In this document: piece by piece, positions 1 through 64,000 of the stretch
How positions within the stretch are numbered: the first letter of the stretch is position 1
Layout of the letters: each line of letters opens with the position of its first letter
IMG/VR virus record: IMGVR_UViG_3300028393_000019
Location: 124,001-188,000 of that record
Length of the DNA: 64,000 nt
Reading direction: 5' to 3' (one strand)
Notes under the pieces: model-generated
Seen by the model: only the letters and a program-made list of their open reading frames with translations
Database searches by the model: none
What the model was told of the DNA's origin: nothing
Program-made: the position numbers and the translations under genes

Positions 1-14
1 TGCCCGTAAGTTAC

Positions 15-482
15 ATGCCATTAAGCACACTAATTTGGGAAGACGCTATCAAATACATGGTTCTAGACAAGGCCGATGTGTTGATGTGGCATGACGATTG
101 GATTGTACATTCAGCCACGTGGGAAACGCCTGTACCCAGTGTTATGATGCTTCGTGAATACATGAAGCCAAAAGTCACAGTTCGATTCAGTCGTGCCAAT
201 ATCTATCTACGTGACAATGCCACTTGTGCCTACTGTTTGAAACCTGTTGAACGCAAAGTGGCCACTCTGGATCATGTGCTACCGGTCAGCAAAGGCGGCA
301 AGACCACTTGGGAAAACTGTGTAACAGCCTGTGCACCATGTAACAGTCACAAGAGTGATACTACCAAAGGATGGAAGCCCAAATTCAAACCTTACAAGCC
401 AGACTTCTACGAACTAGTAAATAAGCGTAAGAAAGAAGCATTTAACTTAAGGTACGAAGAATGGCTACAATTCATCCGGTAA
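15..482 (+). CDS. HNH endonuclease (McrA-like; probably 5'-truncated by the window edge)
   Basis: RDNATCAYC ... TLDHVLPVSKGG ... WENCVTACAPCNSHK HNH signature. Confidence 0.9.
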   Translation: MPLSTLIWEDAIKYMVLDKADVLMWHDDWIVHSATWETPVPSVMMLREYMKPKVTVRFSRANIYLRDNATCAYCLKPVERKVATLDHVLPVSKGGKTTWENCVTACAPCNSHKSDTTKGWKPKFKPYKPDFYELVNKRKKEAFNLRYEEWLQFIR

Positions 483-895
483 AGAAGTTCTTATGGACAG
501 TCCTAGGCTTTTTAAGTCTAGGCATGGCGTATGTTGGGCTGGTCACGCCCGGCATACCCTACAGTTGCTTTGTGGTGGCCGCGGCCTACTGTTTTGCCAA
601 GGGCAACGAACGTATGCATCGTTGGCTATACAATCATAAGATCTTCGGCCCGTTCCTTACCAACTGGAATACCAAGCGTGTGTTCCCTACCAAGATGAAG
701 TTCTTCATGCTGGCCATGATGAGCTCTAGCTTGATCATCATGAGCTTTACTGTTCCCGTTAAGGGCGTGATCTATACAGGTATCTTTATGCTGTGTGTGG
801 CCATATGGGCTTGGCGTTGGCCCGGTAGTGTAGAAGAACACGATCGACGCATCGCAGAGGGCCGTAAGATAGGCTGGTTCAACAATAGCTTCTAA
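461..895 (+). CDS. DUF454/YbaN-family inner membrane protein
   Basis: LGMAYVGLVTPGIP...F...AAYCFAK...HRWL...FGP pattern; several TM segments. Confidence 0.8.
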   Translation: MATIHPVKKFLWTVLGFLSLGMAYVGLVTPGIPYSCFVVAAAYCFAKGNERMHRWLYNHKIFGPFLTNWNTKRVFPTKMKFFMLAMMSSSLIIMSFTVPVKGVIYTGIFMLCVAIWAWRWPGSVEEHDRRIAEGRKIGWFNNSF

Positions 896-907
896 GCTAA
901 ATATTGT

Positions 908-1111
908 ATGAGAGCCGCAGAATTCCTAAGAGGGTTAGCAGATATGATCGATGCAATGGATAGTAAATCCAGCAACGATAGTGTCGACGCAGAACAAAAA
1001 GACCTAAACCCTATAATGGTACCACCATTGCAACAGCATATCGAACTGGCCAAAGCCGGACAGGGCAAGGACAGCGAAGTAATTCAAAAACTCACTCGCA
1101 GTGAGCACTAA
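908..1111 (+). CDS. hypothetical protein with MRAAEF N-terminus (possible head-packaged protein)
   Basis: TAAATA late-type motif at 898-903, 4 nt before the ATG. Confidence 0.65.
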   Translation: MRAAEFLRGLADMIDAMDSKSSNDSVDAEQKDLNPIMVPPLQQHIELAKAGQGKDSEVIQKLTRSEH

Positions 1112-1146
1112 TCAAAGCCGATAAATACTCTAACTAGGGTATTTCG

Positions 1147-1977
1147 ATGGCTTTCGCACAAAAACTATTCACCAGCTTACAGAACTACAACAATCCGGAC
1201 ACTAGGATCGGTGAGCTTAACCGCATTTGGTATGATAGTGTCAATAATGTATTTCGTATACAGTTAGATACTACAACTCCTGGCGGTACTATTATAGGTT
1301 TTAGTGGAGTTACCTATAAAGGTCTATATAACGTAACAACTAACACTCCTGCTATATCAGATGCAACAGGATTGGCAGGCTGGGAATGGACCGTATCAGG
1401 CTCCGGAACTCGTAATTTTGGCAACGGCCCGATAGTTATGCAAGACGGTGACTTGCTAATCCATAATGGATCGCATTATGATTTGATTCCTGGACCAAGA
1501 ACACAACTACAGGCCAACTGGACTGAAACTAATTCAAGTCTTGTATCTTTCATACTTAACAAACCAGTATTGGCCACAGTAGCAACTAGTGGTAGTTATA
1601 CTGATTTAACTAATAAGCCTACTATTCCAGCCGCACAAATACAAAGCGATTGGACACAGGCAACAACTTCAGCACTTGATTATATTAAAAACAAACCTAA
1701 TCTTACTATAAAATCAACTAGACTAGTTACCACTGCTACTTATCTAGCCACTACCAGCGATTACTATATTGGTGTTAACCGAGCAGGCGCAGTTGCTATT
1801 ACACTACCCACGCCTGGCGATGGATATGAACTGGTAATCAAAGACGAAAGCGGTGCGTGTACCACTTATCCAATCAGCATTGTGGGAACTATAGACAATG
1901 ATGCTGGCGGTGCCACACTATCAATTAACAATGGAGCCTTGCATCTAATATATAGATCAGGATGGAGAATAATCTAA
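1147..1977 (+). CDS. virion structural / tail fibre-like protein
   Basis: Thr/Gly-rich; VATSGSYTDL.NKP and QSDW...YIKNKP fibre repeats; C-terminal ITLP...IKDESG domain; late motif upstream. Confidence 0.7.
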   Translation: MAFAQKLFTSLQNYNNPDTRIGELNRIWYDSVNNVFRIQLDTTTPGGTIIGFSGVTYKGLYNVTTNTPAISDATGLAGWEWTVSGSGTRNFGNGPIVMQDGDLLIHNGSHYDLIPGPRTQLQANWTETNSSLVSFILNKPVLATVATSGSYTDLTNKPTIPAAQIQSDWTQATTSALDYIKNKPNLTIKSTRLVTTATYLATTSDYYIGVNRAGAVAITLPTPGDGYELVIKDESGACTTYPISIVGTIDNDAGGATLSINNGALHLIYRSGWRII

Positions 1978-2588
1978 TGACATATCTTTTTAACAACAAC
2001 ATGGAAGTAGCTAACGATGTAGGTAACCCTTTACCCATCACTGGCAACGTAACAGCAACGATTGGTAATATTATTACTGTTGTTACAACGGAAGATGCTG
2101 GTGACAAATACAGTTTTAACAATCACGCGGCCAATGCCACTCGTGGATGGACCATGGACAACACCATGCGTCCTGTAGTGAGTTTTCAGAATGGCAGTGC
2201 CGATGCCGCAGATGTAATCAAAATTTTAGAATACGAAATTGGCAACAACAATGCCAATCAAAGCACCATTGTGTATGAGTGGTATGAAGGCCCACTAACT
2301 ATTGCAGGCGCGGCCATACCCTCCTGGACTATATTTGGTGTACACAGTCAATATCGAGTGTATCAAGATCAATACTCCTCTAATCAAGGCAATACCTTTA
2401 CTGTTCCGACAGGCACATACATGAGACATAGTGGTATTATCATTGGTAAAAATACCAGCGGCGACGAAGGTCCCGTAAGTCTATACGGAGGCAATAGTAG
2501 AAACATGCTGACACTTTGTATGCGACGAGTAGATAACGCTACTAAACTGGACGTATGGTTTGCTTTTACTATTAGAGAGTTAGCCTGA
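1977..2588 (+). CDS. putative virion structural protein
   Basis: Translationally coupled to the previous ORF (TAATG); beta-rich composition. Confidence 0.55.
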   Translation: MTYLFNNNMEVANDVGNPLPITGNVTATIGNIITVVTTEDAGDKYSFNNHAANATRGWTMDNTMRPVVSFQNGSADAADVIKILEYEIGNNNANQSTIVYEWYEGPLTIAGAAIPSWTIFGVHSQYRVYQDQYSSNQGNTFTVPTGTYMRHSGIIIGKNTSGDEGPVSLYGGNSRNMLTLCMRRVDNATKLDVWFAFTIRELA

Positions 2589-2618
2589 TAAATATACACA
2601 CTTAACTAAAGGTTTATT

Positions 2619-3440
2619 ATGAAAAAGTTTTTATTTGCGCTACTGCTAGCGGCCACAAGTCTAGCACACGCCTGGGAGCAACGTGCTCCAAATCCAGTAC
2701 AAGCCTGCGCTGTTCATCAACCATACGGCTTTGCACAAACAGCACGTCAACTACAACCTATTTGCCGTCAGGCTTATCTAGTTGCATATGACGCACAGGC
2801 TAAACTACCAAACTATGTTGCTTATACACTGACTCCTCCTAATGCACTAGGTTGCGTTGCCCGTACTAATGCGTTTGCCGCAGATCAAAGTATCCAAGGC
2901 GGCGCTCGTCCGGATGACTATGCGGCCACAGGCTACGACAAAGGACACATGGCTCCAGATGGCGACCTATCATGGGATCCACAAGTAGAGTTCGAATCGT
3001 TCCTAATGACCAATATGAGCCCACAAGCTGGTAGCTTAAATCGCGGTATTTGGAAACTGTTGGAAACATCAGTACGTGGTTGGGCAGTACAGCGTAATCA
3101 AACTTACACAATTATCGCAGGCGGCATTTATGATGCTACTGACAAGAAGATCGGTAACGGTGTAGTTGTACCTCACGGTTTCTACAAGATCGTTATCAAT
3201 CAAGCTACAGGGGAAATTGCAGGTTGGGCATTTCCACACGTTGCACCATATCCTAACTTGGGTAATGATCTAACCCGTTTCCGCTTGCCAATTGTACAGA
3301 TTGAAAAAACAGCAGGAATTGACTTTAAATTTCCTAAAAACGCTAGAGAACTAGACCCAGGCAAAGAATGGCCTGTAGACTATGGAGCCCTTACCAATGC
3401 TAAACGTGCTAAATGCGGAGCCAGTGCTTCCGCCGACTGA
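2619..3440 (+). CDS. secreted DNA/RNA non-specific endonuclease (NucA/EndoG family)
   Basis: Signal peptide; GYDKGHMAP and SFLMTNMSPQ...NRGIWKLLE motifs. Confidence 0.9.
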   Translation: MKKFLFALLLAATSLAHAWEQRAPNPVQACAVHQPYGFAQTARQLQPICRQAYLVAYDAQAKLPNYVAYTLTPPNALGCVARTNAFAADQSIQGGARPDDYAATGYDKGHMAPDGDLSWDPQVEFESFLMTNMSPQAGSLNRGIWKLLETSVRGWAVQRNQTYTIIAGGIYDATDKKIGNGVVVPHGFYKIVINQATGEIAGWAFPHVAPYPNLGNDLTRFRLPIVQIEKTAGIDFKFPKNARELDPGKEWPVDYGALTNAKRAKCGASASAD

Positions 3441-3566
3441 TCCGGATAAATATCCTGTATACCCCGAAGATGATGGTACAGATCGTCCAAGAAATCCTTA
3501 TAGCCCTGTGTAAAGACACGTGGCAGGGAATCATAAGATTTGGATGCGGACTTGAAGGATTACCTT

Positions 3567-4988
3567 ATGAAAACGACAGTACTAGAAGATAAGTTATTTA
3601 AAATGCTCAAAGACAATCTTGCCGATCTATGGCAAGATGATCTGATTGCTGAAGCAGGACAAAAACCACTCCAGGAAAAATGGAGTCAGAAATACAAGAG
3701 CTCTATAAACTGTAGCCATCCTAAAGGTTTCAGTCAGAAAGCTCATTGTGCCGGCAAGAAAAAACACAATGAAGACATCACTATGGAAGCAGTATGCCCA
3801 GATTGCGGCATGTGTCAAACTCACGGCACGCTCAATGAAATCAAGAAGGGCCAAAAAGATGCCAATGGCTACACCCGATGCTGGCCGGGCAAACACGCCG
3901 AAGGCACCAAGAAGGGCAAGAATGGCGGACAGGTGCGTAAATGTGTACCAAATGAAGGTGTGGCGGAAGGCTCTGAGCTTTCTACGTCAACGCTTACTGG
4001 TGAAATTCCCACAGCAATGGGTCCTAGAAAGAGAGAACAGAGAGAATTGATAGAAAAATATGCTCTCTACAACAAAGAGCGAGACTATTTTGAATTATTC
4101 TCAGAGCTGTCAGACAAACCTATGCCTGAAATTTATAATATGAATGATTCGCATCAGTTAGCATATGAACTTTATAACTTAGGATCTCAAATTGCCAGTG
4201 ATTGGAAAAACATTGGTAATCCTACATTTAGCCGTCGTGAATATCTCATCCAAATAATGGCCGATTGGTATAATTTATTTAAAAAATCAATTCAAAAATA
4301 CAAGAGTATGGCGCAAGGTGTAGCGGAAGGCGGTCCTTACGACTTGCCCGGTAAAGATTATGACCGTGCTGGAGATGCGCCACACAAACCTTCTAGAGCA
4401 AAAAACAATCCCTATCCTTTTAGCAAAGAAGAGGATGATGATTACTTCCGTGAAATATTCCGCAAGAAGCGTGAAGCCAAGGAAAAAGATAAAGATGTAG
4501 CGGAAGATTGGAACAAGGTCAATCATCATGATCATACCAACGGACTGAGTCAAAAAGCAGTTAACAGCTATCGTCGTGAACATCCAGGTTCAAAACTCAA
4601 GACCGCAGTCACTACCAAGCCCAGCAAGTTGAAGGCAGGTAGCAAGGCAGCCAAACGTCGCAAGAGCTTTTGTGCTAGAATGGGCGGTAACAAAGGTCCA
4701 ATGAAAACCCCAAGTGGTAAACCTACTCCCAAAGCACTAGCCTTGCGCCGCTGGCATTGTGAAAGTTTGGAAGAACTGTTGGTCACAGCCAGACAACGCA
4801 TATATGAAGCAGAAGGTGAGCCAGAAGGACTCAAGCATCTTACTCCGCATCTGGCCAAAGACATATTGGATCAGATTGAAAAAGAAGGTGTACATGCCAT
4901 TGTTAAAAGTATTGAATGGGGAGATGGCGGAGCCAAAGAACTGATCAATATTATCAAGCGTGAACTAAAGAAAGTGGCCAACGATTAA
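3567..4988 (+). CDS. modular, Lys-rich putative head-packaged polyprotein
   Basis: Short basic Cys-containing modules separated by (L/I/V)xE sites including GVAEG x2 and DVAED; ATG 3567 chosen over TTG 3540. Confidence 0.7.
   Translation: MKTTVLEDKLFKMLKDNLADLWQDDLIAEAGQKPLQEKWSQKYKSSINCSHPKGFSQKAHCAGKKKHNEDITMEAVCPDCGMCQTHGTLNEIKKGQKDANGYTRCWPGKHAEGTKKGKNGGQVRKCVPNEGVAEGSELSTSTLTGEIPTAMGPRKREQRELIEKYALYNKERDYFELFSELSDKPMPEIYNMNDSHQLAYELYNLGSQIASDWKNIGNPTFSRREYLIQIMADWYNLFKKSIQKYKSMAQGVAEGGPYDLPGKDYDRAGDAPHKPSRAKNNPYPFSKEEDDDYFREIFRKKREAKEKDKDVAEDWNKVNHHDHTNGLSQKAVNSYRREHPGSKLKTAVTTKPSKLKAGSKAAKRRKSFCARMGGNKGPMKTPSGKPTPKALALRRWHCESLEELLVTARQRIYEAEGEPEGLKHLTPHLAKDILDQIEKEGVHAIVKSIEWGDGGAKELINIIKRELKKVAND
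3955..4507 (+). repeat. three copies of an AAG(G/A)TGT(G/A)GCGGAAG junction repeat
   Basis: 3955-3971 AAGGTGTGGCGGAAGGC; 4315-4331 AAGGTGTAGCGGAAGGC; 4492-4507 AAGATGTAGCGGAAGA. Confidence 0.8.
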
Positions 4989-4989
4989 A

Positions 4990-5382
4990 ATGAAAAAACT
5001 GTTACTTGCCGTTGTATTTGTTAGTCTTACCGGATGCAGTGTGATCAGCAGTATCAAAGATCAAATACCCAGCGGCTGGGATGCCAATCAAAGTCAAGTA
5101 GTCACAGACATGCAACAAATGACACGTCATATTGATTGCACAGGAGACTTGAAGACACAACTGCATTCATTGTTTATGAAAGTAGAATGGTATGATATCT
5201 ATGCCACTACTAAGAATACTCGAGACATGGCTAAATTAGATCAGGTTATGCTGACAACAATTAGAGAGTTTCAAGAAAGAGTAGACAAAGGCGCAGTTAG
5301 TGCAATTTACTGTGACATGAAGAAAAAAGTACTAATACAGCAAGCTGACGTCATTGCCAAGACGGTACAGGGGAGATTTTAA
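4990..5382 (+). CDS. lipoprotein
   Basis: MKKLLLAVVFVSLTGC lipobox. Confidence 0.75.
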   Translation: MKKLLLAVVFVSLTGCSVISSIKDQIPSGWDANQSQVVTDMQQMTRHIDCTGDLKTQLHSLFMKVEWYDIYATTKNTRDMAKLDQVMLTTIREFQERVDKGAVSAIYCDMKKKVLIQQADVIAKTVQGRF

Positions 5383-5618
5383 TGAGCGACCAACTAATAG
5401 CAGTAGCATCAAGTGGTGATCAATGGGCGGCTGAACGTGCTCAGTATGCGTTACAAATAAGTGATGCAGTTGCTAGTGGACAAATGAGCAAAGAAGAAGC
5501 TACTGAAGTTTTACAAGATATGATTGCTACTCAACAGCTACAAGAACAAGCCCAAGCTGATCAAGTCAAAGCCGCCCTGTTCTTTGGTATTACGAATCTA
5601 ATCAGTATGTACGTTTAA
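5382..5618 (+). CDS. hypothetical protein
   Basis: ORF coupled to the lipoprotein gene. Confidence 0.65.
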
Positions 5619-6804
5619 AAACATCAACTAGGGCCGAGACTAGGTCTTCAATCATTCCATCATCGTGAAACGGAGTAGGTGCAAAACGTAACCGCTCCGT
5701 TCCCACATCTACTGTGGGATAATTGATGGCCTGTACATAGATACTGTAGTCAGCTAGCAATGCATCGCTCATGGCTTTGGCTCGTTTGGCATCACCCACT
5801 AGAACAGGCACGATATGACTGGTACTACAGGTCATAACAGGTATACCAGCCACAGTTAATCTATGCTTGAGTTTGCGAGCACGTTCCTGATGCCGTTCGC
5901 GGATTTCGGGGTGATCCTTCAGCCATTTGATAGCTGCCATTGCGCCACTACAGGTCACTGGACTCATTGATGTTGTAAAGATAAAACCAGCGGCCACACT
6001 ACGGATAGCATCTGCTACAATCCGATCGCAGGCAATATAACCGCCTTGAACTCCAAAGGCCTTTCCCAAGGTTCCGTTGACTATGTCAATCTTGTGTTCA
6101 AGAGCTAGTTCTTCTACTTTGCCACCTCCTGTTGCTCCGTATAGGCCCACAGCGTGTACTTCGTCAATGTAGGTAATAGCTTTGTATTTTTCTGCCAGTT
6201 TGCATATCTCTTTGATATGCCCCACATCACCATCCATTGAGTATACTGATTCAAATACCACACAAGGCGTATTGCCCTGTGCAAAACTGATCTTGAGTTT
6301 TTGTTCTAGATCTTCCAAGTCGTTGTGTTTGAACACAACTTTTTTAGCACGACTGTGTTGTATACCCACAATGATTGAGTTGTGATTGTTGGCATCGCTG
6401 ACATATTCAATATTGGGAATGATCTTGGCCAGGGCAATCAAGGTCCATTCGTTGGCCACATAGGCTGAACTGAACAGCACAGCTTTTTCTTTCTTGTGTA
6501 GTGTGGCAATTTCGTGTTCCAAAGCCACATGATAGTGACTGGTGCCACCAATGTTGCGTGTACCACCTGACCCACTGCCTGTATGATCCAATGCAGTGTG
6601 CATGGCTTCTAGCACCACTTTGTTCTGACCCATGCCCAAATAGTCGTTTGAACACCAATTGGTTATGTTCTTGATATTATAGGGTCCGTACCAAATAGCA
6701 CTGGGAAATTTGCCTGTTTCACGCACAATATCGTTAAACACACGATATTTGCCTGACTCTTTAAGTTCTGCTACCAGCTTCTCGAAGGGTTCTTTGTTTA
6801 TCAT
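5602..6804 (-). CDS. hemA: 5-aminolevulinate synthase (C4/Shemin pathway)
   Basis: [49 protein letters not shown] (PLP lysine), GFIFTTS; ATG 6804 lies 7 nt after TAAATA. Confidence 0.95.
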
Positions 6805-6889
6805 AGTCCAGTATTTAACGATAAATAACTGGACAAACAAATATTGTGGCGTACTAGCGCATGTCATTAAATACTAGCAAGGAGAAACT

Positions 6890-8860
6890 ATGTCATTAAA
6901 TGCACAAACAGGCTATCACGAAAGTTCGGCGATGCCACAGCGAGTACGAGACGTACTTGGACGCTTAAAAGTATCAGTTCATCAAAACGTTTATGAAGCT
7001 GACTTTGAATACGGAACACAACCCCTACGTTGGGAAATTGTAACACAAGGCAGTGGTTCAGTTGCCTCTGTTCCCGGATCGGGTGGTGTGCGTATGCGTG
7101 TTACCAATGCGGCAGGCGATATTGCATTGCGTCAAAGTCGTCCATATCACAGATATCAACCAGGTAAGACCATGTTCATGGCCACAGGTTGTCAATTTGG
7201 TGTAGCCACTGCGTCGCAAGTTCAACGTGTGGGGTTCTTTGATGACTCAAACGGTGTATTTTTTGAACAAGGTGTTGCCACACAAACTAATCCATACGGC
7301 ATGTATGTGGTGGTGCGCAGTGACGCAGGTGGCACAATACAGGAAACACGTTGGGGATTAGACAGCTGGAACGGCGATCTTAATAATATTCGTCAATTAG
7401 ATTTCACACGTATACAGATGTTCTGGATTGAATATGCATGGTACGGAGCTGGTGCAACACGTTTTGGTTTCTGGATCAACGGTGAACCGGTGATTGCACA
7501 TCAAATTGGCTGGGCCAACTACAACAACACAGTCAACGCAACTGGACCACAAACTCAGCCTTGGGCACGTACAGGTAACTTGCCAGTGCGCTATGAAATC
7601 CGTAACATAAATGCAGTGGTACCTAATCCCAGCGACATGTATCACTATGGTGTGTCGGTTATCGTTGAAGGTGGACGAGACGAACAGCGTGGTTTTACAT
7701 ACTCATATGGTTTGCCAAATACTGTACAAACTCGTTCAGTAAGTCCATCCACAACACGTTTTCCATTGTTGACAATCCGTGGACGCCAGTTTGGTACGCA
7801 GGAATACGGCACAGTTTATGCGTCATCAACTGGTGCGACAATTACATCAATCGGGGCGGCAGTGAGTTGTAACCTTACAGCCAGCATTTCAGGAACTACA
7901 CTAACAGTCACGGCTACCAATTCGGGAACAATCCAAGCTGGACAACAGCTAACTGGTTTTGGTGTTGCATTTGGCACATATATAACTGGTGGTAGTGGGT
8001 CAACTTGGTCAGTAAGTATCAGTCAAACTACTGCGTCAACAACCATTACTGGATATAGTGTAACTATAACATTCCCAGCGGCCACATTTACCAGCGGACA
8101 GTTTAATGGACGCATGATATTCTTCCCAGGACAAGGCGGAACAGCATTAGATAAAAACGGTATTGTTGCTCGTGTGATTGCTACCAGCCCAACAACATTG
8201 ATCGTTGCTGATCCTGTAACAGGTGGCGCATTGACATCAACGCCTAGCGTTGGTACTCCTCCAGCCGCAAGCGCAATGAGTGGAGGTGTAACTGGTGGAT
8301 ATACATTTACAGTTGGTACTATATCTGGAGCCACAGTTGGTATGAGTGTAACTGGCACTGGTATTAGTCCGGGCAGTATTGTTAGTGCCATTAATGGTAG
8401 TGTAGTTACCATCAACCAACCATTGACAGCCAACAGTGCAGGCAATGCTACATTTGTAGCAGGCTACTGTATTGGACTAATTAATCGTGGACAATTACTA
8501 CCACGTCGTTTGATGGTGTCATCAGATACACGTTGCGTGGTTGAAGTTATTGCAGGTAGTATCACTAATAACAGCACACTAACTGGTGCAAACTTTGTAC
8601 CAATGGCCAGCTCAGGATCGACCAACAGTTTCGCTGAACGTGACTTTAGTGCTACTGCTGTAGCTGGCGGCGAAGTTGTGTTTGCGTTTACACTTGCTAG
8701 TGGTTCAGGATTGCAGGATATTGACTTCAGCTACTTCTTCCCCTTGTATAACAGTATTAGAGGAAATCAAATTGATCAATTAACAGTTGCAATTACTACA
8801 ATTAGTGGCACTACATCAGTTGTTGGTGCGCACTTGATCTGTCAAGAGGCTATGAGTTAA
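6890..8860 (+). CDS. large virion structural protein
   Basis: 656 aa; Thr/Gly/Ser-rich C-terminal half; AGGAG RBS and TAAATA upstream. Confidence 0.7.
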   Translation: MSLNAQTGYHESSAMPQRVRDVLGRLKVSVHQNVYEADFEYGTQPLRWEIVTQGSGSVASVPGSGGVRMRVTNAAGDIALRQSRPYHRYQPGKTMFMATGCQFGVATASQVQRVGFFDDSNGVFFEQGVATQTNPYGMYVVVRSDAGGTIQETRWGLDSWNGDLNNIRQLDFTRIQMFWIEYAWYGAGATRFGFWINGEPVIAHQIGWANYNNTVNATGPQTQPWARTGNLPVRYEIRNINAVVPNPSDMYHYGVSVIVEGGRDEQRGFTYSYGLPNTVQTRSVSPSTTRFPLLTIRGRQFGTQEYGTVYASSTGATITSIGAAVSCNLTASISGTTLTVTATNSGTIQAGQQLTGFGVAFGTYITGGSGSTWSVSISQTTASTTITGYSVTITFPAATFTSGQFNGRMIFFPGQGGTALDKNGIVARVIATSPTTLIVADPVTGGALTSTPSVGTPPAASAMSGGVTGGYTFTVGTISGATVGMSVTGTGISPGSIVSAINGSVVTINQPLTANSAGNATFVAGYCIGLINRGQLLPRRLMVSSDTRCVVEVIAGSITNNSTLTGANFVPMASSGSTNSFAERDFSATAVAGGEVVFAFTLASGSGLQDIDFSYFFPLYNSIRGNQIDQLTVAITTISGTTSVVGAHLICQEAMS

Positions 8861-8863
8861 TAA

Positions 8864-9274
8864 ATGCTGGTCAAAGAAATACTCACCGAAGGCTTGAACA
8901 AGAAAGCAACATTTGCTATCCTGCATGACTTTGTACGATTTGCTGCCGAAGACTTGGAGCTCAAGAGCTTGCCACAGTTTGACTTTGTGTTTGACTCGAA
9001 GCAAAGTGTTGAGAACAAGAGCTTTGGTGGGTATAGGCCTGGAGCGGAACACATTACTATCACTGTAAAGCATCGTCATATCAACGATGTATGCCGTACC
9101 TTAGCACATGAGCTGGTACACTATTCACAAGATCTAAAAAGTGAACTAGAAGATGATGGTGCTGGTGCTACTGGATCGCCACAGGAAAACGAAGCTAATG
9201 CCCGTGCCGCGGTTATCATGCGCAACTGGGGCAAGAAGCATCCTGACTACTTTGATAAAGAATCAATAGAATAA
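8864..9274 (+). CDS. putative zinc metallopeptidase (HExxH)
   Basis: RTLAHELVHYSQ ... ENEANA; N-terminus MLVKEILTE. Confidence 0.7.
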   Translation: MLVKEILTEGLNKKATFAILHDFVRFAAEDLELKSLPQFDFVFDSKQSVENKSFGGYRPGAEHITITVKHRHINDVCRTLAHELVHYSQDLKSELEDDGAGATGSPQENEANARAAVIMRNWGKKHPDYFDKESIE

Positions 9275-9284
9275 AGAGTCAAAT

Positions 9285-9304
9285 AAAAAGGCCCCGTAGG
9301 GCCT
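9285..9304 (-). terminator. intrinsic terminator between convergent genes
   Basis: AAAAAGGCCC-CGTA-GGGCCT hairpin with U-tract on the minus strand. Confidence 0.7.
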
Positions 9305-9343
9305 AGTAGTATTATATTGCACTTCTGCAAACAAAGCTATGCT

Positions 9344-9610
9344 TTACTTCTTTGTGCCCGTATTTACGAACCCATAGAACTTTTCAGCGGCTTCCATGAT
9401 CTTGTCCATACCTGGAAACTCTGGCATTGCCACTGTGCTGACAACTTGTCCAGTTTTCTCATCACGAGCAACTGACATTTCCCAGCCCTTGAACTTCATA
9501 TGATATTCATCCATAACAGCGTCTTTGGCCATGGCCAACACATCTGTACGGATCTCGTAGCCGTTTTTGCTGAACTTGACTTCTGGTAGTTTTGGAGTAA
9601 AATCAGACAT
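9344..9610 (-). CDS. hypothetical protein
   Basis: AGGAG RBS; coupled to the upstream ORF. Confidence 0.7.
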   Translation of the reverse strand: MSDFTPKLPEVKFSKNGYEIRTDVLAMAKDAVMDEYHMKFKGWEMSVARDEKTGQVVSTVAMPEFPGMDKIMEAAEKFYGFVNTGTKK

Positions 9611-9816
9611 TATTTTGCTCCTTTGCGAACTGTGTTTTTGGCATTGGCCACTAGTGTTTGTGCTAGGTCCAAGGTGGTATCAACCCAGCCTTGATAAAAC
9701 TTAGTTTGTGCTTCGATCAGTGTGACTAATTTTGACTGCACTTCTTTGTCAGATACGAATGTATTGACGATTGTTTTCTTGCCACTTTGAATGGCGTCGA
9801 TTGCTTGATTAAACAT
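9610..9816 (-). CDS. phasin-like small helical protein
   Basis: Start MFNQAIDAIQ with AGGAGA RBS; amphipathic helical pattern resembling phasins. Confidence 0.5.
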   Translation of the reverse strand: MFNQAIDAIQSGKKTIVNTFVSDKEVQSKLVTLIEAQTKFYQGWVDTTLDLAQTLVANAKNTVRKGAK

Positions 9817-9911
9817 TTTAAATCTCCTGTGTGTAATGTTTGTGTGTTTGTAACAACGTTTGCTGTTACAGTTAGTATATATGCCTTTTGTGAAAAAACA
9901 TAGTGTAATGG

Positions 9912-10010
9912 TTATCTTGCTATAAACAAGTATGTGACTATGGCCGCAATCGCCCATGCCGCACACTTCTCACCGTACTTGGCTTCAAATCGTGCAATGG
10001 CTTCTGCCAT
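9912..10010 (-). CDS. 32-aa small membrane peptide (not in ORF track)
   Basis: MAEAIARFEAKYGEKCAAWAIAAIVTYLFIAR; GGAG RBS. Confidence 0.5.
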   Translation of the reverse strand: MAEAIARFEAKYGEKCAAWAIAAIVTYLFIAR

Positions 10011-10011
10011 A

Positions 10012-10131
10012 TTATGCTCCGTATACAGCTTTGGCTTCTGCAACACGACCTTGACGAGCAAGCCAAGCCGCATGACGTGCTTCACCTACTGATACTAATA
10101 CATGCCATACTGTGCTCAGAATAGTTTTCAT
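10012..10131 (-). CDS. 39-aa small protein (not in ORF track)
   Basis: MKTILSTVWHVLVSVGEARHAAWLARQGRVAEAKAVYGA; ATGA overlap with the upstream gene. Confidence 0.6.
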   Translation of the reverse strand: MKTILSTVWHVLVSVGEARHAAWLARQGRVAEAKAVYGA

Positions 10132-10313
10132 AATCCACGGCTCCAGTATTGTCCTTCAGCCTCATACTGGCGTGTCCAGTATTCTACATCAGATGCATTT
10201 GTTGGACGCTTGCTGTTGATATATTGTTCCAAACGGCTTTGGTAACCTGCCTTAGGGAACATTTCGCCTAGTCTTTCCATAAGAGCTAGCATTTTGCTTG
10301 ATAAAGTTTTCAT
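10128..10313 (-). CDS. DUF3563-like small protein
   Basis: LEQYINSK...DVEYWTRQYE pattern; AGAGG RBS before MKTLSS. Confidence 0.55.
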   Translation of the reverse strand: MKTLSSKMLALMERLGEMFPKAGYQSRLEQYINSKRPTNASDVEYWTRQYEAEGQYWSRGL

Positions 10314-10459
10314 TTTGTGATATCCTCTGTTAGTGTATGTAGAATTGTGTCCTACCATGTATTTAGCACATCAGTATAAACCATGATAATTTTCAACCCA
10401 TTTGATATAATTAAAAGTAGACTGTATAATTCAATAAATAACACACAACGAGAAAGAAC

Positions 10460-10720
10460 ATGCGTAAAAGCACCCGTAGTATTCTACAAGAACTTAGCGA
10501 TATAGGCATTAGCCGCGATACTGATCTAGTGATAGAAAGCCGCGGATCCAACATCATTGCCAGCGCAGTTAACCTTCTCAGTATGATACGCGAACACTAC
10601 GATGTGGAAACTGCCGCTGAACTAGAACGCAGATTCATAAATTCAATCAAATCCAACGATGCAACCAAGTTCAAACGTGGTATCAAGCGCATCCAAGAAG
10701 GCAAAGACACACAGGTATAA
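10460..10720 (+). CDS. hypothetical protein
   Basis: 86-aa ORF after TAAATA. Confidence 0.7.
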   Translation: MRKSTRSILQELSDIGISRDTDLVIESRGSNIIASAVNLLSMIREHYDVETAAELERRFINSIKSNDATKFKRGIKRIQEGKDTQV

Positions 10721-10844
10721 AATACCAGCTTGAAATTGAGCATATCTAGCCAATTTTTATTCAAACTACTAAATAATTATACAAAGGCCTTTTAGGAAGG
10801 TCGCTCGAAGAGTTCGAGCAGTATGGTAAGATTAGGAGAATATT

Positions 10845-11357
10845 ATGCCATCATTATTAAACACAACAGTCGCCGCCAACTACGGCGCAATGTCAAAGCA
10901 AGACACATACGCAACAGGCGCAGCCTTTAGTGCATTCGGTACACGCCCACTACGTTTGCTCAAAGTTGTACTATCAAGCGGTTCATTGAATGACCTACGT
11001 TATCAAGACGGAACAACAAGCTCAACATCATATGCTGATGCCAACAGCTTGTTTGGTCAAGTGGTTCGCGCTATGCAAACCAACGCTGAAATCTATTTTG
11101 TTGGTCAACCTGACGCAACATCATTCTTAGCACTTGTTGCTGGCGACACAGTAGATGACGCAGAAACTTCAAGCAACGTTGCTGGTACAGGTTACGGTCA
11201 ATTGGAAGCCACAATCAAAGCTACCATTGACGGACGTACAGCCGCTGGTCATGGTGCTGGTGCCGCTGGTACAGCAACTACAGTTACAATTACAGCAAGT
11301 GGTACTGCCGCTAACCCTAACTTCTTTGTTGGTGGTGCTTTAGGTACATTCGCTTAA
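10845..11357 (+). CDS. putative abundant virion protein
   Basis: Ala/Thr/Gly-rich; AGGAG RBS; late motif upstream, terminator downstream. Confidence 0.65.
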   Translation: MPSLLNTTVAANYGAMSKQDTYATGAAFSAFGTRPLRLLKVVLSSGSLNDLRYQDGTTSSTSYADANSLFGQVVRAMQTNAEIYFVGQPDATSFLALVAGDTVDDAETSSNVAGTGYGQLEATIKATIDGRTAAGHGAGAAGTATTVTITASGTAANPNFFVGGALGTFA

Positions 11358-11397
11358 TTTGTAAATTAAGTTTATTCTCAGGGATGGGAAGCAAATC

Positions 11398-11420
11398 AGG
11401 ACTCTTCGGAGTCCTTTTTT
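11398..11420 (+). terminator. intrinsic terminator
   Basis: AGGACTC-TTCG-GAGTCCT followed by a T-run. Confidence 0.85.
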
Positions 11421-11437
11421 GTTGGCTTAAATACTGC

Positions 11438-11839
11438 ATGGAATACAAACTATACACTCTAGTGGATATTACTCACACAGGACAACACAGGACCGAACCC
11501 GGTAAAGAATCACTGCGTTGGAAAGAACAAAACTTTCAAACTGTTATACAAACTTTGGGCATAAGATCCAATATACTTTACAGCAGTGGCCCTATTGCAT
11601 CTGAAGTTGCTGGCAAACTGATTGGCTTTGACACTGATAAAATCATACGTGTGTGGCGATTTGATTTTAGCACAGACCGTGAGCATGTGTATGAATCCAA
11701 TGGAGACCCCGTTGGCGCACTGATAGAAGATTTTACACTGGTGCCCTATATAGCAGGTCTAGATGAACGTATGGAACAACGATACGCAGTGTTCAACACT
11801 GAAGATCCGGGTAAGAATATTGCATTCTTCGCTAAATAA
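11438..11839 (+). CDS. hypothetical protein
   Basis: ATG 4 nt after TAAATA (11428-11433). Confidence 0.7.
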   Translation: MEYKLYTLVDITHTGQHRTEPGKESLRWKEQNFQTVIQTLGIRSNILYSSGPIASEVAGKLIGFDTDKIIRVWRFDFSTDREHVYESNGDPVGALIEDFTLVPYIAGLDERMEQRYAVFNTEDPGKNIAFFAK

Positions 11840-11944
11840 CATTGTAGGCAAATTCAGTACACGTAAACACTTAGGCATTCAATCATACATTAGGCACATG
11901 ACTCGGAGCGAGTCCCTGACTTATCACATTGGAGATGCCTTAAC

Positions 11945-12346
11945 ATGGCCACAAAAGAAGCAGTTGCACAACTAGCCGCAATACCCGAGCGTGTAAGCGT
12001 ACTAGAAACCAAAGTAGAAAACATAAACGAAAAACTGGTTGATCTCAAATCGGATGTCAGAGACATGCACGACTGTTTGGATCAAACTCGTGATACAGTT
12101 CTAGCACAGTTAAATGTTATGACTAACGAGTATCGCACCAATGCTGAAAAATATTACGATCACGCCAATCATCTAAATGAATTGCAAACAGCCCAACACA
12201 ATGAACTAGCTGGTAAAATTAACGAGTTGGAAAAAGTCAAAAGCAAGTGGACCATGTACGCCATGTCAGCGTTGGCCTTTGCCGCTGGCACTGGCTGGAT
12301 CAACGCTATCAACTTCCCACACATATTAAAGTTCTTAGGCTTGTAA
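11945..12346 (+). CDS. coiled-coil protein with C-terminal TM helix (holin/XhlA-like architecture)
   Basis: ERVSVLETKVENI heptads; hydrophobic C-terminus. Confidence 0.55.
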   Translation: MATKEAVAQLAAIPERVSVLETKVENINEKLVDLKSDVRDMHDCLDQTRDTVLAQLNVMTNEYRTNAEKYYDHANHLNELQTAQHNELAGKINELEKVKSKWTMYAMSALAFAAGTGWINAINFPHILKFLGL

Positions 12347-12362
12347 TTCTGTTAAATACAGA

Positions 12363-13046
12363 ATGAACGCATTAGAATTCATCGATCCAAATCCTCATCA
12401 TCATGATCTCAACCCCGTCATATGGGATGACAAAGTCATGCGCCCTGAAATACAACATCAGCTACTGAAGATTGCACGGCATTTCATATCTTATCTAGAT
12501 ACCCCTAATCTCAAGCTCAAAGACGTCACACTCAGCGGCAGTTCAGCAGGATACAACTACAGCAAGTTCAGCGATATGGATCTGCATCTAGTGGTCAACT
12601 CAGAAGAAACATTTACAGCTGAAAAGAATCAATACAATTCAACTCACGACATAGAGATCAAAGATATTCCTGTAGAGCTTTACGTGCAACCAGCTAGTCA
12701 GCCTCATCACAGCGAAGGTATATACAGTGTGCTAAAAGGCCAATGGATACACGAACCTGTACACAAAGAACCCACAACAGATCCCAAAGACATAAAAAGC
12801 AAAGCTCGTAGTTATGCTCACAAGATAAACAGTGCCATGCGTAGCAAAGATTTGACCAAGTGCAAAGAAGCTATGGAATCACTCAAACGACTGCGCAAAG
12901 CAGGACTAGAATCAGGCGGCGAACAAAGCGTGGAAAATCTAGCTTTCAAACTACTCAGAGCTAGGGGACAAATTGATAAATTGCGTAAATACATAGATAA
13001 ACTAACAAGTGCTGAATTAAGCCTCGGGGAAAACAATGAAGATTAA
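12363..13046 (+). CDS. polymerase-beta-superfamily nucleotidyltransferase-like protein
   Basis: LSGS...SDMDLHLV (GS + DxD) and a third acidic residue in PVELYV. Confidence 0.7.
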   Translation: MNALEFIDPNPHHHDLNPVIWDDKVMRPEIQHQLLKIARHFISYLDTPNLKLKDVTLSGSSAGYNYSKFSDMDLHLVVNSEETFTAEKNQYNSTHDIEIKDIPVELYVQPASQPHHSEGIYSVLKGQWIHEPVHKEPTTDPKDIKSKARSYAHKINSAMRSKDLTKCKEAMESLKRLRKAGLESGGEQSVENLAFKLLRARGQIDKLRKYIDKLTSAELSLGENNED

Positions 13047-13788
13047 AGACATATTAGGTGAAGACGGAATAACAGTCCAAAGTGTAACCGGCGACAAAGC
13101 CAAGCTGTCAAACGGCACTGAAATTGATGCCAAGACACTGACACCTGACTCAGCACATCCGGGACAGCTGACCATGCCGCAAATGGATCCTGCCGCCATC
13201 AAACCGGGTGCTATGGTCAATCAAGGTGAGCAGTCAGAGGACATGGACAACGATCCCCTGGCACAGCAGTATGTTCAACAGATCAATCAATTCATGCAAC
13301 AGGCTACAGAGCCTTGGGAAAAGGCACAGTTACAAGCACGTCTAAAGGCTGTGCAAGATGGACAAGTGCCACGTTCAGCCAACGGCGGTGCAATCAAACA
13401 ACTGCCTCCACGTGAATGGGAAGCAAACCTAGCCAAAACTGCTCCGTCGACTCTAGTTCGCATGCTGGGTGTGTTTGGTACCAGTGCGTACAGCCCTGAA
13501 TATCTCAAACAACACAACATGTTGAGTCGAGGTCTTGATCACATTGGGCTTGAGGAAGCTGACCTAACTGAAAAGAAACACAAAGACACTATGGCGCAAG
13601 GCGGCAGCGACATTGGTGGCGACAATGGTGGAGACAAGGGCGATGATTTTATCGATGATGTGAAAGACAAAGGCTATGAACGTAAGAATCGTAATCCCGG
13701 ATCCGGCAATCGCGGTCCTATTTCGGGTGGTAAGTTGAAAGAAACTGATGAGCTGTACAAGTGGCTCACCATCGCTGGTCTAAAATGA
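13036..13788 (+). CDS. putative head-packaged protein
   Basis: N-terminus MKIKDILGE; C-terminal WLTIAGLK. Confidence 0.6.
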   Translation: MKIKDILGEDGITVQSVTGDKAKLSNGTEIDAKTLTPDSAHPGQLTMPQMDPAAIKPGAMVNQGEQSEDMDNDPLAQQYVQQINQFMQQATEPWEKAQLQARLKAVQDGQVPRSANGGAIKQLPPREWEANLAKTAPSTLVRMLGVFGTSAYSPEYLKQHNMLSRGLDHIGLEEADLTEKKHKDTMAQGGSDIGGDNGGDKGDDFIDDVKDKGYERKNRNPGSGNRGPISGGKLKETDELYKWLTIAGLK

Positions 13789-13997
13789 AAATAAGCGAGC
13801 TATTGACTAATTTCGTTATCTATACTTCCATTGAGGAACAGCAGATACTAGAAAAATTGGACCAGCCTGTTAAACTATCTAGACTCAGTGAGCATGATCA
13901 ATTTAAAGTGCAGGCCATGATACGCAAAAGTCTAGTGGTCAAAATAGGTATGGAAGATCCCATGGTGGTAAAGAACAAGGACCTTGATTTCCAATAG
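13785..13997 (+). CDS. hypothetical protein
   Basis: Start MKISELL overlaps the previous stop. Confidence 0.65.
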   Translation: MKISELLTNFVIYTSIEEQQILEKLDQPVKLSRLSEHDQFKVQAMIRKSLVVKIGMEDPMVVKNKDLDFQ

Positions 13998-14026
13998 CAT
14001 CATCTGTGCAGGATAAGTACTGTGCA

Positions 14027-14488
14027 ATGAAACAATCATCTAAAACCAAAAAACCCCAAGGTCGCGTGATCAAAGAGCTGGCACAGCACTTTGAAGAGGA
14101 TCTCAAAAAATCACTGCCCATAAGCATACAGCCCAATGGCACTATAGTGTACAAAACATATTATATCAAAAAGAACTCACGTGAAAACTGGGGTTTGTTC
14201 AATATAAACAGCCACGATCAAGTCAACGAATTTTATCTCAAAACCTGTGCGCTTATGGCAGCCAAGGCCTACAGCAGTGTAAATTTAGATAAATTCTACG
14301 AAATCAAACGTGCAGACAATCTTTACTGGGCTAACTATTGCGATTTGCAAGTGTATCGCAAAAATATCAAGACTGCCAAAGAATTTGAGAGATATTTGAT
14401 CTTGTTAAATAAACTTGAACACACAGAATTCCTAACTGAACATTACAAGGAAAAGATTTCCATGATGTTTAAGTGGAGTTTTGTATAA
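14027..14488 (+). CDS. hypothetical protein
   Basis: 153-aa ORF in the operon. Confidence 0.65.
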   Translation: MKQSSKTKKPQGRVIKELAQHFEEDLKKSLPISIQPNGTIVYKTYYIKKNSRENWGLFNINSHDQVNEFYLKTCALMAAKAYSSVNLDKFYEIKRADNLYWANYCDLQVYRKNIKTAKEFERYLILLNKLEHTEFLTEHYKEKISMMFKWSFV

Positions 14489-14518
14489 ATACTTACAATA
14501 TAGCTTAGGGATACCACC

Positions 14519-15550
14519 ATGCAGATTAGAGAATTATCAAAACCAGTTACAGCTAAACAGCTTAACGAAAACTTAGCCAAACAATATGGCTACAAACTAA
14601 ACTTAGAAAAGTTTAGCGATGTGCAATTAGAAGATGCACGTAACAAGTTACGTACCAAGCTGAGTCAGCTTGAACTTAGTGAAAACTATGATGCCATCAA
14701 CGAAAATCCCGACTATCAAAAGACCAAAATCATGCTGGACTGTATCAATACAGAAATTTTAGAGCGTGAGGCAATTGCAGAGGGCACAAAAGACCTACCA
14801 GGCAATCAAGAAAAGATTGATGTTGCAAAACCAAAAGGCAAAATTGACGGCAAGGACATGGCCGCTCTACGTGCAATGAAGAAAAAGAAAATGGAAAGTG
14901 TAAATCTAGCATTAATGGTTAAAAAGGCTCGTGAGCATTCAGTTCCAACCAAGTGGATCGAATCGGCAATCAGCCGTATCAAACTAGGCGAAACAGATCA
15001 GCAAGAACTAACAGCAGAATTAACAACACGTTATGACCTAAGTGAAGGCCAAGCCAACTATATTGTATATCTAAAAGAAGGTGAGCAAACCAAGGCAGAA
15101 GTAATTATGGCCACTAAAGACATGGTGGACCAAATTACAGGCTGGTACGAAGATGTGGCTCAATTAAAATCTGAGCATCTTCTAGAACTATTAGACTCTA
15201 TAAGAGAAGCACTAGGCAGTGACGTTGCCAGCAAATATGAACAGGCAGTCAAGCCTGCACTGGATCAGATCTATTCATCAATTGAACAAGCACGTCAAGG
15301 CATATCATCAGGCCTAGCTCTAGTATCAGGTGGCGAAGCTCCTGGTATGATGGGAGCACCAGCTCCAACAGGCATGCCAGGCGAAGACGCAGGTATGGGT
15401 GGTGAAACACCTCCGATGCCCGGTGAAGCACCAGACATGGGTGCAGAAACTCCAGCACTACCAGGTGCAGAAGCAGGCCGTGAGAAGCGTGAAAGCATTG
15501 ACTACAGCCGCCGCTTAGGCATGATGTTGGCTCAATCAAAAAAAAACTAA
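14519..15550 (+). CDS. putative prohead core/scaffold-like protein ending at a slippery site
   Basis: Helical, many LxE sites, Pro/Gly/Met-rich tail; TATAAATA at 14484; ends TCA AAA AAA AAC TAA. Confidence 0.65.
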   Translation: MQIRELSKPVTAKQLNENLAKQYGYKLNLEKFSDVQLEDARNKLRTKLSQLELSENYDAINENPDYQKTKIMLDCINTEILEREAIAEGTKDLPGNQEKIDVAKPKGKIDGKDMAALRAMKKKKMESVNLALMVKKAREHSVPTKWIESAISRIKLGETDQQELTAELTTRYDLSEGQANYIVYLKEGEQTKAEVIMATKDMVDQITGWYEDVAQLKSEHLLELLDSIREALGSDVASKYEQAVKPALDQIYSSIEQARQGISSGLALVSGGEAPGMMGAPAPTGMPGEDAGMGGETPPMPGEAPDMGAETPALPGAEAGREKRESIDYSRRLGMMLAQSKKN

Positions 15551-15903
15551 ATGAAAACCTGGATCCCTTGGTAATGTTACTGAGGGATGAACAGGCCAAA
15601 GCCAATCGCGAATTTGCCGCAACTGGCAATGAAACTTCTGCTCCACTGTCGTGGAAAGCGATTAACCAACTGATCAGTGCATCAGGCAACCCAGAAGTGT
15701 CTTACGATGAGTTTGCACAACGTTGGGACAGTCAAGAGCCAGATGATCAAATACTCAAACAATTGGTAGCTAGATTTGATGGTCAGGGTCTTGTGATCAA
15801 GACCAAAGGTTCCGGTTCACAACCTGACATGGGTGAGCCCAATCCTGGAAAATCCAGTGTAGCTGCCGCGGCAGATCAAGCAACAGATCGAGCGTTTGCC
15901 TAG
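15547..15903 (+). CDS. -1 frame extension of the 14519 ORF (track ORF 15568..15903)
   Basis: CTA at 15547 is in frame with TTG 15568 (LNENLDPLVMLLRDEQ...); no clear RBS of its own. Confidence 0.6.
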   Translation, partial: LNENLDPLVMLLRDEQAKANREFAATGNETSAPLSWKAINQLISASGNPEVSYDEFAQRWDSQEPDDQILKQLVARFDGQGLVIKTKGSGSQPDMGEPNPGKSSVAAAADQATDRAFA

Positions 15904-15932
15904 TTGACAAGTTACACAAGTTAGTGTAAACT
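15904..15932 (+). promoter_or_regulatory. sigma70-type promoter
   Basis: TTGACA-17-TAAACT; ATG 6 nt downstream. Confidence 0.7.
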
Positions 15933-15938
15933 AACCTA

Positions 15939-16658
15939 ATGTCACTACTAATAGAAAGGTTCAACTACACACCTATCAACAGACAAAGTGTAGAAGGTAA
16001 GCGTTTGTACGCACTTCCAGACGGAACCAAAGTTCCCAGTGTTACCACAATCCTTGACAAGACCAAAAGTCAAGAAAAGATTGATGCACTCAACAATTGG
16101 AAAAAACGTGTGGGTGAAGCCAAGGCACAGGAAATTGTAACTGAAGCCAGCGGACGTGGAACTAGGATGCACAAGTTCCTTGAAGACTATGTCAAGTCGG
16201 GCATTGTTAACGAACCCGGAACTAATCCTTACAGCAAGCAAAGTCATATTATGGCCAAGCATGTGATTGAAAAGGGTCTATGCAATGTTAATGAAATATG
16301 GGGTGTAGAAGTTCCCTTATATTATCCGGGACTATACGCAGGCACTACTGACGGATGCGGATTGCATCTCAATGATCAAAGCATATTAGATTACAAACAA
16401 ACCAACAAACCCAAAAAAGAAGAGTGGATTGAAGATTACTATCTTCAGTTGACTGCTTATGCTCTAGCACACAACCAAGTACATGGCACTAACATATGCA
16501 AAGGTGTAGTTTTAATGTGTGTTAGTCCTAAAATGAACGACAAACTTGAAGTTATAGAACAACCCGTTTATCAGGAATTTATCTTAAAACCCCAAGATTT
16601 CAGCTACTGGGAAAGCAAGTGGTGGGATAGGGTGGAACAGTACTACGGTAAGAACTGA
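15939..16658 (+). CDS. PD-(D/E)XK exonuclease (RecB/Cas4-like phage family)
   Basis: PSVTTIL, RGTRMH, E.PL, YAGTTD, DYKQ, YYLQL.AY motifs. Confidence 0.85.
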   Translation: MSLLIERFNYTPINRQSVEGKRLYALPDGTKVPSVTTILDKTKSQEKIDALNNWKKRVGEAKAQEIVTEASGRGTRMHKFLEDYVKSGIVNEPGTNPYSKQSHIMAKHVIEKGLCNVNEIWGVEVPLYYPGLYAGTTDGCGLHLNDQSILDYKQTNKPKKEEWIEDYYLQLTAYALAHNQVHGTNICKGVVLMCVSPKMNDKLEVIEQPVYQEFILKPQDFSYWESKWWDRVEQYYGKN

Positions 16659-16685
16659 TAAATATCTCATAAGAGGATATTTTTC

Positions 16686-18695
16686 ATGGCCGTATATCAG
16701 ATATCAAGAATACAAGTACGTCGCGGACAAGCGAATAGTGGTACAGGATTGCCACAGCTAGCATCTGGCGAAATGGCTTGGGCTATCGATACACAGCAAT
16801 TATACATCGGTAGTGGTGCTGTAAGCGAAGGCGCTCCGGCAGTCAGCAATATCCGTGTTCTTACAGCGCAGGATCTGGGTCTACAAGGTAACTTGTTGGG
16901 ACTAGCACAGTATGTGTATGGATCCAGTAACAGCTCTATTATTACAGGACCCAACGCCAACAGTCCTGTAGGACGCACTGTTAATACGAGACTGGATGAT
17001 CAAATAACCACAGCAAATTTTGGCACAATAGCAGACGGTGCCACAGATGATACCGCCGCACTACAACGTGCTATCAATCAATTGTTCCTAAACCCTAGCC
17101 AGGTCAGCTGGCAGAATACCAACAGTGCAGTCAAAACCAGGGCAGTGCTGACAATGCCGCCTGGCAATTATTATACCTCTGATACCTTGTACATACCCAG
17201 CTATACCAATCTGGTAGGAGCAGGCATAGACAAGACCATAATCAATTATCATCCCAAACAATACAGCATATCGGGCACATCAACGTATAACAATGCTATT
17301 TTGGCTGCAACAGTCGCCTCTTCAACATATGTAGGCTATATCGTTACATGCCCAGCCAGTCCTACCGCGATTCCAAACAACACTACAGTTACAGGATTTA
17401 CCGCAGGAGTAAGTTTGACACTGAGCAACAATGCGGCAGCCGGTTTATCTGGCGCTACATTTGTGTTGACCAGTCCTAAACCCGCGGTGCAGTTTGTTAA
17501 CGACAACTCCACAGCAGGCTCACCTGATCCAGTAGCTGCCAGTACCACAACACAGGCCCGCAAGATACGCATCACTGATTTGACAATCTCAACCGCAACC
17601 GGACTCAATACTTTGATGCAATGCAATTCAGTGCGTGAAAGCAGATTTGAAAATATTGGATTGAATGGCTATAATAGTCAAACGCCATTTTCTGGAATTA
17701 TCAATAACAACAGTATAGGTATAGCACTCAACAGCCCTATATCAGCTCAAACACAAGATAACATCTTTAGGAACATCAGAGCAACAGGATTGACCTATGG
17801 TGTGTATTCTTATCAGGATATTACACACTACTGCGAATTGGCAAATAACTTATTTGAGAACTGTTATTTTGCCAACAGCCTGATGGGATTCTTTTTAGGT
17901 AATGGTTACGTTTATAATATTGGTACTAGCCCTACAGGTCCAATTCAAACACAGATAGTCAATAATAAATTTTATTATATACAACAAGAGGCAATTTATA
18001 TTGCAGCCGGAACCGGAACCACTGTACAAAACTGCAAATATACCTATGTTGGTAACAATGGCGGAACCAACTTGGTAAGCACTTATCCTCAAGTGTATTT
18101 TGCGACCTATGGCAATTCATCAGTAGGTGATATCAGTGATAGAGATACTAATCTTGCCAACCCAAATACCAGTAGCAACCCAACATTTGCATTGATACCT
18201 TATGTACCTGTAGTGAGCGGACATGGTACTTATTCATACACTGGCAATTCCTCATTGTCGCTGAACTATACAGTGTCGGCTACACAGATTTTTAAATTGC
18301 CATTGACTTGGTTGTCCAGCCAAACTGTTCCCAAAGCCACTTTGTTCAGTACAGTTTCTCCTGCAGGTCCAACAGGGCAGATAATATATTCAGTACCCTA
18401 CGTCTATGCCAGCAACAAAAATTTTACCAGACAAGGCATCCTAACCATCACAGCTGATGCGGCAAATCAACAGCTACAGTTAAGCGATGAATATAACTTT
18501 GCCGGAGCCGATGCAAGTCCAAATACTACATCGTCTATTGCGACCAATTTAGATTTTCAAGCTCAGTTCCTAGACAAGAACGGAGTCCTTACTTCTATCA
18601 GTAGTTTGGCTCCTTTCTCTATAGTAGTCACCTATATCAATACCCTATCCAGTGATAGCGGCACTTTCAGCTATACATACAACTCAGTATTCTAA
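16686..18695 (+). CDS. tail spike/fibre protein with a pectate-lyase-like beta-helix
   Basis: QISRIQVRRG...LASGEMAW N-terminal domain; DGATDDTAALQRAI ... PPGNY motif; Asn-rich repeats. Confidence 0.75.
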   Translation: MAVYQISRIQVRRGQANSGTGLPQLASGEMAWAIDTQQLYIGSGAVSEGAPAVSNIRVLTAQDLGLQGNLLGLAQYVYGSSNSSIITGPNANSPVGRTVNTRLDDQITTANFGTIADGATDDTAALQRAINQLFLNPSQVSWQNTNSAVKTRAVLTMPPGNYYTSDTLYIPSYTNLVGAGIDKTIINYHPKQYSISGTSTYNNAILAATVASSTYVGYIVTCPASPTAIPNNTTVTGFTAGVSLTLSNNAAAGLSGATFVLTSPKPAVQFVNDNSTAGSPDPVAASTTTQARKIRITDLTISTATGLNTLMQCNSVRESRFENIGLNGYNSQTPFSGIINNNSIGIALNSPISAQTQDNIFRNIRATGLTYGVYSYQDITHYCELANNLFENCYFANSLMGFFLGNGYVYNIGTSPTGPIQTQIVNNKFYYIQQEAIYIAAGTGTTVQNCKYTYVGNNGGTNLVSTYPQVYFATYGNSSVGDISDRDTNLANPNTSSNPTFALIPYVPVVSGHGTYSYTGNSSLSLNYTVSATQIFKLPLTWLSSQTVPKATLFSTVSPAGPTGQIIYSVPYVYASNKNFTRQGILTITADAANQQLQLSDEYNFAGADASPNTTSSIATNLDFQAQFLDKNGVLTSISSLAPFSIVVTYINTLSSDSGTFSYTYNSVF

Positions 18696-18705
18696 GCCAA
18701 ACAAC

Positions 18706-18734
18706 TAGACAACGCTATAAAATGCGTATATAAT
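18706..18734 (+). promoter_or_regulatory. sigma70-type promoter upstream of nrdA
   Basis: TAGACA-17-TATAAT. Confidence 0.65.
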
Positions 18735-18893
18735 TTAGTTTATCAGCGTGATAAGAAAAGTTAGAACTACGAAATAGGGCAAAATTGTTCTAAATTGTTG
18801 TCTTTGAATAGAATTTTAGCGCCATTCTATTCTCTAATAAATACTACCTAGACACATTAAGTACAATACACAACCTATTCAAAGAAACAGACA

Positions 18894-21215
18894 ATGATAA
18901 AGATTACCGTAATAAAGAGAAGTGGCAACAAGGAAGATCTAGCAGTAGAAAAATGGCAAGCCCAAGTTGCAAAAGTTTGCCAAGGTATTGCCGATGTTAG
19001 TCAATCAATGATTGAGATCAAAAGTCAGCCACACTTTTATGATGGTATCACTACAGCAGAGATCGACGGCATTACACTACGTGCCATAGTAGACCTAATC
19101 GATGTAGAATCGAATCCGGATGTAGGTCACACCAATTATCAGTATGTGGCAGGCAAACAGCGTTTGTCAATGCTACGTAAAGATGTATATGGACAATATG
19201 AGGTTCCCCACCTCTACACAATCGTCAAGAAGAATGTTGATGTAGGACTGTACACTCCGGAACTGCTGGAGTGGTACACTGAAGATGATTGGAACCGAAT
19301 GAATGACATGCTGGATCATGAAAAAGATGAACAGTATGGATATGCGGCTATTGAGCAGTTGATTGAAAAATATTTGGTACGCAATCGTGCGACAAAGGAA
19401 ATTTATGAAACTCCACAAATTAGATATATTGTGGCAGCGGCTACTGTGTTCCATAAAGAAGAACCTAACAGTGCTAGGATGCGTTATATTAAAGAGTATT
19501 ATCAAGCCGCTTCAGATGGTTTGTTTACTTTGGCTACTCCTGTGCTGGCTGGTCTTGGAACTCCTACTAAGCAATTTAGTAGTTGCGTTCTTATTCGTAG
19601 CGATGATGATTTGGATTCCATTTTTGCCTCTGGTGAAATGATGGCCAAGTATGCCAGCAAACGTGCAGGCATTGGTTTAGAAATTGGTCGATTACGTCCA
19701 CTAGGTAGTCCTATCCGTGGTGGCGAAATTATGCACACTGGCATGATCCCATTCTTAAAGAAATGGTTTGGTGATCTACGCAGTTGCAGTCAAGGAGGTA
19801 TCCGTAATGCAAGTGCTACTGTGTTTTATCCCATTTGGCATCTACAGTTTGATGATCTTATTGTTCTTAAGAATAACCAAGGAACAGAAGAAACTAGGGT
19901 TCGACATATGGACTATGGAGTGGTATTGTCTGCCTTCTTCTGGAGACGATTTCGAAATAAGGAAGCTATAACTTTCTTTGATCCCAATCAAGTACCTGAC
20001 TTGTATGAAGCGTTCTACAAGAACACGCCCCTGTTTGAAGAGTTATATGTCAAATATGAAAAGCGCAAAGATCTACGTACCAAGACTATGAGTGCCGAAG
20101 AAGTATTCAAGAGCGGAATACTAAAAGAGCGTACAGATACTGGACGTATCTATCTTGTGTTCATTGACAATGTACAGAATCAAGGACCATTCGATCCTGA
20201 ATACCACACTATCTATCAAAGTAATCTCTGTTGTGAAATACTATTACCTACTAAATCTTTCAAGCGTCTTGATGATGTGGATGGCCGTATTGCTCTTTGC
20301 ACACTCGGCTCGATCAACTGGGGAGCATTCCGCAATCCAGAAGACATGCGCCGTGCTTGCCGTATTTTACAGCGTAGTCTATGCAACATACTTGACTACC
20401 AAGATTTTCTAAGTATACAGAGCAAACTCAGCAATGATGAGATACAGCCACTAGGCATTGGTGTTACTAACCTAGCCTACTGGCACGCCAAGCGTGGCCT
20501 ACGCTATGGCGAAAAAGATGCATTGCAGGACGTTAAGAGTTGGATGGAACATCAGGCCTTTTACTTGACAGAAGCCACAGTCGAACTAGCCAAAGAACGT
20601 GGTGCTTGTCAGCATAGCTCACATACACGATACGGCAAAGGCATCTTTCCCTGGGAACTTAGAGCCAAAGGTGCTGACCAGTTGGCAAACTTTGCTCCCG
20701 AACTTGACTGGGAAACACTGCGTACCAATATGAAAGAATACGGTGTGCGCAATGCTACGCTTATGGCTATTGCTCCAGTGGAGTCTAGCAGTGTTGTTAT
20801 CAATTCAACTAATGGCATAGAAATGCCAATGAGCTTGATTAGCACTAAGGAAAGCAAAGCAGGATCGTTTACACAGGTTGTTCCCGAGTATCATAAACTC
20901 AAGAACAAGTATCAAATGATGTGGGATCAAAAGGATTGTACAGGTTATTTAAAAACTGCGGCAGTGCTAGCGGCCTATGTGGATCAGAGTATCAGTACTA
21001 ACACTTTTTATAATCCAGCACACTTTGCTGATCGTAAAGTTCCAACCACATTGATTGCCAAGAACTTGATGCAAGCACAGCTATGGGGTTTAAAGACATT
21101 CTACTACAGTTTGATCAACAAAGCAGGCAGTAAACAAATAGCAGAAGAAGCTCCCACAATGTTAGAAGCTATTGATTTTGACAACGAAGAAGATTGCGAG
21201 GCATGTAAGCTATGA
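18894..21215 (+). CDS. nrdA: class Ia ribonucleotide reductase alpha subunit with ATP cone
   Basis: VIKRSG ATP cone, QFSSCVL, SNLCCEI, KTFYY, C-terminal CEAC. Confidence 0.97.
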   Translation: MIKITVIKRSGNKEDLAVEKWQAQVAKVCQGIADVSQSMIEIKSQPHFYDGITTAEIDGITLRAIVDLIDVESNPDVGHTNYQYVAGKQRLSMLRKDVYGQYEVPHLYTIVKKNVDVGLYTPELLEWYTEDDWNRMNDMLDHEKDEQYGYAAIEQLIEKYLVRNRATKEIYETPQIRYIVAAATVFHKEEPNSARMRYIKEYYQAASDGLFTLATPVLAGLGTPTKQFSSCVLIRSDDDLDSIFASGEMMAKYASKRAGIGLEIGRLRPLGSPIRGGEIMHTGMIPFLKKWFGDLRSCSQGGIRNASATVFYPIWHLQFDDLIVLKNNQGTEETRVRHMDYGVVLSAFFWRRFRNKEAITFFDPNQVPDLYEAFYKNTPLFEELYVKYEKRKDLRTKTMSAEEVFKSGILKERTDTGRIYLVFIDNVQNQGPFDPEYHTIYQSNLCCEILLPTKSFKRLDDVDGRIALCTLGSINWGAFRNPEDMRRACRILQRSLCNILDYQDFLSIQSKLSNDEIQPLGIGVTNLAYWHAKRGLRYGEKDALQDVKSWMEHQAFYLTEATVELAKERGACQHSSHTRYGKGIFPWELRAKGADQLANFAPELDWETLRTNMKEYGVRNATLMAIAPVESSSVVINSTNGIEMPMSLISTKESKAGSFTQVVPEYHKLKNKYQMMWDQKDCTGYLKTAAVLAAYVDQSISTNTFYNPAHFADRKVPTTLIAKNLMQAQLWGLKTFYYSLINKAGSKQIAEEAPTMLEAIDFDNEEDCEACKL

Positions 21216-22312
21216 GTAAAGAACAATATAATTTAAAAACAAAGACAGACTACCTTAATCGTAAGATGTTCTTAGACCCAGCGGGCCCAGTTACTATCCA
21301 ACGATTTGAAGAAGTTAAGTACAAAAAGATTGCAGACTTTGAAGCTACTGCACGTGGCTTCTTTTGGCAACCAGAAGAGATTAGTCTAAGCAAGGACTCT
21401 AACGATTTTAAAGATGCCAGCGATGCAGTCAAGCATATTTTTACCAGTAACCTACTACGCCAAACAGCTCTTGACAGTTTGCAAGGTCGCGGCCCTACAC
21501 AAGTTTTTACACCAGTGTGCAGTTTGCCCGAAGTAGAAGCACTCATGTACAACTGGGGCTTCTTTGAAACCAACATCCACAGCAAGAGCTATAGCCATAT
21601 CATTCGTAATATCTACAATGTGCCCAAAGATGTGTTTAGCACAATACACGACACAGAAGAGATTGTGGGCATGGCCTCAAGCGTGGGAAATTATTATGAT
21701 GCATTGCATGTTATAAACTGCCGCAAAGAAGCAGGCGAAAAGATCAATGAAAAAACTCATATCAAAGCAATTTGGTTAGCATTGCATGCCAGCTATGCGT
21801 TGGAAGCATTCCGCTTCATGGTTAGTTTTGCTACAAGTCTTGCAATGGTAGAGAACAAGATCTTTATTGGCAATGGCAACATCATCAGTTTGATTCTACA
21901 AGACGAACTGCTACACAAGGGTTGGACTGCCTATTTGATCAATCAAGTGATCAAAGAAGATCCGAGATTCGCTGAAGCCAAAGCAGAATGTGAAGCAGAA
22001 GTTTATGCACTGTATGCGGATGTGATACGTGAAGAAAAGGCGTGGGCAGATTACCTGTTCAAGATGGGTCCGGTGATCGGACTTAATGCGGCTATTCTCA
22101 AAGACTTTGTTGACTATACAGCAGTTGGCGCATTAAAAGATATTGGCATCAAGTACCAATCCAATGCACCTAGGTCTACTCCTATTCCTTGGTTCAATAA
22201 ACATAGCGACACCAGCAAAAAACAAACAGCATTACAAGAAAACGAATCAACTAACTATGTGATAGGTATCATGGGTGAAGGCATTGACTACGATGAGTTG
22301 CCCGTGCTATAA
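21212..22312 (+). CDS. nrdB: class Ia ribonucleotide reductase beta subunit
   Basis: FFWQPEE, ETNIHSKSY, LEAFRFMVSF, QDELLH. Confidence 0.97.
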   Translation: MSKEQYNLKTKTDYLNRKMFLDPAGPVTIQRFEEVKYKKIADFEATARGFFWQPEEISLSKDSNDFKDASDAVKHIFTSNLLRQTALDSLQGRGPTQVFTPVCSLPEVEALMYNWGFFETNIHSKSYSHIIRNIYNVPKDVFSTIHDTEEIVGMASSVGNYYDALHVINCRKEAGEKINEKTHIKAIWLALHASYALEAFRFMVSFATSLAMVENKIFIGNGNIISLILQDELLHKGWTAYLINQVIKEDPRFAEAKAECEAEVYALYADVIREEKAWADYLFKMGPVIGLNAAILKDFVDYTAVGALKDIGIKYQSNAPRSTPIPWFNKHSDTSKKQTALQENESTNYVIGIMGEGIDYDELPVL

Positions 22313-22313
22313 T
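22284..22313 (+). promoter_or_regulatory. sigma70-type promoter (extended -10)
   Basis: TTGACT-18-TATAAT with TG at -15/-14. Confidence 0.6.
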
Positions 22314-22330
22314 AACAAAAAGGAACTAAT

Positions 22331-22558
22331 ATGAAAGCAATAGTATGGAGTAAAAATGCCTGTCCGTTTTGTGATCAAGCCAAGGGCTTGCTCAAAATGA
22401 AGGGAATAGAGTTTGAAGAACGCAATATGAGCAAAGATTGGACCAAGGAGCAGTTGATGGCCGCTGTGCCCAATGCCAGAACTGTGCCGCAGATATTTAT
22501 AGATGATAAATTAATAGGCGGGTTTCAAGAACTAAAGAAACATTTTGAAAAGGTATAA
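22331..22558 (+). CDS. grxC: glutaredoxin
   Basis: CPFC, TVPQIFI, IGGF. Confidence 0.9.
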   Translation: MKAIVWSKNACPFCDQAKGLLKMKGIEFEERNMSKDWTKEQLMAAVPNARTVPQIFIDDKLIGGFQELKKHFEKV

Positions 22559-22559
22559 T

Positions 22560-22850
22560 ATGTTAATTAATAAAGGAATAGCAGAAGGCGAAGTGGTCAC
22601 AATCAAAACTACAGCCGGTGAAGAAATTGTGGCTAAATTAGTTACAGATGGTCCACTCAGTGTTACTGTTAAAAAACCTCTTTGTCTCACTGCTACCAAA
22701 GACGGGATTGGCCTAGTGCCGTTCTTGTTTACCACAGATCCTGACACAGAAATTAGCATTAACAAAAACAGTATAATGGTTCTTGCGCCAACTATCAAAG
22801 ATGCCGCAGATCGTTATACAGAACAAACAACTGGTATTAAACTGGTATAA
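22560..22850 (+). CDS. hypothetical protein (Sm-like fold suspected)
   Basis: VVTIK...GEEIVAKL pattern. Confidence 0.6.
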   Translation: MLINKGIAEGEVVTIKTTAGEEIVAKLVTDGPLSVTVKKPLCLTATKDGIGLVPFLFTTDPDTEISINKNSIMVLAPTIKDAADRYTEQTTGIKLV

Positions 22851-22864
22851 TTAAAGGAAACACA

Positions 22865-23056
22865 ATGAGCACACAATATCAAAAATTCACATCATTAGTA
22901 GAATCAATGGAATCAGACTTTGAAAAGTTTTATGACAAGGGCGTAAGCGCCGCGGGCACACGAGTTCGCAAACACTTGCAAGAATTGGCCAAACTTTGCA
23001 AAGAAGGGCGCAATGACGTAACAGCAGTTAAGAACGCCAAGAAAGAAGTCAAGTAA
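22865..23056 (+). CDS. histone H1-like (Hc1-type) small protein
   Basis: DFEKFYDKG..AAGTRVRK.LQEL. Confidence 0.7.
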   Translation: MSTQYQKFTSLVESMESDFEKFYDKGVSAAGTRVRKHLQELAKLCKEGRNDVTAVKNAKKEVK

Positions 23057-23064
23057 ATGCCAAC

Positions 23065-24396
23065 ATGACTATCACTGTTGTATCAATCCCTGCAACATTA
23101 ACCGTTGATGTAAACAATGCGTTTACCATGCAGGGTATTTTTAATTCAATATACAGCAGTCTTCCTCCGCCTACTGTGGTCAGCTCAACTGGCATAGTAG
23201 GCGGCATCACTAGTATAAATCCAACAGAAGGCCCTTGGTCGGCCAGCATCTCCGGAATGTCATCCACAGCTGGATTGTCTATAGGTGATAGAATTACTGC
23301 CACTTCGGGCACTGGCACATTGTATGGTGCCACTCCGGTAAGCTGTACTGTAGACAAGATAGGATCTAATAATACTATTGAGTATACTGTAGTTGGAGGC
23401 ACAACACCAACATCTGGTACCATAACAAATATTACCAAATATCAATACACAGTAACAGGTATCAGTTTGGCTATGATAGGCTTGCCTTGCAAAACTGAAG
23501 GTGTAATTGACAGCTATATGGACATCAAGGATGCAGTGGCGCGATTGTACAATTACTGTATGAAAAGTTATTTGGAACCCATATGGAAAGTACTCAATGA
23601 ACTGCTGAAGGCATTAGAAGCGGTAGTGGGCAGTTTGTTTTCCGTGGATCTCACAATACCGGTGTTGAATCTCACTATTAGCGATTTGTTCAGCGATAAC
23701 TTGTACAATAAGTTGACTATCAGTATCACAAACTTGTACAACAACGCAAGAGAAGATTTGCTTTCTTTGCTTAGGTTTTTAGGTATTCCGTTTCAACCGT
23801 TTTCGGGTGTTGATTCACCACAAACAGATATTGCCAGTATTGTAAAAAATGCCATGGTCAGCCTGTGGGGACAATTGATTAAAAAACTGGCTGACATACT
23901 GCAAGCAATAAAAACCGGATTGACTGCGTATGATATTTTAACAAATCCTGGATCATTTTATCGTCCATTAACTACTATTTGGGTTGATGTAACTGATGCA
24001 ATTTTAGGAAAAATTTCATTATTCTTTTTAACAGGCGGTCCTAGTGTGCAAGAAATATTAAATGCCTTGGAGGACTTTGTAAAGTCTGCACTGAAGAAAA
24101 CCACAGTAACAGCTCAAGAGATCTTGGACTATCTCACAGGATTCACACTGCCAGTGTTTGGCAAGCCATTTGATTGGGATTTGCCATTCCAGGGCGGTGT
24201 TCGATCTCCGCTGAAAGATCTCAATCAACTGCTGGGCGATATCAAAAATTATTGTACAAACTACATAGCTCTAATACTGGCAGCATTTGTCAAGGCTATC
24301 AGTTCTATCTTAAGTGTATTTTCACTCAGTGTGTCTTTTCCGGTGCTAAGTATTAATTATACCGCATGTGCAGTTGTGAACAACCCAGGAACCTAA
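23065..24396 (+). CDS. hypothetical protein (possibly virion or membrane)
   Basis: Thr/Gly-rich N-terminal half, hydrophobic helical C-terminal half. Confidence 0.6.
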   Translation: MTITVVSIPATLTVDVNNAFTMQGIFNSIYSSLPPPTVVSSTGIVGGITSINPTEGPWSASISGMSSTAGLSIGDRITATSGTGTLYGATPVSCTVDKIGSNNTIEYTVVGGTTPTSGTITNITKYQYTVTGISLAMIGLPCKTEGVIDSYMDIKDAVARLYNYCMKSYLEPIWKVLNELLKALEAVVGSLFSVDLTIPVLNLTISDLFSDNLYNKLTISITNLYNNAREDLLSLLRFLGIPFQPFSGVDSPQTDIASIVKNAMVSLWGQLIKKLADILQAIKTGLTAYDILTNPGSFYRPLTTIWVDVTDAILGKISLFFLTGGPSVQEILNALEDFVKSALKKTTVTAQEILDYLTGFTLPVFGKPFDWDLPFQGGVRSPLKDLNQLLGDIKNYCTNYIALILAAFVKAISSILSVFSLSVSFPVLSINYTACAVVNNPGT

Positions 24397-24783
24397 ATGG
24401 CCTATTCAGACAAAGTAATCGATCACTATGAAAATCCTCGCAATGTAGGATCGTTTGATAAAAATGATCCCACAGTGGGCACTGGCATGGTGGGAGCACC
24501 TGCCTGTGGCGATGTAATGAAACTGCAAATCAAAGTAGACACAGATGGCATCATTACCGATGCTAGATTTAAAACATATGGTTGTGGCAGTGCCATTGCC
24601 AGCAGTTCACTTATCACGGAATTGGTCAAGGGTATGAGTTTGGATCAGGCAAGTTCAATCAAGAACAGTGATATTGCACAAGAGCTGGCTCTTCCTCCGG
24701 TCAAGATACATTGTAGTATTCTAGCAGAAGATGCTATCAAGGCAGCCGTAAATGATTACCGTAACCGAAATAGCTCAAGCTAA
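24397..24783 (+). CDS. iscU: Fe-S cluster scaffold IscU
   Basis: MAYSDKVIDHYENPRNVG, GAPACGD, GCGSA, LPPVKIHC. Confidence 0.97.
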   Translation: MAYSDKVIDHYENPRNVGSFDKNDPTVGTGMVGAPACGDVMKLQIKVDTDGIITDARFKTYGCGSAIASSSLITELVKGMSLDQASSIKNSDIAQELALPPVKIHCSILAEDAIKAAVNDYRNRNSSS

Positions 24784-25078
24784 GATCAAACTGAATTTGG
24801 CTAAGCGTGGGCGTGGCGTCGGCATACGTATAGGTGTTAGAACCACAGGATGCAGTGGTTTGGCCTATACCATGGAATATGTGGACAAGTACGAAGCTGA
24901 AGTGGGTGTTACTAATTTTGGACATAAAGATTTTGTATTATTGGTAGATGCCAAAAGTCTAGTTTACTTAGATGGGCTGACCATGGATTGGGTTCGCAAT
25001 GGGCTCAATGAAGGATTTGATTTTGCCAATCCAAATGAAAAAGATCGTTGCGGATGCGGTGAGTCATTTAGAGTTTGA
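24752..25078 (+). CDS. iscA: Fe-S cluster assembly protein IscA
   Basis: GCSGLAY and CGCGESF. Confidence 0.95.
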   Translation: MITVTEIAQAKIKLNLAKRGRGVGIRIGVRTTGCSGLAYTMEYVDKYEAEVGVTNFGHKDFVLLVDAKSLVYLDGLTMDWVRNGLNEGFDFANPNEKDRCGCGESFRV

Positions 25079-25103
25079 CAAGTTCCAAAAGTGATGTTAT
25101 AAT
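25075..25103 (+). promoter_or_regulatory. sigma70-type promoter
   Basis: TTGACA-17-TATAAT. Confidence 0.8.
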
Positions 25104-25140
25104 ACTTGTATTGTTATAACTTTTGGAGTCAAAATTGAGT

Positions 25141-25533
25141 ATGCACTTAGAAGGTCCGTGGCTATCAACCACAGGCAAGCAAAAAGGCCGCAAGAAATTT
25201 GCTTCAGCAGAGCATGCTCGCAAGGCACGCGAGCAAGAAGCCAGTTGGAAGGAATTGCTCAAACGGCAGGGAATCGAACTTGAAGAAAAGAAACGTCGAC
25301 GTGCTATGGCCAGTGAAAGTTTAGGTAGCACTTACAGTTTGAAGATTCCAGAAGGCCGCAATACCACAGCACATATCCCCAGCAGAGACACTGGTGGCGG
25401 TGTAGCCACGTTGCCTCCGGCCAAAGTTTATACAGGAAACATGGTAAAAGGCATTGCGACCATGCATAAGAGCAACGCAGTACCAGTTTTTAGTGATGAA
25501 CAAGCAGTTGACATTAGTCGCATGAGGCGTTAA
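25141..25533 (+). CDS. basic hypothetical phage protein
   Basis: YTG..VKGIATMHKSNAVPVF C-terminal motif; start uncertain. Confidence 0.7.
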   Translation: MHLEGPWLSTTGKQKGRKKFASAEHARKAREQEASWKELLKRQGIELEEKKRRRAMASESLGSTYSLKIPEGRNTTAHIPSRDTGGGVATLPPAKVYTGNMVKGIATMHKSNAVPVFSDEQAVDISRMRR

Positions 25534-25707
25534 ACTGTGACTAAGTATAAACATAGTGTTATTCCCCTGGTAACAGAGGATAACTATATATTGTCCCCGA
25601 AGGATTTTGGGACAAACAGCAGTAAGGCTAATTTTTACAGGAGAAATATACAGCCAATTTTTAATGATGGTACTAGCGATACCTCATCCAGCGTAAAGGA
25701 GAAAACA

Positions 25708-26238
25708 ATGATACGCATTATCAAAATAGTAATAAATGTGCTAGTCGTACTAGCCATTGCATCTGTAGCACAACAAGCAGTTTCAAGAAAGTTTGAACGT
25801 CTTGAACAGGCTCGCGAAACAGCAAGCCCAATTACAGCCAAAATGAGACAAACTCAATTAGATTGTCTGGCTCGTAACATATACCATGAAGCAGGCGGTG
25901 AACCTTTTGAAGGCAAAGTGGCCGTGGCTCAGGTAACAATCAACAGAACCGAAAGTGGTCAATTCCCTTCTGACATCTGTGGTGTAGTCTATCAAAAAAA
26001 TGTAGTCTACGAACGTGTACTTTGCCAGTTCAGCTGGTATTGTCAAGGTCCCAGTGCCATGAAACCAATGAACGGGCCTATATATACTGAAAGTATGGAA
26101 GTAGCCAAAAAGGTGCTACTAGAAGGATTCCGCTTGCCGGATTTAAAGAAAGCTCTATACTTTCATGGGGATTATGTACAACCCGGTTGGGGCAAGAAAC
26201 CAGTGGCCAAAATTGGCCGTCACATTTTTTATGATTAA
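25708..26238 (+). CDS. SleB/Hydrolase_2 cell wall hydrolase with N-terminal membrane anchor
   Basis: CLARNIYHEAGGE, VAQVTINR, CQFSW, IGRHIFY; AAGGAG RBS before 25708. Confidence 0.9.
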   Translation: MIRIIKIVINVLVVLAIASVAQQAVSRKFERLEQARETASPITAKMRQTQLDCLARNIYHEAGGEPFEGKVAVAQVTINRTESGQFPSDICGVVYQKNVVYERVLCQFSWYCQGPSAMKPMNGPIYTESMEVAKKVLLEGFRLPDLKKALYFHGDYVQPGWGKKPVAKIGRHIFYD

Positions 26239-26250
26239 TCAAGGATAATT

Positions 26251-26592
26251 ATGAACGCAATAGTTGAAAAAATCAAAACAGGAATCCACGATCTATTTGA
26301 TTTGGATTTGTTAGTTAAAAATCTCAAAGAACACGCACCGCATGTGAGTGCAGAAACAATGGGGTGGGTAGCAGTTATTCTGCTACATTTGGCCACTATT
26401 CCCACGATGCTGGCAGTCCTAACAGGATTAACAGAGAAAATGCCACCGGTTGACATGGTTTTGTTCAGCTGGGCTGGGCTATTTTGCTTTTTTATCAAAG
26501 CCGCGATCCAAAAGGACTTTTTGAACATTGTAACCATTGGATTCGGCTTCTTTTGCCAAGCCGCTGTACTAGCACTAATAGTGTTTAAGTAA
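26251..26592 (+). CDS. small multi-TM membrane protein (holin candidate)
   Basis: Three hydrophobic segments; follows the hydrolase gene. Confidence 0.55.
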   Translation: MNAIVEKIKTGIHDLFDLDLLVKNLKEHAPHVSAETMGWVAVILLHLATIPTMLAVLTGLTEKMPPVDMVLFSWAGLFCFFIKAAIQKDFLNIVTIGFGFFCQAAVLALIVFK

Positions 26593-26631
26593 TCGACATG
26601 CTAAATATACTATATAACAAGGAGTATCCAA

Positions 26632-27336
26632 ATGGCTGGATCAGGATTTCAATTAGATAGTAATCAGTTAACACCAACTGCTTATCGTATCAGCATCAAT
26701 ACAAATACCAACTTTGCTACCACTGGAACAGCAGGCGGCGGCGTGAACCCTTACGATTGGGACAGTTCAAATTACACAAATGCTACAGCAATGTCAGCGG
26801 CGCAGGCACTGTTGCTGGCCCAGGGCAATGTGCGTTGGAACAACATTGTTCAACAATTGAGCACAGTTTCTGATTGCCGCATTTTGGATGTGGTCATCAC
26901 TGGTGGCGGAAGCCCAGCTGGTACAGATGCTACTTCAGCAAATACCGCAGTGGCATTTACTGTGGTGTTTGATCGTGCTTCTGTTATTGTTGGCAATTGG
27001 AATGCTTGGTTAAAAAGCCAAGGCGCAACAGCCAACGGTACATTCACCAATGCAGATGGTTCAACTGGTACAGCCTACAACAGTTTGAATGCGTCAGGTA
27101 CAGTTGCTATCAACACTACAGCACTGGCAGTTCAAGATATGATTGCCACTGCGCTGGTAGCAGGCGGAGCAAGCGCAGGATACACTAGAAACTTCCGCGT
27201 ATACAGTCCTTCATCACTCGGTGACTCACAAGTCAAAGTCACTGTTCTTCAACCATGCACCCCAGCACAAGCGTATACCGGCGTAGGTACCGCAACCTTA
27301 ATTGACACTATTGGGCTGGTAGGCGTACCATTATAA
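26632..27336 (+). CDS. putative virion structural protein
   Basis: Ala/Thr/Gly-rich; AAGGAG RBS; TAAATA upstream. Confidence 0.65.
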   Translation: MAGSGFQLDSNQLTPTAYRISINTNTNFATTGTAGGGVNPYDWDSSNYTNATAMSAAQALLLAQGNVRWNNIVQQLSTVSDCRILDVVITGGGSPAGTDATSANTAVAFTVVFDRASVIVGNWNAWLKSQGATANGTFTNADGSTGTAYNSLNASGTVAINTTALAVQDMIATALVAGGASAGYTRNFRVYSPSSLGDSQVKVTVLQPCTPAQAYTGVGTATLIDTIGLVGVPL

Positions 27337-27349
27337 TCGAAAGACAGGA

Positions 27350-28501
27350 ATGATATTAGCGTATCTACTACTACTAACAGGTTTAACAATATCGGCGGTC
27401 GCAATCTACTACTCAGTGGTAGGTTTGACCGCTATCTTTTCTGCCGCGGCCATACCCATTATTATCATGGGGTCAGCTCTTGAGGTAGGTAAACTGGTGT
27501 GTGCAAGTTGGCTCAAAGCCAATTGGGAACGTGCTCCACGTTTCATGAAGTACTACATGGTCATAGCAGTTGTAGTACTGATGCTGATTACGTCAATGGG
27601 CATATTCGGATTCCTTTCAAAAGCCCACAACGATCAAACCCTAGTCAGTGGAGACGTTGGCAGTAAGATCGCAATCTATGATGAAAAAATCAAAACCGAA
27701 AAAGAGAATATTGAAGCAAACCGTAAGGCACTTAAACAGATGGATGAGGGAGTGGACCAAGTACTGGGTCGCTCAACAGATGAAAAAGGTGCCGACAAAG
27801 CTGTGGCTATGCGTCGCTCCCAGCAGAAAGAACGTGTTAGACTTCAAGCTGAAATATCACAGTCGCAGAAGTCTATCGCGGAACTTAATGATGCCCGTGC
27901 GCCTATTGCCGCCGAGGTACGTAAAGTCGAAGCAGAAGTTGGGCCAATTAAGTATATCGCGGCGTTCATCTACGGCACAGCGCCAGACGAAACAATGCTG
28001 GAACGAGCAGTAACTTGGATCATTATCCTTATTGTAGTTGTATTTGACCCATTGGCAGTTATCATGTTGTTAGCCGCACAGATGACATTTGGTTGGAAGA
28101 AAGAACAAGAACACGTACCGGAAGAAATACCAGTTGTATCGACACCAGCTGATGAAATATTGAAACAGGGTGTTACCAACAGTAGCCCTGCCGATAATAT
28201 ACCGTTGATCACAGAATACGAAGGCGTTATAGCGGCAGGAACTCCCGAAGTTTTAGACGACAAGCCTGCAGAAATTATTGAAGAAACAGAATTGGACAAA
28301 TGGAACAAAATGGTGGAAGAAGCTGAACGAGCTATTGTAGAACCTGGTCCTAGTTTAGAAGAACGTTTGGCATCCGGCGAGTCCTATGTGGACAGTGAGG
28401 GCAACGAGAATCCAGTGTACTCGGAAGAAGACGGCTCAAAAAAAAAGACCTATATGATCAAGGACCCTACGGGGCAGATCCAAGTCAAGAACAGAGAATA
28501 G
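27350..28501 (+). CDS. membrane protein with coiled coil and acidic tail; contains a slippery site
   Basis: Three N-terminal TMs, coiled coil, TM with FDPLA; TCA AAA AAA AAG at 28436-28447. Confidence 0.75.
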   Translation: MILAYLLLLTGLTISAVAIYYSVVGLTAIFSAAAIPIIIMGSALEVGKLVCASWLKANWERAPRFMKYYMVIAVVVLMLITSMGIFGFLSKAHNDQTLVSGDVGSKIAIYDEKIKTEKENIEANRKALKQMDEGVDQVLGRSTDEKGADKAVAMRRSQQKERVRLQAEISQSQKSIAELNDARAPIAAEVRKVEAEVGPIKYIAAFIYGTAPDETMLERAVTWIIILIVVVFDPLAVIMLLAAQMTFGWKKEQEHVPEEIPVVSTPADEILKQGVTNSSPADNIPLITEYEGVIAAGTPEVLDDKPAEIIEETELDKWNKMVEEAERAIVEPGPSLEERLASGESYVDSEGNENPVYSEEDGSKKKTYMIKDPTGQIQVKNRE

Positions 28502-28776
28502 AGTATGTTCAAAATGAAGAACAATCCACTGATACCATTTGGTCTAGACTTAGCGAAAGAATTGTACACAGGCCAGTAGATGAGCTATATAAAGCATACC
28601 ATGAAGGAGCATTCAAAGATTTTACAGTAGACGAGTCGGAGATTGAACTGTGTAATTTTGTCAAACAAACAATAGACACAGGGCCTAGATTCTATGACTA
28701 TGCGGCAGAAAAAACAGCATATTTTGAAAAACGAATATATGAACTTAGGAAAAATAACTTTAATAACACCCCCTGA
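28447..28776 (+). CDS. start-less 109-codon -1 frame extension of the 27350 ORF
   Basis: Open from GAC 28447 to TGA 28774-28776 (DLYDQGPYGADPSQEQRIEYVQNEEQSTDTIWSRL...); no ATG in frame; fills an otherwise empty gap. Confidence 0.6.
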   Translation, partial: DLYDQGPYGADPSQEQRIEYVQNEEQSTDTIWSRLSERIVHRPVDELYKAYHEGAFKDFTVDESEIELCNFVKQTIDTGPRFYDYAAEKTAYFEKRIYELRKNNFNNTP

Positions 28777-29155
28777 CAAATTGTTCAATAACAATTTGAG
28801 CTACCTTTTGGTCAAGCCCAGCAACTTTGTCAAATCACAATTCCAAACCATACTGAGTCATGGTCTAGAAGATTTGAATGTGTTTATATTTGACAACGAT
28901 GATACAGACATCAGTTGGCTGTTAAGTTCCAGCTATCAAGCTGATTGTATTATTATTGATGTAGACAACTGTGATCCCCAAACACACAAGTTTGTTACTC
29001 TATTGCTGATGCATCCCAATGCATACTATATGACCAAGGATGAAACAACTCCGTATCATCTTATCAGCCGTAATAGAATTTACGATCTAAATTGGATAAT
29101 AGAAAAAATCAAAGCAGAAGAGGAAGAAGGCCCAGAAGATGAACCAGAAGAATAA
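28739..29155 (+). CDS. hypothetical protein
   Basis: Likely start [13 protein letters not shown]. Confidence 0.7.
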
Positions 29156-29369
29156 AGGTACAGGTGTCACTGTCAAGGACGGAGAGAACATCAATCAGGC
29201 CTTGCGTAGATTCAAACGTAAGATTGAGGATTCAGGGCTTTTGGAAGATTTACGGGCTAAAGAATTCTACGAAAAACCTACCACTGAACGCAAACGTAAA
29301 AAAGGTGCGGCCCAAGCACGTTGGAAAAAGAAGCTGAAAGATCAGCAATTACCCAAAAAAATGTATTGA
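29139..29369 (+). CDS. rpsU: 30S ribosomal protein bS21
   Basis: [13 protein letters not shown]...EFYEKPT..RKRKK. Confidence 0.93.
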
Positions 29370-29394
29370 CACACTGATCTAAATCTGTTATAAT
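29366..29394 (+). promoter_or_regulatory. sigma70-type promoter
   Basis: TTGACA-17-TATAAT; ATG 5 nt downstream. Confidence 0.8.
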
Positions 29395-29399
29395 AAGGT

Positions 29400-29981
29400 A
29401 TGCTTACTGACATTATGATAGATTTGGAGACTCTAAATACAACTCCAGACGCAACCATCCTAACTATAGGTGCTGTTAAATTTGATCCGTTTGGATTAGA
29501 ATTAAAAGAACCTGCAATGAAAAGCTTCTACTGTAAAGTAGATGTTGATTCGTGTGATAGGATCGGTCTTACCACTAGCGATGACACAATAGAATGGTGG
29601 GCAAGTCAAAGCAAGGAAGCCCAAGAAGCGGCTTTTGATCCCGAAGGAAGAATTGATATTGAAGAAGCGTTTGCGCAACTGTATAAATTCTGTTGGGGCG
29701 CAAAACGTGTATGGTCAAACGGTTCATGTTTTGATATTGTGATCTGCGAACATGTGTTCCGTAAAATCAATCGAGCTTGCCCATGGAAGTTTTGGGAAGT
29801 ACGTGATGTACGCACTGCTTTTGATCTAGGCATCAATCCTCAGCGTCCTCCTATTACAGCTCACCATGCGCTAGAAGATGCATGGAATCAAGCAGTGGGT
29901 ATTCAGAATGTCTACAATACTCTACGCACTTCGACTACATATGAAGGTAAGATGCTACAACCGTTTATTAATCAGAGGTAA
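29400..29981 (+). CDS. DEDD 3'-5' exonuclease
   Basis: MIDLET, WSNG..FD, RDVRT, HHALEDA. Confidence 0.88.
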   Translation: MLTDIMIDLETLNTTPDATILTIGAVKFDPFGLELKEPAMKSFYCKVDVDSCDRIGLTTSDDTIEWWASQSKEAQEAAFDPEGRIDIEEAFAQLYKFCWGAKRVWSNGSCFDIVICEHVFRKINRACPWKFWEVRDVRTAFDLGINPQRPPITAHHALEDAWNQAVGIQNVYNTLRTSTTYEGKMLQPFINQR

Positions 29982-29983
29982 AA

Positions 29984-30265
29984 ATGGACAGTCAAACTAA
30001 AGAAGTAATGGACATTCTACAAGAAGAATGTGCCGAGGTAATACAAGCGGTTAGTAAAATCAGCCGTTTTGGGCTCGATAATCTCAAGCCAGGAAAACCT
30101 AAAACCAACAGGGAACACTTGGAAGAAGAACTAGGCGATTTACAAGCAATGGTAGATATTCTACAAGAGCTTGACATTGTTAGCTTTGCCAACATTGAAA
30201 AAGCCGCAGAGGCTAAACGAGAAAAACTTAAAATTTGGTCAAATATTTTCAAGGAAAAAGTCTGA
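29984..30265 (+). CDS. MazG-like NTP pyrophosphohydrolase
   Basis: LQEECAEVIQA ... LEEELGDL. Confidence 0.8.
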   Translation: MDSQTKEVMDILQEECAEVIQAVSKISRFGLDNLKPGKPKTNREHLEEELGDLQAMVDILQELDIVSFANIEKAAEAKREKLKIWSNIFKEKV

Positions 30266-30333
30266 CTGAGATAAATATTTACGTGCTAAAATGCCGTAAG
30301 GGTTTAAGTACACGGACATAGAGTCCAAATTTA

Positions 30334-30351
30334 CTTGCTTAATTAAAGGAG
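30334..30351 (+). promoter_or_regulatory. ROSE-like RBS hairpin upstream of dnaK
   Basis: CTTGCTT-AATTA-AAGGAG. Confidence 0.55.
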
Positions 30352-30357
30352 AAAATT

Positions 30358-32271
30358 ATGAGCAAAATCATCGGTATCGATTTAGGTACAACAAATAGCT
30401 GTGTGGCAATCCTGGAAAACGGAGTTGCCAAAGTAATTGAAAACAGCGAAGGTGCGAGAACAACACCATCAATCATTGCATATACCAAGGACGAGATCCT
30501 AGTAGGTGCAACAGCAAAACGACAAGCAGTCACAAACCCAAAGAATACAATCTACGCCAGCAAGCGCCTTATTGGTCGCAAGTTTGACGAGAAAGAAGTA
30601 CAAAAAGACATCGACTTGATGCCTTATTCAATTATCAAAGCTGACAACGGTGACGCTTGGATTGAAGCCAACGGCGAGAAACTTGCTCCACAGCAGGTGT
30701 CAGCTGAAGTGCTACGTAAAATGAAAAAGACAGCAGAAGACTATCTGGGTAAAGAAGTTACACAGGCAGTTATCACTGTGCCTGCTTACTTCAACGACAG
30801 CCAACGTCAAGCAACCAAAGACGCAGGACGTATCGCTGGACTAGAAGTTCTACGTATCATCAATGAGCCAACAGCGGCCGCATTGGCATATGGTGTAGAC
30901 AAGCAAGACAAGAAAGATCGTAAGATCGCTGTGTATGACTTGGGTGGTGGTACATTTGACATCTCCATTATTGAAATTGCCAACATTGACGGCGACAAGC
31001 AAATTGAAGTGTTGAGTACAAACGGTGACACATTCCTAGGTGGTGAAGACTTTGACCAAGTTCTTATGGATCATTTGGTAGCAGAGTTTAAGAAAGACAA
31101 TGGTATTGACCTAAAGCAAGACGTGCTGGCTTTACAGCGTTTGAAAGAGTCTGCTGAAAAGGCCAAGATTGAATTGTCTAGTGCCGCAAGTACAACTGTT
31201 AACTTGCCATACATCACAGCAGATGCCAGTGGTCCAAAGCACATGAATGTGACTATCAGCCGTGCCAAGTTTGAGCAAATGGTTGAGAAACTGATCGAGC
31301 GTTCAATTGAGCCATGTAAGATTGCTATGAATGATGCCAAAGTTACAGCCGTAGATATCGACGAAGTTATCCTAGTTGGCGGCCAAACACGTATGCCCAA
31401 AGTGCAAGAAGCAGTTGAGAAACTGTTTGGCAAGGCACCACGCAAAGATGTCAACCCAGACGAAGCAGTGGCCGCAGGTGCCGCAGTACAAGGCGCTGTT
31501 CTAGCAGGCGACAAGACAGACGTGCTGTTGTTGGACGTGACTCCATTGACATTGGGTATTGAAACAATGGGCGGAGTGTTTACCAAGCTGATCAGCAAAA
31601 ATACAACTATACCAACCAAACACTCACAAACATTCTCAACAGCAGAAGACAATCAACCAGCTGTGACAATCAAAGTTGCACAGGGCGAGCGTGAGTTGTT
31701 TAAGTATAATAAGATGCTAGGTGAGTTCAATCTAGAGGGTATTGACCCTGCACCACGCGGTATGCCACAGATTGAAGTCACACTAGATTTAGATGCAAAC
31801 GGTATCTTGAATGTAAGTGCCAAAAATAAAACCACTGGCAAAGAAAACAAGATAACTATCAAGTCTGATTCCGGACTAACTGAAGCTGAAATCCAACGTA
31901 TGGTTCGTGAAGCTGAAGAAAATGCCGAATCAGACAAGAAGGCAGCAGAATTGATCGGAGCACGTAATCAAGCTGAAGGTACTACACACAGTATCAAGAA
32001 AGACTATGAAACGTATAAAGATCAATTGACTGAGGAAGAAAGAACCAAATTTGACGAAGCAGTAAAAGCAGTGGAAACTGCTTGTGCTGGTGAAGACAAA
32101 GAGGCGATTGACAAATCAGTACAGACTTTCTTTGAAGCCGCTGGTCCGGTTATGACTAAAAAACAAGCCGCTGAATCAACGACAGACGAAACCCCAGCTC
32201 AAAGCCAATCAGCTCAAGAGCAAACGGTTGATGCTAGCTTCACAGAAGTTGACAAAGAAGAAAAGAAGTAA
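30358..32271 (+). CDS. dnaK: molecular chaperone DnaK
   Basis: [27 protein letters not shown]. Confidence 0.98.
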
Positions 32272-32277
32272 TATAAT
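32249..32277 (+). promoter_or_regulatory. sigma70-type promoter for hsp20
   Basis: TTGACA-17-TATAAT. Confidence 0.75.
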
Positions 32278-32283
32278 GTAATT

Positions 32284-32329
32284 GTAGGACGCCTTCGGGG
32301 TCCTACACATTCTTGCTTAATATAAGGAG
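32284..32329 (+). promoter_or_regulatory. ROSE-like 5' UTR of hsp20
   Basis: GTAGGAC...GTCCTAC hairpin followed by CTTGCTT-AATAT-AAGGAG. Confidence 0.6.
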
Positions 32330-32336
32330 ATTAAAA

Positions 32337-32768
32337 ATGGCAACAATGCAATTAAAAGCGGTGAGTCCAGCAGACTTCGCCAATCTAAGTAGAGCCTTAA
32401 TTGGCTTTGATCAAATCTTTAACCAAAGATTGCAACAAGCAAACAGTAACTATCCTCCACACAACATTGTGAAGTATAGTGACAGTGAATATGCTATTGA
32501 AGTAGCAGTGGCAGGTTTCAGCAAAGAAGAAATCACAGTAGAAGTTGACCAGGATCAATTGATTGTTCGTGGTGTTCAGGGTGAAGTAGTAACCGAAGGT
32601 AAGGAATACTTACATCGCGGACTAGCTAGCCGAAACTTCGAACAGACATGGACACTGGCTGAATACATGGAAGTTAAAGATGCCGAAGTCAAAGACGGTA
32701 TGTTGGTCATTCAAATTGACCGCATCATGCCAGAAGCACTGAAGCCTCGACAAATTGTAATTAAATAA
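32337..32768 (+). CDS. ibpA: small heat shock protein (IbpA/Hsp20)
   Basis: IGFD, YPPHNI, AVAGF, YLHRGLA.R.F, DGML. Confidence 0.92.
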   Translation: MATMQLKAVSPADFANLSRALIGFDQIFNQRLQQANSNYPPHNIVKYSDSEYAIEVAVAGFSKEEITVEVDQDQLIVRGVQGEVVTEGKEYLHRGLASRNFEQTWTLAEYMEVKDAEVKDGMLVIQIDRIMPEALKPRQIVIK

Positions 32769-32811
32769 TCAACGGGGGAGGAAACTCCCCCTCTTAATAG
32801 AAAGAGCTAGA

Positions 32812-33114
32812 ATGTCAAATACAGATGTAATGATCGATGAGAAGATCAAGATACGTGCTACCGAACCCCGACGTTGGAAAGTCATCTTGTTAAATGACGA
32901 TTCTACTCCTATGGAGTTTGTTATTGTTCTACTAGTAGATATATTCAAGCATACAGTTGACAGTGCCAAAGATGTCATGCTCCAAGTACACGAAACTGGC
33001 TCCGGCGTAGCTGGAATCTATAGTTTTGAAATAGCAGAAGCCAAAGCAGTTGAAGCTACCAATCAAAGTAGACAAGACGGCCATCCTCTGCAGATAAAGC
33101 TGGAGGAAGAATGA
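32812..33114 (+). CDS. clpS: Clp protease adaptor ClpS
   Basis: KVILLNDDSTPMEFV, MLQVHETG, HPL. Confidence 0.93.
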   Translation: MSNTDVMIDEKIKIRATEPRRWKVILLNDDSTPMEFVIVLLVDIFKHTVDSAKDVMLQVHETGSGVAGIYSFEIAEAKAVEATNQSRQDGHPLQIKLEEE

Positions 33115-33668
33115 GCCTTAGAGAATTGACCAAAGACGCACATACTAATGCAGAGCGTCAAGAATTTGTTAAAATACTGTTCAGTGGCAATATCAATCCC
33201 AAACTGTATGCAGTATTTTTAAAAAATCAACATCCGCAGTATGAAATAGTAGAAGTGTGTGCCATGATGCATCCTGGACTGCTGTCCGGCATGCCCGATG
33301 TTCGTCGTGCCCCCCATATTCTAGCAGACTATGAGGAACTGTGGGATGATGAAACAGACGGTAAACCGCACATTTTAAAAACCACAGATAACTATTGTAA
33401 ACATATCTTGAGTATCAAGGATGATCCTAAAAAACTGATGGCACATATATATGTGCGCCATATGGGAGATCTAGCAGGCGGGCAGATGATAGCTAAGAAA
33501 GTTCCAGGTGCTGGTCGAATGTATCAATTTGAAGATCCTGAAAAACTCAAAACAATGATACGTGAAAAAATCAGTGACGATATGGCTGACGAAGCTAAAC
33601 TGTGTTTTGACTTTGCTACAGAGACATTTAAAGAAATGTTGGAATTAGTCGAATACAAAGATGAGTAA
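33111..33668 (+). CDS. biliverdin-producing heme oxygenase
   Basis: LRELTKDAH..AE proximal His; AHIYVRHMGDLAGGQMI. Confidence 0.92.
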   Translation: MSLRELTKDAHTNAERQEFVKILFSGNINPKLYAVFLKNQHPQYEIVEVCAMMHPGLLSGMPDVRRAPHILADYEELWDDETDGKPHILKTTDNYCKHILSIKDDPKKLMAHIYVRHMGDLAGGQMIAKKVPGAGRMYQFEDPEKLKTMIREKISDDMADEAKLCFDFATETFKEMLELVEYKDE

Positions 33669-34341
33669 AGTTTGGGATACACTAATAGATATCCAACAAC
33701 TTTTAGAGGATAATTTTGAGCGCACTGGCACTGAAGTTTTCGAGCCTGGAATGGATCGTTTTAACCAACCTGGCTGGGTTAATAGGGTATGGACTAGTGA
33801 TCTCTATCGCCGTGCTCACGTTGATGTGGTTGACGCGAGAGATACTAAAGGCCTTTGGATGATGCACTGTTGCATCTTTCCACATACACATAATCCTGCT
33901 CCAATTTACGGCTTTGATGTCATAGCTGGCAAGAACAAGATAACTGGCTGTTTTCATGATTACTCTAAAGCAGGCGATGCTGACCATCCAATGATGCAAT
34001 GGTTTGCAGGAGAAGTAGCCAAACTGGAATGGCGCAAAGAACGTGCTTTACCTGAATGGGCTACTAATATATTCAGTAAAAGTATGGTAGCCGCGGGCAA
34101 TGTACAAGACGAAACAGAGCTAGAACAGATTACCGACCTAGCTAGAACTACAGTAGCACACTATCTGAGCACAGTAGCAGAAACTAACAATACTGCTGAA
34201 AACACTACAGAAGCACAAAATTACTATGCACAGAATCAAAAGTGTAACCCGCATACACCCCGTGTAATGGTCAGTTTAGGTCTAAGCGAAGAAGATGTTG
34301 AACATTTCATACAGGAATGCCTGTTCCCTGAAATAGTATAA
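33661..34341 (+). CDS. ferredoxin-dependent bilin reductase (PcyA/PcyX-like)
   Basis: MHCCIFP..PIYGFD, RALPEWA..IFS, QN.Y..NQK.NPHT; coupled to the heme oxygenase. Confidence 0.85.
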   Translation: MSKVWDTLIDIQQLLEDNFERTGTEVFEPGMDRFNQPGWVNRVWTSDLYRRAHVDVVDARDTKGLWMMHCCIFPHTHNPAPIYGFDVIAGKNKITGCFHDYSKAGDADHPMMQWFAGEVAKLEWRKERALPEWATNIFSKSMVAAGNVQDETELEQITDLARTTVAHYLSTVAETNNTAENTTEAQNYYAQNQKCNPHTPRVMVSLGLSEEDVEHFIQECLFPEIV

Positions 34342-34351
34342 ATATTACACT

Positions 34352-35911
34352 ATGCGTGTAATTGACATTTTAAACGAATCTACTGATATTAATTCTGATT
34401 TGCAATCTATTATTCATTCTGTTGAAGATAATCCCGAAATAGCTCGTGAAGTTCTTCAGACGATTACTGATATGACAGATCAAATTGAGCAAGTCTTACA
34501 GACTGAACCAACGCCTGCAGTTAATCCCCAACTGCAACCCCAGCCCCAACAACAACCTGAACAAGAACTAGAACCTGAACTAGATCAAGAATATGATGAT
34601 GCAACAGACTCGTATCCAGGACAACCAAACGGCCCAGAACAACACCCAGAGCAACCTTTGTATGAAAATGACGATACTGCTATCTTAACACTTGAACAGG
34701 AATTAAACAAATTCAAAAAATACCATGACCTGCTGATTGCTCAAGGGTTGATTGATGACGCTAATGAATTTGCATCGGCCATAGCTAATTTAAAAAATGA
34801 AATAGACAGCAGAACAAATCCGGATGTTACTCGAGACGAAGTAGAAAAAAATATTACTGCTAGAGTAAAAAAACTTTCGCAACTGACCGATCTAAAGGTA
34901 AAAAAAGCTGTAGGTTCGGCATTGGCAACTGCATGGTTTAACGGTAAGGAACGTGGAATAGGCCATCAACTAATTTATCAATTTCTAGATGATTGTGCAG
35001 ATGACAGTACCAAGCCAATTGATTTACCTACTATAGTTGCCAATGGCGGCGATGGTACGTTGGTTCCTTCAAGCAGTCCATATTTTAATTTATTAATCGA
35101 TCTTGGTAAAATAAATCCCGGATCAGGAAACTCCGCATCTGGTCAAGGTGAATGGATGCTGGTGCTAGCGGGTAAAAATACTGAAAAGATCCATCCGGGA
35201 GACATTGGGATAGTAAGACCAGATGGACCATCTCTCAAAATCGAAGTAAAAGCATCTGATAGTCCTAAAGAAGATTATGCACAAAAAGGCGGTACAGGAG
35301 TTAGTGATTTTGTACTCAGTTGTGGGAAACTTGATGTACGCAAAGCAAAAGAGATAATGGAGTTCTGGACCAATGAGGTATTAGGACAGAGTCATGTAGT
35401 TCCTGCACTGGGCGATAAGAATATTTCAGCTCTTAATGAAACAGTCTTTATGCCAATGAATGCGAAAAGGGCTGGTAGTGTACAAAAAATGTTCAAAGAA
35501 ATGTATCTAGCTGTTGCACCAGAGCCCAGTATGCTTCAGTATATCAATAACATTGTAGAATCTATTCCTAAAAATGGCAAAATTGATTACAAAACAACCA
35601 GCGCACATGTGGCAGTACTGGCGGCTGCGCATTATCAATTAATTAACAAACACCAATCATTATTACTGTTAAATATTCCAACACTAAGTTACTCTGTTGT
35701 CAACGATCCAGCTACTATGCAGGATCTAATAGCTAGCTTAGAAGAAAATATAACTATTTCGTCTATAATTGATTTTAGACCAAACCCTAGCGCATTGGCA
35801 ACATTTAAAAAAATAATAGCCAAAGTTCCAAAAAAGAAAAAAACTGAATCAATTTCTGAACACAGACAAGCTCTTGCAGAAGTTGACAGTCTTCTCCGCA
35901 AACTATTTTAA
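34352..35911 (+). CDS. putative head-packaged protein with a PD-(D/E)XK-like domain
   Basis: MRVIDILNE start; acidic Q/P/E linker; GQGE...GDI...IEVK motif. Confidence 0.55.
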   Translation: MRVIDILNESTDINSDLQSIIHSVEDNPEIAREVLQTITDMTDQIEQVLQTEPTPAVNPQLQPQPQQQPEQELEPELDQEYDDATDSYPGQPNGPEQHPEQPLYENDDTAILTLEQELNKFKKYHDLLIAQGLIDDANEFASAIANLKNEIDSRTNPDVTRDEVEKNITARVKKLSQLTDLKVKKAVGSALATAWFNGKERGIGHQLIYQFLDDCADDSTKPIDLPTIVANGGDGTLVPSSSPYFNLLIDLGKINPGSGNSASGQGEWMLVLAGKNTEKIHPGDIGIVRPDGPSLKIEVKASDSPKEDYAQKGGTGVSDFVLSCGKLDVRKAKEIMEFWTNEVLGQSHVVPALGDKNISALNETVFMPMNAKRAGSVQKMFKEMYLAVAPEPSMLQYINNIVESIPKNGKIDYKTTSAHVAVLAAAHYQLINKHQSLLLLNIPTLSYSVVNDPATMQDLIASLEENITISSIIDFRPNPSALATFKKIIAKVPKKKKTESISEHRQALAEVDSLLRKLF

Positions 35912-36000
35912 TATATTAGTAATCTGCGTATATAATACACTAGTATAATTCTCTGTTCTCACGGCTTAAATAATAATAAGACCTAGTGGGAGCGAAGACC

Positions 36001-36447
36001 ATGTCTAAATTGGCGATACTATTGCTATCCTTAATGCCTATTGTGTGTGTTTCTGCACCCATAGGCGACTATCAATTCAAAAGCCCTAGCTTTAACGGTG
36101 TAGGTTACAGTTCTCACGTGCTTACTATCGAAAATCAAGAATTCACTCGACAGGTACAAGTTAAGAAAGATATACAAGCCGCATTAGACAAAGCCAAAGC
36201 TGACGCGGCTAACACCAACATATCTAAGTTTCTAAACAACTTGGAAAGTCGTATCTATGCACAGATCAGTCAAAATTTAGCCACTGCCATGTTTGCCAAT
36301 GGCGGCACTAACAGCGGCACATTAAACTTTGAGGGTAATACTATATTCTGGTCAAAGGATGGCACGGCCGTAACAATGACAGTCACCGATGTCACTGGAA
36401 ATCAGACCACTGTAGTAATTCCTCTAAGTCAATTCCAATTCCAATAA
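36001..36447 (+). CDS. csgF: curli assembly protein CsgF-like
   Basis: Signal peptide followed by YQFKSPSFNG; directly upstream of csgG. Confidence 0.8.
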   Translation: MSKLAILLLSLMPIVCVSAPIGDYQFKSPSFNGVGYSSHVLTIENQEFTRQVQVKKDIQAALDKAKADAANTNISKFLNNLESRIYAQISQNLATAMFANGGTNSGTLNFEGNTIFWSKDGTAVTMTVTDVTGNQTTVVIPLSQFQFQ

Positions 36448-36448
36448 T

Positions 36449-37684
36449 ATGAAAAAGATTCTACTTGCACTTATTGTTGTGATGCTGAGTGGATGTGCAG
36501 TGATCCAAAGCACAGGGTTGACTGAAGTAGATCCCACATTGACAACTCAACGTGTTAATATCAAAAAAGAATTTGATAATATGCCTGCGCCAGCTAACGG
36601 CAAACCTGTCAGTGTTGCAGTTTATGGATTTACAGATAAAACAGGACAACGTAGACCACAACCAAATGTGGCCAGTTTGAGTACAGCAGTTACACAAGGC
36701 GCTGAAACATTCTTGATACAGGCCTTGCAAGGTGTTGGACAAGGTCGCTGGTTTGAAGTAGTGGAACGTGTGGGTATTGATAACCTCACTAAAGAACGTA
36801 CCATCATTAGACAGATGCGCGAAGCATACGAAGGTGCCAATGCCAAACCTTTGATGCCTATGCAATTTGCAGGTATAATCATGGAGGGCGGTATTGTAGG
36901 ATATGATGCTACATCTACCAGCGGCGGCGCTGGCATGCGTATATTTGGTATTGGCAAACAAACACAGTGGTCAACAGACACAGTGACCATTAGTTTACGT
37001 GCTGTCAGTGTCAATACAGGTAAGGTGTTAGCTGTGGTTACTGTACAAAAAACTATTTTATCAACAGCAGATAGTGCAACAGCATTGAAGTTCTTTGATC
37101 AGGGCACACAGGCATTTGAAGCAGAGATGGGTCTAACAATCAACGAGCCAGGAACCTATGCAGTCAAGGCCGCAACAGAGATGGCTGTAGTTGAGTTGAT
37201 CAAAGAAGGAGCAAGAAAAGGCATATGGGAATACAAGCCGGACACTCCGGTAGTTTTACCAGCACCTGTAGTTGAAAAGAAAGCTCCAGTAATCAGTAGC
37301 GAGATTAAGAAAGAAGTAGAGGAGAAGAAAGATGTCGTGGTTCAACCGCAGGCCGTGCCCGAAACAAAAACAGAAACCATACCCAGTGCCCCCGCAGAAG
37401 TAAAGGTTGAAGAAAAGAAAGCTGAAGTAAAGAAAGACAATGTCAAACCCAACGAAACAAAAATAGCACAAGATACTGCTAGATCGTTATTTGGCAAACG
37501 TAAATTGAAAGAAGATTCTTATTTGTATTCGGAGCAGGATTATACAAGCGTTAAGAAGTGGCAGTTCAAGAAAGGCACAGTGGTAGATGTAAGACAGCCT
37601 GGAAGTGAAGGCTGGTTTAGAGTAACAGACAGTGAATCAAGGGGCGGATGGATTCGTACAGAGCAGTTAGAGGAAGTAAAATAA
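36449..37684 (+). CDS. csgG: curli secretion channel CsgG with a C-terminal SH3-like extension
   Basis: LSGC lipobox; AVYGFTDKTGQR, STAVTQGA, WFEVVER.G..NL.KER.IIR. Confidence 0.92.
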   Translation: MKKILLALIVVMLSGCAVIQSTGLTEVDPTLTTQRVNIKKEFDNMPAPANGKPVSVAVYGFTDKTGQRRPQPNVASLSTAVTQGAETFLIQALQGVGQGRWFEVVERVGIDNLTKERTIIRQMREAYEGANAKPLMPMQFAGIIMEGGIVGYDATSTSGGAGMRIFGIGKQTQWSTDTVTISLRAVSVNTGKVLAVVTVQKTILSTADSATALKFFDQGTQAFEAEMGLTINEPGTYAVKAATEMAVVELIKEGARKGIWEYKPDTPVVLPAPVVEKKAPVISSEIKKEVEEKKDVVVQPQAVPETKTETIPSAPAEVKVEEKKAEVKKDNVKPNETKIAQDTARSLFGKRKLKEDSYLYSEQDYTSVKKWQFKKGTVVDVRQPGSEGWFRVTDSESRGGWIRTEQLEEVK

Positions 37685-37906
37685 GGTGTTGTTTTTTTAA
37701 CAGTGTTGATTTTTTTACACCTTAGATGTAACGAAAAAATAACAGCAGTACTAAATTAAAGTCAACAATGTAGTAAATATTTTACAAAGGAAAAAGATGT
37801 AGCGAGAACAGTAGTACTAAAGGAACAGAGTTCCAAGGAGCGATGAGGGGATAAACTAAGCGTTTGTAAACAGTTACAAACAAGGTGTTCCAACCCAAAT
37901 CAAGTA

Positions 37907-38830
37907 ATGATGATGAAAACATCAAGTTTAAAAGGCGCTGGTAAGTTGTCGCGAAAATTACTTACAATTCTTATGGTGTCTGCAATGCCACCATTGGGCT
38001 ATGCTGTTGACAACAGTATCTACATCGATCAGACGGGGAGTAATGCTGTGATTAATATTACTCAGGATGGTGCAGGTAATACAGTTAAAGCATTGACAAG
38101 CAACAGAACAGATGCGGCTATAATTAATGCCGATGGTGCTAATATTGCAATAACACAAGTTGGATCGGGCAACACAGTATCGTTAGGAGTATCGGCATCA
38201 GTAACAAGTGGTATATCTACCGATATTACATATTCTACAGGTACCAGTGGAGTAACCGGATCAACAGCCATATTCAATGTTAATGCAGGTGGTACTCAAT
38301 CAAATGCAAGCAAGACCAGTATTAATGTGTTACAAACTGGCAACAGCTCTAAATTTGAAGCCGATGTCACAGGTACGGGCAATAGTATAAGTGCTACCAC
38401 AGCAGGACCAAGTGACGATGTGTATTCTAAAATGCGTGGAAGCAGTAACACAGCCAATGTCAGTTTTAGCGGTACCGGCGGCTCAAACCAAGCAGTACTT
38501 GATCAATCAGGTAGCGGCAGTAATGCCATTGGAATCAATGCAAGTAGTACAGGTAACTATTTTGGTGTAACACAAGTTGGTAGTTTGAATACTGTTACAG
38601 TTGGCGGATACACATCCGGTGCGTTAGCAGGCGATGACAACACTGTGTTAATTCAACAAAATGGTACAAGTAACTTGGCTAATTTAGGAATTACAGGTGC
38701 TAGTAATAGTGTTAATATTAACCAAGGCGGCACCGGCCAAGATGCTAATGTAAAAATTAGCGGCGCAAGTAACACTGTTAACATTAGTCAAGGCGCTGGC
38801 AGTAATTTGTTAACTCCGCTATCTCGTTAA
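37907..38830 (+). CDS. secreted curlin-repeat-like protein
   Basis: Signal peptide; repeated I.Q.G..N units. Confidence 0.75.
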   Translation: MMMKTSSLKGAGKLSRKLLTILMVSAMPPLGYAVDNSIYIDQTGSNAVINITQDGAGNTVKALTSNRTDAAIINADGANIAITQVGSGNTVSLGVSASVTSGISTDITYSTGTSGVTGSTAIFNVNAGGTQSNASKTSINVLQTGNSSKFEADVTGTGNSISATTAGPSDDVYSKMRGSSNTANVSFSGTGGSNQAVLDQSGSGSNAIGINASSTGNYFGVTQVGSLNTVTVGGYTSGALAGDDNTVLIQQNGTSNLANLGITGASNSVNINQGGTGQDANVKISGASNTVNISQGAGSNLLTPLSR

Positions 38831-38831
38831 C

Positions 38832-39956
38832 ATGGTTAAATTTTTAATAGGCGTTGTAGCTCTGTTAGCAATCTCACAGAGCTACGCGGCTATTGGCACC
38901 ATAACTGAACAAGTGAACGCGGCACCAACAGTAACACGCAAAACTCAAAATATAGTTGGAACCAAAGGCACTGGTATGGAGATGAACGATACTGTTCGCA
39001 CAACTCAGGGCAAGGTTGGGATAACATTCGAAGATCAGACCAAAGTACAAGTAAATGAAAACAGCAAACTAGTCATTGATGACTTTGTATACGATGCCAA
39101 GAAAGGCGCAGGTAAACTATCTCTTAATATGGCGTTGGGCACTGTGCGCTATGCATCAGGACAGATAGCCAAAAATAATCCGCAGAATGTGGGTATCACT
39201 ACACCAAGTGCCACTGTCAGTGTGCGTGGTACAGACTTTACTGCTACAGTAGATGAACTGGGTCGTAGTACATTTATTCTATTACCCAGCTGTCCCAGTG
39301 ATAGACTAACTCGTACTGTTAGCGATATTGAAACAAACTGCAAAGTTGGAGAGATTATTGTTGAAAGTGATGCTGGCCAAGTCGTATTAAATCAGGCGTT
39401 TCAAGCTACTAGAGTAGATAATAGAGGCACACCTCCTAGCCCGCCTGTCATATTAAAACTTAGCGAAGGTGCCATCAACAACATGATGATTGTTGCTCCT
39501 CCTAAAGAATTAAATCAAGATCAGCAAAAAACTAACACAAAATTTGAAATGAAAAATGCATTAGACATGAATTTTCTCAAAGAACAAGGGCTTGCTAATG
39601 TGTTGGATCAGCAACAGCAAGAAGTATACCAAGACAAACTAGCACGTAATTTCCTTGATCAGAACTTTCTTGCAAATATACTAGACATTATCGATAGTAT
39701 GATGAAGGCACAGATGAATTTATTAAATACTACAAGTAATAGATTACTTCCAGATTACAATGCTCTAACCGGGATTGTGGTAGACATACAAGAACCCAAG
39801 ATCACACTGAGCAGGGATGATGGCAGTAATGTGATGAGTGTAACTACTCCTACAAGTCAAAATACCACGATCTACATGACACAAGGTGCCATGGATACTA
39901 TTAAGAATAGAGTTAATAGCGGAGGCAGCACAGTTATAACGCTGATACAGAGATGA
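38832..39956 (+). CDS. FecR-domain periplasmic protein
   Basis: D.VRT...I.F.D.T...V.ENS and TPSATVSVRGTDF motifs. Confidence 0.85.
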   Translation: MVKFLIGVVALLAISQSYAAIGTITEQVNAAPTVTRKTQNIVGTKGTGMEMNDTVRTTQGKVGITFEDQTKVQVNENSKLVIDDFVYDAKKGAGKLSLNMALGTVRYASGQIAKNNPQNVGITTPSATVSVRGTDFTATVDELGRSTFILLPSCPSDRLTRTVSDIETNCKVGEIIVESDAGQVVLNQAFQATRVDNRGTPPSPPVILKLSEGAINNMMIVAPPKELNQDQQKTNTKFEMKNALDMNFLKEQGLANVLDQQQQEVYQDKLARNFLDQNFLANILDIIDSMMKAQMNLLNTTSNRLLPDYNALTGIVVDIQEPKITLSRDDGSNVMSVTTPTSQNTTIYMTQGAMDTIKNRVNSGGSTVITLIQR

Positions 39957-40120
39957 TAAGACAATCAAATTCCAGTTACGTTGAATCGCAAAGACGCAGA
40001 CAAAAAGAAAAAGAAGCGATAGCTCGTGATAACTTAATCAAAGGTATGATAATAGCTCCTATATATTTGTTAGCTTGGTTTCCTATAGTGTGGATAATAT
40101 CTAAGGTATTTGGCAAATGA
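39953..40120 (+). CDS. 55-aa membrane peptide (not in ORF track)
   Basis: MIRQSN...IIAPIYLLAWFPIVWIISKVFGK; ATGA overlaps at both ends. Confidence 0.55.
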   Translation: MIRQSNSSYVESQRRRQKEKEAIARDNLIKGMIIAPIYLLAWFPIVWIISKVFGK

Positions 40121-40704
40121 AATTCTTAATAGTTGCGATAGTCATATCTATGGCCGGTTTGCAATGTTCAAACACTAAGGCTGCCGATAATACTATTATC
40201 ATCGATCAAATAGGTAGCGGCAACACGACTACAATAGTTCAAGATGGCAGTGGCAATACTGCCAGTGTAACAGCTGGATCTACTAGTGCTGTTGATTATA
40301 ATGTGTTTGCCATAACACAACAGGGTAATAATAAGACTGCAAGTATAGAACTAAAATCAGGAATTAATAACACATTTAATATACAACAAGATGGCACAGG
40401 TAATCATAATGCTAGTATACAAAACATGATCGGATCGGGTAATAATGTTACAGTAACACAGCAAGGCGCAGGCAATCATACTCTTACAGTTACCAATCCA
40501 AACAATGCTACTAACAATGGCAATACTGTAACAGCAACACAAACGGGCGGAACAGGCGCCGACAAAACATTCAATTTATATTTTAATGGTGCTACAGGTG
40601 CCGGTGTTACTATCAATCAAACTAATCCTACACAACCGGATCAAGCAGGTATGAACATACAATGCAATCCGTGTGGGTCAGGATGGAGCTATACTAAGTT
40701 TTAA
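40117..40704 (+). CDS. secreted curlin-repeat-like protein
   Basis: Signal peptide; I.Q.G.GN repeats. Confidence 0.75.
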   Translation: MKFLIVAIVISMAGLQCSNTKAADNTIIIDQIGSGNTTTIVQDGSGNTASVTAGSTSAVDYNVFAITQQGNNKTASIELKSGINNTFNIQQDGTGNHNASIQNMIGSGNNVTVTQQGAGNHTLTVTNPNNATNNGNTVTATQTGGTGADKTFNLYFNGATGAGVTINQTNPTQPDQAGMNIQCNPCGSGWSYTKF

Positions 40705-40801
40705 GAGATAAATAAAGTACGGGCACAAAATAGGGTGTCGCTGGAACCCGTAATCAGCACTGGACCATTTTGGTCCTTTTTTACCCCTGAAGGAGTCTGG
40801 T

Positions 40802-40933
40802 ATGAAAGTTAAAAAATTAGTAATGAAACTTAACAAAGCCGAAGTTGAGCATAATTTAAAGAAAGTTAAAGAGTTTTGGTTTAAGTTGTTAAAGAAAAGT
40901 TTAAAACACAAGCACACAGAATCAGTAAGATAA
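40802..40933 (+). CDS. 43-aa Lys-rich peptide (not in ORF track)
   Basis: AAGGAG RBS; MKVKKLVMKLNKAEVEHNLKKVKEFWFKLLKKSLKHKHTESVR. Confidence 0.55.
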   Translation: MKVKKLVMKLNKAEVEHNLKKVKEFWFKLLKKSLKHKHTESVR

Positions 40934-40951
40934 TTGTAACATTCTTGTAAC
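40934..40951 (+). promoter_or_regulatory. Pho-box-like direct repeat
   Basis: TTGTAAC-ATTC-TTGTAAC with 11-bp periodicity, upstream of the plcP-like gene. Confidence 0.55.
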
Positions 40952-40982
40952 AACAGTAACTCAATACTGCGATAAATATGGT

Positions 40983-41753
40983 ATGACACCGAAAACTTAT
41001 CGCAGTATTTTTATTTCCGATGTACACTTAGGCACACGCGACTGCCAAGCTGGCAAACTCAACAACTTTCTCAAACACAACACCTGCGAAACATTGTATC
41101 TTGTAGGAGATATCATTGATGCGTGGAAAATCCAACAAAACAAATGGCGATGGAAACAGGCGCATACCAATGTCGTTCGTAGGGTTCTTGGTCACGCTAA
41201 ACGTGGCACTAGGGTTGTATACGTGGCTGGAAATCATGACGAATTCCTGCGCCCGATGATACCATATGGATTTAGCTTTGGACTTGTAGAAATACACAAT
41301 CAAACCGAACACATAGGCGCAGACGGCAAGCATTATCTTGTTACACACGGAGATTTGTTCGACGGAATTACCCGACTCGCGCCATGGCTGGCGTTTTTAG
41401 GTGATAAATTATACGATCTTGTGCTAGATTGGAACAGTAGATTCAACTGGGTTCGCCACAAATTAGGCTTCGGTTACTGGAGTTTGAGTAAATATCTAAA
41501 GCATAAAGTCAAGAAGGCATCGGACTTTATGTTTCAATTTGAACGTAATTTAGCGGGCTACTGTAAGAAACGTGGCTATGATGGCGTGATATGCGGACAT
41601 ATACATCACGCAGAAATCAAACAAATAGACGGTGTTACTTACATGAATGACGGTGACTGGGTAGAAAGTTGTACAGCATTAGTAGAACATCACGACGGCA
41701 CCTGGGAAATTGTTACATGGACACAAGAAAATGACCGTACTACTACTGACTAA
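40983..41753 (+). CDS. PlcP/LpxH-family metallophosphoesterase (phospholipase C-like)
   Basis: ISDVHLG, GDIID, GNHD, HGDLFD, CGHIH, NDGDWVES. Confidence 0.85.
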   Translation: MTPKTYRSIFISDVHLGTRDCQAGKLNNFLKHNTCETLYLVGDIIDAWKIQQNKWRWKQAHTNVVRRVLGHAKRGTRVVYVAGNHDEFLRPMIPYGFSFGLVEIHNQTEHIGADGKHYLVTHGDLFDGITRLAPWLAFLGDKLYDLVLDWNSRFNWVRHKLGFGYWSLSKYLKHKVKKASDFMFQFERNLAGYCKKRGYDGVICGHIHHAEIKQIDGVTYMNDGDWVESCTALVEHHDGTWEIVTWTQENDRTTTD

Positions 41754-42609
41754 ACAAAAGTCCGGATATGAGCGCAAGAGGCTAGAGCATAGCTTTGCTG
41801 AGAAGAAAATGGATGTGTTGATCAGCCATCCTAGCAAATTTGACATTGTACTCACTAGCGTAGTAAGTCAAAGTGTCAAACATTTGGGCAAAGATTTCCC
41901 CTGGCCCGAATTGGTCTTGACTCGTTCAGGCGCTGGTGAAAATAGTTTTAATCTTGCACTGCTCAGAGAATTTGAACAAGCTCTTGTTCCTGTGATCAAT
42001 ACAGCTGGCAGTATTGAAATAGCCCGCGACAAACTGCGCACCAATCAAATATTGGCAAACAACGGCCTACATGTTCCCAGAACAATGATGTTTAGATTTC
42101 CTGTAGACTACGATCTAGTTGAAAAGGAAATTGGATTTCCTTGTGTTGTCAAAGTAGTTACAGGGAGTCAAGGTAATGGAGTTTACCTGTGCGATACTAG
42201 AAAAGAATTTAAAAAATTAATGGGCATTGCAATTGGCCTCGGCAACAAAAAAACTTTGATTGTACAGGAATATCTAAACGAGAGAGTTGGGGAAGATTTA
42301 CGTGTACTTGTAGTAGGCGGCAAGGTAATAGGCGCCATGCGTCGCATCAGTAACAACGATTTTCGTGCCAACATTAGCCAAGGCGGATATGGTGAACCAT
42401 TTAAAGTTACTGAAGAGATAGATTTTCTCAGCAGAGAAAGTGCTAAGATATTGGGGTTAGATATTGCAGGAGTTGACTTGCTATTCAACAAAGGAAGTTT
42501 TAGTATATGCGAAGTTAATAGCAATCCCGGATTCAAAGGATTTGAAACTTATTGCAATGTAGATGTAGCAGATGCTATAACAGAATACGTAAAGTTTAGG
42601 ATTCAATGA
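41731..42609 (+). CDS. rimK: RimK-family ATP-grasp ligase
   Basis: RDKL, FPCVVK..GSQG.GV, QEYL, DFRANISQGG, EVNSNPG. Confidence 0.88.
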   Translation: MTVLLLTKQKSGYERKRLEHSFAEKKMDVLISHPSKFDIVLTSVVSQSVKHLGKDFPWPELVLTRSGAGENSFNLALLREFEQALVPVINTAGSIEIARDKLRTNQILANNGLHVPRTMMFRFPVDYDLVEKEIGFPCVVKVVTGSQGNGVYLCDTRKEFKKLMGIAIGLGNKKTLIVQEYLNERVGEDLRVLVVGGKVIGAMRRISNNDFRANISQGGYGEPFKVTEEIDFLSRESAKILGLDIAGVDLLFNKGSFSICEVNSNPGFKGFETYCNVDVADAITEYVKFRIQ

Positions 42610-43607
42610 CAAAAACTATTTTAATTATCACAGATAATCTAAAGGACCAGATCAATGGTGTTGTTACGACTTACAAAAATATTGAGACGTGTGCTGTTCG
42701 TGACGGTTATAACGTTGTGGTGTTGGATCCCGGGTGGTTCCGCTACATTGATTGTCCTGGCTACAACGAAGTCAAGATTGCCTATCCCCGGAACCTCGGC
42801 AAGAAGATTGAGGAGATATCTCCGGATTATATCCATATCGCCACAGAGGGTCCTTTGGGTTTGTGGGCTCGAGCATATCTTTCATTGGGTAATATTCGCC
42901 ACAATACCGCTTATCACACTAAGTTTCCTGAAGGGCTCCGAAAGCTATTTGGCGTACCTGAGTCACTTACCTGGAGATTTGTACGCTGGTTTCATAAGCA
43001 TAGTGGCAAAGTTTTAACAACTACAGACTCAATGGTTAAGGAATTAAAGGCACATGGATTTGATGGCGAAGTTATTCCATGGACTCGTGGGGTTGATCGT
43101 ACAATCTTTACTCCAGCACTTAGAGAAGAAGTTCTAGCAAAATATTTGCTGTGTGTTAGCCGTGTGAGTAAGGAAAAGAATTTAGAAAAGTTTTTTGAGC
43201 TAGACTATCCTGGCTATTTAAAAATAATGGTAGGCGATGGACCTATGCTAGAAACTTACAAGAAAAAATATCCCGATGTACATTTTACAGGATTTAAAAC
43301 AGGTGTAGATTTAGCTCGATACTATGCCAACGCTGAAGTGTTTGTATTTCCTAGTCAATGGGAAACATTTGGTATTGTAATGATAGAAGCAATGGCCTGC
43401 GGAACTCCCGTAGCCGCGTTTCCATGTCAAGGTCCGGAAGATGTTATTGATCAAGGCGTAACTGGATTTATGAATGAAAGTCTAGAGGATGCTGTTACAG
43501 GTTGTTTACAATTAAACAGAGGTTATGTTGAAATGGGTAGTCAACGTTGGACTTGGGAAAAGGCTTGGCAAATATTCCGTGACAACCTAGTGGAAAAATC
43601 CAGATAA
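42606..43607 (+). CDS. GT4 glycosyltransferase (Agt-like glycolipid synthase)
   Basis: ITD...QINGVVTT, HIATEGPLG, YHTKFPE, ETFGIVMIEAMACGTPV. Confidence 0.88.
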   Translation: MTKTILIITDNLKDQINGVVTTYKNIETCAVRDGYNVVVLDPGWFRYIDCPGYNEVKIAYPRNLGKKIEEISPDYIHIATEGPLGLWARAYLSLGNIRHNTAYHTKFPEGLRKLFGVPESLTWRFVRWFHKHSGKVLTTTDSMVKELKAHGFDGEVIPWTRGVDRTIFTPALREEVLAKYLLCVSRVSKEKNLEKFFELDYPGYLKIMVGDGPMLETYKKKYPDVHFTGFKTGVDLARYYANAEVFVFPSQWETFGIVMIEAMACGTPVAAFPCQGPEDVIDQGVTGFMNESLEDAVTGCLQLNRGYVEMGSQRWTWEKAWQIFRDNLVEKSR

Positions 43608-43614
43608 ATACTGG

Positions 43615-45657
43615 ATGTTAAAGAAACTCATCCTAAGCCCGTGGACTGCACTGCTGACTCTAGTGTTGGTAGTGGGCATACGCATTGCAGATCCCTCATT
43701 TGTTGAAAGCGTACGACTACGCTATTTTGATACATTAATTGTAAACAAAGAACCAACATTTAATAATATTATCACGGTCAACATAGACGAAGCTAGTCTA
43801 GACAAATACGGCCAATGGCCACTACCAAGGGTTAACTATGCTGAAATTATTGAAGACCTTTATCATCGTAATGCTGGCCTTGTTGTGCTTAACGTGCTCA
43901 TGGCTGAGCGTGATCGTACTGGTGGAGATAGGGATCTGGCCTCCACTCTTAAACATTATCCGGTAATACTTCCTAGCGTTCCCAGTAATCAAACAAAGAA
44001 TACACCACGTGTTCCAGGCAGTGCTGTACTAGCACCAGAATGGTTAGATCAAATTGTTCAGTATCCTGGACTTGTTGCCAACATCTCAAGTTTAGAAAAT
44101 AGTGCGGCCGGTGTTGGTATTGTAAACACGCTACCAGAGATAGATGGTGTCAATCGTCGTATGCCTTTGATTGTGTCAGTTGACGGCAAACTTTATCCAT
44201 CAATGAGTTTAGAAACTCTGCGTGTGGCCGCAGGTGACACAACATTCCAAGTTAAGTTGTTTGAAGGTGGCGTTGAGAAAATGCGTATCCCCAAGTTTGG
44301 GCCTGTGACTACAGATAATCTGGGGCGTGTTTGGATTGATTGGAGTCAACAAAATCGTAGTTTTAGTTTGATTAACTTACCCAAAGATTTAGAAGGTGCT
44401 GTTGTTATAGTAGGACCTACAGCCGCAGGTATCGGTAATCCGTTACCAACTAGCAAAGGCGCAATATGGCCTCATGATGTACAAGCCGCTGTTATTGGCA
44501 CAATGATGAATGGAGTTGTTATACAACGGCCTGATTGGGCAGACGGTGCAGAAATATTGGGCTTATTGACCGCAGGTATTTTATTATTATTTTTAACAAG
44601 GTGGACTTATGTTGGTATTGGCGCAGGTGTTGTTATTATTGGCTCTATTATTCCTCTATGTGGACTCGCATATAGCAGTGGCTTACAACTCGTGGATGCG
44701 ACTGTTCCGGTCGGGGGCCTTGTTTTGGTTATGCTTCACGCTTATGGTGTTAAGTTTGTAAGTGAATACTTACAGAAACAAGCAATCAAGAAACAGTTTG
44801 CTGGCTATTGCAGTAAGGAAGTAGTCGAACTACTACAAAAAGATCCAGACTTGATCAAGCGTGGTGTACGTAAAGACGTAAGTGTCATGTTCAGTGATCT
44901 ACGTGGCTTTACTCCTATTGGTGAACATTACGGAGATGATGTTGCTGGCTTGGGCAAGTATATGAACGGATACATGGACAGCATTAGTCGTCCCATGCTA
45001 GATAATAATGGAATGATTATCAAGTACGTAGGCGATGCAAGTATGCACATACACGGTGCCCCTATTGAAGATCCTAATCACGCTAGAACAATAGTTGCTG
45101 TTGGACTTGAAATGCTAGACAAAGTAGACGAGTATACTAACATTATGGAAGCACAAGGATTGCCACCAGCCGCAATGGGTTGGGGTTGTAACTCAGGTAT
45201 TGGCTTTATCGGTGAGATGGGTTCAACAGAACGACACAGCTATGACATCTTGGGTGACATGGTTTCAACTGCGGCACGACTAGAAGCACGTTGTAAAGCA
45301 TATGGTGTATTGTGTATTATTGGTGCTGAAACATACAACCGTACTAAGGATGATTTCTTCTACTTGTATTTGGATAACTTACAACCAAAAGGTAAAACTG
45401 TAGCAGATGCTATCTATACAGCATTACGAACCAAAGGCAACGACTACAGTAAAGAACTTGCCACACACAATAAGATGCATATCCTGTACAAAGAAAAACA
45501 ATTTGATGCGGCTGCTATATTGTGTGGAGAATTGAAAGGCAAGTTTAGCGGACAAATGGACAAGTACTACAAAATGTGGATTGAACGCTGTGCGTTTATG
45601 AAACAGCAAGATCTAGGCGATGATTGGAACGGTGAGTTTATTGCTCACGAGAAATAA
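43615..45657 (+). CDS. CHASE2-domain class III adenylate/guanylate cyclase
   Basis: IDEASL..YGQWP CHASE2 domain, three TMs, FSDLRGFT, KYVGDA, AARLE. Confidence 0.92.
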   Translation: MLKKLILSPWTALLTLVLVVGIRIADPSFVESVRLRYFDTLIVNKEPTFNNIITVNIDEASLDKYGQWPLPRVNYAEIIEDLYHRNAGLVVLNVLMAERDRTGGDRDLASTLKHYPVILPSVPSNQTKNTPRVPGSAVLAPEWLDQIVQYPGLVANISSLENSAAGVGIVNTLPEIDGVNRRMPLIVSVDGKLYPSMSLETLRVAAGDTTFQVKLFEGGVEKMRIPKFGPVTTDNLGRVWIDWSQQNRSFSLINLPKDLEGAVVIVGPTAAGIGNPLPTSKGAIWPHDVQAAVIGTMMNGVVIQRPDWADGAEILGLLTAGILLLFLTRWTYVGIGAGVVIIGSIIPLCGLAYSSGLQLVDATVPVGGLVLVMLHAYGVKFVSEYLQKQAIKKQFAGYCSKEVVELLQKDPDLIKRGVRKDVSVMFSDLRGFTPIGEHYGDDVAGLGKYMNGYMDSISRPMLDNNGMIIKYVGDASMHIHGAPIEDPNHARTIVAVGLEMLDKVDEYTNIMEAQGLPPAAMGWGCNSGIGFIGEMGSTERHSYDILGDMVSTAARLEARCKAYGVLCIIGAETYNRTKDDFFYLYLDNLQPKGKTVADAIYTALRTKGNDYSKELATHNKMHILYKEKQFDAAAILCGELKGKFSGQMDKYYKMWIERCAFMKQQDLGDDWNGEFIAHEK

Positions 45658-46351
45658 GTTTTGCAAGTCCTAATAAACTAAAAAGTCTCAGCCACATATA
45701 ACCAATATCAAATTCAAACCAGCGGCGACTCAGTTTAACGCTTGCTGGATTAAGATGATGGTTATTATGAAGTTCTTCACCGCCCACCACAATGCCCCAA
45801 GGAACAATGTTGCGACTACTATCACGAGTAGTTCCGTTCTTGTAACCATACCAATGTCCTATACCGTTGATAACTCCAGCGGCCCAAAATGGAATCCATA
45901 TCATTTGCACACCCCACACTACAAATCCCCACGGTCCAAAGAACAATAGATCTATGATCAGCATTAGAAGAATACCGAGGCGGCTATGGGGTGTATAAAT
46001 GTTACGCTCAATCCAATCGTCAGGAGTACCTACTCCAAACTTGTTGACCATGTCTGTGTCTTTACTTGCTAGATGATAAAGGCCTGCACCTTTGAAAAAT
46101 ACACGAGCGATGCCGTATACGTGCGGGCTATGCGGATCACCCGCATTATCACTAAATGCATGATGCTTACGATGTATAGCCACCCATTGTTTGGTTACCA
46201 TACCAGTTGTAAGCCATAGCCATGCTCGCATGAAATGGCTTAGTATCGGGTTGAATGCGATTCCCTTGTGCGCTTGGCCTCTGTGTAAAAACAAAGTAAC
46301 GGAAACGATAGTGATGTGTGTGACTACAAGTGTGTATATAATTATGTTCAT
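45638..46351 (-). CDS. delta-9-type fatty acid desaturase
   Basis: His boxes HRGQAH, HRKHH, HNNHH. Confidence 0.92.
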   Translation of the reverse strand: MNIIIYTLVVTHITIVSVTLFLHRGQAHKGIAFNPILSHFMRAWLWLTTGMVTKQWVAIHRKHHAFSDNAGDPHSPHVYGIARVFFKGAGLYHLASKDTDMVNKFGVGTPDDWIERNIYTPHSRLGILLMLIIDLLFFGPWGFVVWGVQMIWIPFWAAGVINGIGHWYGYKNGTTRDSSRNIVPWGIVVGGEELHNNHHLNPASVKLSRRWFEFDIGYMWLRLFSLLGLAKLISREQ

Positions 46352-46363
46352 TATATACTTATC

Positions 46364-46522
46364 TTAGGAGCCGCCAACCAGTTTATTAAATGCAGGTTGT
46401 TTGCCATCTTTACGCGGTTTAGCAGTGCCACGCAGTTGCCCGGCAATACCTGCTTTTTGCCCAACTTTTGCTCCGGCAAAATAATATTTTTTTGCTTCGT
46501 TAGTAAATTCACTTGCCCGCAT
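46364..46522 (-). CDS. 52-aa basic protein (not in ORF track)
   Basis: MRASEFTNEAKKYYFAGAKVGQKAGIAGQLRGTAKPRKDGKQPAFNKLVGGS; overlaps the upstream stop. Confidence 0.6.
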   Translation of the reverse strand: MRASEFTNEAKKYYFAGAKVGQKAGIAGQLRGTAKPRKDGKQPAFNKLVGGS

Positions 46523-47141
46523 GTTTCTTCCTACCAGCTTTCATATTGGCTAACCAATGTGCTAACTGTCCTTTGCGTCCGCCTTGCTTGGCAGTTTTGC
46601 GCAGACTACTGACACTGGCTTTGGTATTGATACCATGGCGTTTGGCATCACCTTTGTCTTGGGGATTGCGTCCGTCAGCAAAGTTTTCCGGCAACGATCC
46701 GTATGCTTGTTGTTGTTTAATCCATTGTTCCAAGGCAGCATATTCGCTTGCACTAAATTGGGGTTGTTGTCCTTTAGCGTTGGCATCTTTAATACGCTGT
46801 AAGTACATTCTTATGTGTGGCGGGGGAACTGTGTCCAAGGCAGCTTTATCTGCAGCCACAGCCGCTCGCATTGTTGATAAACTACTAGTAGGTTTTGTTG
46901 CAGTTTTGACCACAGGCTTTGACAAGAAACTCATGAGTCCTTCATCTACATCTTGTTTTTCTAGATACCGTTTGACTTTGAGTAGTTGTGCTTGATTCAA
47001 GTCGTCTAAATGTTCTTTACCCGTCAACCTTTTGGTGAGAGCAAGAAAGCTGGGCTTGTCATCCCATTTTACACCTTTGGCATCGGCCAGGGTGTGTATA
47101 TTTTTGGGAGTTAGACCTTCTAGGATTTCTTTAACTTTCAT
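46509..47141 (-). CDS. modular basic putative head-packaged protein
   Basis: MKVKEILE start; modules separated by DVDEG and LPE; TAAATA 5 nt upstream. Confidence 0.65.
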   Translation of the reverse strand: MKVKEILEGLTPKNIHTLADAKGVKWDDKPSFLALTKRLTGKEHLDDLNQAQLLKVKRYLEKQDVDEGLMSFLSKPVVKTATKPTSSLSTMRAAVAADKAALDTVPPPHIRMYLQRIKDANAKGQQPQFSASEYAALEQWIKQQQAYGSLPENFADGRNPQDKGDAKRHGINTKASVSSLRKTAKQGGRKGQLAHWLANMKAGRKKHAGK

Positions 47142-47262
47142 ACAGCTATTTATTCAAGAAAAGGCCACACTTTAGGGATTGCCGGTAGCGAATCAGTTTT
47201 CCCAAGGCAGTGGCCGCCTATTCACATTCGGTAACTAGTACCGGTCCTAAGGTGAATTCTTT

Positions 47263-47598
47263 TTATTTTTTATTTTTGATATTGTCAGCTTCGTCCATGG
47301 CATCATGGAACTTGACGTTGGCTTGTGCTTCCACTATGGCAGTTTCCATAACACGATCTGATTCGATCATCTTGCCACGAATGGTCAGCACTGTGTTGAC
47401 TTTTTGATTCAAACGAATTAGGTCATTGTCCAACATGCGTACACGATCTATCAGTGCGATAAGCACAGTGTTGGCATCGTTGATAACAGGCTTGATTTCT
47501 TTGGTTGCCCATTCCCACACATACTTGATAATGAAACCCATTCCCACAGCCATTACTATGGGAAATCCGTACTTGTTGACTAGATCTACTACATCCAT
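47263..47598 (-). CDS. membrane protein (holin-like), paralog of 47925..48206
   Basis: GFP + TM + coiled coil; DRVRMLDNDLIR vs DNRVKTMNHDVIR. Confidence 0.65.
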   Translation of the reverse strand: MDVVDLVNKYGFPIVMAVGMGFIIKYVWEWATKEIKPVINDANTVLIALIDRVRMLDNDLIRLNQKVNTVLTIRGKMIESDRVMETAIVEAQANVKFHDAMDEADNIKNKK

Positions 47599-47738
47599 TA
47601 CAGCACCTTACCTAATACATATCCCACTACAAACACAATAGCACAGAATTTTAATAAATCTCTATCAGTCCAAATCTGATGATCGATACCAAATTCTGCT
47701 ATGCTTTGCGGCATTCTGTTTATTTTTTGTTTATTCAT
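47598..47738 (-). CDS. 46-aa membrane peptide (not in ORF track)
   Basis: MNKQKINR...KFCAIVFVVGYVLGKVL; coupled on both sides. Confidence 0.5.
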   Translation of the reverse strand: MNKQKINRMPQSIAEFGIDHQIWTDRDLLKFCAIVFVVGYVLGKVL

Positions 47739-47925
47739 TGCAGTTCACCTTGTGTCCTCGAGCAAATTGCTCTACTGGGTCCAACTTGACTAGCATACTA
47801 CGGCCGTCACGATTGACAACTTTGAAACAGTCGCCATGTTTCCAGCCCAGTGCATCTATGTTTAATTCGGGGTCAAACTTGATGTACTCGGGCTCTAGGT
47901 CCCAGTCGTAATCGTAATGCCTCAT
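47731..47925 (-). CDS. hypothetical protein
   Basis: Coupled ORF (TAATG). Confidence 0.6.
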   Translation of the reverse strand: MRHYDYDWDLEPEYIKFDPELNIDALGWKHGDCFKVVNRDGRSMLVKLDPVEQFARGHKVNCNE

Positions 47926-48206
47926 TAATCTCTCCTTGCATCGTTCTTGCCGTCTGCACGGCTGATACGGTCTACATCTGGCCGTAAGCCGAGAGCATTT
48001 GATACAATAGTGTCAATGCGGATTACATCATGGTTCATGGTTTTTACACGATTATCAAGTGCTGTGATAATACCAGCCATGCCCTTTACGCTACTAAGGA
48101 CACCTGCCAGTAACAACTTGATCGTTAGATACACAAAATAGCCGCCTGCTAGTGCTGCCGCGACAGGAAACCCAAGGTCCCCGATGATTTTGAAAATTTC
48201 GCCCAT
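47925..48206 (-). CDS. membrane protein (holin-like)
   Basis: LGFPVAAALAGGYFVY TM followed by coiled coil; TAAATA upstream. Confidence 0.65.
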   Translation of the reverse strand: MGEIFKIIGDLGFPVAAALAGGYFVYLTIKLLLAGVLSSVKGMAGIITALDNRVKTMNHDVIRIDTIVSNALGLRPDVDRISRADGKNDARRD

Positions 48207-48259
48207 TTCCGATTCGCTCCCGGTATAAAAGTATTTATGCTATTTCTAGCCAAAATGCA

Positions 48260-48288
48260 TTGCTATCTTGCTAGAAAGGATATATAAT
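48260..48288 (+). promoter_or_regulatory. sigma70-type promoter for the small basic ORFs and tmRNA
   Basis: TTGCTA-17-TATAAT. Confidence 0.65.
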
Positions 48289-48312
48289 ACTAACTGTACA
48301 AAGGAGAGCACT

Positions 48313-48420
48313 ATGCCGAGTCCTCGTAGAGTTTCGCAAATTTTAAAAGGTAAAAAACCACCTAGGCCAAAGACTGTAAAAGCTATGGCTAAACGGGTAG
48401 TCAGGAGAAAATCAAAATGA
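48313..48420 (+). CDS. 35-aa highly basic peptide
   Basis: AAGGAG RBS; MPSPRRVSQILKGKKPPRPKTVKAMAKRVVRRKSK. Confidence 0.65.
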   Translation: MPSPRRVSQILKGKKPPRPKTVKAMAKRVVRRKSK

Positions 48421-48488
48421 CACAAGGTCGCGTAAAATCAGTCAAAGCTAGAGCCAAACGTGCAACTCGTAAAGCACGTAACAAGTAA
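48417..48488 (+). CDS. 23-aa highly basic peptide
   Basis: AGGAG RBS, ATGA overlap; MTQGRVKSVKARAKRATRKARNK. Confidence 0.6.
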   Translation: MTQGRVKSVKARAKRATRKARNK

Positions 48489-48494
48489 TAGCAA

Positions 48495-48841
48495 AAGAAT
48501 TGTTGTACAAGCCTTAAAGTAAGGCATTCTGGACGCGGGTTCGACTCCCGCCAGGTCCACCATAAGCATATTAGGTCGTTGAGTTAAAAAGTCGCATGTG
48601 ATGCGCTCAGACTAAAATAGTATGCTTTTGATGGGCCTGCCATGGTTTCGACAGGGTGAGATAGGATAAAGGTCAACACGTGGGGTCACGTAAAATACAA
48701 ATAAAGTAAATGCAAAAGCAAATACATTCGAGTATTTCCAAGTTCCTGTAACATTAGCTACTGCTAATGATGCAGAATTTGCAATCGCAGCCTAAGAAAC
48801 TGCACTCGCGAGGTAGGACTTACCTTGTCATCAAAACAACC
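48495..48841 (+). ncRNA. ssrA: two-piece (circularly permuted) tmRNA
   Basis: Acceptor piece ends GCGGGTTCGACTCCCGC-CAGGTCC-ACCA (48562); coding piece starts GGGCCTG (48633) giving G3:U70; tag frame ends ANDAEFAIAA-stop (48795); outer ends approximate. Confidence 0.9.
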
Positions 48842-48868
48842 AAAAAGGCACTTTCGAGTGCCTTTTTT
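48842..48868 (+). terminator. intrinsic terminator after tmRNA
   Basis: AAAAAGGCACT-TTCG-AGTGCCTTTTTT. Confidence 0.88.
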
Positions 48869-48869
48869 A

Positions 48870-48898
48870 TTGACCAGTAAACAATTTGCATATATAAT
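48870..48898 (+). promoter_or_regulatory. sigma70-type promoter
   Basis: TTGACC-17-TATAAT. Confidence 0.7.
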
Positions 48899-48944
48899 AG
48901 GGTACTGTGTAAAAACAGTCATTTTAATTAAAAGGAAGTAAAAC

Positions 48945-49397
48945 ATGAAGAAAATTGCAATCGCAACCCTATTGGCCCTAGCGGCCGCAACAGCCAGTGC
49001 TGTAGAAGTTGGCGTCAACGGATCGTACGATTACGGTTCACCAACCCAACGTCCAGGTGCAGGTATCACAATCGGTCAGAAATATGACAAGTTTGGTGTC
49101 ACTGCTGGATTTGATCGTTACTCAAAAGGTACAGATCAAAACAAGTGGACACTGGTTGGTTCATATGATGTGTATTCAGTCGGTGCCGCAACGTTCGCAG
49201 TCAAAGCTGGTGCCGCATATTTGGACAACTATGGTAATGTTGCTGATGGTTATGCTGGTCTAGTTGGCACAGGTGTCAGCTATGCAGTTGCTAAGAATGT
49301 TGCATTGACAGCAGACTATCGCTATCAGTTCGGCCAGTCACGTGTTAACCAATTTGATGGCAACACAATTTCTACAGGCATCAAGGTCTCATTCTAA
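48945..49397 (+). CDS. small outer-membrane beta-barrel protein (OmpA/Ail-like)
   Basis: Signal peptide, alternating beta strands, C-terminal Phe. Confidence 0.8.
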   Translation: MKKIAIATLLALAAATASAVEVGVNGSYDYGSPTQRPGAGITIGQKYDKFGVTAGFDRYSKGTDQNKWTLVGSYDVYSVGAATFAVKAGAAYLDNYGNVADGYAGLVGTGVSYAVAKNVALTADYRYQFGQSRVNQFDGNTISTGIKVSF

Positions 49398-49417
49398 TTT
49401 TTAATTAGAAAAACATC

Positions 49418-49440
49418 AAGGGACCTTAGGGTCCTTTTTT
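49418..49440 (+). terminator. intrinsic terminator
   Basis: AAGGGACC-TTAG-GGTCCTTTTTT. Confidence 0.85.
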
Positions 49441-49487
49441 GTTAATGGAAAATATTGTGGCGATTTTGCCACATTATCACTAGGTTC

Positions 49488-49516
49488 TTGACAAGTGATA
49501 TAAATACATATATAAT
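49488..49516 (+). promoter_or_regulatory. sigma70-type promoter P1 of the tRNA region (TATAAATA within the spacer)
   Basis: TTGACA-17-TATAAT. Confidence 0.8.
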
Positions 49517-49587
49517 AGAAGCTGTGTTAGAGATGCTTCGTTAAAAAAGTTTGTTGTCCAAAAACAACAAAAAGATTTACAAAGTAG

Positions 49588-49616
49588 TTGACAACAACGT
49601 CGAGAGGCGTTATAAT
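49588..49616 (+). promoter_or_regulatory. sigma70-type promoter P2 of the tRNA region
   Basis: TTGACA-17-TATAAT, 100 bp after P1. Confidence 0.85.
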
Positions 49617-49675
49617 TAACACATGAACTAGCAATTCCGCTAGTAAAAACAAAAAGGTTTAAAAGAGAAAACAAA

Positions 49676-49825
49676 ATGCAATCTTGCAATAGACATCATC
49701 AGTTTAATACGATGCCCAAACAGGTAGGCGTTATAGCCTCTTATTGGTCAGCGATTAACGGCGGAAGTCTGTCATTAGATCGTACACCAGAGATTACAAG
49801 GGTCCGGGAGGGCTGGGATGACTAG
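49676..49825 (+). CDS. putative 49-aa attenuator leader peptide containing all 20 amino acids
   Basis: MQSCNRHHQFNTMPKQVGVIASYWSAINGGSLSLDRTPEITRVREGWDD; A-rich initiation region; overlaps the antiterminator strand. Confidence 0.65.
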   Translation: MQSCNRHHQFNTMPKQVGVIASYWSAINGGSLSLDRTPEITRVREGWDD

Positions 49826-49893
49826 GTAACAACTTAGAAACATTTCAAAACTTCAAGGACCCTAGGATTAAAACCCTGGGGTTTTTTGTTTTT
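49799..49893 (+). terminator. attenuator: antiterminator (49799-49805/49857-49863) versus terminator (49857-49866/49875-49884 + U-tract)
   Basis: AGGGTCC is complementary to GGACCCT; GGACCCTAGG pairs with CCTGGGGTTT, followed by TTTGTTTTT. Confidence 0.75.
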
Positions 49894-49905
49894 AGGAAAG
49901 GAAAA

Positions 49906-50082
49906 ATGGAACAGATAGATTACGAAAAATTAAATCAACGCATTGTTGAACAGGCTTATGAAACTGCTTTTGGTCCTACATTGGATAAAGAACAGCTTCA
50001 AAAACTTATTCAAGATAAGTTTGAACGTGCTAGAAAATATCACGAAGCGTTAGCGAAAGCACCGACGTTCAGTGTAAACTAG
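49906..50082 (+). CDS. 58-aa hypothetical protein directly after the attenuator (not in ORF track)
   Basis: AGGAAAGG RBS; MEQIDYEKLNQRIVEQAYETAFG... Confidence 0.6.
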   Translation: MEQIDYEKLNQRIVEQAYETAFGPTLDKEQLQKLIQDKFERARKYHEALAKAPTFSVN

Positions 50083-50088
50083 TACAAC

Positions 50089-50258
50089 GTGTGAAGATAC
50101 CAGTAACGAGGACTGGGCCCTGCACGTAAAACATGGGGCGAACGGGCGGCCTATCGGATGGAACTCCTCTTCTGGAGCTAAAAATGGTAGCGTATCGAAG
50201 CATTCTCGGGCCGATAGAGGCAAGTGGGTTCATCCATGTAGAATGCTTCGATACACAC
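50089..50258 (+). ncRNA. candidate structured RNA
   Basis: Perfect 15-bp stem 50192-50206/50240-50254; CTATCGG 50151 pairs with CCGATAG 50211 inside its loop; further hairpins. Confidence 0.55.
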
Positions 50259-50283
50259 TTTCCAACACTACCTGAAATAGTGC

Positions 50284-50312
50284 TTGACATAGTCAACGGA
50301 GAGTGTTAAAAT
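50284..50312 (+). promoter_or_regulatory. sigma70-type promoter before tRNA-Tyr
   Basis: TTGACA-17-TAAAAT. Confidence 0.6.
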
Positions 50313-50320
50313 TAAAATCT

Positions 50321-50409
50321 GGAAGTGTGCGCTGAATTGGTTGAAGGCAACGGACTGTAAATCCGCCACATAAGAAACATTGTTGGTTCGAATCCAACCA
50401 CTTCCACCA
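50321..50409 (+). tRNA. tRNA-Tyr(GTA)
   Basis: Cloverleaf, long variable arm, encoded CCA. Confidence 0.92.
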
Positions 50410-50414
50410 AATTT

Positions 50415-50489
50415 GGTCCTGTCATATAGTGGTTATTATACCGGCCTGTCTAGTCGGATATCGGGGTTCGATTCCCCGCAGGATCGCCA
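50415..50489 (+). tRNA. tRNA-Asp(GTC)
   Basis: CCGGC-CTGTCTA-GTCGG arm, CCA. Confidence 0.92.
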
Positions 50490-50497
50490 AGTATATT

Positions 50498-50574
50498 CGG
50501 AGTGTAGCGCAGTCTGGTAGCGCACCTGGTTTGGGACCAGGGGGTCCAAGGTTCGAATCCTTGTACTCCGACCA
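50498..50574 (+). tRNA. tRNA-Pro(TGG)
   Basis: CCTGG-TTTGGGA-CCAGG arm, CCA. Confidence 0.95.
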
Positions 50575-50581
50575 ATTTTAT

Positions 50582-50656
50582 GCACGGTTCGTCTATCGGT
50601 TAGGACACTGGCCTTTCACGTCAGTAAGACGGGTTCGATTCCCGTACCGTGTACCA
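50582..50656 (+). tRNA. tRNA-Glu(TTC)
   Basis: CTGGC-CTTTCAC-GTCAG arm, CCA. Confidence 0.93.
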
Positions 50657-50659
50657 AGA

Positions 50660-50841
50660 ACGTTCCGCTTTGTTAGCGGATACTGTGACCCGCAGGATGG
50701 GAAGTGAGGTGACTCTCAAGGGTGGTTCTAGTCTTACCGAACTAGCGTTAGCAACACGATAGCGGTCCCTGTCGGGAAGCGGGTGGAGGGCATGCGTGAT
50801 GGACCTAGTCCTGATGTGCTATAATTACCGCCGAGGGATGT
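50660..50841 (+). ncRNA. candidate structured RNA
   Basis: GC-rich; closing ACGTTCC/GGGATGT; ACCCGC 50688/GCGGGT 50779; several hairpins. Confidence 0.55.
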
Positions 50842-50851
50842 CAGAGCTTTT

Positions 50852-50925
50852 CCTCTTGTAGTTAAATGGTATAACAGTCGGCTGATAACCGGCCATTACA
50901 AGTTCGATTCTTGTCGAGAGGACCA
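50852..50925 (+). tRNA. tRNA-Ile(GAT)
   Basis: GTCGG-CTGATAA-CCGGC arm, CCA. Confidence 0.92.
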
Positions 50926-50953
50926 ATTTTTAACAAAGAACAAAGGAAATGTT

Positions 50954-51331
50954 ATGTCATATAGTGACTGGAATAACTCTGCTAAAATAGCAGACATGGT
51001 AGGTAAAACTTTTACAAGTGTAAAAGCAGATGGCAACGAGTTGGTGTTTGAAAACAGCGTGGATCGTTATGTGTTCTTTCATGCACAAGATTGTTGCGAA
51101 CATGTGCGCATTGAAGACATCGCGGGCGACTTGAGCGACCTAGAAGGTGAACCTTTAGTAATAGCAGACGAAGTTGAAGGTGAAAGCCCAGCTGACTTTG
51201 AAGCATACGAAAGTTACACTTGGACATTTTACAAGTTCGCTACTCGCAAGGGCTATGTGGACGTGAGATGGCTAGGAGAAAGCAACGGGTACTACAGCGA
51301 AAGCGTAAACCTAGGATACGAAACAGTTTAA
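50954..51331 (+). CDS. acidic hypothetical phage protein
   Basis: AAGGA RBS; HAQDCCE ... WTFYK ... SNGYYSE. Confidence 0.8.
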   Translation: MSYSDWNNSAKIADMVGKTFTSVKADGNELVFENSVDRYVFFHAQDCCEHVRIEDIAGDLSDLEGEPLVIADEVEGESPADFEAYESYTWTFYKFATRKGYVDVRWLGESNGYYSESVNLGYETV

Positions 51332-51381
51332 TTTTATAAAAGGAGATCTGTCATGACCAGTGACAAGAGTGATAAGATGAT

Positions 51382-51456
51382 GGGGGTATAACTTAACGGC
51401 TAAAGTAGCGGGCTTTTAACCCGTAAATCAGAGTTCGATTCTCTGTGCCCCTACCA
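51382..51456 (+). tRNA. tRNA-Lys(TTT)
   Basis: GCGGG-CTTTTAA-CCCGT arm, CCA. Confidence 0.92.
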
Positions 51457-51553
51457 TATAAAAACATACTGGATCTTCTAGTGGACTAAGACGCTGGCAA
51501 ATAGGTCGGTGAACGTGGTGTTCAAATCCCACTCTAGTGTGTTTCTATATGGT
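51453..51553 (+). ncRNA. tRNA-like element on a ~20-bp closing stem, lacking CCA
   Basis: D-like arm TCTT..AGTGG..AAGA, T-like arm GTGG-TGTTCAAATC-CCAC, non-canonical anticodon loop. Confidence 0.55.
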
Positions 51554-51631
51554 ATTACTTGTAGATAAATCGAGATTGTTTTTTAATCTCTTTAATCTTT
51601 TTCCTATACTTGAAACGGATGTATAAAGATT

Positions 51632-52435
51632 TTAAAAATGCAAACATTTAATCTTCTCAGCTAGATCTTTGGCTATTAGATCGTGTCCGGATTGCGTAAA
51701 ATGCCATTGGGGCAAGTAGTCAGCATTTGTTATTTCTTCCAAAGATTTAGCAGTTAGTTTAAAGTCATAAAACTCTTTTAACAACTGCTGTTGGATATCA
51801 TTTAACAAGATTGGATCTTTTTCATTCACTATTAGATCGACCTCTTGCCCTTTTAGGTGCGGTTCTTCCAAAGGTTGATTTAACTTAGTAGGCGAGATAC
51901 GTAACAGATAACAGGGTATATTTTTAGAACGAAGTAGTCTTACAGCATATAGCACAGACACATAGTCTTCAACCATCGTAAGCGATTCGTTAAAAAATTC
52001 AAGAAAGAATTCTTGCATGATATTGTTTTGTCTACTATTTAAAAAATGAGTCGGCCAGTTTGGTTGTAGAACTGCACTGTTTACTAGGTTATTTGAATAA
52101 TTCACTAGTAGTCGATTATGAGTAGTCATTTGAATCACTGCTACAGTATCATCGTAGTGGTTTTCAGGAAATTTTAAAATAGCTCGCATAGCTATTTCTT
52201 TATTGGAAATACCTCGTAGGGCAATATTTTCAATCTCTGCATTGAGTAGATTGCCTACCAATGATGGGTAACAATATTGTTTATTATATTCGTTTATTTG
52301 TTCATCGGATGCAGACCTAGTAGCTTTACCAGCTTGAAACACATTCATAGCGGTGTATTGGGGGACGAATTTTTCTTCCCATAGCTCTGTACCAGCGGTA
52401 ATACTGCATCCTGCGAAAACGATTTTTTTAATCAT
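51632..52435 (-). CDS. SGNH-hydrolase-like hypothetical protein inserted antisense in the tRNA array
   Basis: GCSITAG, NIALRGISN, HFTQSGH. Confidence 0.7.
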   Translation of the reverse strand: MIKKIVFAGCSITAGTELWEEKFVPQYTAMNVFQAGKATRSASDEQINEYNKQYCYPSLVGNLLNAEIENIALRGISNKEIAMRAILKFPENHYDDTVAVIQMTTHNRLLVNYSNNLVNSAVLQPNWPTHFLNSRQNNIMQEFFLEFFNESLTMVEDYVSVLYAVRLLRSKNIPCYLLRISPTKLNQPLEEPHLKGQEVDLIVNEKDPILLNDIQQQLLKEFYDFKLTAKSLEEITNADYLPQWHFTQSGHDLIAKDLAEKIKCLHF

Positions 52436-52462
52436 AGTAAAATATTTATTATAATTTTTTAC

Positions 52463-52538
52463 AGTAGAGTAGCATAGCGGCTAATGCACCACCTTCATAC
52501 GGTGTTTATCGTGGGTTCGAGTCCCACCTCTACTACCA
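52463..52538 (+). tRNA. tRNA-Met(CAT) (elongator Met, or Ile2 if lysidine-modified)
   Basis: CACC-TTCATAC-GGTG arm, paired 1-72, CCA. Confidence 0.88.
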
Positions 52539-52542
52539 AATT

Positions 52543-52618
52543 GGAAGTTTAGCTCAGCTGGTAGAGCGTCTGCCTTACACGCAGAATGTCGGCGGTTCGA
52601 TCCCGTCAACTTCCACCA
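52543..52618 (+). tRNA. tRNA-Val(TAC)
   Basis: TCTGC-CTTACAC-GCAGA arm, CCA. Confidence 0.95.
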
Positions 52619-52624
52619 AACTGT

Positions 52625-52698
52625 TGGGGGTTAGTTAAATGGTATAACCGCGGATTTTGATTCCGCTATTAAAGGTTCGATTCCTTTACCCTCTGCCA
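52625..52698 (+). tRNA. tRNA-Gln(TTG)
   Basis: GCGGA-TTTTGAT-TCCGC arm, CCA. Confidence 0.92.
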
Positions 52699-52704
52699 AT
52701 CAAT

Positions 52705-52780
52705 GGTGTCTTTAGTGTAGTGGCCTGCACCCTGCTCTGTGAAAGCGGTAGTACCGGATCGATACCGGTAAGGCACCCCA
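52705..52780 (+). tRNA. tRNA-His(GTG)
   Basis: G-1/C73; CTGCT-CTGTGAA-AGCGG arm, CCA. Confidence 0.92.
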
Positions 52781-52785
52781 AACAT

Positions 52786-52861
52786 GCTACTTTAGCTGAT
52801 GTGGTCATAGCGGCGGTCTGAAGAACCGTTGAACCAGGTTCGATTCCTGGAGGTAGCACCA
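52786..52861 (+). tRNA. tRNA-Phe(GAA)
   Basis: GCGGT-CTGAAGA-ACCGT arm, CCA. Confidence 0.93.
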
Positions 52862-52864
52862 AGT

Positions 52865-53064
52865 TTTGTAAGTGTTAGCAAGAGAAAGTCACGCTGTCTA
52901 GGTTTCTTCGAAGGACCGAAACAGTAGAAGGTGATGGGTTCGACACCCACTAGGTCCATTGAGGCGACTAAACTGGACAAGTATTCCAAGTAACTTATCC
53001 TGACCCTGCCGGCTCAATTACAAGGGAAAATGGTTGCGATGAGAGGGACGCAACAACTTACAAA
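52865..53064 (+). ncRNA. candidate structured RNA (~200 nt)
   Basis: Closing TTTGTAAGT/ACTTACAAA; internal UUCG hairpin and T-loop-like GGGTTCGACACCC. Confidence 0.55.
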
Positions 53065-53126
53065 TTCAACAGACCCCCGCTTTGTCAGGTTGTGCGGTAA
53101 ACAATCTGACACTTACTAAGTAATTG

Positions 53127-53368
53127 TATTAGTAAAAGATTTAAGGTGTGATAGTGTTTCGCAAGAACTTTGAGGATGCCGGAAGCGTTCAAAGAGGATA
53201 GTTATAGACTATAACACTGATTGGCAGATAGAGTTGGGTATTGTTTTCAGCATTGACCCAACAGTCGATCACGCATTCCATGTTAGGCGAGACCAAAAGA
53301 GCAGATCTGAAAAGTCTGGGTCGCCACTGCTAACGCAAAACCAAAACTCTGTGAATCTTTTACTAATA
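53127..53368 (+). ncRNA. candidate structured RNA (~240 nt)
   Basis: Perfect 15-bp closing stem 53127-53141/53354-53368; many internal hairpins with GNRA loops. Confidence 0.6.
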
Positions 53369-53375
53369 TCTTTAT

Positions 53376-53451
53376 GCGGGCGTAGCTCAGTTGGTAGAGC
53401 ATTACCTTGCCAAGGTAAATGTCGAGAGTTCGAACCTCTTCGCCCGCTCCA
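53376..53451 (+). tRNA. tRNA-Gly(GCC)
   Basis: Cloverleaf, U73, CCA. Confidence 0.95.
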
Positions 53452-53505
53452 AATTATGGCTCCTAGACTTGTTCACATAGTGTCCCCTGGGAGTTTTTCT
53501 TTTAT

Positions 53506-53595
53506 GCCCGGGTGGCGAAATTGGTAGACGCACTTCTCTCAAAAGGAAGAAGGAAAAACACCTAGTTGTGAGTTCGAATCTCATCCCGGGCACCA
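53506..53595 (+). tRNA. tRNA-Leu(CAA)
   Basis: CTTCT-CTCAAAA-GGAAG arm, long variable arm, CCA. Confidence 0.9.
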
Positions 53596-53597
53596 AT

Positions 53598-53689
53598 GCC
53601 AGCGAGACTTGACAGTCAGAGAGGTTTTATAAACCTTTTAGCGCCAGATTAGCGTTCTTGAGAGGGTTTGATTCCCTCCGCTGGTACCA
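53598..53689 (+). tRNA. atypical tRNA with TAT anticodon (nominally Ile)
   Basis: GCCAGCG/CGCTGGT-ACCA; GAGGT-TTTATAA-ACCTT arm; short D-arm; long variable arm; TTTGA T-loop. Confidence 0.75.
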
Positions 53690-53690
53690 C

Positions 53691-53764
53691 GCTCTTATAA
53701 TTTAATGGTAGAATGCCTCCTTGGTATGGAGGCAATGATGGTTCGATTCCCTCTAAGAGCACCA
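53691..53764 (+). tRNA. tRNA-Thr(GGT)
   Basis: CCTCC-TTGGTAT-GGAGG arm, CCA. Confidence 0.88.
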
Positions 53765-53769
53765 AACAC

Positions 53770-53844
53770 CTGGCTATAGTACAATGGATAGTACAATGAG
53801 CTTCTACCTCATGAATGTGGGTTCGATTCCTGCTAGCCGGACCA
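53770..53844 (+). tRNA. tRNA-Arg(TCT)
   Basis: ATGAG-CTTCTAC-CTCAT arm, CCA. Confidence 0.92.
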
Positions 53845-53852
53845 ATCAATAT

Positions 53853-53927
53853 CGGCCATTGGTGAAATGGATATCATCTCTGTCTTCGAAACAGAGGGTG
53901 TGGGTTCGATTCCTGCATGGCCGGCCA
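53853..53927 (+). tRNA. tRNA-Arg(TCG)
   Basis: TCTGT-CTTCGAA-ACAGA arm, CCA. Confidence 0.92.
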
Positions 53928-53956
53928 CGATAAGTCAAATATATTTCACAAAGATG

Positions 53957-53985
53957 TTGACACACAGCATCAGATGTTGTATAAT
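53957..53985 (+). promoter_or_regulatory. internal sigma70-type promoter of the tRNA array
   Basis: TTGACA-17-TATAAT. Confidence 0.85.
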
Positions 53986-54012
53986 AGTTGTATACTAGGC
54001 AACTGGTACAAT

Positions 54013-54024
54013 AGTTCTTTAAAA
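54013..54024 (+). promoter_or_regulatory. boxA-like antitermination element
   Basis: AGTTCTTTAAAA resembles rrn boxA TGCTCTTTAACA; lies between the promoter and the next tRNA. Confidence 0.5.
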
Positions 54025-54038
54025 AATTAAAAGCAAAT

Positions 54039-54121
54039 GCCCCGATGGTGGAATTGGTAGACACGCTGGTCTTAGAAGCCAGTGCGCAAGCGTCCGAGTT
54101 CGAGTCTCGGTTGGGGCACCA
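54039..54121 (+). tRNA. tRNA-Leu(TAG)
   Basis: CTGGT-CTTAGAA-GCCAG arm, CCA. Confidence 0.93.
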
Positions 54122-54246
54122 TATAAATGCTTTCTGAGTAGCTACAGTGGAACACCGAAATACCGGTCAATGTCGACCATGTACCGGGACCGGCCATGAA
54201 GAGTGGGGCTACCGTGGATTCAAGCGCCACAGAGAGCACCTATATG
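54120..54246 (+). ncRNA. candidate structured RNA
   Basis: Closing CATATA..TGCTTTCTG/CAGAGAGCA..TATATG; T-loop-like GTGG-ATTCAAGCG-CCAC. Confidence 0.5.
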
Positions 54247-54311
54247 ATCGAGTCTTGGACACGCAGACTTTAAAACGAGGTGGAAGTAGGTGGAAGCCCT
54301 ACACCTAATAT

Positions 54312-54385
54312 CGCGGGATAGAGTAACGGTAATTCAGAAGTCTCATAAGCTTCAGATCTTGGTTCGATTCCAGGTCCCGCTACCA
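54312..54385 (+). tRNA. initiator-like tRNA-Met(CAT)
   Basis: C1 mismatched with position 72; CTCATAA loop; lacks the three G-C anticodon-stem pairs. Confidence 0.85.
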
Positions 54386-54391
54386 AATAGA

Positions 54392-54481
54392 GGAAATGTG
54401 GCAGAGTCCGGTTTATTGCAACAGTCTTGAAAACTGTCGAGTCGAAAGGCTCCGTGAGTTCGAATCTCACCGTTTCCGCCA
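54392..54481 (+). tRNA. tRNA-Ser(TGA)
   Basis: Long variable arm, G73, CCA. Confidence 0.93.
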
Positions 54482-54487
54482 AGTTGA

Positions 54488-54561
54488 GTCTCATTAGTAT
54501 AATGGCAGTATAGCGGTCTCCAAAACCGTTGGTCGGGGTTCGAGTCCCTGGTGGGACGCCA
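54488..54561 (+). tRNA. tRNA-Trp(CCA)
   Basis: GCGGT-CTCCAAA-ACCGT arm, CCA. Confidence 0.92.
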
Positions 54562-54571
54562 AATGTCAATT

Positions 54572-54655
54572 GCGAGAGTGGAGAAATGGTATACTCAAGA
54601 GACTTAAAATCTCTCGTCGAAAGGCATGCGGGTTCGAGTCCCGCTTCTCGCACCA
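54572..54655 (+). tRNA. tRNA-Leu(TAA)
   Basis: AGAGA-CTTAAAA-TCTCT arm, CCA. Confidence 0.93.
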
Positions 54656-54674
54656 TTCATAAAGGAGATGTAGT

Positions 54675-54818
54675 ATGTCAAAAAGAGAAGATGTTCTAAA
54701 CAAGGCATACGGCAACGTGCCTCGTGAAATTGGATTTAGCATAGTATGGGATTTCCTGCCAACTTGGCGCGGTGTGCGATACTACTGGCATAAATTAATA
54801 CGTAAGATAACAAGATAA
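54675..54818 (+). CDS. 47-aa hypothetical protein (not in ORF track)
   Basis: AAGGAG RBS; MSKREDVLNKAYGNVPREIG... Confidence 0.6.
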   Translation: MSKREDVLNKAYGNVPREIGFSIVWDFLPTWRGVRYYWHKLIRKITR

Positions 54819-54824
54819 GCAAAA

Positions 54825-54912
54825 GGATAGTTGGCCGAGTGGTTAAGGCAACGGTTTGCTAAACCGTCGTTCCGAAAGGGGCGCATAGGTTCGAATCCTA
54901 TACTATCCGCCA
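54825..54912 (+). tRNA. tRNA-Ser(GCT)
   Basis: Long variable arm, G73, CCA. Confidence 0.93.
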
Positions 54913-54959
54913 GTACATAGGAGATATACTCTCCGCCATTTTTTAAAAAGAGAAAAACT

Positions 54960-55181
54960 ATGATGAAACCAGGCAAGACGTTCAATTTGAACAAACAAAC
55001 CAAACGCTTTATGGCCACGTTTGTGAACGCAGAAGATCGTAATCATTTCAAACGCATGATGATCGATGCACAACTGTGCAGTGAAGTTGTTATCAAGAGT
55101 GCACCGCGTGACAAGAATGCACCGCGTGGTACTGCCAACTATCAAACTAACGATACAGGTACAGCAAGTACCGCAGTATAA
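54960..55181 (+). CDS. hypothetical protein
   Basis: 73-aa ORF between tRNAs. Confidence 0.65.
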   Translation: MMKPGKTFNLNKQTKRFMATFVNAEDRNHFKRMMIDAQLCSEVVIKSAPRDKNAPRGTANYQTNDTGTASTAV

Positions 55182-55190
55182 AAGCATTAT

Positions 55191-55266
55191 TCCGCAGTAG
55201 CTCAGTCGGTAGAGTAGATGACTGTTAATCATTTGGTCGGTGGTTCGAGCCCACCCTGTGGAGCCA
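55191..55266 (+). tRNA. tRNA-Asn(GTT)
   Basis: Cloverleaf, CTGTTAA loop, CCA. Confidence 0.95.
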
Positions 55267-55271
55267 GGATT

Positions 55272-55347
55272 GGGGGATTAGCTCATTTGGGAGAGCACCT
55301 GCTTTGCAAGCAGGGGGTGGTCGGTTCGATCCCGACATCCTCCACCA
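55272..55347 (+). tRNA. tRNA-Ala(TGC)
   Basis: G3:U70, TTTGCAA loop, CCA. Confidence 0.95.
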
Positions 55348-55399
55348 AGATCACCATTACACACGGTGTACAATAGGATAAGTAGTGTGTAACAAATTT

Positions 55400-55475
55400 G
55401 CCGGTTTAGCTCATTTGGTAGAGCGCCGCTCTTGTAAGGCGGATGTGGTCAGTTCGATTCCGACAACCGGCACCA
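55400..55475 (+). tRNA. tRNA-Thr(TGT)
   Basis: CCGCT-CTTGTAA-GGCGG arm, CCA. Confidence 0.94.
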
Positions 55476-55479
55476 AGTT

Positions 55480-55770
55480 TAAACATATTGAAATCTGTAA
55501 AAAGATCAGGTTTGGTATCCCAGTCACTATGATAGGCATAGCCCATATACTCAATACACCACAATATGTTTATTCGTTTCCCGGGACTACTGGCCGTAAC
55601 CCAAGTAGCGTAATTACAGTAACGATAACTGTACGGTGCATTGGATCTACCGCAAGGCCCGCTATATGGGCGACTTGAGAAATCACAAAGGCAGAGCACT
55701 AACTGTCTATATGGAAACATGCGGTACGGACACCAAGCCTAGTCTAGGGCATTCGGGAGAGTGTAACTAG
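55480..55770 (+). ncRNA. candidate pseudoknotted RNA
   Basis: 11-bp stem 55480-55490/55562-55572; loop GCCCATATA (55541) complementary to TATATGGGC (55663). Confidence 0.55.
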
Positions 55771-55771
55771 A

Positions 55772-55866
55772 CACTTTAATCAAACACACTTAGCCTAGCT
55801 ATAAGCTAGGTTGCAAGGACCACACACCATCTTAGAAAAAAGTGTTAAGTGTGTTTGATTAAAGTG
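55772..55866. repeat. 23-bp inverted repeat abutting tRNA-Gly
   Basis: CACTTTAATCAAACACACTTAGC / GTTAAGTGTGTTTGATTAAAGTG (one G:U). Confidence 0.85.
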
Positions 55867-55939
55867 CGGGATTAGTTTAATGGTAAAACAGCAGATTTCC
55901 AATCTTCGGTCAAGAGTTCGATTCTCTTATCCCGCTCCA
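55866..55939 (+). tRNA. tRNA-Gly(TCC)
   Basis: TTTCCAA loop, U73, CCA. Confidence 0.9.
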
Positions 55940-55959
55940 ATTTTTAAAAAGGAAAACAA

Positions 55960-56220
55960 ATGAAAGCAAGTCATATTTTGGTAGCCACACGTGAACAAGC
56001 TGATGCAATCTTGGCTGAAGCAACTGCATTGAATTTTGGATCACTTGCACAGCAGTACAGCTCATGCCCCAGTAAAGCACGTGGTGGCGACTTGGGCGAT
56101 TTCGGCCCAGGTCAAATGGTCAAGCCGTTTGAAGATGCTACTGTGGCAACAGCAGTTGGTGCTATTAGCCAGCCAGTGCAAACACAATTTGGTTTTCACT
56201 TGATCCATCGCACTGGATGA
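55960..56220 (+). CDS. ppiC: parvulin peptidyl-prolyl isomerase
   Basis: ASHILV, SSCPS...GGDLG.F..GQMV..FE, TQFGFHLI. Confidence 0.93.
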   Translation: MKASHILVATREQADAILAEATALNFGSLAQQYSSCPSKARGGDLGDFGPGQMVKPFEDATVATAVGAISQPVQTQFGFHLIHRTG

Positions 56221-56777
56221 TAATAGATTCAAACGATCTTTGCCGCAAGTATGATTACAGTAGTTTGATCTCAGCTACCGAAAACGACACAGCCATAGGC
56301 ATTATCAAAAGTATAATCGAAAGCGGCAACTACTTTAAAAACTCGCCTCCGTTTCAAACACAGGAAAATTTGTTTGGCAGATCCGAGGCAGTTTGGTTGA
56401 AATATCGTATGACATTTTTGACCAGTGTGTTTTTATATTTGGGACACGAAGCCAGAGTCAGCAACATGATGGCTTGGAGTTTTATGACCAATTTGAGCAC
56501 AGTAGAAGATCGTGACAAATATTGGCATCATCATGACAAACATTCGGGCAAAAGCCTAAGCGGAATCATGTACTTGCACATCCCCGACGATGTGAAGGAT
56601 TTTGACACATGTGGCACCGAACTGGCACCCAATGGGCCAGAGTCTCCTGGCAAATTTTTTGTACGACCCAGTTACTGCTCGTGGATTATCTATCCCAGCA
56701 ACATTTGGCATAGACCAGGTATTGTGCAAAGTGACAAATATCGATTTATTTTAGCCGCAGACGTTGACTACGAGTAA
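56217..56777 (+). CDS. putative 2OG-Fe(II) oxygenase
   Basis: WHHH, SGIMYL, YPS.IWH, R..LA. Confidence 0.7.
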   Translation: MIIDSNDLCRKYDYSSLISATENDTAIGIIKSIIESGNYFKNSPPFQTQENLFGRSEAVWLKYRMTFLTSVFLYLGHEARVSNMMAWSFMTNLSTVEDRDKYWHHHDKHSGKSLSGIMYLHIPDDVKDFDTCGTELAPNGPESPGKFFVRPSYCSWIIYPSNIWHRPGIVQSDKYRFILAADVDYE

Positions 56778-56792
56778 AATAGATGTTATAAT
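56764..56792 (+). promoter_or_regulatory. sigma70-type promoter
   Basis: TTGACT-17-TATAAT. Confidence 0.75.
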
Positions 56793-56813
56793 AACGTTTT
56801 AACGGAGATATCA

Positions 56814-57047
56814 ATGCGAAATACAACACTTAGCCGTGGTCCAGAAATTGACAGAGAACTGTGCTGTAGCAAAATGGGGACTGGTATGTATGATCTTGTT
56901 CTGGCAGCCACAGCTCGAGCAAGAGAGATCCGTCGTCAGCATAGAAGCAGTGAGTCATATGAGCATATCTATCCAATAGTAACTGCTATACTGGAAATCC
57001 AACAAGGCAAGATTGATCCAAAAGAGTATCTCAAACGAGTACGTTAA
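56814..57047 (+). CDS. rpoZ: RNA polymerase omega subunit-like protein
   Basis: YDLVLAATARAREI ... PIVTAILEIQQGKI matches the omega motifs. Confidence 0.75.
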   Translation: MRNTTLSRGPEIDRELCCSKMGTGMYDLVLAATARAREIRRQHRSSESYEHIYPIVTAILEIQQGKIDPKEYLKRVR

Positions 57048-57052
57048 TTCGT

Positions 57053-57130
57053 GCAACGGTGGCAGAGCGGCCCAATGCACCGGATTGCAAATCCGTAAAA
57101 CCGGGGGTTCAAATCCCTCCCGTTGCTCCA
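57053..57130 (+). tRNA. tRNA-Cys(GCA)
   Basis: CGGA-TTGCAAA-TCCG arm, U73, CCA. Confidence 0.92.
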
Positions 57131-57140
57131 TAAATAACAC

Positions 57141-57169
57141 TTGACATCTATGGTAATAGGTGTTATAAT
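57141..57169 (+). promoter_or_regulatory. sigma70-type promoter
   Basis: TTGACA-17-TATAAT. Confidence 0.8.
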
Positions 57170-57196
57170 TTTATTTTAAGAAATCAAGGAGCAGAA

Positions 57197-57439
57197 ATGC
57201 GCGAATACGAAAGCATCCAAGGCGACAATTTAGAGGAAGCGGATCAAGCACAGCTATTGTCTACTGCTCTAAGTGCAGACGCTGTGGCCAAGATCAGAGC
57301 CAGTATCCCTACTGGGCCCAGTTTGAGTCATTGCAACGAATGCGGAGAAGAAATTCCGCTTGCTAGGCAACGAGCATTGCGTGGATGCATGACCTGTATC
57401 GATTGTCAAACACTTAGCGAAAGAAAGAAGTTAGGATAA
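57197..57439 (+). CDS. TraR/DksA C4 zinc-finger protein
   Basis: EEADQA tip motif; CNECGEEIP.AR...CMTCIDCQ. Confidence 0.9.
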   Translation: MREYESIQGDNLEEADQAQLLSTALSADAVAKIRASIPTGPSLSHCNECGEEIPLARQRALRGCMTCIDCQTLSERKKLG

Positions 57440-57606
57440 TGAAAATCCAATTTACAAAAGAAACTATGCCCGACGAACTGTACAATACGCTCCTACAGCA
57501 CTTTGTAAACGAAGCAGTTGGACTAGGGGTAGAAGTAAACAAGTTTACCCAGTTTGATAATTGGGTAATTGAATGTACCGTGGATGCAAAAGAATCGGTG
57601 CATTAA
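57439..57606 (+). CDS. 55-aa hypothetical protein (not in ORF track)
   Basis: MKIQFTKETMPDELYN...; TAATG coupling on both sides. Confidence 0.6.
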   Translation: MKIQFTKETMPDELYNTLLQHFVNEAVGLGVEVNKFTQFDNWVIECTVDAKESVH

Positions 57607-58067
57607 TGCCCAAGTGTTATCAATTAATCGGAGTTCCCTGCGCAGGAAAAAGTACTTGGACTAAGAGCCAGCAATGGATCTTAGGTATGGAGTATGTAAG
57701 TACTGACCATCATGTAGAAGTCTATGCTGAACAGCAAGGTAAGACTTATTCAGAAGTGTTTAAGGATTACATGCCTAGAGCAGTTGAACTAATGGCACAA
57801 GAAGTCGTAGATGCTAGAACAGCAGGACGTGATGTGATTTGGGATCAAACTAGTACTACAGTTGCTAGCCGTGCTAGGAAGTTTAATATGCTTCCTGACT
57901 ATTGGCACATCGCTGTGGTGTTTCCGACTCCTGAAATCGCAGTATTGAAAGAACGTTTGGCTAGCCGTCCAGGCAAAGAAGTTCCTTGGGAAGTTGTACA
58001 AGGAATGATCGATAATTTTGAATACCCTACTAACGAAGAGGGTTTCAAAGAAATTTGGAGGGTATAA
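57606..58067 (+). CDS. P-loop polynucleotide-kinase-like protein (AAA_33)
   Basis: GVPCAGKST, STD, WDQTS, ERLASR. Confidence 0.85.
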   Translation: MPKCYQLIGVPCAGKSTWTKSQQWILGMEYVSTDHHVEVYAEQQGKTYSEVFKDYMPRAVELMAQEVVDARTAGRDVIWDQTSTTVASRARKFNMLPDYWHIAVVFPTPEIAVLKERLASRPGKEVPWEVVQGMIDNFEYPTNEEGFKEIWRV

Positions 58068-58534
58068 TGCCTTGGATTGAAAACGTAGCCGCAAGTGATA
58101 TCCCAATTGGATTCCATCACGATGCTGGCCCTAATAGTATGCTGATCAGTATAGTTGATCCTGCAAGCTGGCGACCTGAAGCCAAACACCAATTCAAAGA
58201 GCGCCACAACTTTGAGTTTTTGGATGTGGAAGAAAAGGATTCGGTACTGGAAGAATCAATGAAGTGCAGTCATGAGCAGGCCGCAGAGCTTGTTCGTTTG
58301 CTACAACACGCATTGGACAACCGTATGAATGTAGTGGTCCATTGCTTTGCAGGCATTTGCCGTTCGGGCGCAGTTTGCGAAGTAGGGATTATGATGGGAT
58401 TTGACGACACAGAACGCTTTCGTAGTCCAAATCTTTTGGTTAAGCATCGTATGATGAAGCAGTTGGGTTGGACCTACGATGAAAACGAAAAGCCCAATAT
58501 CGACGACTGGCGTACTTTTAGATCGGTTGACTAA
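58067..58534 (+). CDS. Cys-based (PTP/DSP-like) phosphatase
   Basis: VVHCFAGICRS (CX5R). Confidence 0.85.
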   Translation: MPWIENVAASDIPIGFHHDAGPNSMLISIVDPASWRPEAKHQFKERHNFEFLDVEEKDSVLEESMKCSHEQAAELVRLLQHALDNRMNVVVHCFAGICRSGAVCEVGIMMGFDDTERFRSPNLLVKHRMMKQLGWTYDENEKPNIDDWRTFRSVD

Positions 58535-58555
58535 TTGGCAAATTGAGTGTATAAT
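58527..58555 (+). promoter_or_regulatory. sigma70-type promoter
   Basis: TTGACT-17-TATAAT. Confidence 0.75.
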
Positions 58556-58584
58556 AATATATTAAACAATGAAAGGAGGGCAAG

Positions 58585-59190
58585 ATGCCTAGTGTTTTTC
58601 TAGTAAGTGATACGCACTTTGGACACAAAGGCGTATGCCACTTTACACGTAACGATGGTGTTACAAAACTTCGCCCATGGGACTCGCCCGAGGAAATGGA
58701 CGAAGCAATGGTCAAGGCGTGGAACGAACGGGTAAAGCCCACAGACAAAGTCTACCATTTGGGCGACGTTGTTATCAATCGTAGAGCGTTGGATATCATG
58801 CATAGACTTAACGGCGACAAAGTGCTGATTCGTGGTAATCACGATATCTTTAAAGACACAGACTATCGTGAACACTTTAGAGAACTTAGAGCTTATCACG
58901 TTATGGATGGTATGATCCTTAGCCATATTCCGTTACACTCAGATTCAATGGGTCGTTTTGGTGTTAACATTCACGGTCACACTCACGCAAATCGTGTGAA
59001 AAAAGCTCGTGGGGTTGATGCTAGAACTGGGGAAGTTCTGTACAGCGAAGAGAACGATGTGCGCTACCATTGTGTATGCGTGGAACAAACCCCAGACTTC
59101 GCTCCAATTCTGTTTGAAGATGTCATAAAGAACATCGAAGCAGAAGGCGGGAGTGTAGGATTCCGCAACGGAAACGGTCCTACTATGTAA
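58585..59190 (+). CDS. calcineurin-like metallophosphoesterase
   Basis: SDTHFGH, HLGD, GNHD, SH.P, HGHTH. Confidence 0.9.
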   Translation: MPSVFLVSDTHFGHKGVCHFTRNDGVTKLRPWDSPEEMDEAMVKAWNERVKPTDKVYHLGDVVINRRALDIMHRLNGDKVLIRGNHDIFKDTDYREHFRELRAYHVMDGMILSHIPLHSDSMGRFGVNIHGHTHANRVKKARGVDARTGEVLYSEENDVRYHCVCVEQTPDFAPILFEDVIKNIEAEGGSVGFRNGNGPTM

Positions 59191-59204
59191 TATAGTAGCA
59201 CTTT

Positions 59205-59231
59205 AATAGGGCCTTCGGGCCCTATTTTTTT
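59205..59231 (+). terminator. intrinsic terminator
   Basis: AATAGGGCC-TTCG-GGCCCTATTTTTTT. Confidence 0.88.
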
Positions 59232-59307
59232 GGCTCTACGTTATGCTCATTTTAATAAATACAGTATAATAATCATCAACCAGATGACAGCATAACGGAG
59301 ATAGCAC

Positions 59308-61380
59308 ATGTCGCTACAAATTAGACGCGGAACTGATGCCCAAAGACAAGCAGTAACTTTTGACTTAGGCGAAATTTTATACACAACAGATACTAAGAAA
59401 CTCTTCATTGGTGACGGTGCCACGTTGGGCGGTGTAAATGTTCTTGCTAGCTCAGCTGGTACTGGACTAAGTTGGAATTCAACTACACAAACACTAAACT
59501 TTTCAGGAACATTAAGTGGTTATACCACAGATAACCTAGCACAAGGTACAGTCAACTTATACTATTCACCCACACGGGCGAAAGCTGATATAGCTACCAT
59601 GTTTACTGCTACAGGATCTAGTACAGTGACAGGAACAGTTACAGCTACCACAGCCACTACAATTTCATTTGTAGGCGCAGTGTCTAGCATCAACGGTGTA
59701 GGTATACTAACGTACACCAGCGGCACAGTACCGCAGATTGGCATGGTTATAACAGGTACCGGTATCAATGCAAGCCCTGCCACATACATTGTTTCAGGTA
59801 CTAGTCCCACATTTATTTTAAATCAAGTACCTACAGCCGCAGGTACAGGCGTAGCAATACAGGGTGTGATATCACTGGTCACAGTCAGCTCGGCTGCTGG
59901 ACTGGTAGCATTAGAACCTTTCTTAGTAACAGGATCAGGAGGTGGTGGTCTATCACCTAGCACCTACTATATCATTAATCCTTCAGCCGGTACCAATCAA
60001 ATTACCCTGGCAACAACTCAAGCTAATGCACAGAACAGTGTTGCAATAACTACACTAACGACTGCTACATTATCTGCTACTAATTTTAGTGCTGGCGGCC
60101 CTGATGCTAATGTTACGTTTTCTTATAATTCTGTAACTGGCACTATGAGTGTCAATTCAGCTGGTTCGGGACTCACAGCTATATTGCAAGATAGTAGTCC
60201 AACATTGGGTGGAAATTTAACGCTCAACGGTAACACAATTAGTGGCAATGGCAACATCAATATTACAGGACAAATTCTTGCTAATGTTATATCAACAACT
60301 TTAACTAGTGTTAGCGGAACACAAGTGTTGTTGGTTTCTAATACAAATATGCGAGTAGGAATGCCTATAGTGTTTGGCCTTACAAGCCAAACAGCAGTGA
60401 CTACAGGTAATATTATTCCGTATTTGACATATTATGTTGCGAGCGTATTAGCCGGTAACTATATTACTATATCAACCACAATCGGCGGAACTGCGTTCAA
60501 TGCCGGCACTGCTAGTGGTACGATGTTTGTTACAGCCAACGGGCTGGATACCGGCGTTGTAACTGCTAGTTCAGTTAATGTTAATTCAATGTTAACATTC
60601 AGAGACATGACATATCCCGCAAACACTACTGAATATCAAATTTCAGGTATTAGCGGCTATTTTGTATTTGGACAAGCAAGCGCACCTCAGAACTTTGTGT
60701 TCAATACCAACTCAGCTGACCAACCATTCACTATTAGAGGTGCTACTACTGGGAATTTTGGAAACCAGCCTAATCTTAAGTTTGGAAGTTCGAGAGGAAC
60801 CGTGGCAGCGCCACTGATATGCCAAAACGGTGACTCAATCGGTCTAATCAAGTTTGATCCCTACACTGGTATTGCTAGCATGGGCGGCTATAGCAATGGT
60901 GCATTTATTACGGCATATGTAAGCGATTCAACCTTCGTGGCAAATGCCGCGCTAGTAAATACCACCATCGCTATCGGTAATGATGCTGATATTGGAACTG
61001 GTACATATACTACATTTGCACCAGGTGGAGTTGTAACAGTACCGGTCCTTACTAGAAACTTAGTAAACGAAGTTACCAATTTTATTGCTGTTGGTAGTAG
61101 TACCACTTATGCATTGAGTACCACAGCAACTAATAATATCTTAATAACTAGCGGTAGTTATACAGCAACACTAACGTTTCCTAGTTCCGGACTACGTGAT
61201 GGACAACTTGTCAAATTTACTGTTGCGGCAACTGCATCAGCATTTACATTGACTTTGGCATTAACTGCCGGTCCCACTTTGATAGGAACATTTGCAGGTG
61301 CAGTTGCAACCTCTGCATCGACAGCTACAACTTATTCCTACATATATAGGGCCAGTAATACTAGTTGGTATCGAGTTTAA
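59308..61380 (+). CDS. tail fibre-like protein
   Basis: LQIRRGT...GE..YTTDTKKLFIGDG N-terminal domain; Thr/Gly/Ser-rich; TAAATA upstream. Confidence 0.8.
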   Translation: MSLQIRRGTDAQRQAVTFDLGEILYTTDTKKLFIGDGATLGGVNVLASSAGTGLSWNSTTQTLNFSGTLSGYTTDNLAQGTVNLYYSPTRAKADIATMFTATGSSTVTGTVTATTATTISFVGAVSSINGVGILTYTSGTVPQIGMVITGTGINASPATYIVSGTSPTFILNQVPTAAGTGVAIQGVISLVTVSSAAGLVALEPFLVTGSGGGGLSPSTYYIINPSAGTNQITLATTQANAQNSVAITTLTTATLSATNFSAGGPDANVTFSYNSVTGTMSVNSAGSGLTAILQDSSPTLGGNLTLNGNTISGNGNINITGQILANVISTTLTSVSGTQVLLVSNTNMRVGMPIVFGLTSQTAVTTGNIIPYLTYYVASVLAGNYITISTTIGGTAFNAGTASGTMFVTANGLDTGVVTASSVNVNSMLTFRDMTYPANTTEYQISGISGYFVFGQASAPQNFVFNTNSADQPFTIRGATTGNFGNQPNLKFGSSRGTVAAPLICQNGDSIGLIKFDPYTGIASMGGYSNGAFITAYVSDSTFVANAALVNTTIAIGNDADIGTGTYTTFAPGGVVTVPVLTRNLVNEVTNFIAVGSSTTYALSTTATNNILITSGSYTATLTFPSSGLRDGQLVKFTVAATASAFTLTLALTAGPTLIGTFAGAVATSASTATTYSYIYRASNTSWYRV

Positions 61381-61976
61381 TAATTAAAATAATCGATATC
61401 TCGAGCATGTAATTTGGCAATAGATTTTATGCTAGCATCGTTAAAATACTGTTTATATTCATAGTGGTCATACCCACTTATATCAGGTAAAGGAATATCG
61501 CAATTTAGATATTCCTTTATTTTTTTGAAATCTCGTTCTAGTGTTTCCGCCTTACAAACAAAATCAACGTTCTCATCATTTACATGTATAAAGTCAACTT
61601 GATTTGTAAAACGAGTAAACCATCTGGGGAAATTAAATTCTATATCCGGATCGCAGTAGTCTGCTACCCATTCATTAATTGGTTTTAAATCTAACAATGT
61701 TTGATTATTCCAATCTAACCAATATCCTTCTGTGCTTATCTTACGGAATAGACTATACACACGTTGCCATGGGTTACGAACAACAGTCATAGTCTTAGCA
61801 TACGGGTATCGGTCCTTTACCATGCCCAAGTGTGGATGATCAATCATCCACGGCTCAGCATCCTTAACATCAAAATTAGTTTTGAGCCAATCACTAATAA
61901 TTTTCTTCATGGCCATACCTGTACGAGGTACATGTACATAGGCTAGTTCAGGAGATGAAATATAAAAAGTCCCCAT
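61377..61976 (-). CDS. sulfotransferase-family (Sulfotransfer_2-like) protein
   Basis: YVHVPRTG and VVRNPWQRVYS PAPS-binding-like motifs. Confidence 0.75.
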   Translation of the reverse strand: MGTFYISSPELAYVHVPRTGMAMKKIISDWLKTNFDVKDAEPWMIDHPHLGMVKDRYPYAKTMTVVRNPWQRVYSLFRKISTEGYWLDWNNQTLLDLKPINEWVADYCDPDIEFNFPRWFTRFTNQVDFIHVNDENVDFVCKAETLERDFKKIKEYLNCDIPLPDISGYDHYEYKQYFNDASIKSIAKLHARDIDYFNY

Positions 61977-62743
61977 TATTTTTTAATAATCCTAATTACT
62001 TGAGCCATTAGATCCCATTCCCACCATAATTTTCTAGTGTTCCAATCTCCGGGATTAGCATGATGGTTATTGTGCCAACCGTCTCCCAGACTCACAAGAT
62101 TAGCAATCCAGCTGTTAGTACTTCGATCCTTGGTTTCAAAGTTTCTATAACCATGCCCGTGCCCAAATACATTGACTACTCCGATAAGGTGCACAGTCAT
62201 GCTGGCAGGTACGACGTAGACAAATAACCAAAGTATAGGATCGATCACCACCAGCACCAACGAAAATACAAAAATAATTTTAAAATAATTATTAAAGATA
62301 AATTTGTGTACAGGTTTTTTCATTAGATCTTTAACATAGGCCACTGGGATATTAGGGATAGCCCAATCATAGCCCCACCACACTTTTAAAGCCTGTGTAA
62401 TATCAAGTTTATCATTAATATATGGACTGTGCGGATCACCTTCCTTGTCTGATCTAGCATGATGCTGTCGATGCAATCCTACCCAACTTATAGTAGGGCC
62501 TATTGTCGATATTACACTAATCAGACTTAGTGCATTTTCAAGCCATGGATGTGTAGTAAAACTCTTGTGTGTTAATAGTCTATGCAATGTTACTACACTA
62601 CTGATAGGACCAATAATAAGCCATGATACAAATGCAATACCTAGGAGATAGTACTGTGCCGTCACTAATGCATACACTATTGCAGGGACAGCCGCTATAT
62701 GATTAAACGCTTGTAGTAGTCTAATTTTTGTATTTAAATTCAT
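61976..62743 (-). CDS. delta-9-type fatty acid desaturase
   Basis: HRLLTH, HRQHH, WHNNHH His boxes. Confidence 0.92.
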   Translation of the reverse strand: MNLNTKIRLLQAFNHIAAVPAIVYALVTAQYYLLGIAFVSWLIIGPISSVVTLHRLLTHKSFTTHPWLENALSLISVISTIGPTISWVGLHRQHHARSDKEGDPHSPYINDKLDITQALKVWWGYDWAIPNIPVAYVKDLMKKPVHKFIFNNYFKIIFVFSLVLVVIDPILWLFVYVVPASMTVHLIGVVNVFGHGHGYRNFETKDRSTNSWIANLVSLGDGWHNNHHANPGDWNTRKLWWEWDLMAQVIRIIKK

Positions 62744-63354
62744 TTACCTTGTTCCAGTTGTTGCCACTCGTTGTCGTCGATAATTTTAGTATTCCAATTT
62801 ACAAAAGCGCCGGGCGTTGTTTCATAGTATACAAAATTCTGCCAACATTTTTGTACAGGCCATGGGCATGTTTGTATATAACCGGCACCCAACGTCCATT
62901 TATTATCGCTTGCAATGGCCATTTGATTGACCCAAGTATCCCACCAACGCTTTCCGCCTCGGTTGCGATTTTGCATAGTAATCAAATATAAATCGTAGTT
63001 GTTTACTTTTTCTAATGCATCGATTAACTTACAGGTTACTCTAAACCCATCAGTCATATCCGTAGGCTTCATGCGAAACTCAGGAAATGTATAAAGCCTG
63101 TTAATCATCTTTGCTACGTTTTTTGGGTAACGATCGTCTCTGAATACTCCGCCCATTACCATAGGTTTGCCTGTGCTGGTTTGATAGACTACCCCATACC
63201 CTGTGTGATGCTCTACCACTAAATTTTCCTCAGTATAGTTATGTCGTAACCAGTTGTCTTCCTTTAGGCAAAGCTGTCTAGCTTCTTCAAATTTTGGAAG
63301 AGACTTGTAGTATATAACTATGTGGGTATCTTGTACATCATATCTGTTTTGCAT
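62740..63354 (-). CDS. hypothetical protein (possible GNAT-like fold)
   Basis: NRLYTFPEFR motif; TAAATA 7 nt upstream. Confidence 0.6.
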   Translation of the reverse strand: MQNRYDVQDTHIVIYYKSLPKFEEARQLCLKEDNWLRHNYTEENLVVEHHTGYGVVYQTSTGKPMVMGGVFRDDRYPKNVAKMINRLYTFPEFRMKPTDMTDGFRVTCKLIDALEKVNNYDLYLITMQNRNRGGKRWWDTWVNQMAIASDNKWTLGAGYIQTCPWPVQKCWQNFVYYETTPGAFVNWNTKIIDDNEWQQLEQGK

Positions 63355-63393
63355 GAAGTAATATTTACTTAAATATGCGTAGGTGGGAAAAAA

Positions 63394-64000
63394 ATGTTAG
63401 ATAACGCAGTAACCAAGTTAAACTTCACAATTAAATTAGATAGTTTAAGAGAATACTATCATATTCTAGCGGCTGAGTATGACCATTTAAAATGGAATTG
63501 GGAACGTCACGGTAATGATATAACTGAAGAATGGCGCAACCGTATGATGTCAGACAAGGGCACATTACTTCCGTATGGATGGGCTATACAGAGTAATTTA
63601 GTTGATATAACTATCCCATGTCCACCATATAACATTAGTACCCATGATCGATGCGACTATAGAAATACTGAATTAGCATTTGGACTTGTGACTAAACTAC
63701 AGGAACTAATGCCGTATACATACCGTTGGAGTTTAGTAGTACAGCCACCTGGCGGTAAGGTGACTAGGCATACTGATCAGGGTGATGAATACACTGCACA
63801 CATTCCAATATACGAGGCACCTGCCGCAGTTTTTAAATTTTGGGATACAGACGAATCTCAACGATTATTTAATATGGATGCCGACGGCACTGTTTATCTA
63901 GTAGATACTATTATTCCTCACGAAACAGAAAACTATGATACTACAGATAGAATAGGACTAGTGTTTAGATTTAAAAGAGATGACTTGCCCAAGTTACTAA
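63394..64000 (+). CDS. 2OG-Fe(II) oxygenase (Asp/Asn beta-hydroxylase-like), runs off the window
   Basis: PGG.V.RHTD, HIPI, PHETEN...DRI.LVF. Confidence 0.75.
   Translation, partial: MLDNAVTKLNFTIKLDSLREYYHILAAEYDHLKWNWERHGNDITEEWRNRMMSDKGTLLPYGWAIQSNLVDITIPCPPYNISTHDRCDYRNTELAFGLVTKLQELMPYTYRWSLVVQPPGGKVTRHTDQGDEYTAHIPIYEAPAAVFKFWDTDESQRLFNMDADGTVYLVDTIIPHETENYDTTDRIGLVFRFKRDDLPKLL

What the first reader, a model, noticed from the sequence alone, without database searches (positions are those of the whole stretch)
48495..48841. Phage two-piece tmRNA with a possibly long tag
Seen: the T-arm/CCA piece precedes the GGGCCTG 5' piece. They are separated by a 70-nt intervening segment closed by AAGCATA/TATGCTT, and G3:U70 is intact. 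The tag frame from GCA 48712 reads AKANTFEYFQVPVTLATANDAEFAIAA (27 aa), with a conventional ANDAEFAIAA nested at its end. Established: permuted tmRNAs are known in alphaproteobacteria and in some cyanobacteria and betaproteobacteria. Inference: the phage may alter ribosome rescue and tagging; the resume codon is uncertain.
Basis: partly seen in the sequence, partly recalled or inferred. Interest (0 to 1): 0.6.

Follow-up and report, generated by a model that had tools for sequence, protein, structure and literature searches.

The report
Phage two-piece tmRNA, long tag
An uncultured giant freshwater phage carries its own split (two-piece) ribosome-rescue RNA that most likely adds an unusually long 27-residue degradation tag. 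Dozens of related phage contigs in lake samples carry similar long tags, and the large related genomes tested also encode Clp protease parts.

Summary
Window 48495-48869 (+) is a circularly permuted beta-type tmRNA gene (ARAGORN; Rfam RF04321 118.9 bits, RF01850 118.5 bits). It sits in a 266-kb IMG/VR phage record, just upstream of 28 tRNA genes.

Phage two-piece tmRNAs are already known, so the kind is not new. The long tag is real. GCA 48712 has the family-wide UAAAU context and the same distance from the 5' end as in short-tag relatives. It runs in frame into the conventional ANDAEFAIAA-stop.

At least 119 IMG/VR contigs share the exact 32-nt acceptor piece. ARAGORN permuted tmRNAs among them, 44 with tags of 20 aa or more. 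These start A-x-A-x-T, mostly followed by F-(E/D/K)-aromatic. They evolve as coding sequence, and all length differences are whole codons.

The extension also holds a hairpin with compensatory changes (48739-48781). No bacterial permuted tmRNA among 185,579 species genomes shares the acceptor piece.

SmpB is absent from the window's record and from five large relatives, two of them near complete. The window's record encodes ClpP; the large relatives encode ClpA-like proteins, most also ClpP, and one ClpX.

Processing, charging and tagging remain untested. Verdict: a new variant of a known kind, of moderate interest.

The parts
48260..48288 (+). Promoter-like site (TTGCTA-17-TATAAT). It may drive two tiny basic ORFs and the tmRNA precursor.
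   Evidence: a consensus scan only. No closer promoter-like site was found in front of the acceptor piece in this window.
48314..48488 (+). Two tiny, very basic ORFs directly upstream on the same strand: 35 aa (48314-48420, SD AAGGAG 48301-06) and 23 aa (48417-48488).
   Evidence: The first recurs in L094, L119, L027 and L095. No Pfam family passes its cut-off. Whether they belong to the element is uncertain.
48495..48562 (+). Acceptor (3') piece of the two-piece tmRNA. P2a 5' strand UGUUG 48501-05; local hairpin 48511-25; P2c 5' strand CAUUCUG 48525-31; T arm 48535-51; acceptor 3' strand 48552-58; A 48559; CCA 48560-62.
   Evidence: Covariation of P2c and P2a across 85 unique relatives. The 5' end is not mapped.
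48563..48632 (+). Intervening segment of 70 nt, presumably removed in processing. It is closed by 48564-70 paired with 48621-27, and UGAU precedes G1.
   Evidence: Its length is 53-273 nt in relatives, as expected for a discarded spacer.
48633..48711 (+). 5' part of the coding piece. Acceptor 5' strand GGGCCUG 48633-39 (G3 = 48635); GGUUUCGAC; P2c 3' strand CAGGGUG 48652-58; P2a 3' strand CAACA 48674-78; PK1-position hairpin CGUG/CACG 48679-90; resume context UAAAU 48707-11.
48712..48795 (+). Tag reading frame. Resume codon GCA 48712, 27 codons (AKANTFEYFQVPVTLATANDAEFAIAA), stop TAA 48793-95.
48739..48781 (+). RNA hairpin inside the tag frame (18 pairs). The 5' arm encodes QVPVTLA and the 3' arm encodes ANDAEF.
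   Evidence: (z = -4.0 for the ORF): 6 of 18 pairs have compensatory changes, 79.6% of cells are paired against 25-46% when slid, and 0 of 500 shuffles reach the score.
48787..48828 (+). Helix-5-like stem GCAG 48787-90 / CUGC 48800-03 with the stop codon in its loop, then an 8-bp hairpin 48808-28.
   Evidence: single-sequence folds only.
48842..48872 (+). Intrinsic terminator: 11-bp stem, UUCG loop and U run. This is the likely 3' end of the precursor and coding piece.
   Evidence: The scan listed the palindromic stem on the minus strand. On the plus strand it is followed by the T run at 48863-69.

Best explanation
Window 48495-48869 is a functional, circularly permuted (two-piece) ssrA gene of the beta type, carried by an uncultured freshwater jumbo phage.

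Inferred mechanism:
1. One precursor is transcribed and ends at the terminator 48842-72.
2. Host RNase P cuts 5' of G48633, and tRNA-type 3' trimming exposes CCA48562. The 70-nt spacer is discarded.
3. The acceptor piece and the coding piece stay together through the 7-bp acceptor stem and the P2 helices.
4. Host AlaRS charges the RNA through G3:U70, and host SmpB brings it to stalled ribosomes. The phage has no smpB.
5. Translation resumes at GCA 48712 and adds 27 residues.

The tag has three parts: an N-terminal module AKANTFEYF, a linker QVPVTLAT whose codons form the 5' arm of an RNA hairpin, and a conventional ANDAEFAIAA degron for ClpXP or ClpAP. The phage supplies ClpP, and its close relatives also supply ClpA. 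The likely purpose is to keep ribosomes free and clear truncated proteins during infection.

What is shown: the gene anatomy, the covariation of the helices between the two pieces, the coding-type evolution of the long frame, and the hairpin. What is inferred: processing, charging, tagging and proteolysis.
For: - Detectors: ARAGORN and two Rfam models well above threshold.
- Structure between the pieces: P2c shows 17 distinct sequence combinations with 119 of 119 cells paired. P2a shows at least 7 covarying variants.
- Resume codon: identical context and distance in short-tag and long-tag relatives.
- Coding evolution: in group B the variable columns by codon position are 5/5/12 and dN/dS is 0.18. 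All indels are multiples of 3. Only frame 0 is open in all 35 of 35 unique long ORFs.
- Hairpin covariation.
- Conserved position in a syntenic phage clade.
- The coding piece is present in contigs from lake metatranscriptome libraries.
- SmpB is absent from G000 and from 5 of 5 large relatives, two of them 97-100% complete.
- ClpP is present in G000 (254 bits) and in 8 of 10 large relatives. ClpA-like proteins (794-885 bits, IGF loop) are present in 8 of 10, and ClpX in one.
Against: - No direct evidence for cleavage into two pieces, aminoacylation or tagging.
- The RNA-library data are assembled contigs. Their ends coincide with boundaries between conserved and variable sequence and cannot prove RNA ends. 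DNA carry-over is not excluded.
- In this window PK1 is only a 4-bp hairpin with no identifiable second stem.
- Selection on the N-terminal peptide module is only moderate: dN/dS is 0.41 for codons 5-9 and 0.61 for the whole group-A extension.
- The host is unknown.
- ClpA was not found in the held 72% of G000.
Confidence: 0.72

Rival explanations
1. The tmRNA is functional, but translation resumes at the internal GCU 48763 and gives only the conventional ANDAEFAIAA. The upstream 51 nt would be an untranslated structured spacer.
For: The beta_tmRNA model aligned its consensus tag to the last 10 codons. The 5' arm of the hairpin lies in the supposed extension, so RNA structure could explain part of its conservation.
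Against: - GCU 48763 lacks the UAAAU context and lies about 50 nt too far from PK1 and the 5' end compared with short-tag relatives.
- The upstream frame is open and in register with the degron in 35 of 35 unique sequences, while the other frames are closed.
- All indels are whole codons, and substitutions are biased to third positions.
- Several long tags have no internal AND restart at all, for example ANASTFEYFTVEGFTADNGLVAA.
Confidence: 0.1
2. The extension is translated, but its peptide has no function of its own. It is the by-product of an RNA hairpin inserted in the frame, for example to stabilise the RNA or to position the mRNA-like domain. It only has to stay open and in frame.
For: - Hairpins with compensatory changes occupy the middle of the extension in both sequence groups.
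- In the window the 5' arm is simply complementary to the ANDAEF codons.
- dN/dS of the group-A extension is a rather relaxed 0.61.
Against: - The first 8-9 codons lie outside the hairpin, yet A-x-A-x-T is kept in all three groups and F-(E/D/K)-aromatic in groups A and B, with synonymous TTC/TTT and TAT/TAC changes.
- The group-B extension has dN/dS 0.18.
- The same start, ANANTFDY, occurs in the 12-residue tag of cultured phage XacN1.
Confidence: 0.25
3. The gene is a decoy or inhibitor of host trans-translation, or a passively captured host gene or att-site remnant with no function in the phage.
For: A phage tmRNA-like molecule that is only the tRNA-like domain (mycobacteriophage DS6A) is reported to inhibit tmRNA (PMC4131195). 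Phages often carry tmRNA fragments at integration sites.
Against: - The gene is complete, and its frame and helices are maintained across at least 85 unique sequences in a syntenic clade.
- The exact acceptor piece is found in no bacterial permuted tmRNA among 185,579 species genomes. Only 10 one-piece genes share it.
- No sign of recent capture was seen near it.
Confidence: 0.05

Closest known systems
Betaproteobacterial two-piece tmRNA (Rfam RF01850 beta_tmRNA; Sharkady and Williams 2004, as cited in PMC9004378)
   Same: Gene order (acceptor piece, spacer, coding piece), tRNA-like domain, P2, resume context UAAAU|GCA and an ANDxxFAxAA ending. The window scores 118.5 bits against a gathering score of 84, end to end.
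   Different: - It is carried by a phage.
- The acceptor stem is GGGCCUG/CAGGUCC and the T loop UUCGACU, against the consensus GGGggUG/CAccUCC and UUCGAUU.
- The middle P2 segment is replaced by a local hairpin, and PK1 is reduced to a hairpin.
- Only one hairpin follows the frame.
- The tag is 27 aa instead of about 10.
Phage-encoded two-piece tmRNAs (Methylophilales phage Melnitz and 53 two-piece forms among 133 unique phage tmRNAs, PMC9004378)
   Same: A complete permuted ssrA in aquatic, tRNA-rich myophage-like genomes. The same proposed roles apply: keep the hijacked translation machinery running and recycle amino acids.
   Different: Melnitz's gene is of the alphaproteobacterial type with a glutamine riboswitch. 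No riboswitch was found here by Rfam. An extended bipartite tag and a hairpin inside the frame are not described there.
Unannotated permuted tmRNAs of cultured phages XacN1, X1 (Xanthomonas), BUCT628 (Acinetobacter) and vB_Af_QDWS595 (Alcaligenes)
   Same: XacN1, BUCT628 and QDWS595 pass both RF04321 and RF01850; X1 passes RF04321 only. X1 has the same acceptor stem. XacN1's tag ANANTFDYALAA begins like the long tags. UGAU precedes G1 in all but BUCT628.
   Different: Their tags are 10-14 aa. There is no sequence similarity outside the tRNA-like part. None has ClpA.
Long tmRNA tags of Mycoplasma (about 27 aa, degraded by Lon; from my own knowledge of Gur and Sauer 2008, not checked here)
   Same: Tag length, and the presence of an internal hydrophobic and aromatic stretch.
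   Different: The Mycoplasma tag ends in FA and replaces ClpXP recognition. The phage tag keeps a complete conventional A-I-A-A degron at its end.

Membership tests
tmRNA (ssrA), permuted two-piece form | tRNA-like domain: 7-bp acceptor stem with G3:U70, discriminator A, encoded CCA, and a T arm GGGUUCGAnUCCC. | tested here: met
   All elements are at 48531-62 and 48633-39.
tmRNA (ssrA), permuted two-piece form | Circular permutation: the 3' acceptor piece lies upstream of the 5' coding piece, with a spacer between them. | tested here: met
   The spacer is 70 nt. ARAGORN marks the gene as tmRNA*.
tmRNA (ssrA), permuted two-piece form | Score above the curated threshold of the family models. 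| tested here: met
   RF04321 118.9 against 47 bits; RF01850 118.5 against 84 bits.
tmRNA (ssrA), permuted two-piece form | Helix P2 between the two pieces, supported by covariation. | tested here: met
   P2c has 17 sequence combinations with 119 of 119 cells paired. P2a has at least 7 covarying variants.
tmRNA (ssrA), permuted two-piece form | Resume codon GCN with a conserved upstream context, and a short frame ending in a hydrophobic A-(L/I/V)-A-A followed by a stop. | tested here: met
   The frame is 27 codons rather than about 10.
tmRNA (ssrA), permuted two-piece form | Pseudoknot PK1 between P2 and the resume codon. | tested here: inconclusive
   Only a 4-bp hairpin is seen at 48679-90, with no second stem. 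Larger relatives have a longer element at this place.
tmRNA (ssrA), permuted two-piece form | Processing of the precursor into two RNAs. | not testable with these tools
   Only assembled contigs of RNA libraries were available. Their ends are uninformative.
tmRNA (ssrA), permuted two-piece form | Alanine charging, SmpB binding and tagging of stalled nascent chains. | not testable with these tools
   No SmpB gene is present in G000 or in five large relatives, so the host protein would be needed.
Lon-directed long tags (Mycoplasma type) | A long tag whose C-terminus is no longer a ClpX/ClpA L-A-A-type degron. | tested here: not met
   The tag ends in AIAA, preceded by a full ANDAEF.
tRNA-like-domain-only phage tmRNA (DS6A type decoy) | Absence of a tag reading frame. 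| tested here: not met
   A complete frame is present and maintained.

The most novel reading that the evidence does not exclude
The extended tag is a phage-specific functional module. Freshwater jumbo phages that carry their own ClpA, ClpP and DnaK would use a private tmRNA to mark stalled host or phage nascent chains with a bipartite signal. That signal is an N-terminal A-x-A-x-T-F-(E/D/K)-aromatic element and a beta-prone linker in front of the classical degron. It would route the chains differently from host-tagged proteins, for example to the phage's own ClpAP, with better adaptor spacing, or to a second protease or chaperone. The hairpin inside the frame would tune stability or translation of the mRNA-like domain. 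This would be a phage-controlled branch of trans-translation rather than a simple spare copy.
Probability: 0.25. Interest if true: 0.75.

Novelty: new variant of a known kind. Interest (0 to 1): 0.5.

Why it matters
tmRNA tags are usually about 10 residues and are read as a plain ClpXP/ClpAP degron. Here a large, apparently phage-maintained lineage of two-piece tmRNAs has repeatedly kept tags of 22-33 residues. These tags share a start, and most contain a structured RNA element inside the frame.

The large records tested also encode ClpA-like proteins, most also ClpP, and the window's record encodes DnaK. None encodes SmpB. If the extension changes the fate of tagged proteins, phages would be reprogramming ribosome rescue and proteolysis rather than merely topping it up.

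There is also a practical point. Cultured phages (XacN1, X1, BUCT628, QDWS595) carry permuted tmRNA genes that are not annotated in their records. At least three of their four host genera are, to my knowledge, bacteria with one-piece tmRNA. The two-piece form therefore need not mirror the host's own tmRNA.

Tried and rejected
- **Bacterial relatives for comparison.** The genome search draws no relatives for a virus record. A locus cannot serve as a centre. An E. coli record only receives a W handle without kin. So I could not survey bacterial beta-type tmRNAs for long tags. The only evidence is the exact-pattern scan of 185,579 genomes, which gave 11 hits: 10 one-piece tmRNAs and one locus with no call.
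- **Literature.** Sharkady and Williams 2004 (PMC516066) is not held. The supplements of the 2025 tmRNA database paper contain none of the tag motifs, but only 13.7 kb of text is held. Searches for phage tmRNA papers found nothing on extended tags.
- **RNA ends.** A contig from an RNA library starts at 48634, one base after the predicted 5' end. I reject this as evidence of processing. Contigs break where co-occurring strains diverge, and the variable spacer meets the conserved GGGCCUG exactly there. The joint 48566 to 48625 is most simply a relative with another spacer.
- **Internal resume codon.** Rejected; see the rival explanations.
- **ClpA linked to long tags.** Rejected. Short-tag relatives have ClpA-like genes too.
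- **A naive longest-helix search for P2.** It was misled by A/U- and G·U-rich alternatives and was replaced by an anchored, weighted version.
- **Complex prediction of tag with ClpA or SspB.** Not run. The tag is 27 aa and the tool asks for chains of 30 or more.
- **The large protein searches.** Not used, because the claim does not rest on them.

Full report
**1. Observation**

- T arm: GCGGG/CCCGC with loop TTCGACT, 48535-51.
- Acceptor 3' strand CAGGTCC 48552-58, discriminator A 48559, CCA 48560-62.
- A spacer of exactly 70 nt (48563-48632), closed by AAGCATA 48564-70 and TATGCTT 48621-27.
- The 5' strand GGGCCTG 48633-39, with G48635 opposite T48556 (G3:U70).
- A frame from GCA 48712 to TAA 48793-95 that reads AKANTFEYFQVPVTLATANDAEFAIAA.

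ARAGORN calls a permuted tmRNA at 48470-48886 with the same tag. Rfam gives tmRNA_permuted RF04321 118.9 bits (E 1.3e-22) and beta_tmRNA RF01850 118.5 bits (E 1.8e-35). Both matches run end to end and lie well above their gathering scores.

**2. Genome context**

The window is G000:C1:124001-188000 of an IMG/VR virus record of 265,680 bp, estimated 72% complete.
- It carries 28 tRNA genes just downstream, at 50321-57130.
- It encodes a virion structural protein distantly like those of T4-like cyanophages, an RNR large subunit and a DnaK homologue.
- It encodes a genuine ClpP at C1:228980-229522 (254 bits for PF00574; NF001368 294 bits, above its cut-off).
- GC content is 39-44%.
- No cultured phage is close at the DNA level.
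- Freshwater metagenomes and lake metatranscriptomes hold the stretch.
- A phage-encoded outer-membrane beta-barrel protein at 48945-49397 points to a Gram-negative host. The host is otherwise unknown.

**3. A large phage lineage**

ARAGORN finds a permuted tmRNA in 99 of these loci. The spacers are 53-273 nt long.

In 185,579 bacterial and archaeal species genomes the same 32-mer occurs 11 times. Ten of those are one-piece tmRNAs, mostly in Saprospiraceae and other Bacteroidota MAGs. None is permuted. So this acceptor piece is, as far as an exact match can show, kept by phages and not by bacteria with two-piece tmRNA.

Many of the contigs are syntenic with the window. The paralogous small membrane proteins at 47263-48206 (-), the OMP gene, the fatty-acid desaturase and the CHASE2-cyclase recur beside the tmRNA. 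This indicates one clade of mostly large freshwater phages with the gene at a fixed position.

**4. Structure**

The helices that must hold the two pieces together covary.
- The 7-bp helix next to the tRNA-like domain pairs CAUUCUG 48525-31 with CAGGGUG 48652-58. It occurs in 17 different sequence combinations among 85 unique relatives, and 119 of 119 cells are paired.
- The distal helix pairs UGUUG 48501-05 with CAACA 48674-78. It appears as UGCUGU/ACAGCA, GACUGU/ACAGUC, AGUUGU/GCAACU, GAUAGU/GCUAUC, GGUUGU/ACAACU and GGCUGU/ACAGCC in others.

At the PK1 position the window has only a 4-bp hairpin (48679-90). I could not find a second stem.

After the frame come three elements:
- a small stem with the stop codon in its loop (48787-90 with 48800-03);
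- one hairpin (48808-28);
- an intrinsic terminator (48842-72).

**5. The resume codon and the long tag**

In short-tag relatives (ANDEQFALAA and similar) and in long-tag relatives alike, the first codon GCA follows (G/A)UAAAU and lies 79-87 nt after G1. In the window this is GCA 48712. The internal GCU 48763 has neither the context nor the distance.

Of the 99 permuted calls, 44 have tags of 20 aa or more, giving 29 unique long tags. They fall into three groups that all begin A-(N/K/T)-A-(N/S/D)-T:
- group A: ...TFEYFQVPVTLA..., which includes the window;
- group B: ...TFDFSAMSFTGNTV...;
- group C: ...TGTVKVTMGKNFRF....

Most end in a conventional ANDxxFALAA-like degron.

The evidence for translation of the extension is as follows.
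- In all 35 unique long frames that have the canonical (G/A)UAAA context, the frame opened at the upstream codon reaches the hydrophobic end and its stop. Frame +1 contains stops in 35 of 35 and frame +2 in 31 of 35.
- All length differences are whole codons.
- Group B: variable columns by codon position are 5/5/12 of 20, and dN/dS is 0.18.
- Group A: dN/dS is 0.61.
- Codons 5-9, across groups A and B: dN/dS is 0.41. Synonymous TTC/TTT and TAT/TAC changes occur, and replacements are conservative (E/K/D, Y/F).

I conclude that the 27-residue reading is the right one. The strength of selection on the peptide itself is moderate.

**6. A hairpin inside the frame**

Folding the frame gives an 18-pair hairpin at 48739-48781 (ORF z = -4.0). 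Its 3' arm is formed by the codons of ANDAEF, and its 5' arm encodes QVPVTLA.

On the six 27-codon tags that align without gaps:
- 6 of 18 pairs have changes on both sides;
- 79.6% of cells are paired, against 25-46% for slid partners;
- no shuffle out of 500 reaches the covariation score.

Group B has a different hairpin at the same relative place (CUGGAAAC/GUUUCCGG, or a UUCG-capped stem in the 31-codon form). It is 94% paired, and one pair shows four pair types.

The extension is therefore a composite: a single-stranded, peptide-conserved start followed by a structured RNA element that has to stay open and in frame. Part of the peptide may simply be what the hairpin happens to encode.

Cultured phage XacN1 has the 12-residue tag ANANTFDYALAA. 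This suggests that the long tags arose from such a tag. The likely route is insertion of the hairpin and a second, ANDxxFALAA-type end. This is inference.

**7. Partners**
- No SmpB gene (PF01668) is present in G000 or in five large relatives, two of them 97-100% complete. The RNA must therefore use host SmpB, and also host AlaRS and RNase P (established tmRNA biology; inference here).
- No SspB gene is present in G000.
- ClpP (212-269 bits) is present in 8 of 10 large relatives.
- A full-length ClpA-like protein is present in 8 of 10 large relatives. It is 746-784 aa and scores 794-885 bits on TIGR02639 end to end, below that model's equivalog cut-off of 993. The three checked in detail have two Walker A motifs and an IGF loop. 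The genes occur in long-tag and short-tag records alike.
- One relative also encodes ClpX, at 505 bits against a cut-off of 359.
- G000 shows no AAA_2 protein in its held 72%.
- Clp genes in jumbo phages are known (PMC7824862, PMC6102473). Those two papers do not mention tmRNA.
- The four cultured phages with permuted tmRNA lack ClpA.

**8. Expression**

Contigs from lake metatranscriptome libraries cover 48634-48717 and 48646-48804. The second carries a variant tag, AKTSTFEFF.... Neighbouring phage genes are covered too. This shows presence in RNA libraries only. Contig ends fall where strains diverge and cannot be read as RNA ends, and DNA carry-over is not excluded.

**9. Comparison with what is known**

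Two-piece tmRNAs in phages are documented. ARAGORN found 53 two-piece forms among 133 unique phage tmRNAs, mostly in aquatic phages, and Melnitz carries an alpha-type one with a glutamine riboswitch (PMC9004378). Huge phages with tmRNA and sometimes SmpB are also reported (PMC7162821).

The window's gene is of the beta type. It passes the sequence-testable membership criteria for permuted tmRNA, with PK1 inconclusive. I found nothing in the held literature about three things:
- the extended, bipartite tags;
- the hairpin within the frame;
- the co-occurrence with phage ClpA and ClpP in this clade.

The held library is incomplete, and the tmRNA database itself could not be searched.

**10. Verdict**

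The kind is known; the long-tag lineage is a new variant. Interest is moderate (0.5). Function is still inferred from sequence. A conserved 22-33-residue tag with an internal hairpin, in phages that bring their own Clp machinery, is a concrete and testable departure from the standard picture.

Noticed in passing
window 50321-57130: An array of 28 tRNA genes by ARAGORN. Rfam confirms 27 of them. The exception is a 92-nt tRNA-Ile(tat) call at 53598-53689, which may be spurious or may carry an insertion.
   Followed up: partly
window 48314-48488: Two tiny, extremely basic ORFs (35 aa with a strong SD, and 23 aa overlapping by ATGA) lie directly upstream of the tmRNA on the same strand. The first recurs beside the tmRNA in a few relatives. 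They could be RNA-binding peptides or a leader.
   Followed up: partly
window 43615-46351: A CHASE2-sensor adenylate/guanylate cyclase (680 aa, +) and a fatty-acid desaturase (237 aa, -). These are unusual auxiliary genes for a phage, and they are syntenic with the tmRNA in many related contigs.
   Followed up: partly
window 30358-32271: A full-length DnaK (Hsp70) homologue, 64-70% identical to the best DnaK matches in the phage collection (some of those records look bacterial) and about 50% identical to those of huge uncultured phages.
   Followed up: partly
window 48870-49397: An outer-membrane beta-barrel protein gene (150 aa, with signal peptide). It has a near-consensus sigma-70 promoter (TTGACC-17-TATAAT) right after the tmRNA terminator. 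It is conserved next to the tmRNA in relatives.
   Followed up: partly
window 47263-48206 (- strand): Two paralogous small membrane/coiled-coil proteins (111 and 93 aa, 24-28% identical to each other), with two tiny ORFs between them. They are the most widely conserved neighbours of the tmRNA, and no family match was found.
   Followed up: no
G000:C1:228980-229522 (L137:1462-2052); L138:1637-3901, L139:1583-3877 and L141:1552-3792 (ClpA-like genes); L140:669-1859 (ClpX gene): There is a genuine ClpP in the window's genome. Full-length ClpA-like genes with an IGF loop occur in relatives G001, G003 and G005. G004 has a ClpX gene in addition to a ClpA-like gene. None of these genomes has SmpB.
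   Followed up: yes
L133 (MZ593728.1), L134 (AP018399.1), L135 (OQ427096.1), L136 (OK149171.2): Cultured phages BUCT628, XacN1, X1 and vB_Af_QDWS595 carry complete permuted tmRNA genes. No feature is annotated at these places in their records. To my knowledge, at least three of the four host genera have one-piece tmRNA.
   Followed up: yes
L120: A deletion derivative of the family. After GGGCCUG...GACAGGGUG the sequence jumps straight into codon 4 of a group-B tag. The distal P2 strand, PK1 and the resume codon are lost, so it is probably a dead copy.
   Followed up: no
window 48829-48841: The single-stranded 3' tail CAUCAAAACAACC can pair with the 5' UUGUUG of the acceptor piece. The minimum-energy fold of the whole precursor prefers this pairing to P2a. 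It may be an alternative or precursor-specific pairing.
   Followed up: no

Follow-up and report, generated by a model that had tools for sequence, protein, structure and literature searches.

Genomic Context of the Short ORF

We analyzed a 64,000-nt window from IMG/VR virus record IMGVR_UViG_3300028393_000019 (positions 124,001 to 188,000 of that record), in which 28 same-strand tRNA genes covering all 20 amino acids are preceded by two sigma70 promoters, a short ORF, and an intrinsic terminator (table 1). An earlier note, made from the sequence alone, had proposed that this arrangement is an attenuator that senses all tRNAs, and every element that it listed is present. The ORF uses 36 distinct codons, including the Arg codons AGA, CGT, AGG, and CGG and the Ile codon ATA, and has all 20 amino acids by codon 39. 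Each amino acid occurs 1–5 times and there is no run of codons for any one of them. The RNA from 49623 to 49905 folds far better than shuffled sequences (z = -5.1), and its minimum-energy fold contains the long hairpin rather than the terminator hairpin. The note's two caveats that the Shine-Dalgarno is weak (GAG about 10 nt upstream of the ATG) and that a promoter-like site precedes the first tRNA gene and can bypass the element are also correct.

Table 1. Features at the Head of the tRNA Array (Window Coordinates)
Feature	Position	Strand	Description
Promoter P1	49488..49516	+	TTGACA, 17 nt, TATAAT; 12/12 consensus; distal one of a tandem pair
Promoter P2	49588..49616	+	TTGACA, 17 nt, TATAAT; 12/12 consensus; inferred start of transcription near 49623
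5'-proximal hairpin	49627..49644	+	ACTAGC / GCTAGT; predicted in the leader transcript
Leader ORF	49676..49825	+	49 codons plus TAG; starts 59 nt after the -10 box of P2
Antiterminator (predicted three-tier hairpin)	49799..49863	+	-29.3 kcal/mol; 5' half holds codons 42-49 and the stop codon; AGGGTCC (49799-49805) is the exact reverse complement of the 3' arm GGACCCT (49857-49863)
Intrinsic terminator (predicted)	49855..49893	+	Hairpin at 49855-49886 (-11.6 kcal/mol) sharing GGACCCT with the antiterminator, then a run of T interrupted by one G
Small gene	49906..50082	+	58 aa; strong Shine-Dalgarno 12 nt after the terminator
Structured noncoding RNA candidate	50083..50283	+	Between the attenuator and the first tRNA
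Extra promoter	50284..50312	+	TTGACA, 17 nt, TAAAAT, with TG; 11/12; 8 nt before tRNA-Tyr
tRNA array	50321..57130	+	28 tRNA genes; presumed regulated genes

For the single ORF, the presence of all 20 amino acids is not more than chance. All 20 occur in 4 of 83 window ORFs of 45–53 aa and in 22 of 981 such ORFs in related loci, and a composition model gives 2.5% of random 49-mers.

Distribution and Conservation of the Leader

The ORF belongs to a family, here referred to as family A, that was found on 59 IMG/VR phage contigs in 44 distinct versions. Its length stays at 47–53 codons, the ATG is invariant, and no version has an in-frame stop. The ORF nearly always sits behind two consensus sigma70 promoters: the -10 box of P2 ends 46–66 nt before the ATG in all 42 distinct relatives, and a second promoter about 100 nt farther upstream is conserved in nearly all of them. 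In every locus with enough downstream sequence, the element stands at the 5' edge of a same-strand tRNA array, with 24–39 tRNA genes following within 10 kb, none on the other strand, and 0–2 upstream. More distant relatives, which were not detected by tblastn and include a group that we refer to as family B as well as other subfamilies, keep the same architecture with 28–43-codon ORFs. In family B and the other subfamilies the dense array starts 8–640 nt after the element. Some distant relatives are leaderless, and in distant relatives the ORF starts 6–8 nt after the -10 box.

No close or distant DNA relatives were found among 50,697 deposited phage genomes, in which only tRNA genes matched, and tblastn searches with the family A and family B peptides likewise gave nothing, leaving no cultured relative. 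Ralstonia phage RP31, reached through a DUF7448 protein, has no tRNA array at that place, and DUF7448 is too widespread to serve as a guide. No copy of the leader was found in representative bacterial and archaeal genomes, and prophages thus give no hint of the host. Rfam has no match at the leader, and the peptide has no match in Pfam or PHROGs.

The ORF carries a coding signature. Gaps in the ORF body of the nucleotide alignment are multiples of three, pN/pS is 0.46, and synonymous variation is seen, with Leu32 using five codons, Ser3 three, and Gly18 and Arg37 two each. Therefore, although the transcript is strongly structured and its nucleotide conservation is high, it is very unlikely that the element is a noncoding small RNA with an incidental ORF, particularly as amino acid composition (see below) can only be selected through translation.

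Alternative Hairpins and the Position of the Stop Codon

In 43 distinct family A versions the long hairpin (-19 to -29 kcal/mol) and the weaker terminator (-10.7 to -13 kcal/mol) share GGACCCY, and in all 43 the stop codon lies 21–28 nt after the start of the 5' arm and 26–35 nt before the shared arm. The same layout holds in all other subfamilies with different sequences; there, the stop codon lies 11–34 nt inside the 5' half and in one case 2 nt before it. The long hairpin is the more stable of the two in all versions. Notably, the hairpin arm is read in two different reading frames in different lineages, yet the stop stays 20–27 nt into the hairpin.

RNAalifold on a plain sequence alignment of the 3' part found only the terminator because the variable apex of the long hairpin was misaligned. 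We, therefore, used a covariance model, with the caveat that an alignment fitted to a model leans toward that structure. In this alignment, 95.1% of cells are paired and 11 of 19 pairs carry compensatory changes (55 such cells), a result reached by none of 500 shuffles, whereas slid controls pair 27–55%. The model matches only this site in the window. The terminator, which is supported by sequence only, is nearly invariant in 42 relatives and consequently gives no covariation either way. The arms of the 5'-proximal hairpin differ between relatives while pairing is kept (CAGC/GCTG, AAGC/GCTT, and others), as judged by eye. We found no convincing counterpart of the trp 1:2 (pause/anti-antiterminator) hairpin: the long-range fold that RNAalifold proposes for the ORF body, pairing the start region with codons 35–37, has only 3 pairs with compensatory changes and a covariation term of -1.4, and nothing is predicted to pair with the 5' arm of the antiterminator.

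An alternative possibility is that the ORF encodes a small protein acting in trans, with the hairpin and terminator simply ending and stabilizing its short mRNA and the position before the tRNA array reflecting synteny. Twenty invariant peptide columns, the pN/pS value, and the predicted highly structured transcript of about 270 nt from P2 to the terminator are compatible with this, and leader peptides with trans functions are known (peTrpL; PMC7968998, PMC7298713). However, this explanation, which we regard as unlikely, does not account for the reading of the C-terminal tail in different frames while the stop stays in place, for the sharing of the terminator's 5' arm with a stronger upstream hairpin, or for the composition of the peptides described next.

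Maintenance of All 20 Amino Acids

Among the 44 distinct family A versions, 40 contain all 20 amino acids, whereas a tree-aware null gives 18.1±6.4 with a maximum of 37 in 3000 runs. Rare residues relocate: Cys sits at column 4, 22, 29, or 41, nearly mutually exclusively, and Tyr sits at 23, at 34, or as an inserted codon at 41. In family B, 24 of 27 distinct peptides (all but one 33–41 aa) have all 20, against a chance of 0.19% for 36 aa. Further leaders of 32, 39, 43, and 46 codons also have all 20, whereas leaders of 28, 35, and 41 codons have 19. In an unbiased list of 1443 distinct 28–45-aa ORFs in six frames, only 9 have all 20, and eight of those are these leaders. Thus, for the family, in contrast to the single ORF, the composition is overwhelmingly more than chance, and composition rather than sequence appears to be the selected trait.

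In family A the set is complete at codon 35–40 in 38 of 44 versions, before the hairpin arm begins at codon 40–44. However, some residues that complete the set lie where a stalled ribosome should already cover the hairpin arm, and a simple occlusion model cannot sense them. These are Glu in invariant TPEI, usually the last of the 20 and only 2–3 codons before the arm, Val or Gly in family B tails, and Cys41 or Tyr41 in a few family A members.

The family A peptide is also much more conserved than a pure composition sensor needs. Its motifs FNTMPKQ and DRTPEI are invariant and many codons are invariant even at synonymous sites, indicating that RNA structure, codon identity, or the nascent peptide is constrained as well. 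This could point to the same parts working with the opposite sign or to a peptide-specific arrest in response to some ligand or factor, as with TnaC, SecM, or Erm leaders, the all-20 composition being secondary. We consider this improbable because the conserved motifs are absent from family B and the other subfamilies, which keep the architecture and the composition.

The leader uses codons that the phage itself rarely uses, with an adaptation index of 0.60 against 0.76±0.05, lower than 99.8% of gene windows, which would make it slow to decode. Leader codons are not tuned to the phage's own anticodons: Watson–Crick matches are 0.42 against 0.51 in other phage genes, wobble matches are 0.83 against 0.85, and invariant CCC and GCC are not read by phage tRNAs under strict wobble. 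Nor does a missing amino acid track a missing tRNA in the two testable cases, as the rare leaders that lack Cys or Val retain the matching tRNA gene; too little of the array is covered by sequence at the locus whose leader lacks Lys to tell.

The lack of codon tuning, the absence of regulatory codon runs, the existence of leaderless relatives in which initiation itself could be regulated, and the stability of the long hairpin, about twice that of the terminator, which would make read-through the default without a ribosome, would also fit a general sensor of translation capacity or ribosome–polymerase coupling that responds, for example, to host shut-off, ribosome shortage, or time after infection. 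A pure coupling sensor, however, has no need for all 20 amino acids, and we find this alternative unlikely, although it is the strongest of those considered.

A Model for Attenuation of the tRNA Operon

Taken together, the comparative evidence supports the interpretation in the earlier note, and we propose, with a probability of about 0.72, that the element is a ribosome-mediated transcription attenuator that gates the tRNA operon and whose leader samples every aminoacyl-tRNA. In this model, which in the absence of experiments rests on the inference that the ORF is translated, host RNA polymerase starts at the two strong promoters and a ribosome follows it on the leader ORF. If decoding is fast, the ribosome is already inside the 5' half of the long hairpin, or sits on the stop codon within it, when GGACCCT is made; that arm is then free to pair with CCCTGGGG, the terminator forms, and transcription ends near 49893. 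If the ribosome is delayed at any codon upstream of the hairpin by a scarce, uncharged, or cleaved aminoacyl-tRNA, the more stable long hairpin would form first, lock up GGACCCT, and allow the polymerase to read on. The direction of the switch and the physiological signal are likewise inferred. Dependence on read-through is supported by the finding that only about 8 of 42 distinct relatives have a consensus-like promoter between the terminator and the first tRNA, making the possibility of bypass weaker than the earlier note feared, although such a promoter is present in the window itself.

It is more likely than not that this is a previously undescribed attenuator design, occurring in uncultured large phages as a diverse superfamily with SD-led, GTG-started, and leaderless forms of 28–67 codons, that integrates the decoding speed of every aminoacyl-tRNA pool. 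If so, the phage could switch on its own tRNA set whenever host tRNAs are depleted, degraded, or cut by tRNA-targeting defense nucleases. Phage tRNA genes have been described as a counter to tRNA-cleaving defense systems (PMC10264068, PMC11555353, PMC11464382), which gives a reason for such a switch, but these papers describe the tRNAs and the nucleases rather than control of the phage tRNA genes, and PMC10264068 does not contain the words attenuator, leader, terminator, or promoter. To our knowledge, and in the literature searched, the element is undescribed and would be the first regulatory mechanism for phage tRNA arrays, the function of which (codon supply, host tRNA degradation, or escape from anticodon nucleases) is under active debate. 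A 150-nt part reporting shortage of any aminoacyl-tRNA would also be a useful sensor for cell-free and synthetic-biology work, and the composition signature can be searched for in any genome.

As in the leader-peptide attenuators of amino acid biosynthetic operons (trp, his, leu, thr, phe, ilv), a promoter-proximal short ORF precedes an intrinsic terminator whose 5' arm can instead pair with an upstream segment, and the position of the leading ribosome would decide which hairpin forms. Leader-peptide attenuation has been known for fifty years, with every known case reading one amino acid or a small related group; here, there is at least one codon for each of the 20 in most versions, the regulated genes would be viral tRNA genes, the stop codon lies inside the antiterminator's own 5' half in family A, some members are leaderless, and, without a clear 1:2 hairpin, the untranslated state would be read-through rather than superattenuation. 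T-box riboswitches also report on tRNA charging by transcription attenuation and control genes of the translation supply chain, but they bind one specific uncharged tRNA directly, through a specifier codon and the T-box bulge, without a ribosome, and no T-box match and no other cis-regulatory match of note was found at E<=1 in 47500–58000. In the pyrBI and pyrE (rph-pyrE) attenuators, the signal is, as would be the case here, the distance between polymerase and the first ribosome on a leader ORF without special amino acid bias; however, that ORF runs into the terminator, so that tight coupling gives read-through, and the signal is UTP-dependent pausing, whereas here the ORF stops 26–47 nt before the terminator arm in all versions and the predicted sign is the reverse. 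Stringent control (ppGpp/DksA) of host tRNA and rRNA promoters also couples tRNA transcription to aminoacyl-tRNA supply, but it acts at initiation through RelA and a small molecule and lowers tRNA synthesis when decoding stalls, whereas this element would act after initiation, needs no dedicated protein, and would raise tRNA synthesis.

Sequences between the Terminator and the tRNA Array

The first gene of the read-through transcript encodes a small protein without a Pfam or PHROG match, and a homologous 48–58 aa ORF starts 8–16 nt after the terminator in about 30 of 42 relatives. The region that follows has no Rfam match, and a blastn search with it found nothing among the deposited phage genomes, but it is homologous in about all family A loci, and RNAalifold predicts a structure of 25 pairs, 20 of them with compensatory changes.

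Genomic Context of the Leader ORF

The window is identical to part of a 265,680-bp IMG/VR viral contig and to a second contig of 133 kb, and it has no close relative among deposited phage genomes. It carries a ribonucleotide reductase, a full-length DnaK/Hsp70 homologue and a CHASE2-domain nucleotide cyclase, and a tmRNA gene that ARAGORN flags as permuted and that matches both the permuted and the betaproteobacterial models in Rfam. The tmRNA gene lies about 800 nt upstream of the leader, and a tmRNA is also found 0.8–6.7 kb upstream in several relatives. Between the tmRNA and the leader lies an ORF with a signal-peptide-like start, weak matches to outer-membrane beta-barrel families (OmpA_membrane, Porin_2, Opacity) and its own terminator; this ORF was seen only in the window's own contigs. 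The leader element is followed by 28 tRNA genes on the + strand that cover all 20 amino acids. One of these is called by ARAGORN as a tRNA-Ile with anticodon TAT at position 31, whereas its best match in Rfam is a sub-threshold tRNA-Sec hit; it is unusually long for an Ile tRNA and would be the decoder of the invariant ATA codon of the leader.

Coordinates of features in the window
Feature	Coordinates	Size
DnaK/Hsp70 homologue and CHASE2-domain nucleotide cyclase	30358-32271 and 43615-45657	
tmRNA gene	48450-48869	
ORF with weak matches to outer-membrane beta-barrel families	48945-49397	150 aa
Terminator of that ORF	49418-49437	
Leader transcript as folded, from the inferred start	about 49623 to 49905	
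Leader ORF body with possible long-range fold	49676-49790	
Long hairpin	49799-49863	
Small basic ORF after the terminator	49906-50082	58 aa
Structured non-coding RNA (candidate)	50083-50283	
Segment whose homologue carries a variable insert	50192-50254	
Consensus-like promoter before the first tRNA	50284	
tRNA-Ile (anticodon TAT)	53598-53689	92 nt
P-loop kinase, dual-specificity-type phosphatase and calcineurin-like phosphoesterase	57573-59190	

The earlier note had described two sigma70 promoters, a 49-codon ORF containing all 20 amino acids, a 7-nt complementarity and a terminator, and all of these are present where the note had placed them. Both promoters score 12/12, the ORF has all 20 amino acids by codon 39 and uses 36 different codons, the complementarity is AGGGTCC/GGACCCT, and the terminator hairpin is followed by a T-run. 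The RNA from the inferred start of transcription folds much better than shuffled controls (z = -5.1), and its best fold contains the long hairpin rather than the terminator. A single ORF with all 20 amino acids is, however, not remarkable, as about 2–5% of ORFs of this length have this property. The question therefore had to be settled with relatives.

Identification of Family A

To identify relatives of the leader, we searched IMG/VR first with a 22-nt motif from the ORF and then with a degenerate protein pattern, which resulted in 59 loci representing 44 distinct nucleotide versions. We refer to this group, which is the window's own, as family A. In every locus with enough sequence, the ORF is followed on the same strand by a large tRNA array, with 24–39 tRNA genes within 10 kb and none on the other strand, whereas upstream there is nothing but an occasional tmRNA or one tRNA-Arg. 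Two tandem consensus promoters precede the ORF in nearly all versions, with -10 boxes ending about 57 and 157 nt before the ATG. In three relatives (loci L195, L202, and L215) a single tRNA-Arg gene sits 139–214 nt upstream of the leader ATG; in L195 and L215 only one upstream promoter was found, so the tRNA gene takes the place of the distal promoter, whereas L202 still has two. A consensus-like promoter between the terminator and the first tRNA, like the one in the window, exists in only about 8 of 42 distinct versions. In most relatives, the first tRNA genes therefore depend on read-through.

Predicted Alternative Hairpins at the End of the Leader

Folded one by one, all 43 distinct versions form a three-tier hairpin from [A/G]GGGTCC to GGACCC[T/C] (-19 to -29 kcal/mol). 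The 3' arm of this hairpin is the 5' arm of the terminator hairpin (-10.7 to -13 kcal/mol), so the two are mutually exclusive. The stop codon lies 21–24 nt (28 in two cases) after the start of the 5' arm, which places it in the 5' strand of the apical stem, 26–35 nt before the shared arm. To test for covariation, we built a covariance model from 19 sequences and the structure as given and used it to align 42 versions. In this alignment 95.1% of cells pair and 11 of 19 pairs have compensatory changes (55 cells); none of 500 shuffles reaches these values, and sliding the partner by 1–3 columns drops pairing to 27–55%. The alignment was fitted to the model, which favours the structure, but the size of the effect and the individual folds argue that it is real. 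By contrast, the terminator is almost invariant (12 pairs, no change on both sides) and is supported by conservation and form only. Interestingly, in ten versions the 5' arm is read in a different reading frame, in that two extra bases before the arm are offset by one extra base in it, and the stop codon still falls at the same place in the hairpin. What is conserved is where translation ends in the RNA structure, not the C-terminal peptide.

Coding Signature of the Leader ORF

Although there is no direct evidence that the ORF is translated, and its Shine-Dalgarno is weak, the sequence signature is that of a coding region. The ATG is invariant, no version has an in-frame stop, gaps in the ORF body of the nucleotide alignment are multiples of three, pN/pS is 0.46, and synonymous change is free at several codons (Leu32 has five codons). 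Many codons are nevertheless invariant even at synonymous sites, so nucleotides or codon identity are also constrained, and the high conservation of the peptide and of synonymous sites points to a further constraint that we could not identify. RNAalifold pairs the start-codon region (TGCAATC) with codons 35–37 (GATCGYA), and the third base of Ser3 varies together with the Tyr/Leu34 codon; this long-range pairing is a possible fold that hides the start codon, but its covariation is weak. The leader is poor in the codons that the phage prefers, with an index of 0.60 against 0.76±0.05 for 48-codon windows of the phage's own genes. Leader codons are also not better matched to the phage's own tRNAs than other phage genes are, and two invariant codons (CCC and GCC) are not read by phage tRNAs under strict wobble rules. 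A sensor built on this leader would therefore read the combined host and phage pool.

Maintenance of the All-20 Composition

The all-20 composition is a selected trait. Among the 44 distinct versions of family A, 40 contain all 20 amino acids, and the others lack one, namely Cys, Lys, or Val. As a null, we placed the same number of parsimony changes per alignment column on random branches of the family tree; on average 18.1±6.4 tips keep all 20 amino acids, and at most 37 do so in 3000 runs. The tree is from the short element itself and shows signs of recombination between modules, so the P values are rough, although recombination would, if anything, create more untested combinations. Notably, the rare residues move. 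Cys is at column 4, 22, 29, or 41, almost mutually exclusively, and two tips lack it against 11.4 expected, whereas Tyr is at column 23 or 34 or is inserted at 41, and no tip lacks it against 11.8 expected. The few leaders that lack Cys or Val do not lack the matching tRNA gene, whereas only part of the array is known for the one that lacks Lys. We considered that the element might instead encode a small protein acting in trans, be a pure coupling sensor, encode an arrest peptide, or be a non-coding RNA. Each of these readings leaves the maintained all-20 composition, or the fixed stop position, unexplained.

Distant Relatives

Distant relatives provide an independent replicate. The covariance model found weaker hairpin-plus-terminator matches in contigs that share only a neighbouring gene with the window. 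The ORFs that end inside those hairpins are not detectable as homologues by tblastn and are shorter, yet they have all 20 amino acids in 32, 36, 39, and 43 codons, and 19 in 28, 35, and 41 codons. A search with one of these groups, which we refer to as family B, gave 63 loci and 27 distinct peptides, all but one of 33–41 residues; 24 of the 27 have all 20 amino acids and 3 have 19. In the GTG-started versions with the DEGWDG-type tail, Met is present only as the initiator. Chance expectation is 0.04% at 32 residues, 0.19% at 36, 0.4% at 39, and 1% at 43. In an unbiased list of all 1443 distinct ATG-ORFs of 28–45 codons, in six frames of 78 loci, nine have all 20 amino acids, and eight of the nine are these leaders.

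All subfamilies have the same architecture built from different sequences. A strong hairpin (-15 to -30 kcal/mol) shares 3–8 nt with the 5' arm of a weaker terminator (-8 to -14), the stop codon lies 11–34 nt into the hairpin (2 nt before it in one), and the dense tRNA array starts 8–640 nt downstream. Several are leaderless, with the ATG 6–8 nt after a TATAAT box, whereas others start with GTG after a short purine-rich leader. Some family B tails resemble the family A tail (…EGWD…), and the groups are therefore probably very distant homologues rather than independent inventions.

A Proposed Attenuation Mechanism

The element is conserved in more than 120 metagenomic phage loci and, on comparative evidence only, is best explained as a pan-amino-acid leader-peptide attenuator of the phage tRNA operon, in agreement with the interpretation in the earlier note. 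The geometry is that of a leader-peptide attenuator, and the steps that follow, including the direction of the switch, are inferred. A ribosome that has entered the 5' half of the long hairpin, or waits at the stop codon in it, would keep that arm single-stranded and leave the shared arm, 26–47 nt further on, free to form the terminator. A ribosome held up earlier would let the stronger hairpin form as soon as its 3' arm is transcribed, in which case the terminator cannot form, and without any ribosome the result would be read-through. A leader that holds every amino acid would convert a delay at any codon type into more transcription of the tRNA array, which is a demand-driven loop opposite in sign to the host's stringent control. 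The signal could be host tRNA decay, amino-acid shortage, or tRNA-cleaving defence nucleases (PMC10264068, PMC11555353, PMC11464382). In family A the set of 20 is complete at codon 35–40 in 38 of 44 versions, just before the arm starts at codon 40–44, which fits the model. However, the last residue (Glu in invariant TPEI) is only 2–3 codons from the arm, and in family B one residue of the set lies inside the arm. Either the sensing window is wider than simple occlusion suggests, or these residues are not sensed.

The element would work like a trp/his-type attenuator, and it fulfils four structural criteria of that class. It differs from that class in that it is not enriched in one regulatory amino acid, lacks a clear 1:2 hairpin as judged from predicted folds, and would regulate tRNA genes in a virus. 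It is not a T-box (no Rfam match), and it is not a pyrBI-type attenuator, because the ORF ends well before the terminator. Full-text literature searches, which left out most subscription journals and so cannot prove novelty, and a look-up in one key paper found no description of a leader peptide with all 20 amino acids or of any attenuator before phage tRNA genes.

Features Downstream of the Terminator

The small basic ORF that begins 12 nt after the terminator has a strong ribosome-binding site, and a homologous ORF of 48–58 aa is present in about 30 of 42 relatives. It has no family match, and its function is unknown. Between this gene and the first tRNA lies a GC-rich non-coding stretch that is conserved in about all family A loci. 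It is a structured RNA with strong covariation, in which 20 of 25 predicted pairs have compensatory changes on a plain alignment, with a conserved hairpin loop (A/T)AACGAGG, an invariant single strand AAACGGGCGG, and a long helix that holds a variable insert. It has no match in Rfam or in deposited phages, and it is a candidate new phage RNA and the first RNA product of read-through. In three relatives (loci L187, L203, and L223) the variable insert contains GGGGTTCGAATCCCC, which looks like a tRNA T-arm. Directly after the tRNA array come three genes, which encode a P-loop kinase (AAA_33, with a weak PHROG match to polynucleotide kinase), a dual-specificity-type phosphatase, and a calcineurin-like phosphoesterase. 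This set could heal broken RNA ends, which would fit a tRNA-repair theme.

Follow-up and report, generated by a model that had tools for sequence, protein, structure and literature searches.

We found that an uncultivated giant freshwater phage encodes its own copy of omega, the smallest subunit of bacterial RNA polymerase (RNAP), changed in the segment where the host's omega helps hold the starvation signal ppGpp, and, next to it, a TraR-type regulator of RNAP. We tentatively propose that in this way the phage uncouples host transcription from the host's alarm signal. The omega belongs to a family present in at least 122 IMG/VR viral loci, on contigs up to 383 kb, and we found no paper describing a phage-encoded omega.

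A phage omega homologue and a TraR-family gene around a tRNA

We analysed a 64,000-nucleotide stretch (the window; positions 124,001 to 188,000) of IMG/VR record IMGVR_UViG_3300028393_000019, a record of 265,680 bp estimated to be about 72% complete. An earlier note had placed an omega-like ORF and a TraR/DksA ORF, each with its own consensus sigma70 promoter, on either side of a tRNA-Cys, with an omega N-terminus lacking the MAR start. This observation is confirmed, as all the elements lie where they had been placed (Table 1). No alternative genetic code was needed.

Table 1. Positions in the window of the features discussed in the text.
Position	Strand	Feature	Description
29139-29369		Ribosomal protein S21	
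29984-30265	+	MazG-like nucleotide pyrophosphohydrolase ORF	93 aa; named in the earlier note
30358-32271		DnaK	
48450-48869	+	Permuted tmRNA	Betaproteobacterial type
55960-56220		Parvulin PPIase	Two genes upstream of omega
56764-56792	+	Sigma70-type promoter of the omega gene	TTGACT-17-TATAAT (11 of 12) with extended TG; A+T-rich discriminator AACGTTTT
56814-57047	+	RNAP omega (RpoZ) homologue	77 aa, beginning MRNTTLSRG
57053-57130	+	tRNA-Cys (GCA)	Encoded CCA; starts 5 nt after the omega stop codon; last gene of a 28-tRNA array
57141-57169	+	Sigma70 promoter of the TraR operon	TTGACA-17-TATAAT (12 of 12) with TG; discriminator TTTATTTT
57197-57439	+	TraR-family C4 zinc-finger protein, predicted to bind the RNAP secondary channel	80 aa; first gene of a packed operon (orf55, AAA_33 kinase, DSP phosphatase)

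The omega ORF matches Pfam RNA_pol_Rpb6 (PF01192) at 35.2 bits against a gathering score of 26 (35.1 bits in the whole-genome scan), although it stays below the NCBIfam rpoZ equivalog cut-off (TIGR00690, 19.5 against 23.6 bits). In the reciprocal direction, a profile of the phage family has E. coli rpoZ as its best hit in the K-12 chromosome (E 1.3e-9), and hhalign against the omegas of Limnohabitans, Polynucleobacter and E. coli gives a probability of 98.8% (E 6e-17 over 64 columns). The AF2 model (pLDDT 86.8) has a predicted omega fold: nearly all of the top 50 Foldseek matches are RNAP omega chains (probability up to 1.00, TM 0.5-0.66, although E-values are weak for so short a protein), as are all 50 listed VIA matches, with Z up to 7.9 (rmsd 2.4 A over 66 residues) and 59 chains with Z of 5 or more. 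We rejected the possibility that omega is a spurious ORF in a tRNA spacer, because of the Pfam hit, the Shine-Dalgarno sequence, the conservation in 65 distinct sequences and the signature of purifying selection; between relatives the non-synonymous difference (pN) is 0.06-0.41 and the synonymous difference (pS) is 0.57-0.91, and dN/dS is 0.04-0.37 where it can be computed.

The TraR ORF matches zf-dskA_traR (PF01258) at 39.1 bits against 24.9 and phrog_54 at 2e-19, and scores just under the cut-off of TIGR02419 (58.1 against 59.7 bits). It has a TraR-like size and layout, with one N-terminal helix instead of the DksA coiled coil and a C-terminal helix; its residues 13-78 align to residues 2-68 of the 72 of F TraR (E 4e-7). 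The four Cys (C46, C49, C67 and C70), E13, E14, A18 and R57 are invariant in the family. The tip motif that in TraR reaches the active-site region is, however, ExxDxA (E13-E-A-D16-Q-A18) rather than DxxDxA, with D or E at position 16 in 11 relatives, and 12 extra residues precede it. P2 Orf82 and X. bovienii Gp34, which have incomplete motifs, were less active (PMC9239242). R57 corresponds to R48 of F TraR (rim helices), whereas position 58, corresponding to R49 (beta' Si3), is Gln in the window and most relatives and Arg in two related loci, L011 and L013.

The tRNA-Cys was found by ARAGORN and by the Rfam tRNA model (57.4 bits). The Shine-Dalgarno sequences GGAG and AAGGAG lie 6 and 5 nt before the ATG codons of omega and TraR, respectively. 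As a comparison with chance, the window holds 14 sites with at least 11 of 12 matches and a 17-bp spacer, all on the + strand, while dinucleotide shuffles give 0.78 +/- 0.83 for both strands. A promoter with at least 10 of 12 matches lies at the same distance upstream of omega in 40 of 73 non-redundant related loci, many of them 12 of 12, and in 53 of the 73 a tRNA gene starts within 30 nt of the omega stop codon. The TraR promoter is conserved in loci L002-L004 and L038, but is absent where TraR follows the tRNA by 14-29 nt. In these several diverged lineages (L011-L013, L018, L024, L066, L067 and L075) the gap holds only a Shine-Dalgarno sequence, and omega, tRNA and TraR form one operon, so the pairing of omega with TraR is not chance. 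TraR is not a constant partner, however: two near-complete omega-carrying relatives (94% and 100% complete) have no TraR, which ruled out that TraR always accompanies omega, and omega's role cannot depend on it. A lake metatranscriptome run holds mismatch-free contigs across the omega/tRNA-Cys junction and TraR, but at a depth of only 2-6 in an RNA library where DNA carry-over is not excluded.

Distribution, probable host and N-terminus of the omega family

We searched for the omega outside IMG/VR. A tblastn search with the phage omega against 50,697 phage records found nothing. With E. coli omega or a more bacterial-like family member as query, the only hits, judged from the listing alone, look like host DNA, contamination or misfiled bacterial contigs: 100%-identical E. 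coli omega in 1.5-kb 'phage' records and in Campylobacter phage records, Salmonella contigs, 240-kb 'Acinetobacter phage MD-2021a' contigs and a 4.4-kb fragment. A scan of 185,579 species genomes for phage-type omega also found none. A megablast hit to Yersinia phage fHe-Yen9-04 covers only the tRNA-Cys, and its neighbours are unrelated hypothetical proteins. The jumbo-phage surveys PMC7824862 and PMC13282480 do not mention omega, rpoZ, DksA or TraR, and the literature searches, which did not cover most subscription papers and are not proof of absence, found no description of a phage-encoded omega.

The probable host lineage is Burkholderiales. The omega is 41% and 38% identical to two Limnohabitans omegas, 32% to that of Polynucleobacter and 27% to that of E. 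coli. The phage DnaK is nearest to those of Comamonadaceae and other Burkholderiales (65-77% identity), and the tmRNA is of the betaproteobacterial type (Rfam RF01850, 118.5 bits against 84; also called as a permuted tmRNA by ARAGORN). We found no Pfam beta, beta' or sigma70 (region 2) domain in this genome record, and no beta' catalytic domain in five omega-carrying relatives, three of them 94-100% complete. Very divergent phiKZ-type subunits could escape Pfam, and the record is incomplete, but these results, together with the near-consensus promoters, point to a host partner for the omega rather than a phage polymerase.

The missing MAR start is real and can be stated more exactly. Host-type omegas begin MARITVEDC, whereas the phage omega carries a conserved 8-residue N-terminal extension (L6-S7-R8-G9, followed by P10), and host A2-R3-I4-T5 become P10-E11-I12-D13; E11 aligns with R3, I12 with I4, D13 with T5 and C17 with C9. 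In 65 distinct family members the new N-terminus is as conserved as the core (S7 in 62, R8 in 64, D13 in 61 and C17 in 63). Omega residues 2-5 plus beta' R362, R417, K615, I619 and D622 form ppGpp site 1 (PMC7676912), where the main chain of Ala2, Arg3 and Val4 binds the terminal 3'-phosphate (PMC10191844). VIA structural ranges leave the N-terminal register uncertain by about two residues (phage 8-10 aligning with E. coli 2), and it is therefore possible that the S7-R8-G9 backbone rebuilds a phosphate cradle instead of destroying it. Candidate host beta' keeps the pocket (K362, H364, K/R417, K/R615, V/I619, D622), but Q623 and Y626 differ, and use of site 1 by Burkholderiales RNAP is inferred from residue conservation only.

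Proposed action on the ppGpp sites and alternatives

The interpretation offered in the earlier note, that the phage targets both ppGpp sites, for example to keep stable-RNA promoters active, possibly helped by a MazG-like gene, is only partly supported. Both gene identities, both promoters and the departure of the omega N-terminus from the proteobacterial MAR(V/I)T segment are correct, and targeting of both sites is plausible but unproven. The proposed aim, however, is probably backwards. F TraR and five tested homologues, four of them from known phages, bind RNAP and act without ppGpp, but mimic DksA plus ppGpp and inhibit rRNA and r-protein promoters (PMC9239242). The phage's own tRNA and mRNA promoters would escape because they are near-consensus with A+T-rich discriminators, not because TraR protects stable-RNA promoters. 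In addition, site 1 is reported to control elongation, pausing and backtracking rather than the stringent response at initiation (PMC10191844). The MazG-like ORF exists (PF03819, 26.9 bits against 22), but nothing links it to ppGpp, and no RelA/SpoT or HD_4 domain is present in this genome record.

Our preferred explanation, held with less than even confidence, is that the window comes from a lytic jumbo phage of freshwater Burkholderiales that has no detected RNAP of its own and transcribes from very strong sigma70 promoters, and that the host-derived omega, among its most strongly promoted genes, takes the omega position on the host beta' subunit. Its rebuilt N-terminus would then alter site 1: the residues whose backbone and Arg3 hold the 3'-phosphates of ppGpp are replaced, and the acidic residues and the extension would either shut ppGpp out of the pocket or fill it as a protein stand-in. 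Either way, RNAP would no longer read the alarmone at a site that in E. coli controls pausing and backtracking during elongation. In the subclade that includes this phage, a TraR homologue, made from the same or the next promoter, would bind the secondary channel and act without ppGpp in place of DksA plus ppGpp (site 2), turning down host rRNA and r-protein promoters and freeing RNAP for phage promoters, which in this view form stable open complexes and should be insensitive. Our analysis establishes the gene identities, the predicted omega fold, the residue register within the limits given above, the family-wide conservation, the genomic arrangement and the promoters. Binding of omega to host beta', displacement of host omega (an exchange not known to occur on assembled RNAP in vivo), the action of this TraR homologue on RNAP, any effect on ppGpp and the direction of that effect are inferred.

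A stronger form of this view, held with lower confidence still, is that a whole clade of jumbo phages of freshwater Burkholderiales hijacks host RNAP by subunit replacement. The viral omega, made early from a consensus promoter and released from a tRNA-linked transcript, would take the place of host omega, its conserved L-S-R-G-P-E-I-D N-terminus blocking site 1 or acting as a built-in protein stand-in for ppGpp. In the TraR-carrying subclade the second site would be taken over by a protein in the same way, making RNAP deaf to the alarmone at both sites. This would be the first viral omega subunit and the first natural factor aimed at site 1.

It is also possible, though we think it less likely than our preferred explanation, that the phage simply tops up omega as a beta' folding and assembly factor, so that host RNAP stays intact and abundant during a long jumbo-phage cycle, and that the N-terminal change has nothing to do with ppGpp. 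The established role of omega is as a beta' chaperone (PMC5811629), the phage also carries chaperone-type genes (DnaK and the parvulin PPIase), omega occurs without TraR in complete relatives, and other phages encode core-machinery parts such as ribosomal protein S21 (PMC6375957). However, the extension and the P-E-I-D replacement are nearly invariant across 65 diverged sequences and differ from the host's equally conserved MARITV, while a mere spare part would be expected to keep the host N-terminus; omega levels in E. coli are also reported to change little with growth conditions (PMC7676912).

More doubtful is that the omega sits on host beta' as a docking handle, its L-S-R-G-P peptide recruiting another phage factor, such as a late sigma-like factor or a modifying enzyme, or shielding RNAP from a host defence, with ppGpp not being the target. 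Near-invariance of S7 and R8 in an exposed segment modelled with low confidence (mean pLDDT 61 for residues 1-10) is typical of a short linear binding motif, and, with no sigma70-family gene found, the control of late transcription is unexplained. No candidate partner was identified, though, and the motif lies directly on the residues that align with the site 1 segment, which makes site 1 the simplest target. Least likely is the view of the earlier note that omega and TraR, perhaps with MazG, cancel the stringent response so that stable-RNA promoters, including those of the phage tRNAs, stay active: both proteins map to the two ppGpp sites and flank a tRNA within a tRNA array, and a MazG domain is present, but every TraR homologue tested inhibits rRNA and r-protein promoters (PMC9239242), the site 1 mutant of E. 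coli has a normal stringent response (PMC10191844), the consensus phage tRNA promoters need no protection, and the record holds no ppGpp hydrolase or synthetase domain.

The role of omega, and of site 1 in particular, has been hard to pin down, as rpoZ mutants have mild phenotypes and site 1 was only recently tied to elongation and DNA repair (PMC10191844). A phage family that has copied omega, kept it under purifying selection, rewritten the segment that aligns with site 1 and placed the gene among its most strongly promoted early genes is a natural experiment suggesting that the site matters during infection. If our reading is correct, it would add subunit replacement to the known ways in which phages take over host RNAP. 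The repeated omega-then-tRNA arrangement raises the separate question of how an mRNA is expressed from inside a stable-RNA operon. The TraR part would extend a known mechanism to lytic jumbo phages and is less new.

Comparison with known systems

We compared the two proteins with their closest known counterparts. The omega shares with bacterial RpoZ, especially the short (66-67 aa) omegas of Limnohabitans and Polynucleobacter, the predicted fold, the conserved core (the NRF/Y-DLVL...RAR and VTAL.EI..G blocks) and the C-terminal ending (EMLKRV against EYLKRV). It differs in being encoded by a virus, in its N-terminus, in scoring below the TIGR00690 cut-off, and in lying inside a tRNA array instead of the gmk-rpoZ-spoT neighbourhood seen in E. 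coli. The TraR homologue resembles F-plasmid TraR and its phage homologues (lambda Orf73, P2 Orf82, VP882 Orf61 and VHML Orf8; Gopalkrishnan et al. 2022, PMC9239242) in its size of about 80 aa, C4 zinc finger, acidic N-terminal tip motif, R48 equivalent and C-terminal helix; it aligns to F TraR end to end, over the residues given above, it is phage-borne, and its nearest relatives are in phages of proteobacteria. It differs in the tip (ExxDxA, or ExxExA in the more distant lineage), in the Gln at the R49 equivalent in the window and in the 12 residues before the tip motif, and it is encoded by a lytic-looking jumbo phage in an operon with an omega gene and a tRNA, not in a lysis-lysogeny region.

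Small, early-expressed phage proteins, such as Xanthomonas phage P7 and the gp79 protein seen in RNAP structures, also reprogram host RNAP without binding DNA; structures with such factors appear among the fold matches only because those complexes contain omega. Those proteins are phage inventions that bind the surface of RNAP, whereas this one is a copy of a genuine RNAP subunit that would replace its cellular counterpart. Finally, phage ribosomal protein S21 (PMC6375957), which this phage also has, is another case of a virus carrying a small, exchangeable subunit of a cellular machine, as are the Rpb6 subunits of giant eukaryotic viruses. The Rpb6 subunits of giant viruses serve the virus's own polymerase, whereas here no viral polymerase was found, so the omega would have to act on the host enzyme.

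Sequence features of the window

The window is bases 124001-188000 of an IMG/VR virus record that is 265,680 bp long and estimated to be about 72% complete, and the G+C content of the window is 39-44%. An earlier note had claimed that an omega-like and a TraR/DksA gene, each with its own consensus sigma70 promoter, flank the last tRNA gene, and that the omega N-terminus lacks the MAR start. We found this observation to be correct in every element. The coordinates of these and other features are collected in the table below.

Features of the window
Feature	Coordinates	Strand	Description
Ribosomal protein S21	29139-29369		first gene of a cluster of machinery-type genes
Rv2179c-like 3'-5' exoribonuclease	29400-29981		same cluster
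MazG	29984-30265		same cluster
DnaK	30358-32271		same cluster; full length
CHASE2 sensor fused to adenylate/guanylate cyclase domain	43615-45657		680 aa; unusual phage cargo
Fatty-acid desaturase	45638-46351	opposite to the CHASE2-cyclase ORF	unusual phage cargo
tmRNA	48450-48869		permuted (two-piece), betaproteobacterial type; RF01850, 118.5 bits, also RF04321; 27-residue tag (ARAGORN) ends ANDAEFAIAA
ORF just after the tmRNA	48945-49397		150 aa; weak matches to outer-membrane beta-barrel families (Porin_2, OmpA_membrane, YfaZ; about 20-22 bits)
Two perfect sigma70 promoters	49488 and 49588		follow the 150-aa ORF
tRNA array	starts at 50321		28 tRNAs called by ARAGORN
tRNA-Ile(TAT)	53598-53689		92 nt; ARAGORN call between tRNA-Leu and tRNA-Thr
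Parvulin-type PPIase	55960-56220		upstream of omega
Putative 2OG-Fe(II) oxygenase	56217-56777		directly upstream of omega
Promoter upstream of omega	56764-56792	+	TTGACT-17-TATAAT, extended TG
Omega ORF	56814-57047	+	77 aa; begins MRNTTLSRG
tRNA-Cys(GCA)	57053-57130		five bases after the omega stop codon; last gene of the array
Promoter upstream of TraR	57141-57169	+	TTGACA-17-TATAAT, extended TG
TraR ORF	57197-57439	+	80 aa; opens a tightly packed operon (57439-59226 with the features that follow it)
55-aa ORF			TraR operon; TAATG overlap
AAA_33/polynucleotide-kinase-like ATPase	57573-58067		TraR operon
Dual-specificity phosphatase	58055-58534		TraR operon
Metallophosphoesterase	58585-59190		separately promoted
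Terminator	59205-59226		
Protein with N-terminal Mtd_N (major tropism determinant) domain	59308-61380		690 aa; possibly a receptor-binding protein

Both the omega and the TraR promoter are followed by good Shine-Dalgarno sequences. The window holds 14 sites with at least 11 of 12 promoter matches and a 17-bp spacer, in contrast to 0.78 +/- 0.83 in dinucleotide shuffles. All 14 are on the + strand, all have A+T-rich discriminators and seven are perfect (12 of 12), which suggests a genome region transcribed by unmodified host sigma70 holoenzyme from unusually strong promoters. The tRNA-Ile(TAT) called by ARAGORN is not reported by the Rfam tRNA model (27 tRNAs by Rfam against 28 by ARAGORN), and is probably a false call or an aberrant gene. 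The kinase and phosphatases encoded beside the tRNA array might, speculatively, heal RNA ends.

The omega homologue, its viral family and the probable host

We analysed whether the omega ORF is a true omega homologue and a real gene. It scores 35.2 bits on Pfam RNA_pol_Rpb6 (cut-off 26), although only 19.5 bits on the NCBIfam rpoZ equivalog (cut-off 23.6). A profile of the phage family has E. coli rpoZ as its best hit in the K-12 chromosome (E 1.3e-9), and profile-profile comparison with the omegas of Limnohabitans, Polynucleobacter and E. coli gave 98.8% probability (E 6e-17). The AlphaFold2 model has a pLDDT of 86.8, and its structural neighbours in the PDB are almost exclusively omega chains of bacterial RNAP structures, with Foldseek probability up to 1.00, VIA Z up to 7.9 and 59 chains at Z of 5 or more. 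Between relatives, synonymous sites are saturated (pS 0.57-0.91) while pN is 0.06-0.41; dN/dS, where it can be computed, is 0.04-0.37.

The gene belongs to a phage family and is not a one-off. A word-based protein search found 36 relatives of 38-99% identity, nearly all 72-80 aa long, on contigs up to 302 kb, several of which had already been labelled as omega subunit by the JGI pipeline. A scan of IMG/VR found 122 loci on viral contigs up to 383 kb, including records that CheckV rates 94-100% complete. In contrast, tblastn against 50,697 deposited phage records found no real member, as the few hits to bacterial-type omega appear to be host DNA or misfiled bacterial contigs, and none was found in 185,579 species-representative bacterial and archaeal genomes. 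Literature searches and two jumbo-phage surveys turned up no description of a phage omega.

We found no recognisable beta, beta' or sigma70 gene in the phage, and five omega-carrying relatives, three of them near-complete, also lack a beta' catalytic domain. Together with the consensus sigma70 promoters, this makes it very likely that the omega acts on host RNAP. Several observations point to the host lineage. The tmRNA is of the betaproteobacterial type; the phage DnaK is nearest (65-77% identity) to Comamonadaceae and other Burkholderiales such as Limnohabitans, Rhodoferax and Polynucleobacter; and the sequencing runs that hold the sequence are freshwater and lake metagenomes. The phage omega is 41% and 38% identical to two Limnohabitans omegas, 32% to that of Polynucleobacter and 27% to that of E. 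coli, and shares their short length and C-terminal ending. The gene was, therefore, most likely captured from the host lineage.

The omega N-terminus and ppGpp site 1

Host-type omegas begin MARITVEDCL. Both MAFFT and hhalign place phage P10-E11-I12-D13 opposite host A2-R3-I4-T5, anchored by the shared Cys (C17 with C9) and the NRF/Y-DLVL helix, and eight residues, ending L-S-R-G, precede this segment. Across 65 distinct family sequences S7 (62), R8 (64), D13 (61) and C17 (63) are as conserved as the core. In E. coli, omega residues 2-5 together with beta' R362, R417, K615, I619 and D622 form ppGpp site 1 (PMC7676912), where the main chain of Ala2, Arg3 and Val4 holds the terminal 3'-phosphate (PMC10191844). 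E. coli site 1 controls pausing and backtracking in elongation, and is dispensable for the stringent response at initiation (PMC10191844). Candidate host beta' subunits keep most of the pocket (K362, H364, K/R417, K/R615, V/I619 and D622), while Q623 and Y626 differ.

A proline at the A2 position, acidic residues at the R3 and T5 positions, and a chain that continues from the point where the phosphate sits all argue that site 1 is altered, although sequence alone cannot distinguish a blocked site from one filled by a protein stand-in. It is also possible that S7-R8-G9 rebuild a phosphate cradle, as the VIA ranges leave about two residues of uncertainty in the register. The identity of the genes and their arrangement are, thus, well supported, whereas the action of omega on host beta', though very likely, is inferred, and the effect on ppGpp site 1 is a reasoned inference.

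Genomic setting of omega and comparison of TraR with known homologues

In addition to the features described in the earlier note, we found that omega lies within stable-RNA operons, in the window and among loci L005-L087 (L numbers are our labels for related loci). In 53 of 73 non-redundant related loci a tRNA gene starts within 30 nt of the omega stop codon, usually 1-10 nt away, and the tRNA differs between lineages (Val 30, Pro 12, Cys 4, Gly 3, Leu 2, Trp 1 and Met 1). In 40 loci a promoter with at least 10 of 12 matches, often perfect, sits at a fixed distance upstream of omega, and most of the others have a tRNA 16-31 nt upstream. Omega is thus a protein gene built into the stable-RNA operons, and its mRNA 3' end is presumably made by RNase P cutting at the downstream tRNA, a step that is inferred. 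A lake metatranscriptome run holds mismatch-free contigs covering 56857-57090, 57081-57249 and 57223-57438, the first of which spans the omega stop codon and the start of the tRNA; since depth is 2-6 and these are contigs, transcription is suggested but not shown. The order PPIase, oxygenase, omega is conserved in many relatives. In the closest diverged relatives, L002-L004, a 53-aa ORF of unknown function (for example L002 4236-4397) is inserted between omega and tRNA-Cys, moving the tRNA to 168 nt after the omega stop codon.

We compared the linkage of omega and TraR between loci. In L011-L013, L018, L024, L066, L067 and L075, where the omegas are 49-65% identical to that of the window, TraR starts 14-29 nt after the tRNA with only a Shine-Dalgarno sequence between, so that these are omega-tRNA-TraR operons. 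In the window and in L002-L004 and L038, a 12 of 12 promoter fills a 66-75 nt gap. However, TraR was found near omega in only 18 of the fetched loci, and is absent from two near-complete omega-carrying genomes. Omega is therefore the wider, older feature, and TraR is an add-on in one subclade.

The interpretation in the earlier note, that the phage targets both ppGpp sites, for example to keep stable-RNA promoters active, and that a MazG-like gene may add to this, is only partly supported. The MazG idea has no support beyond the presence of the domain, and no ppGpp-metabolising domain was found. F TraR, lambda Orf73 and four other homologues bind RNAP and inhibit rRNA and r-protein promoters without ppGpp (PMC9239242), and the suggestion that the pair keeps stable-RNA promoters active is therefore the wrong way round for TraR. 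Phage promoters would escape because of their own kinetics.

TraR homologues are common in phages of proteobacteria (157 records, with Ralstonia phages as the best hits). Residues 13-78 of the TraR in the window align with F TraR residues 2-68 (E 4e-7), and the four Cys, E13, E14, A18 and R57 (equivalent to TraR R48) are invariant in 11 relatives. The tip motif is ExxDxA rather than DxxDxA, and the equivalent of R49 is Gln in the window.
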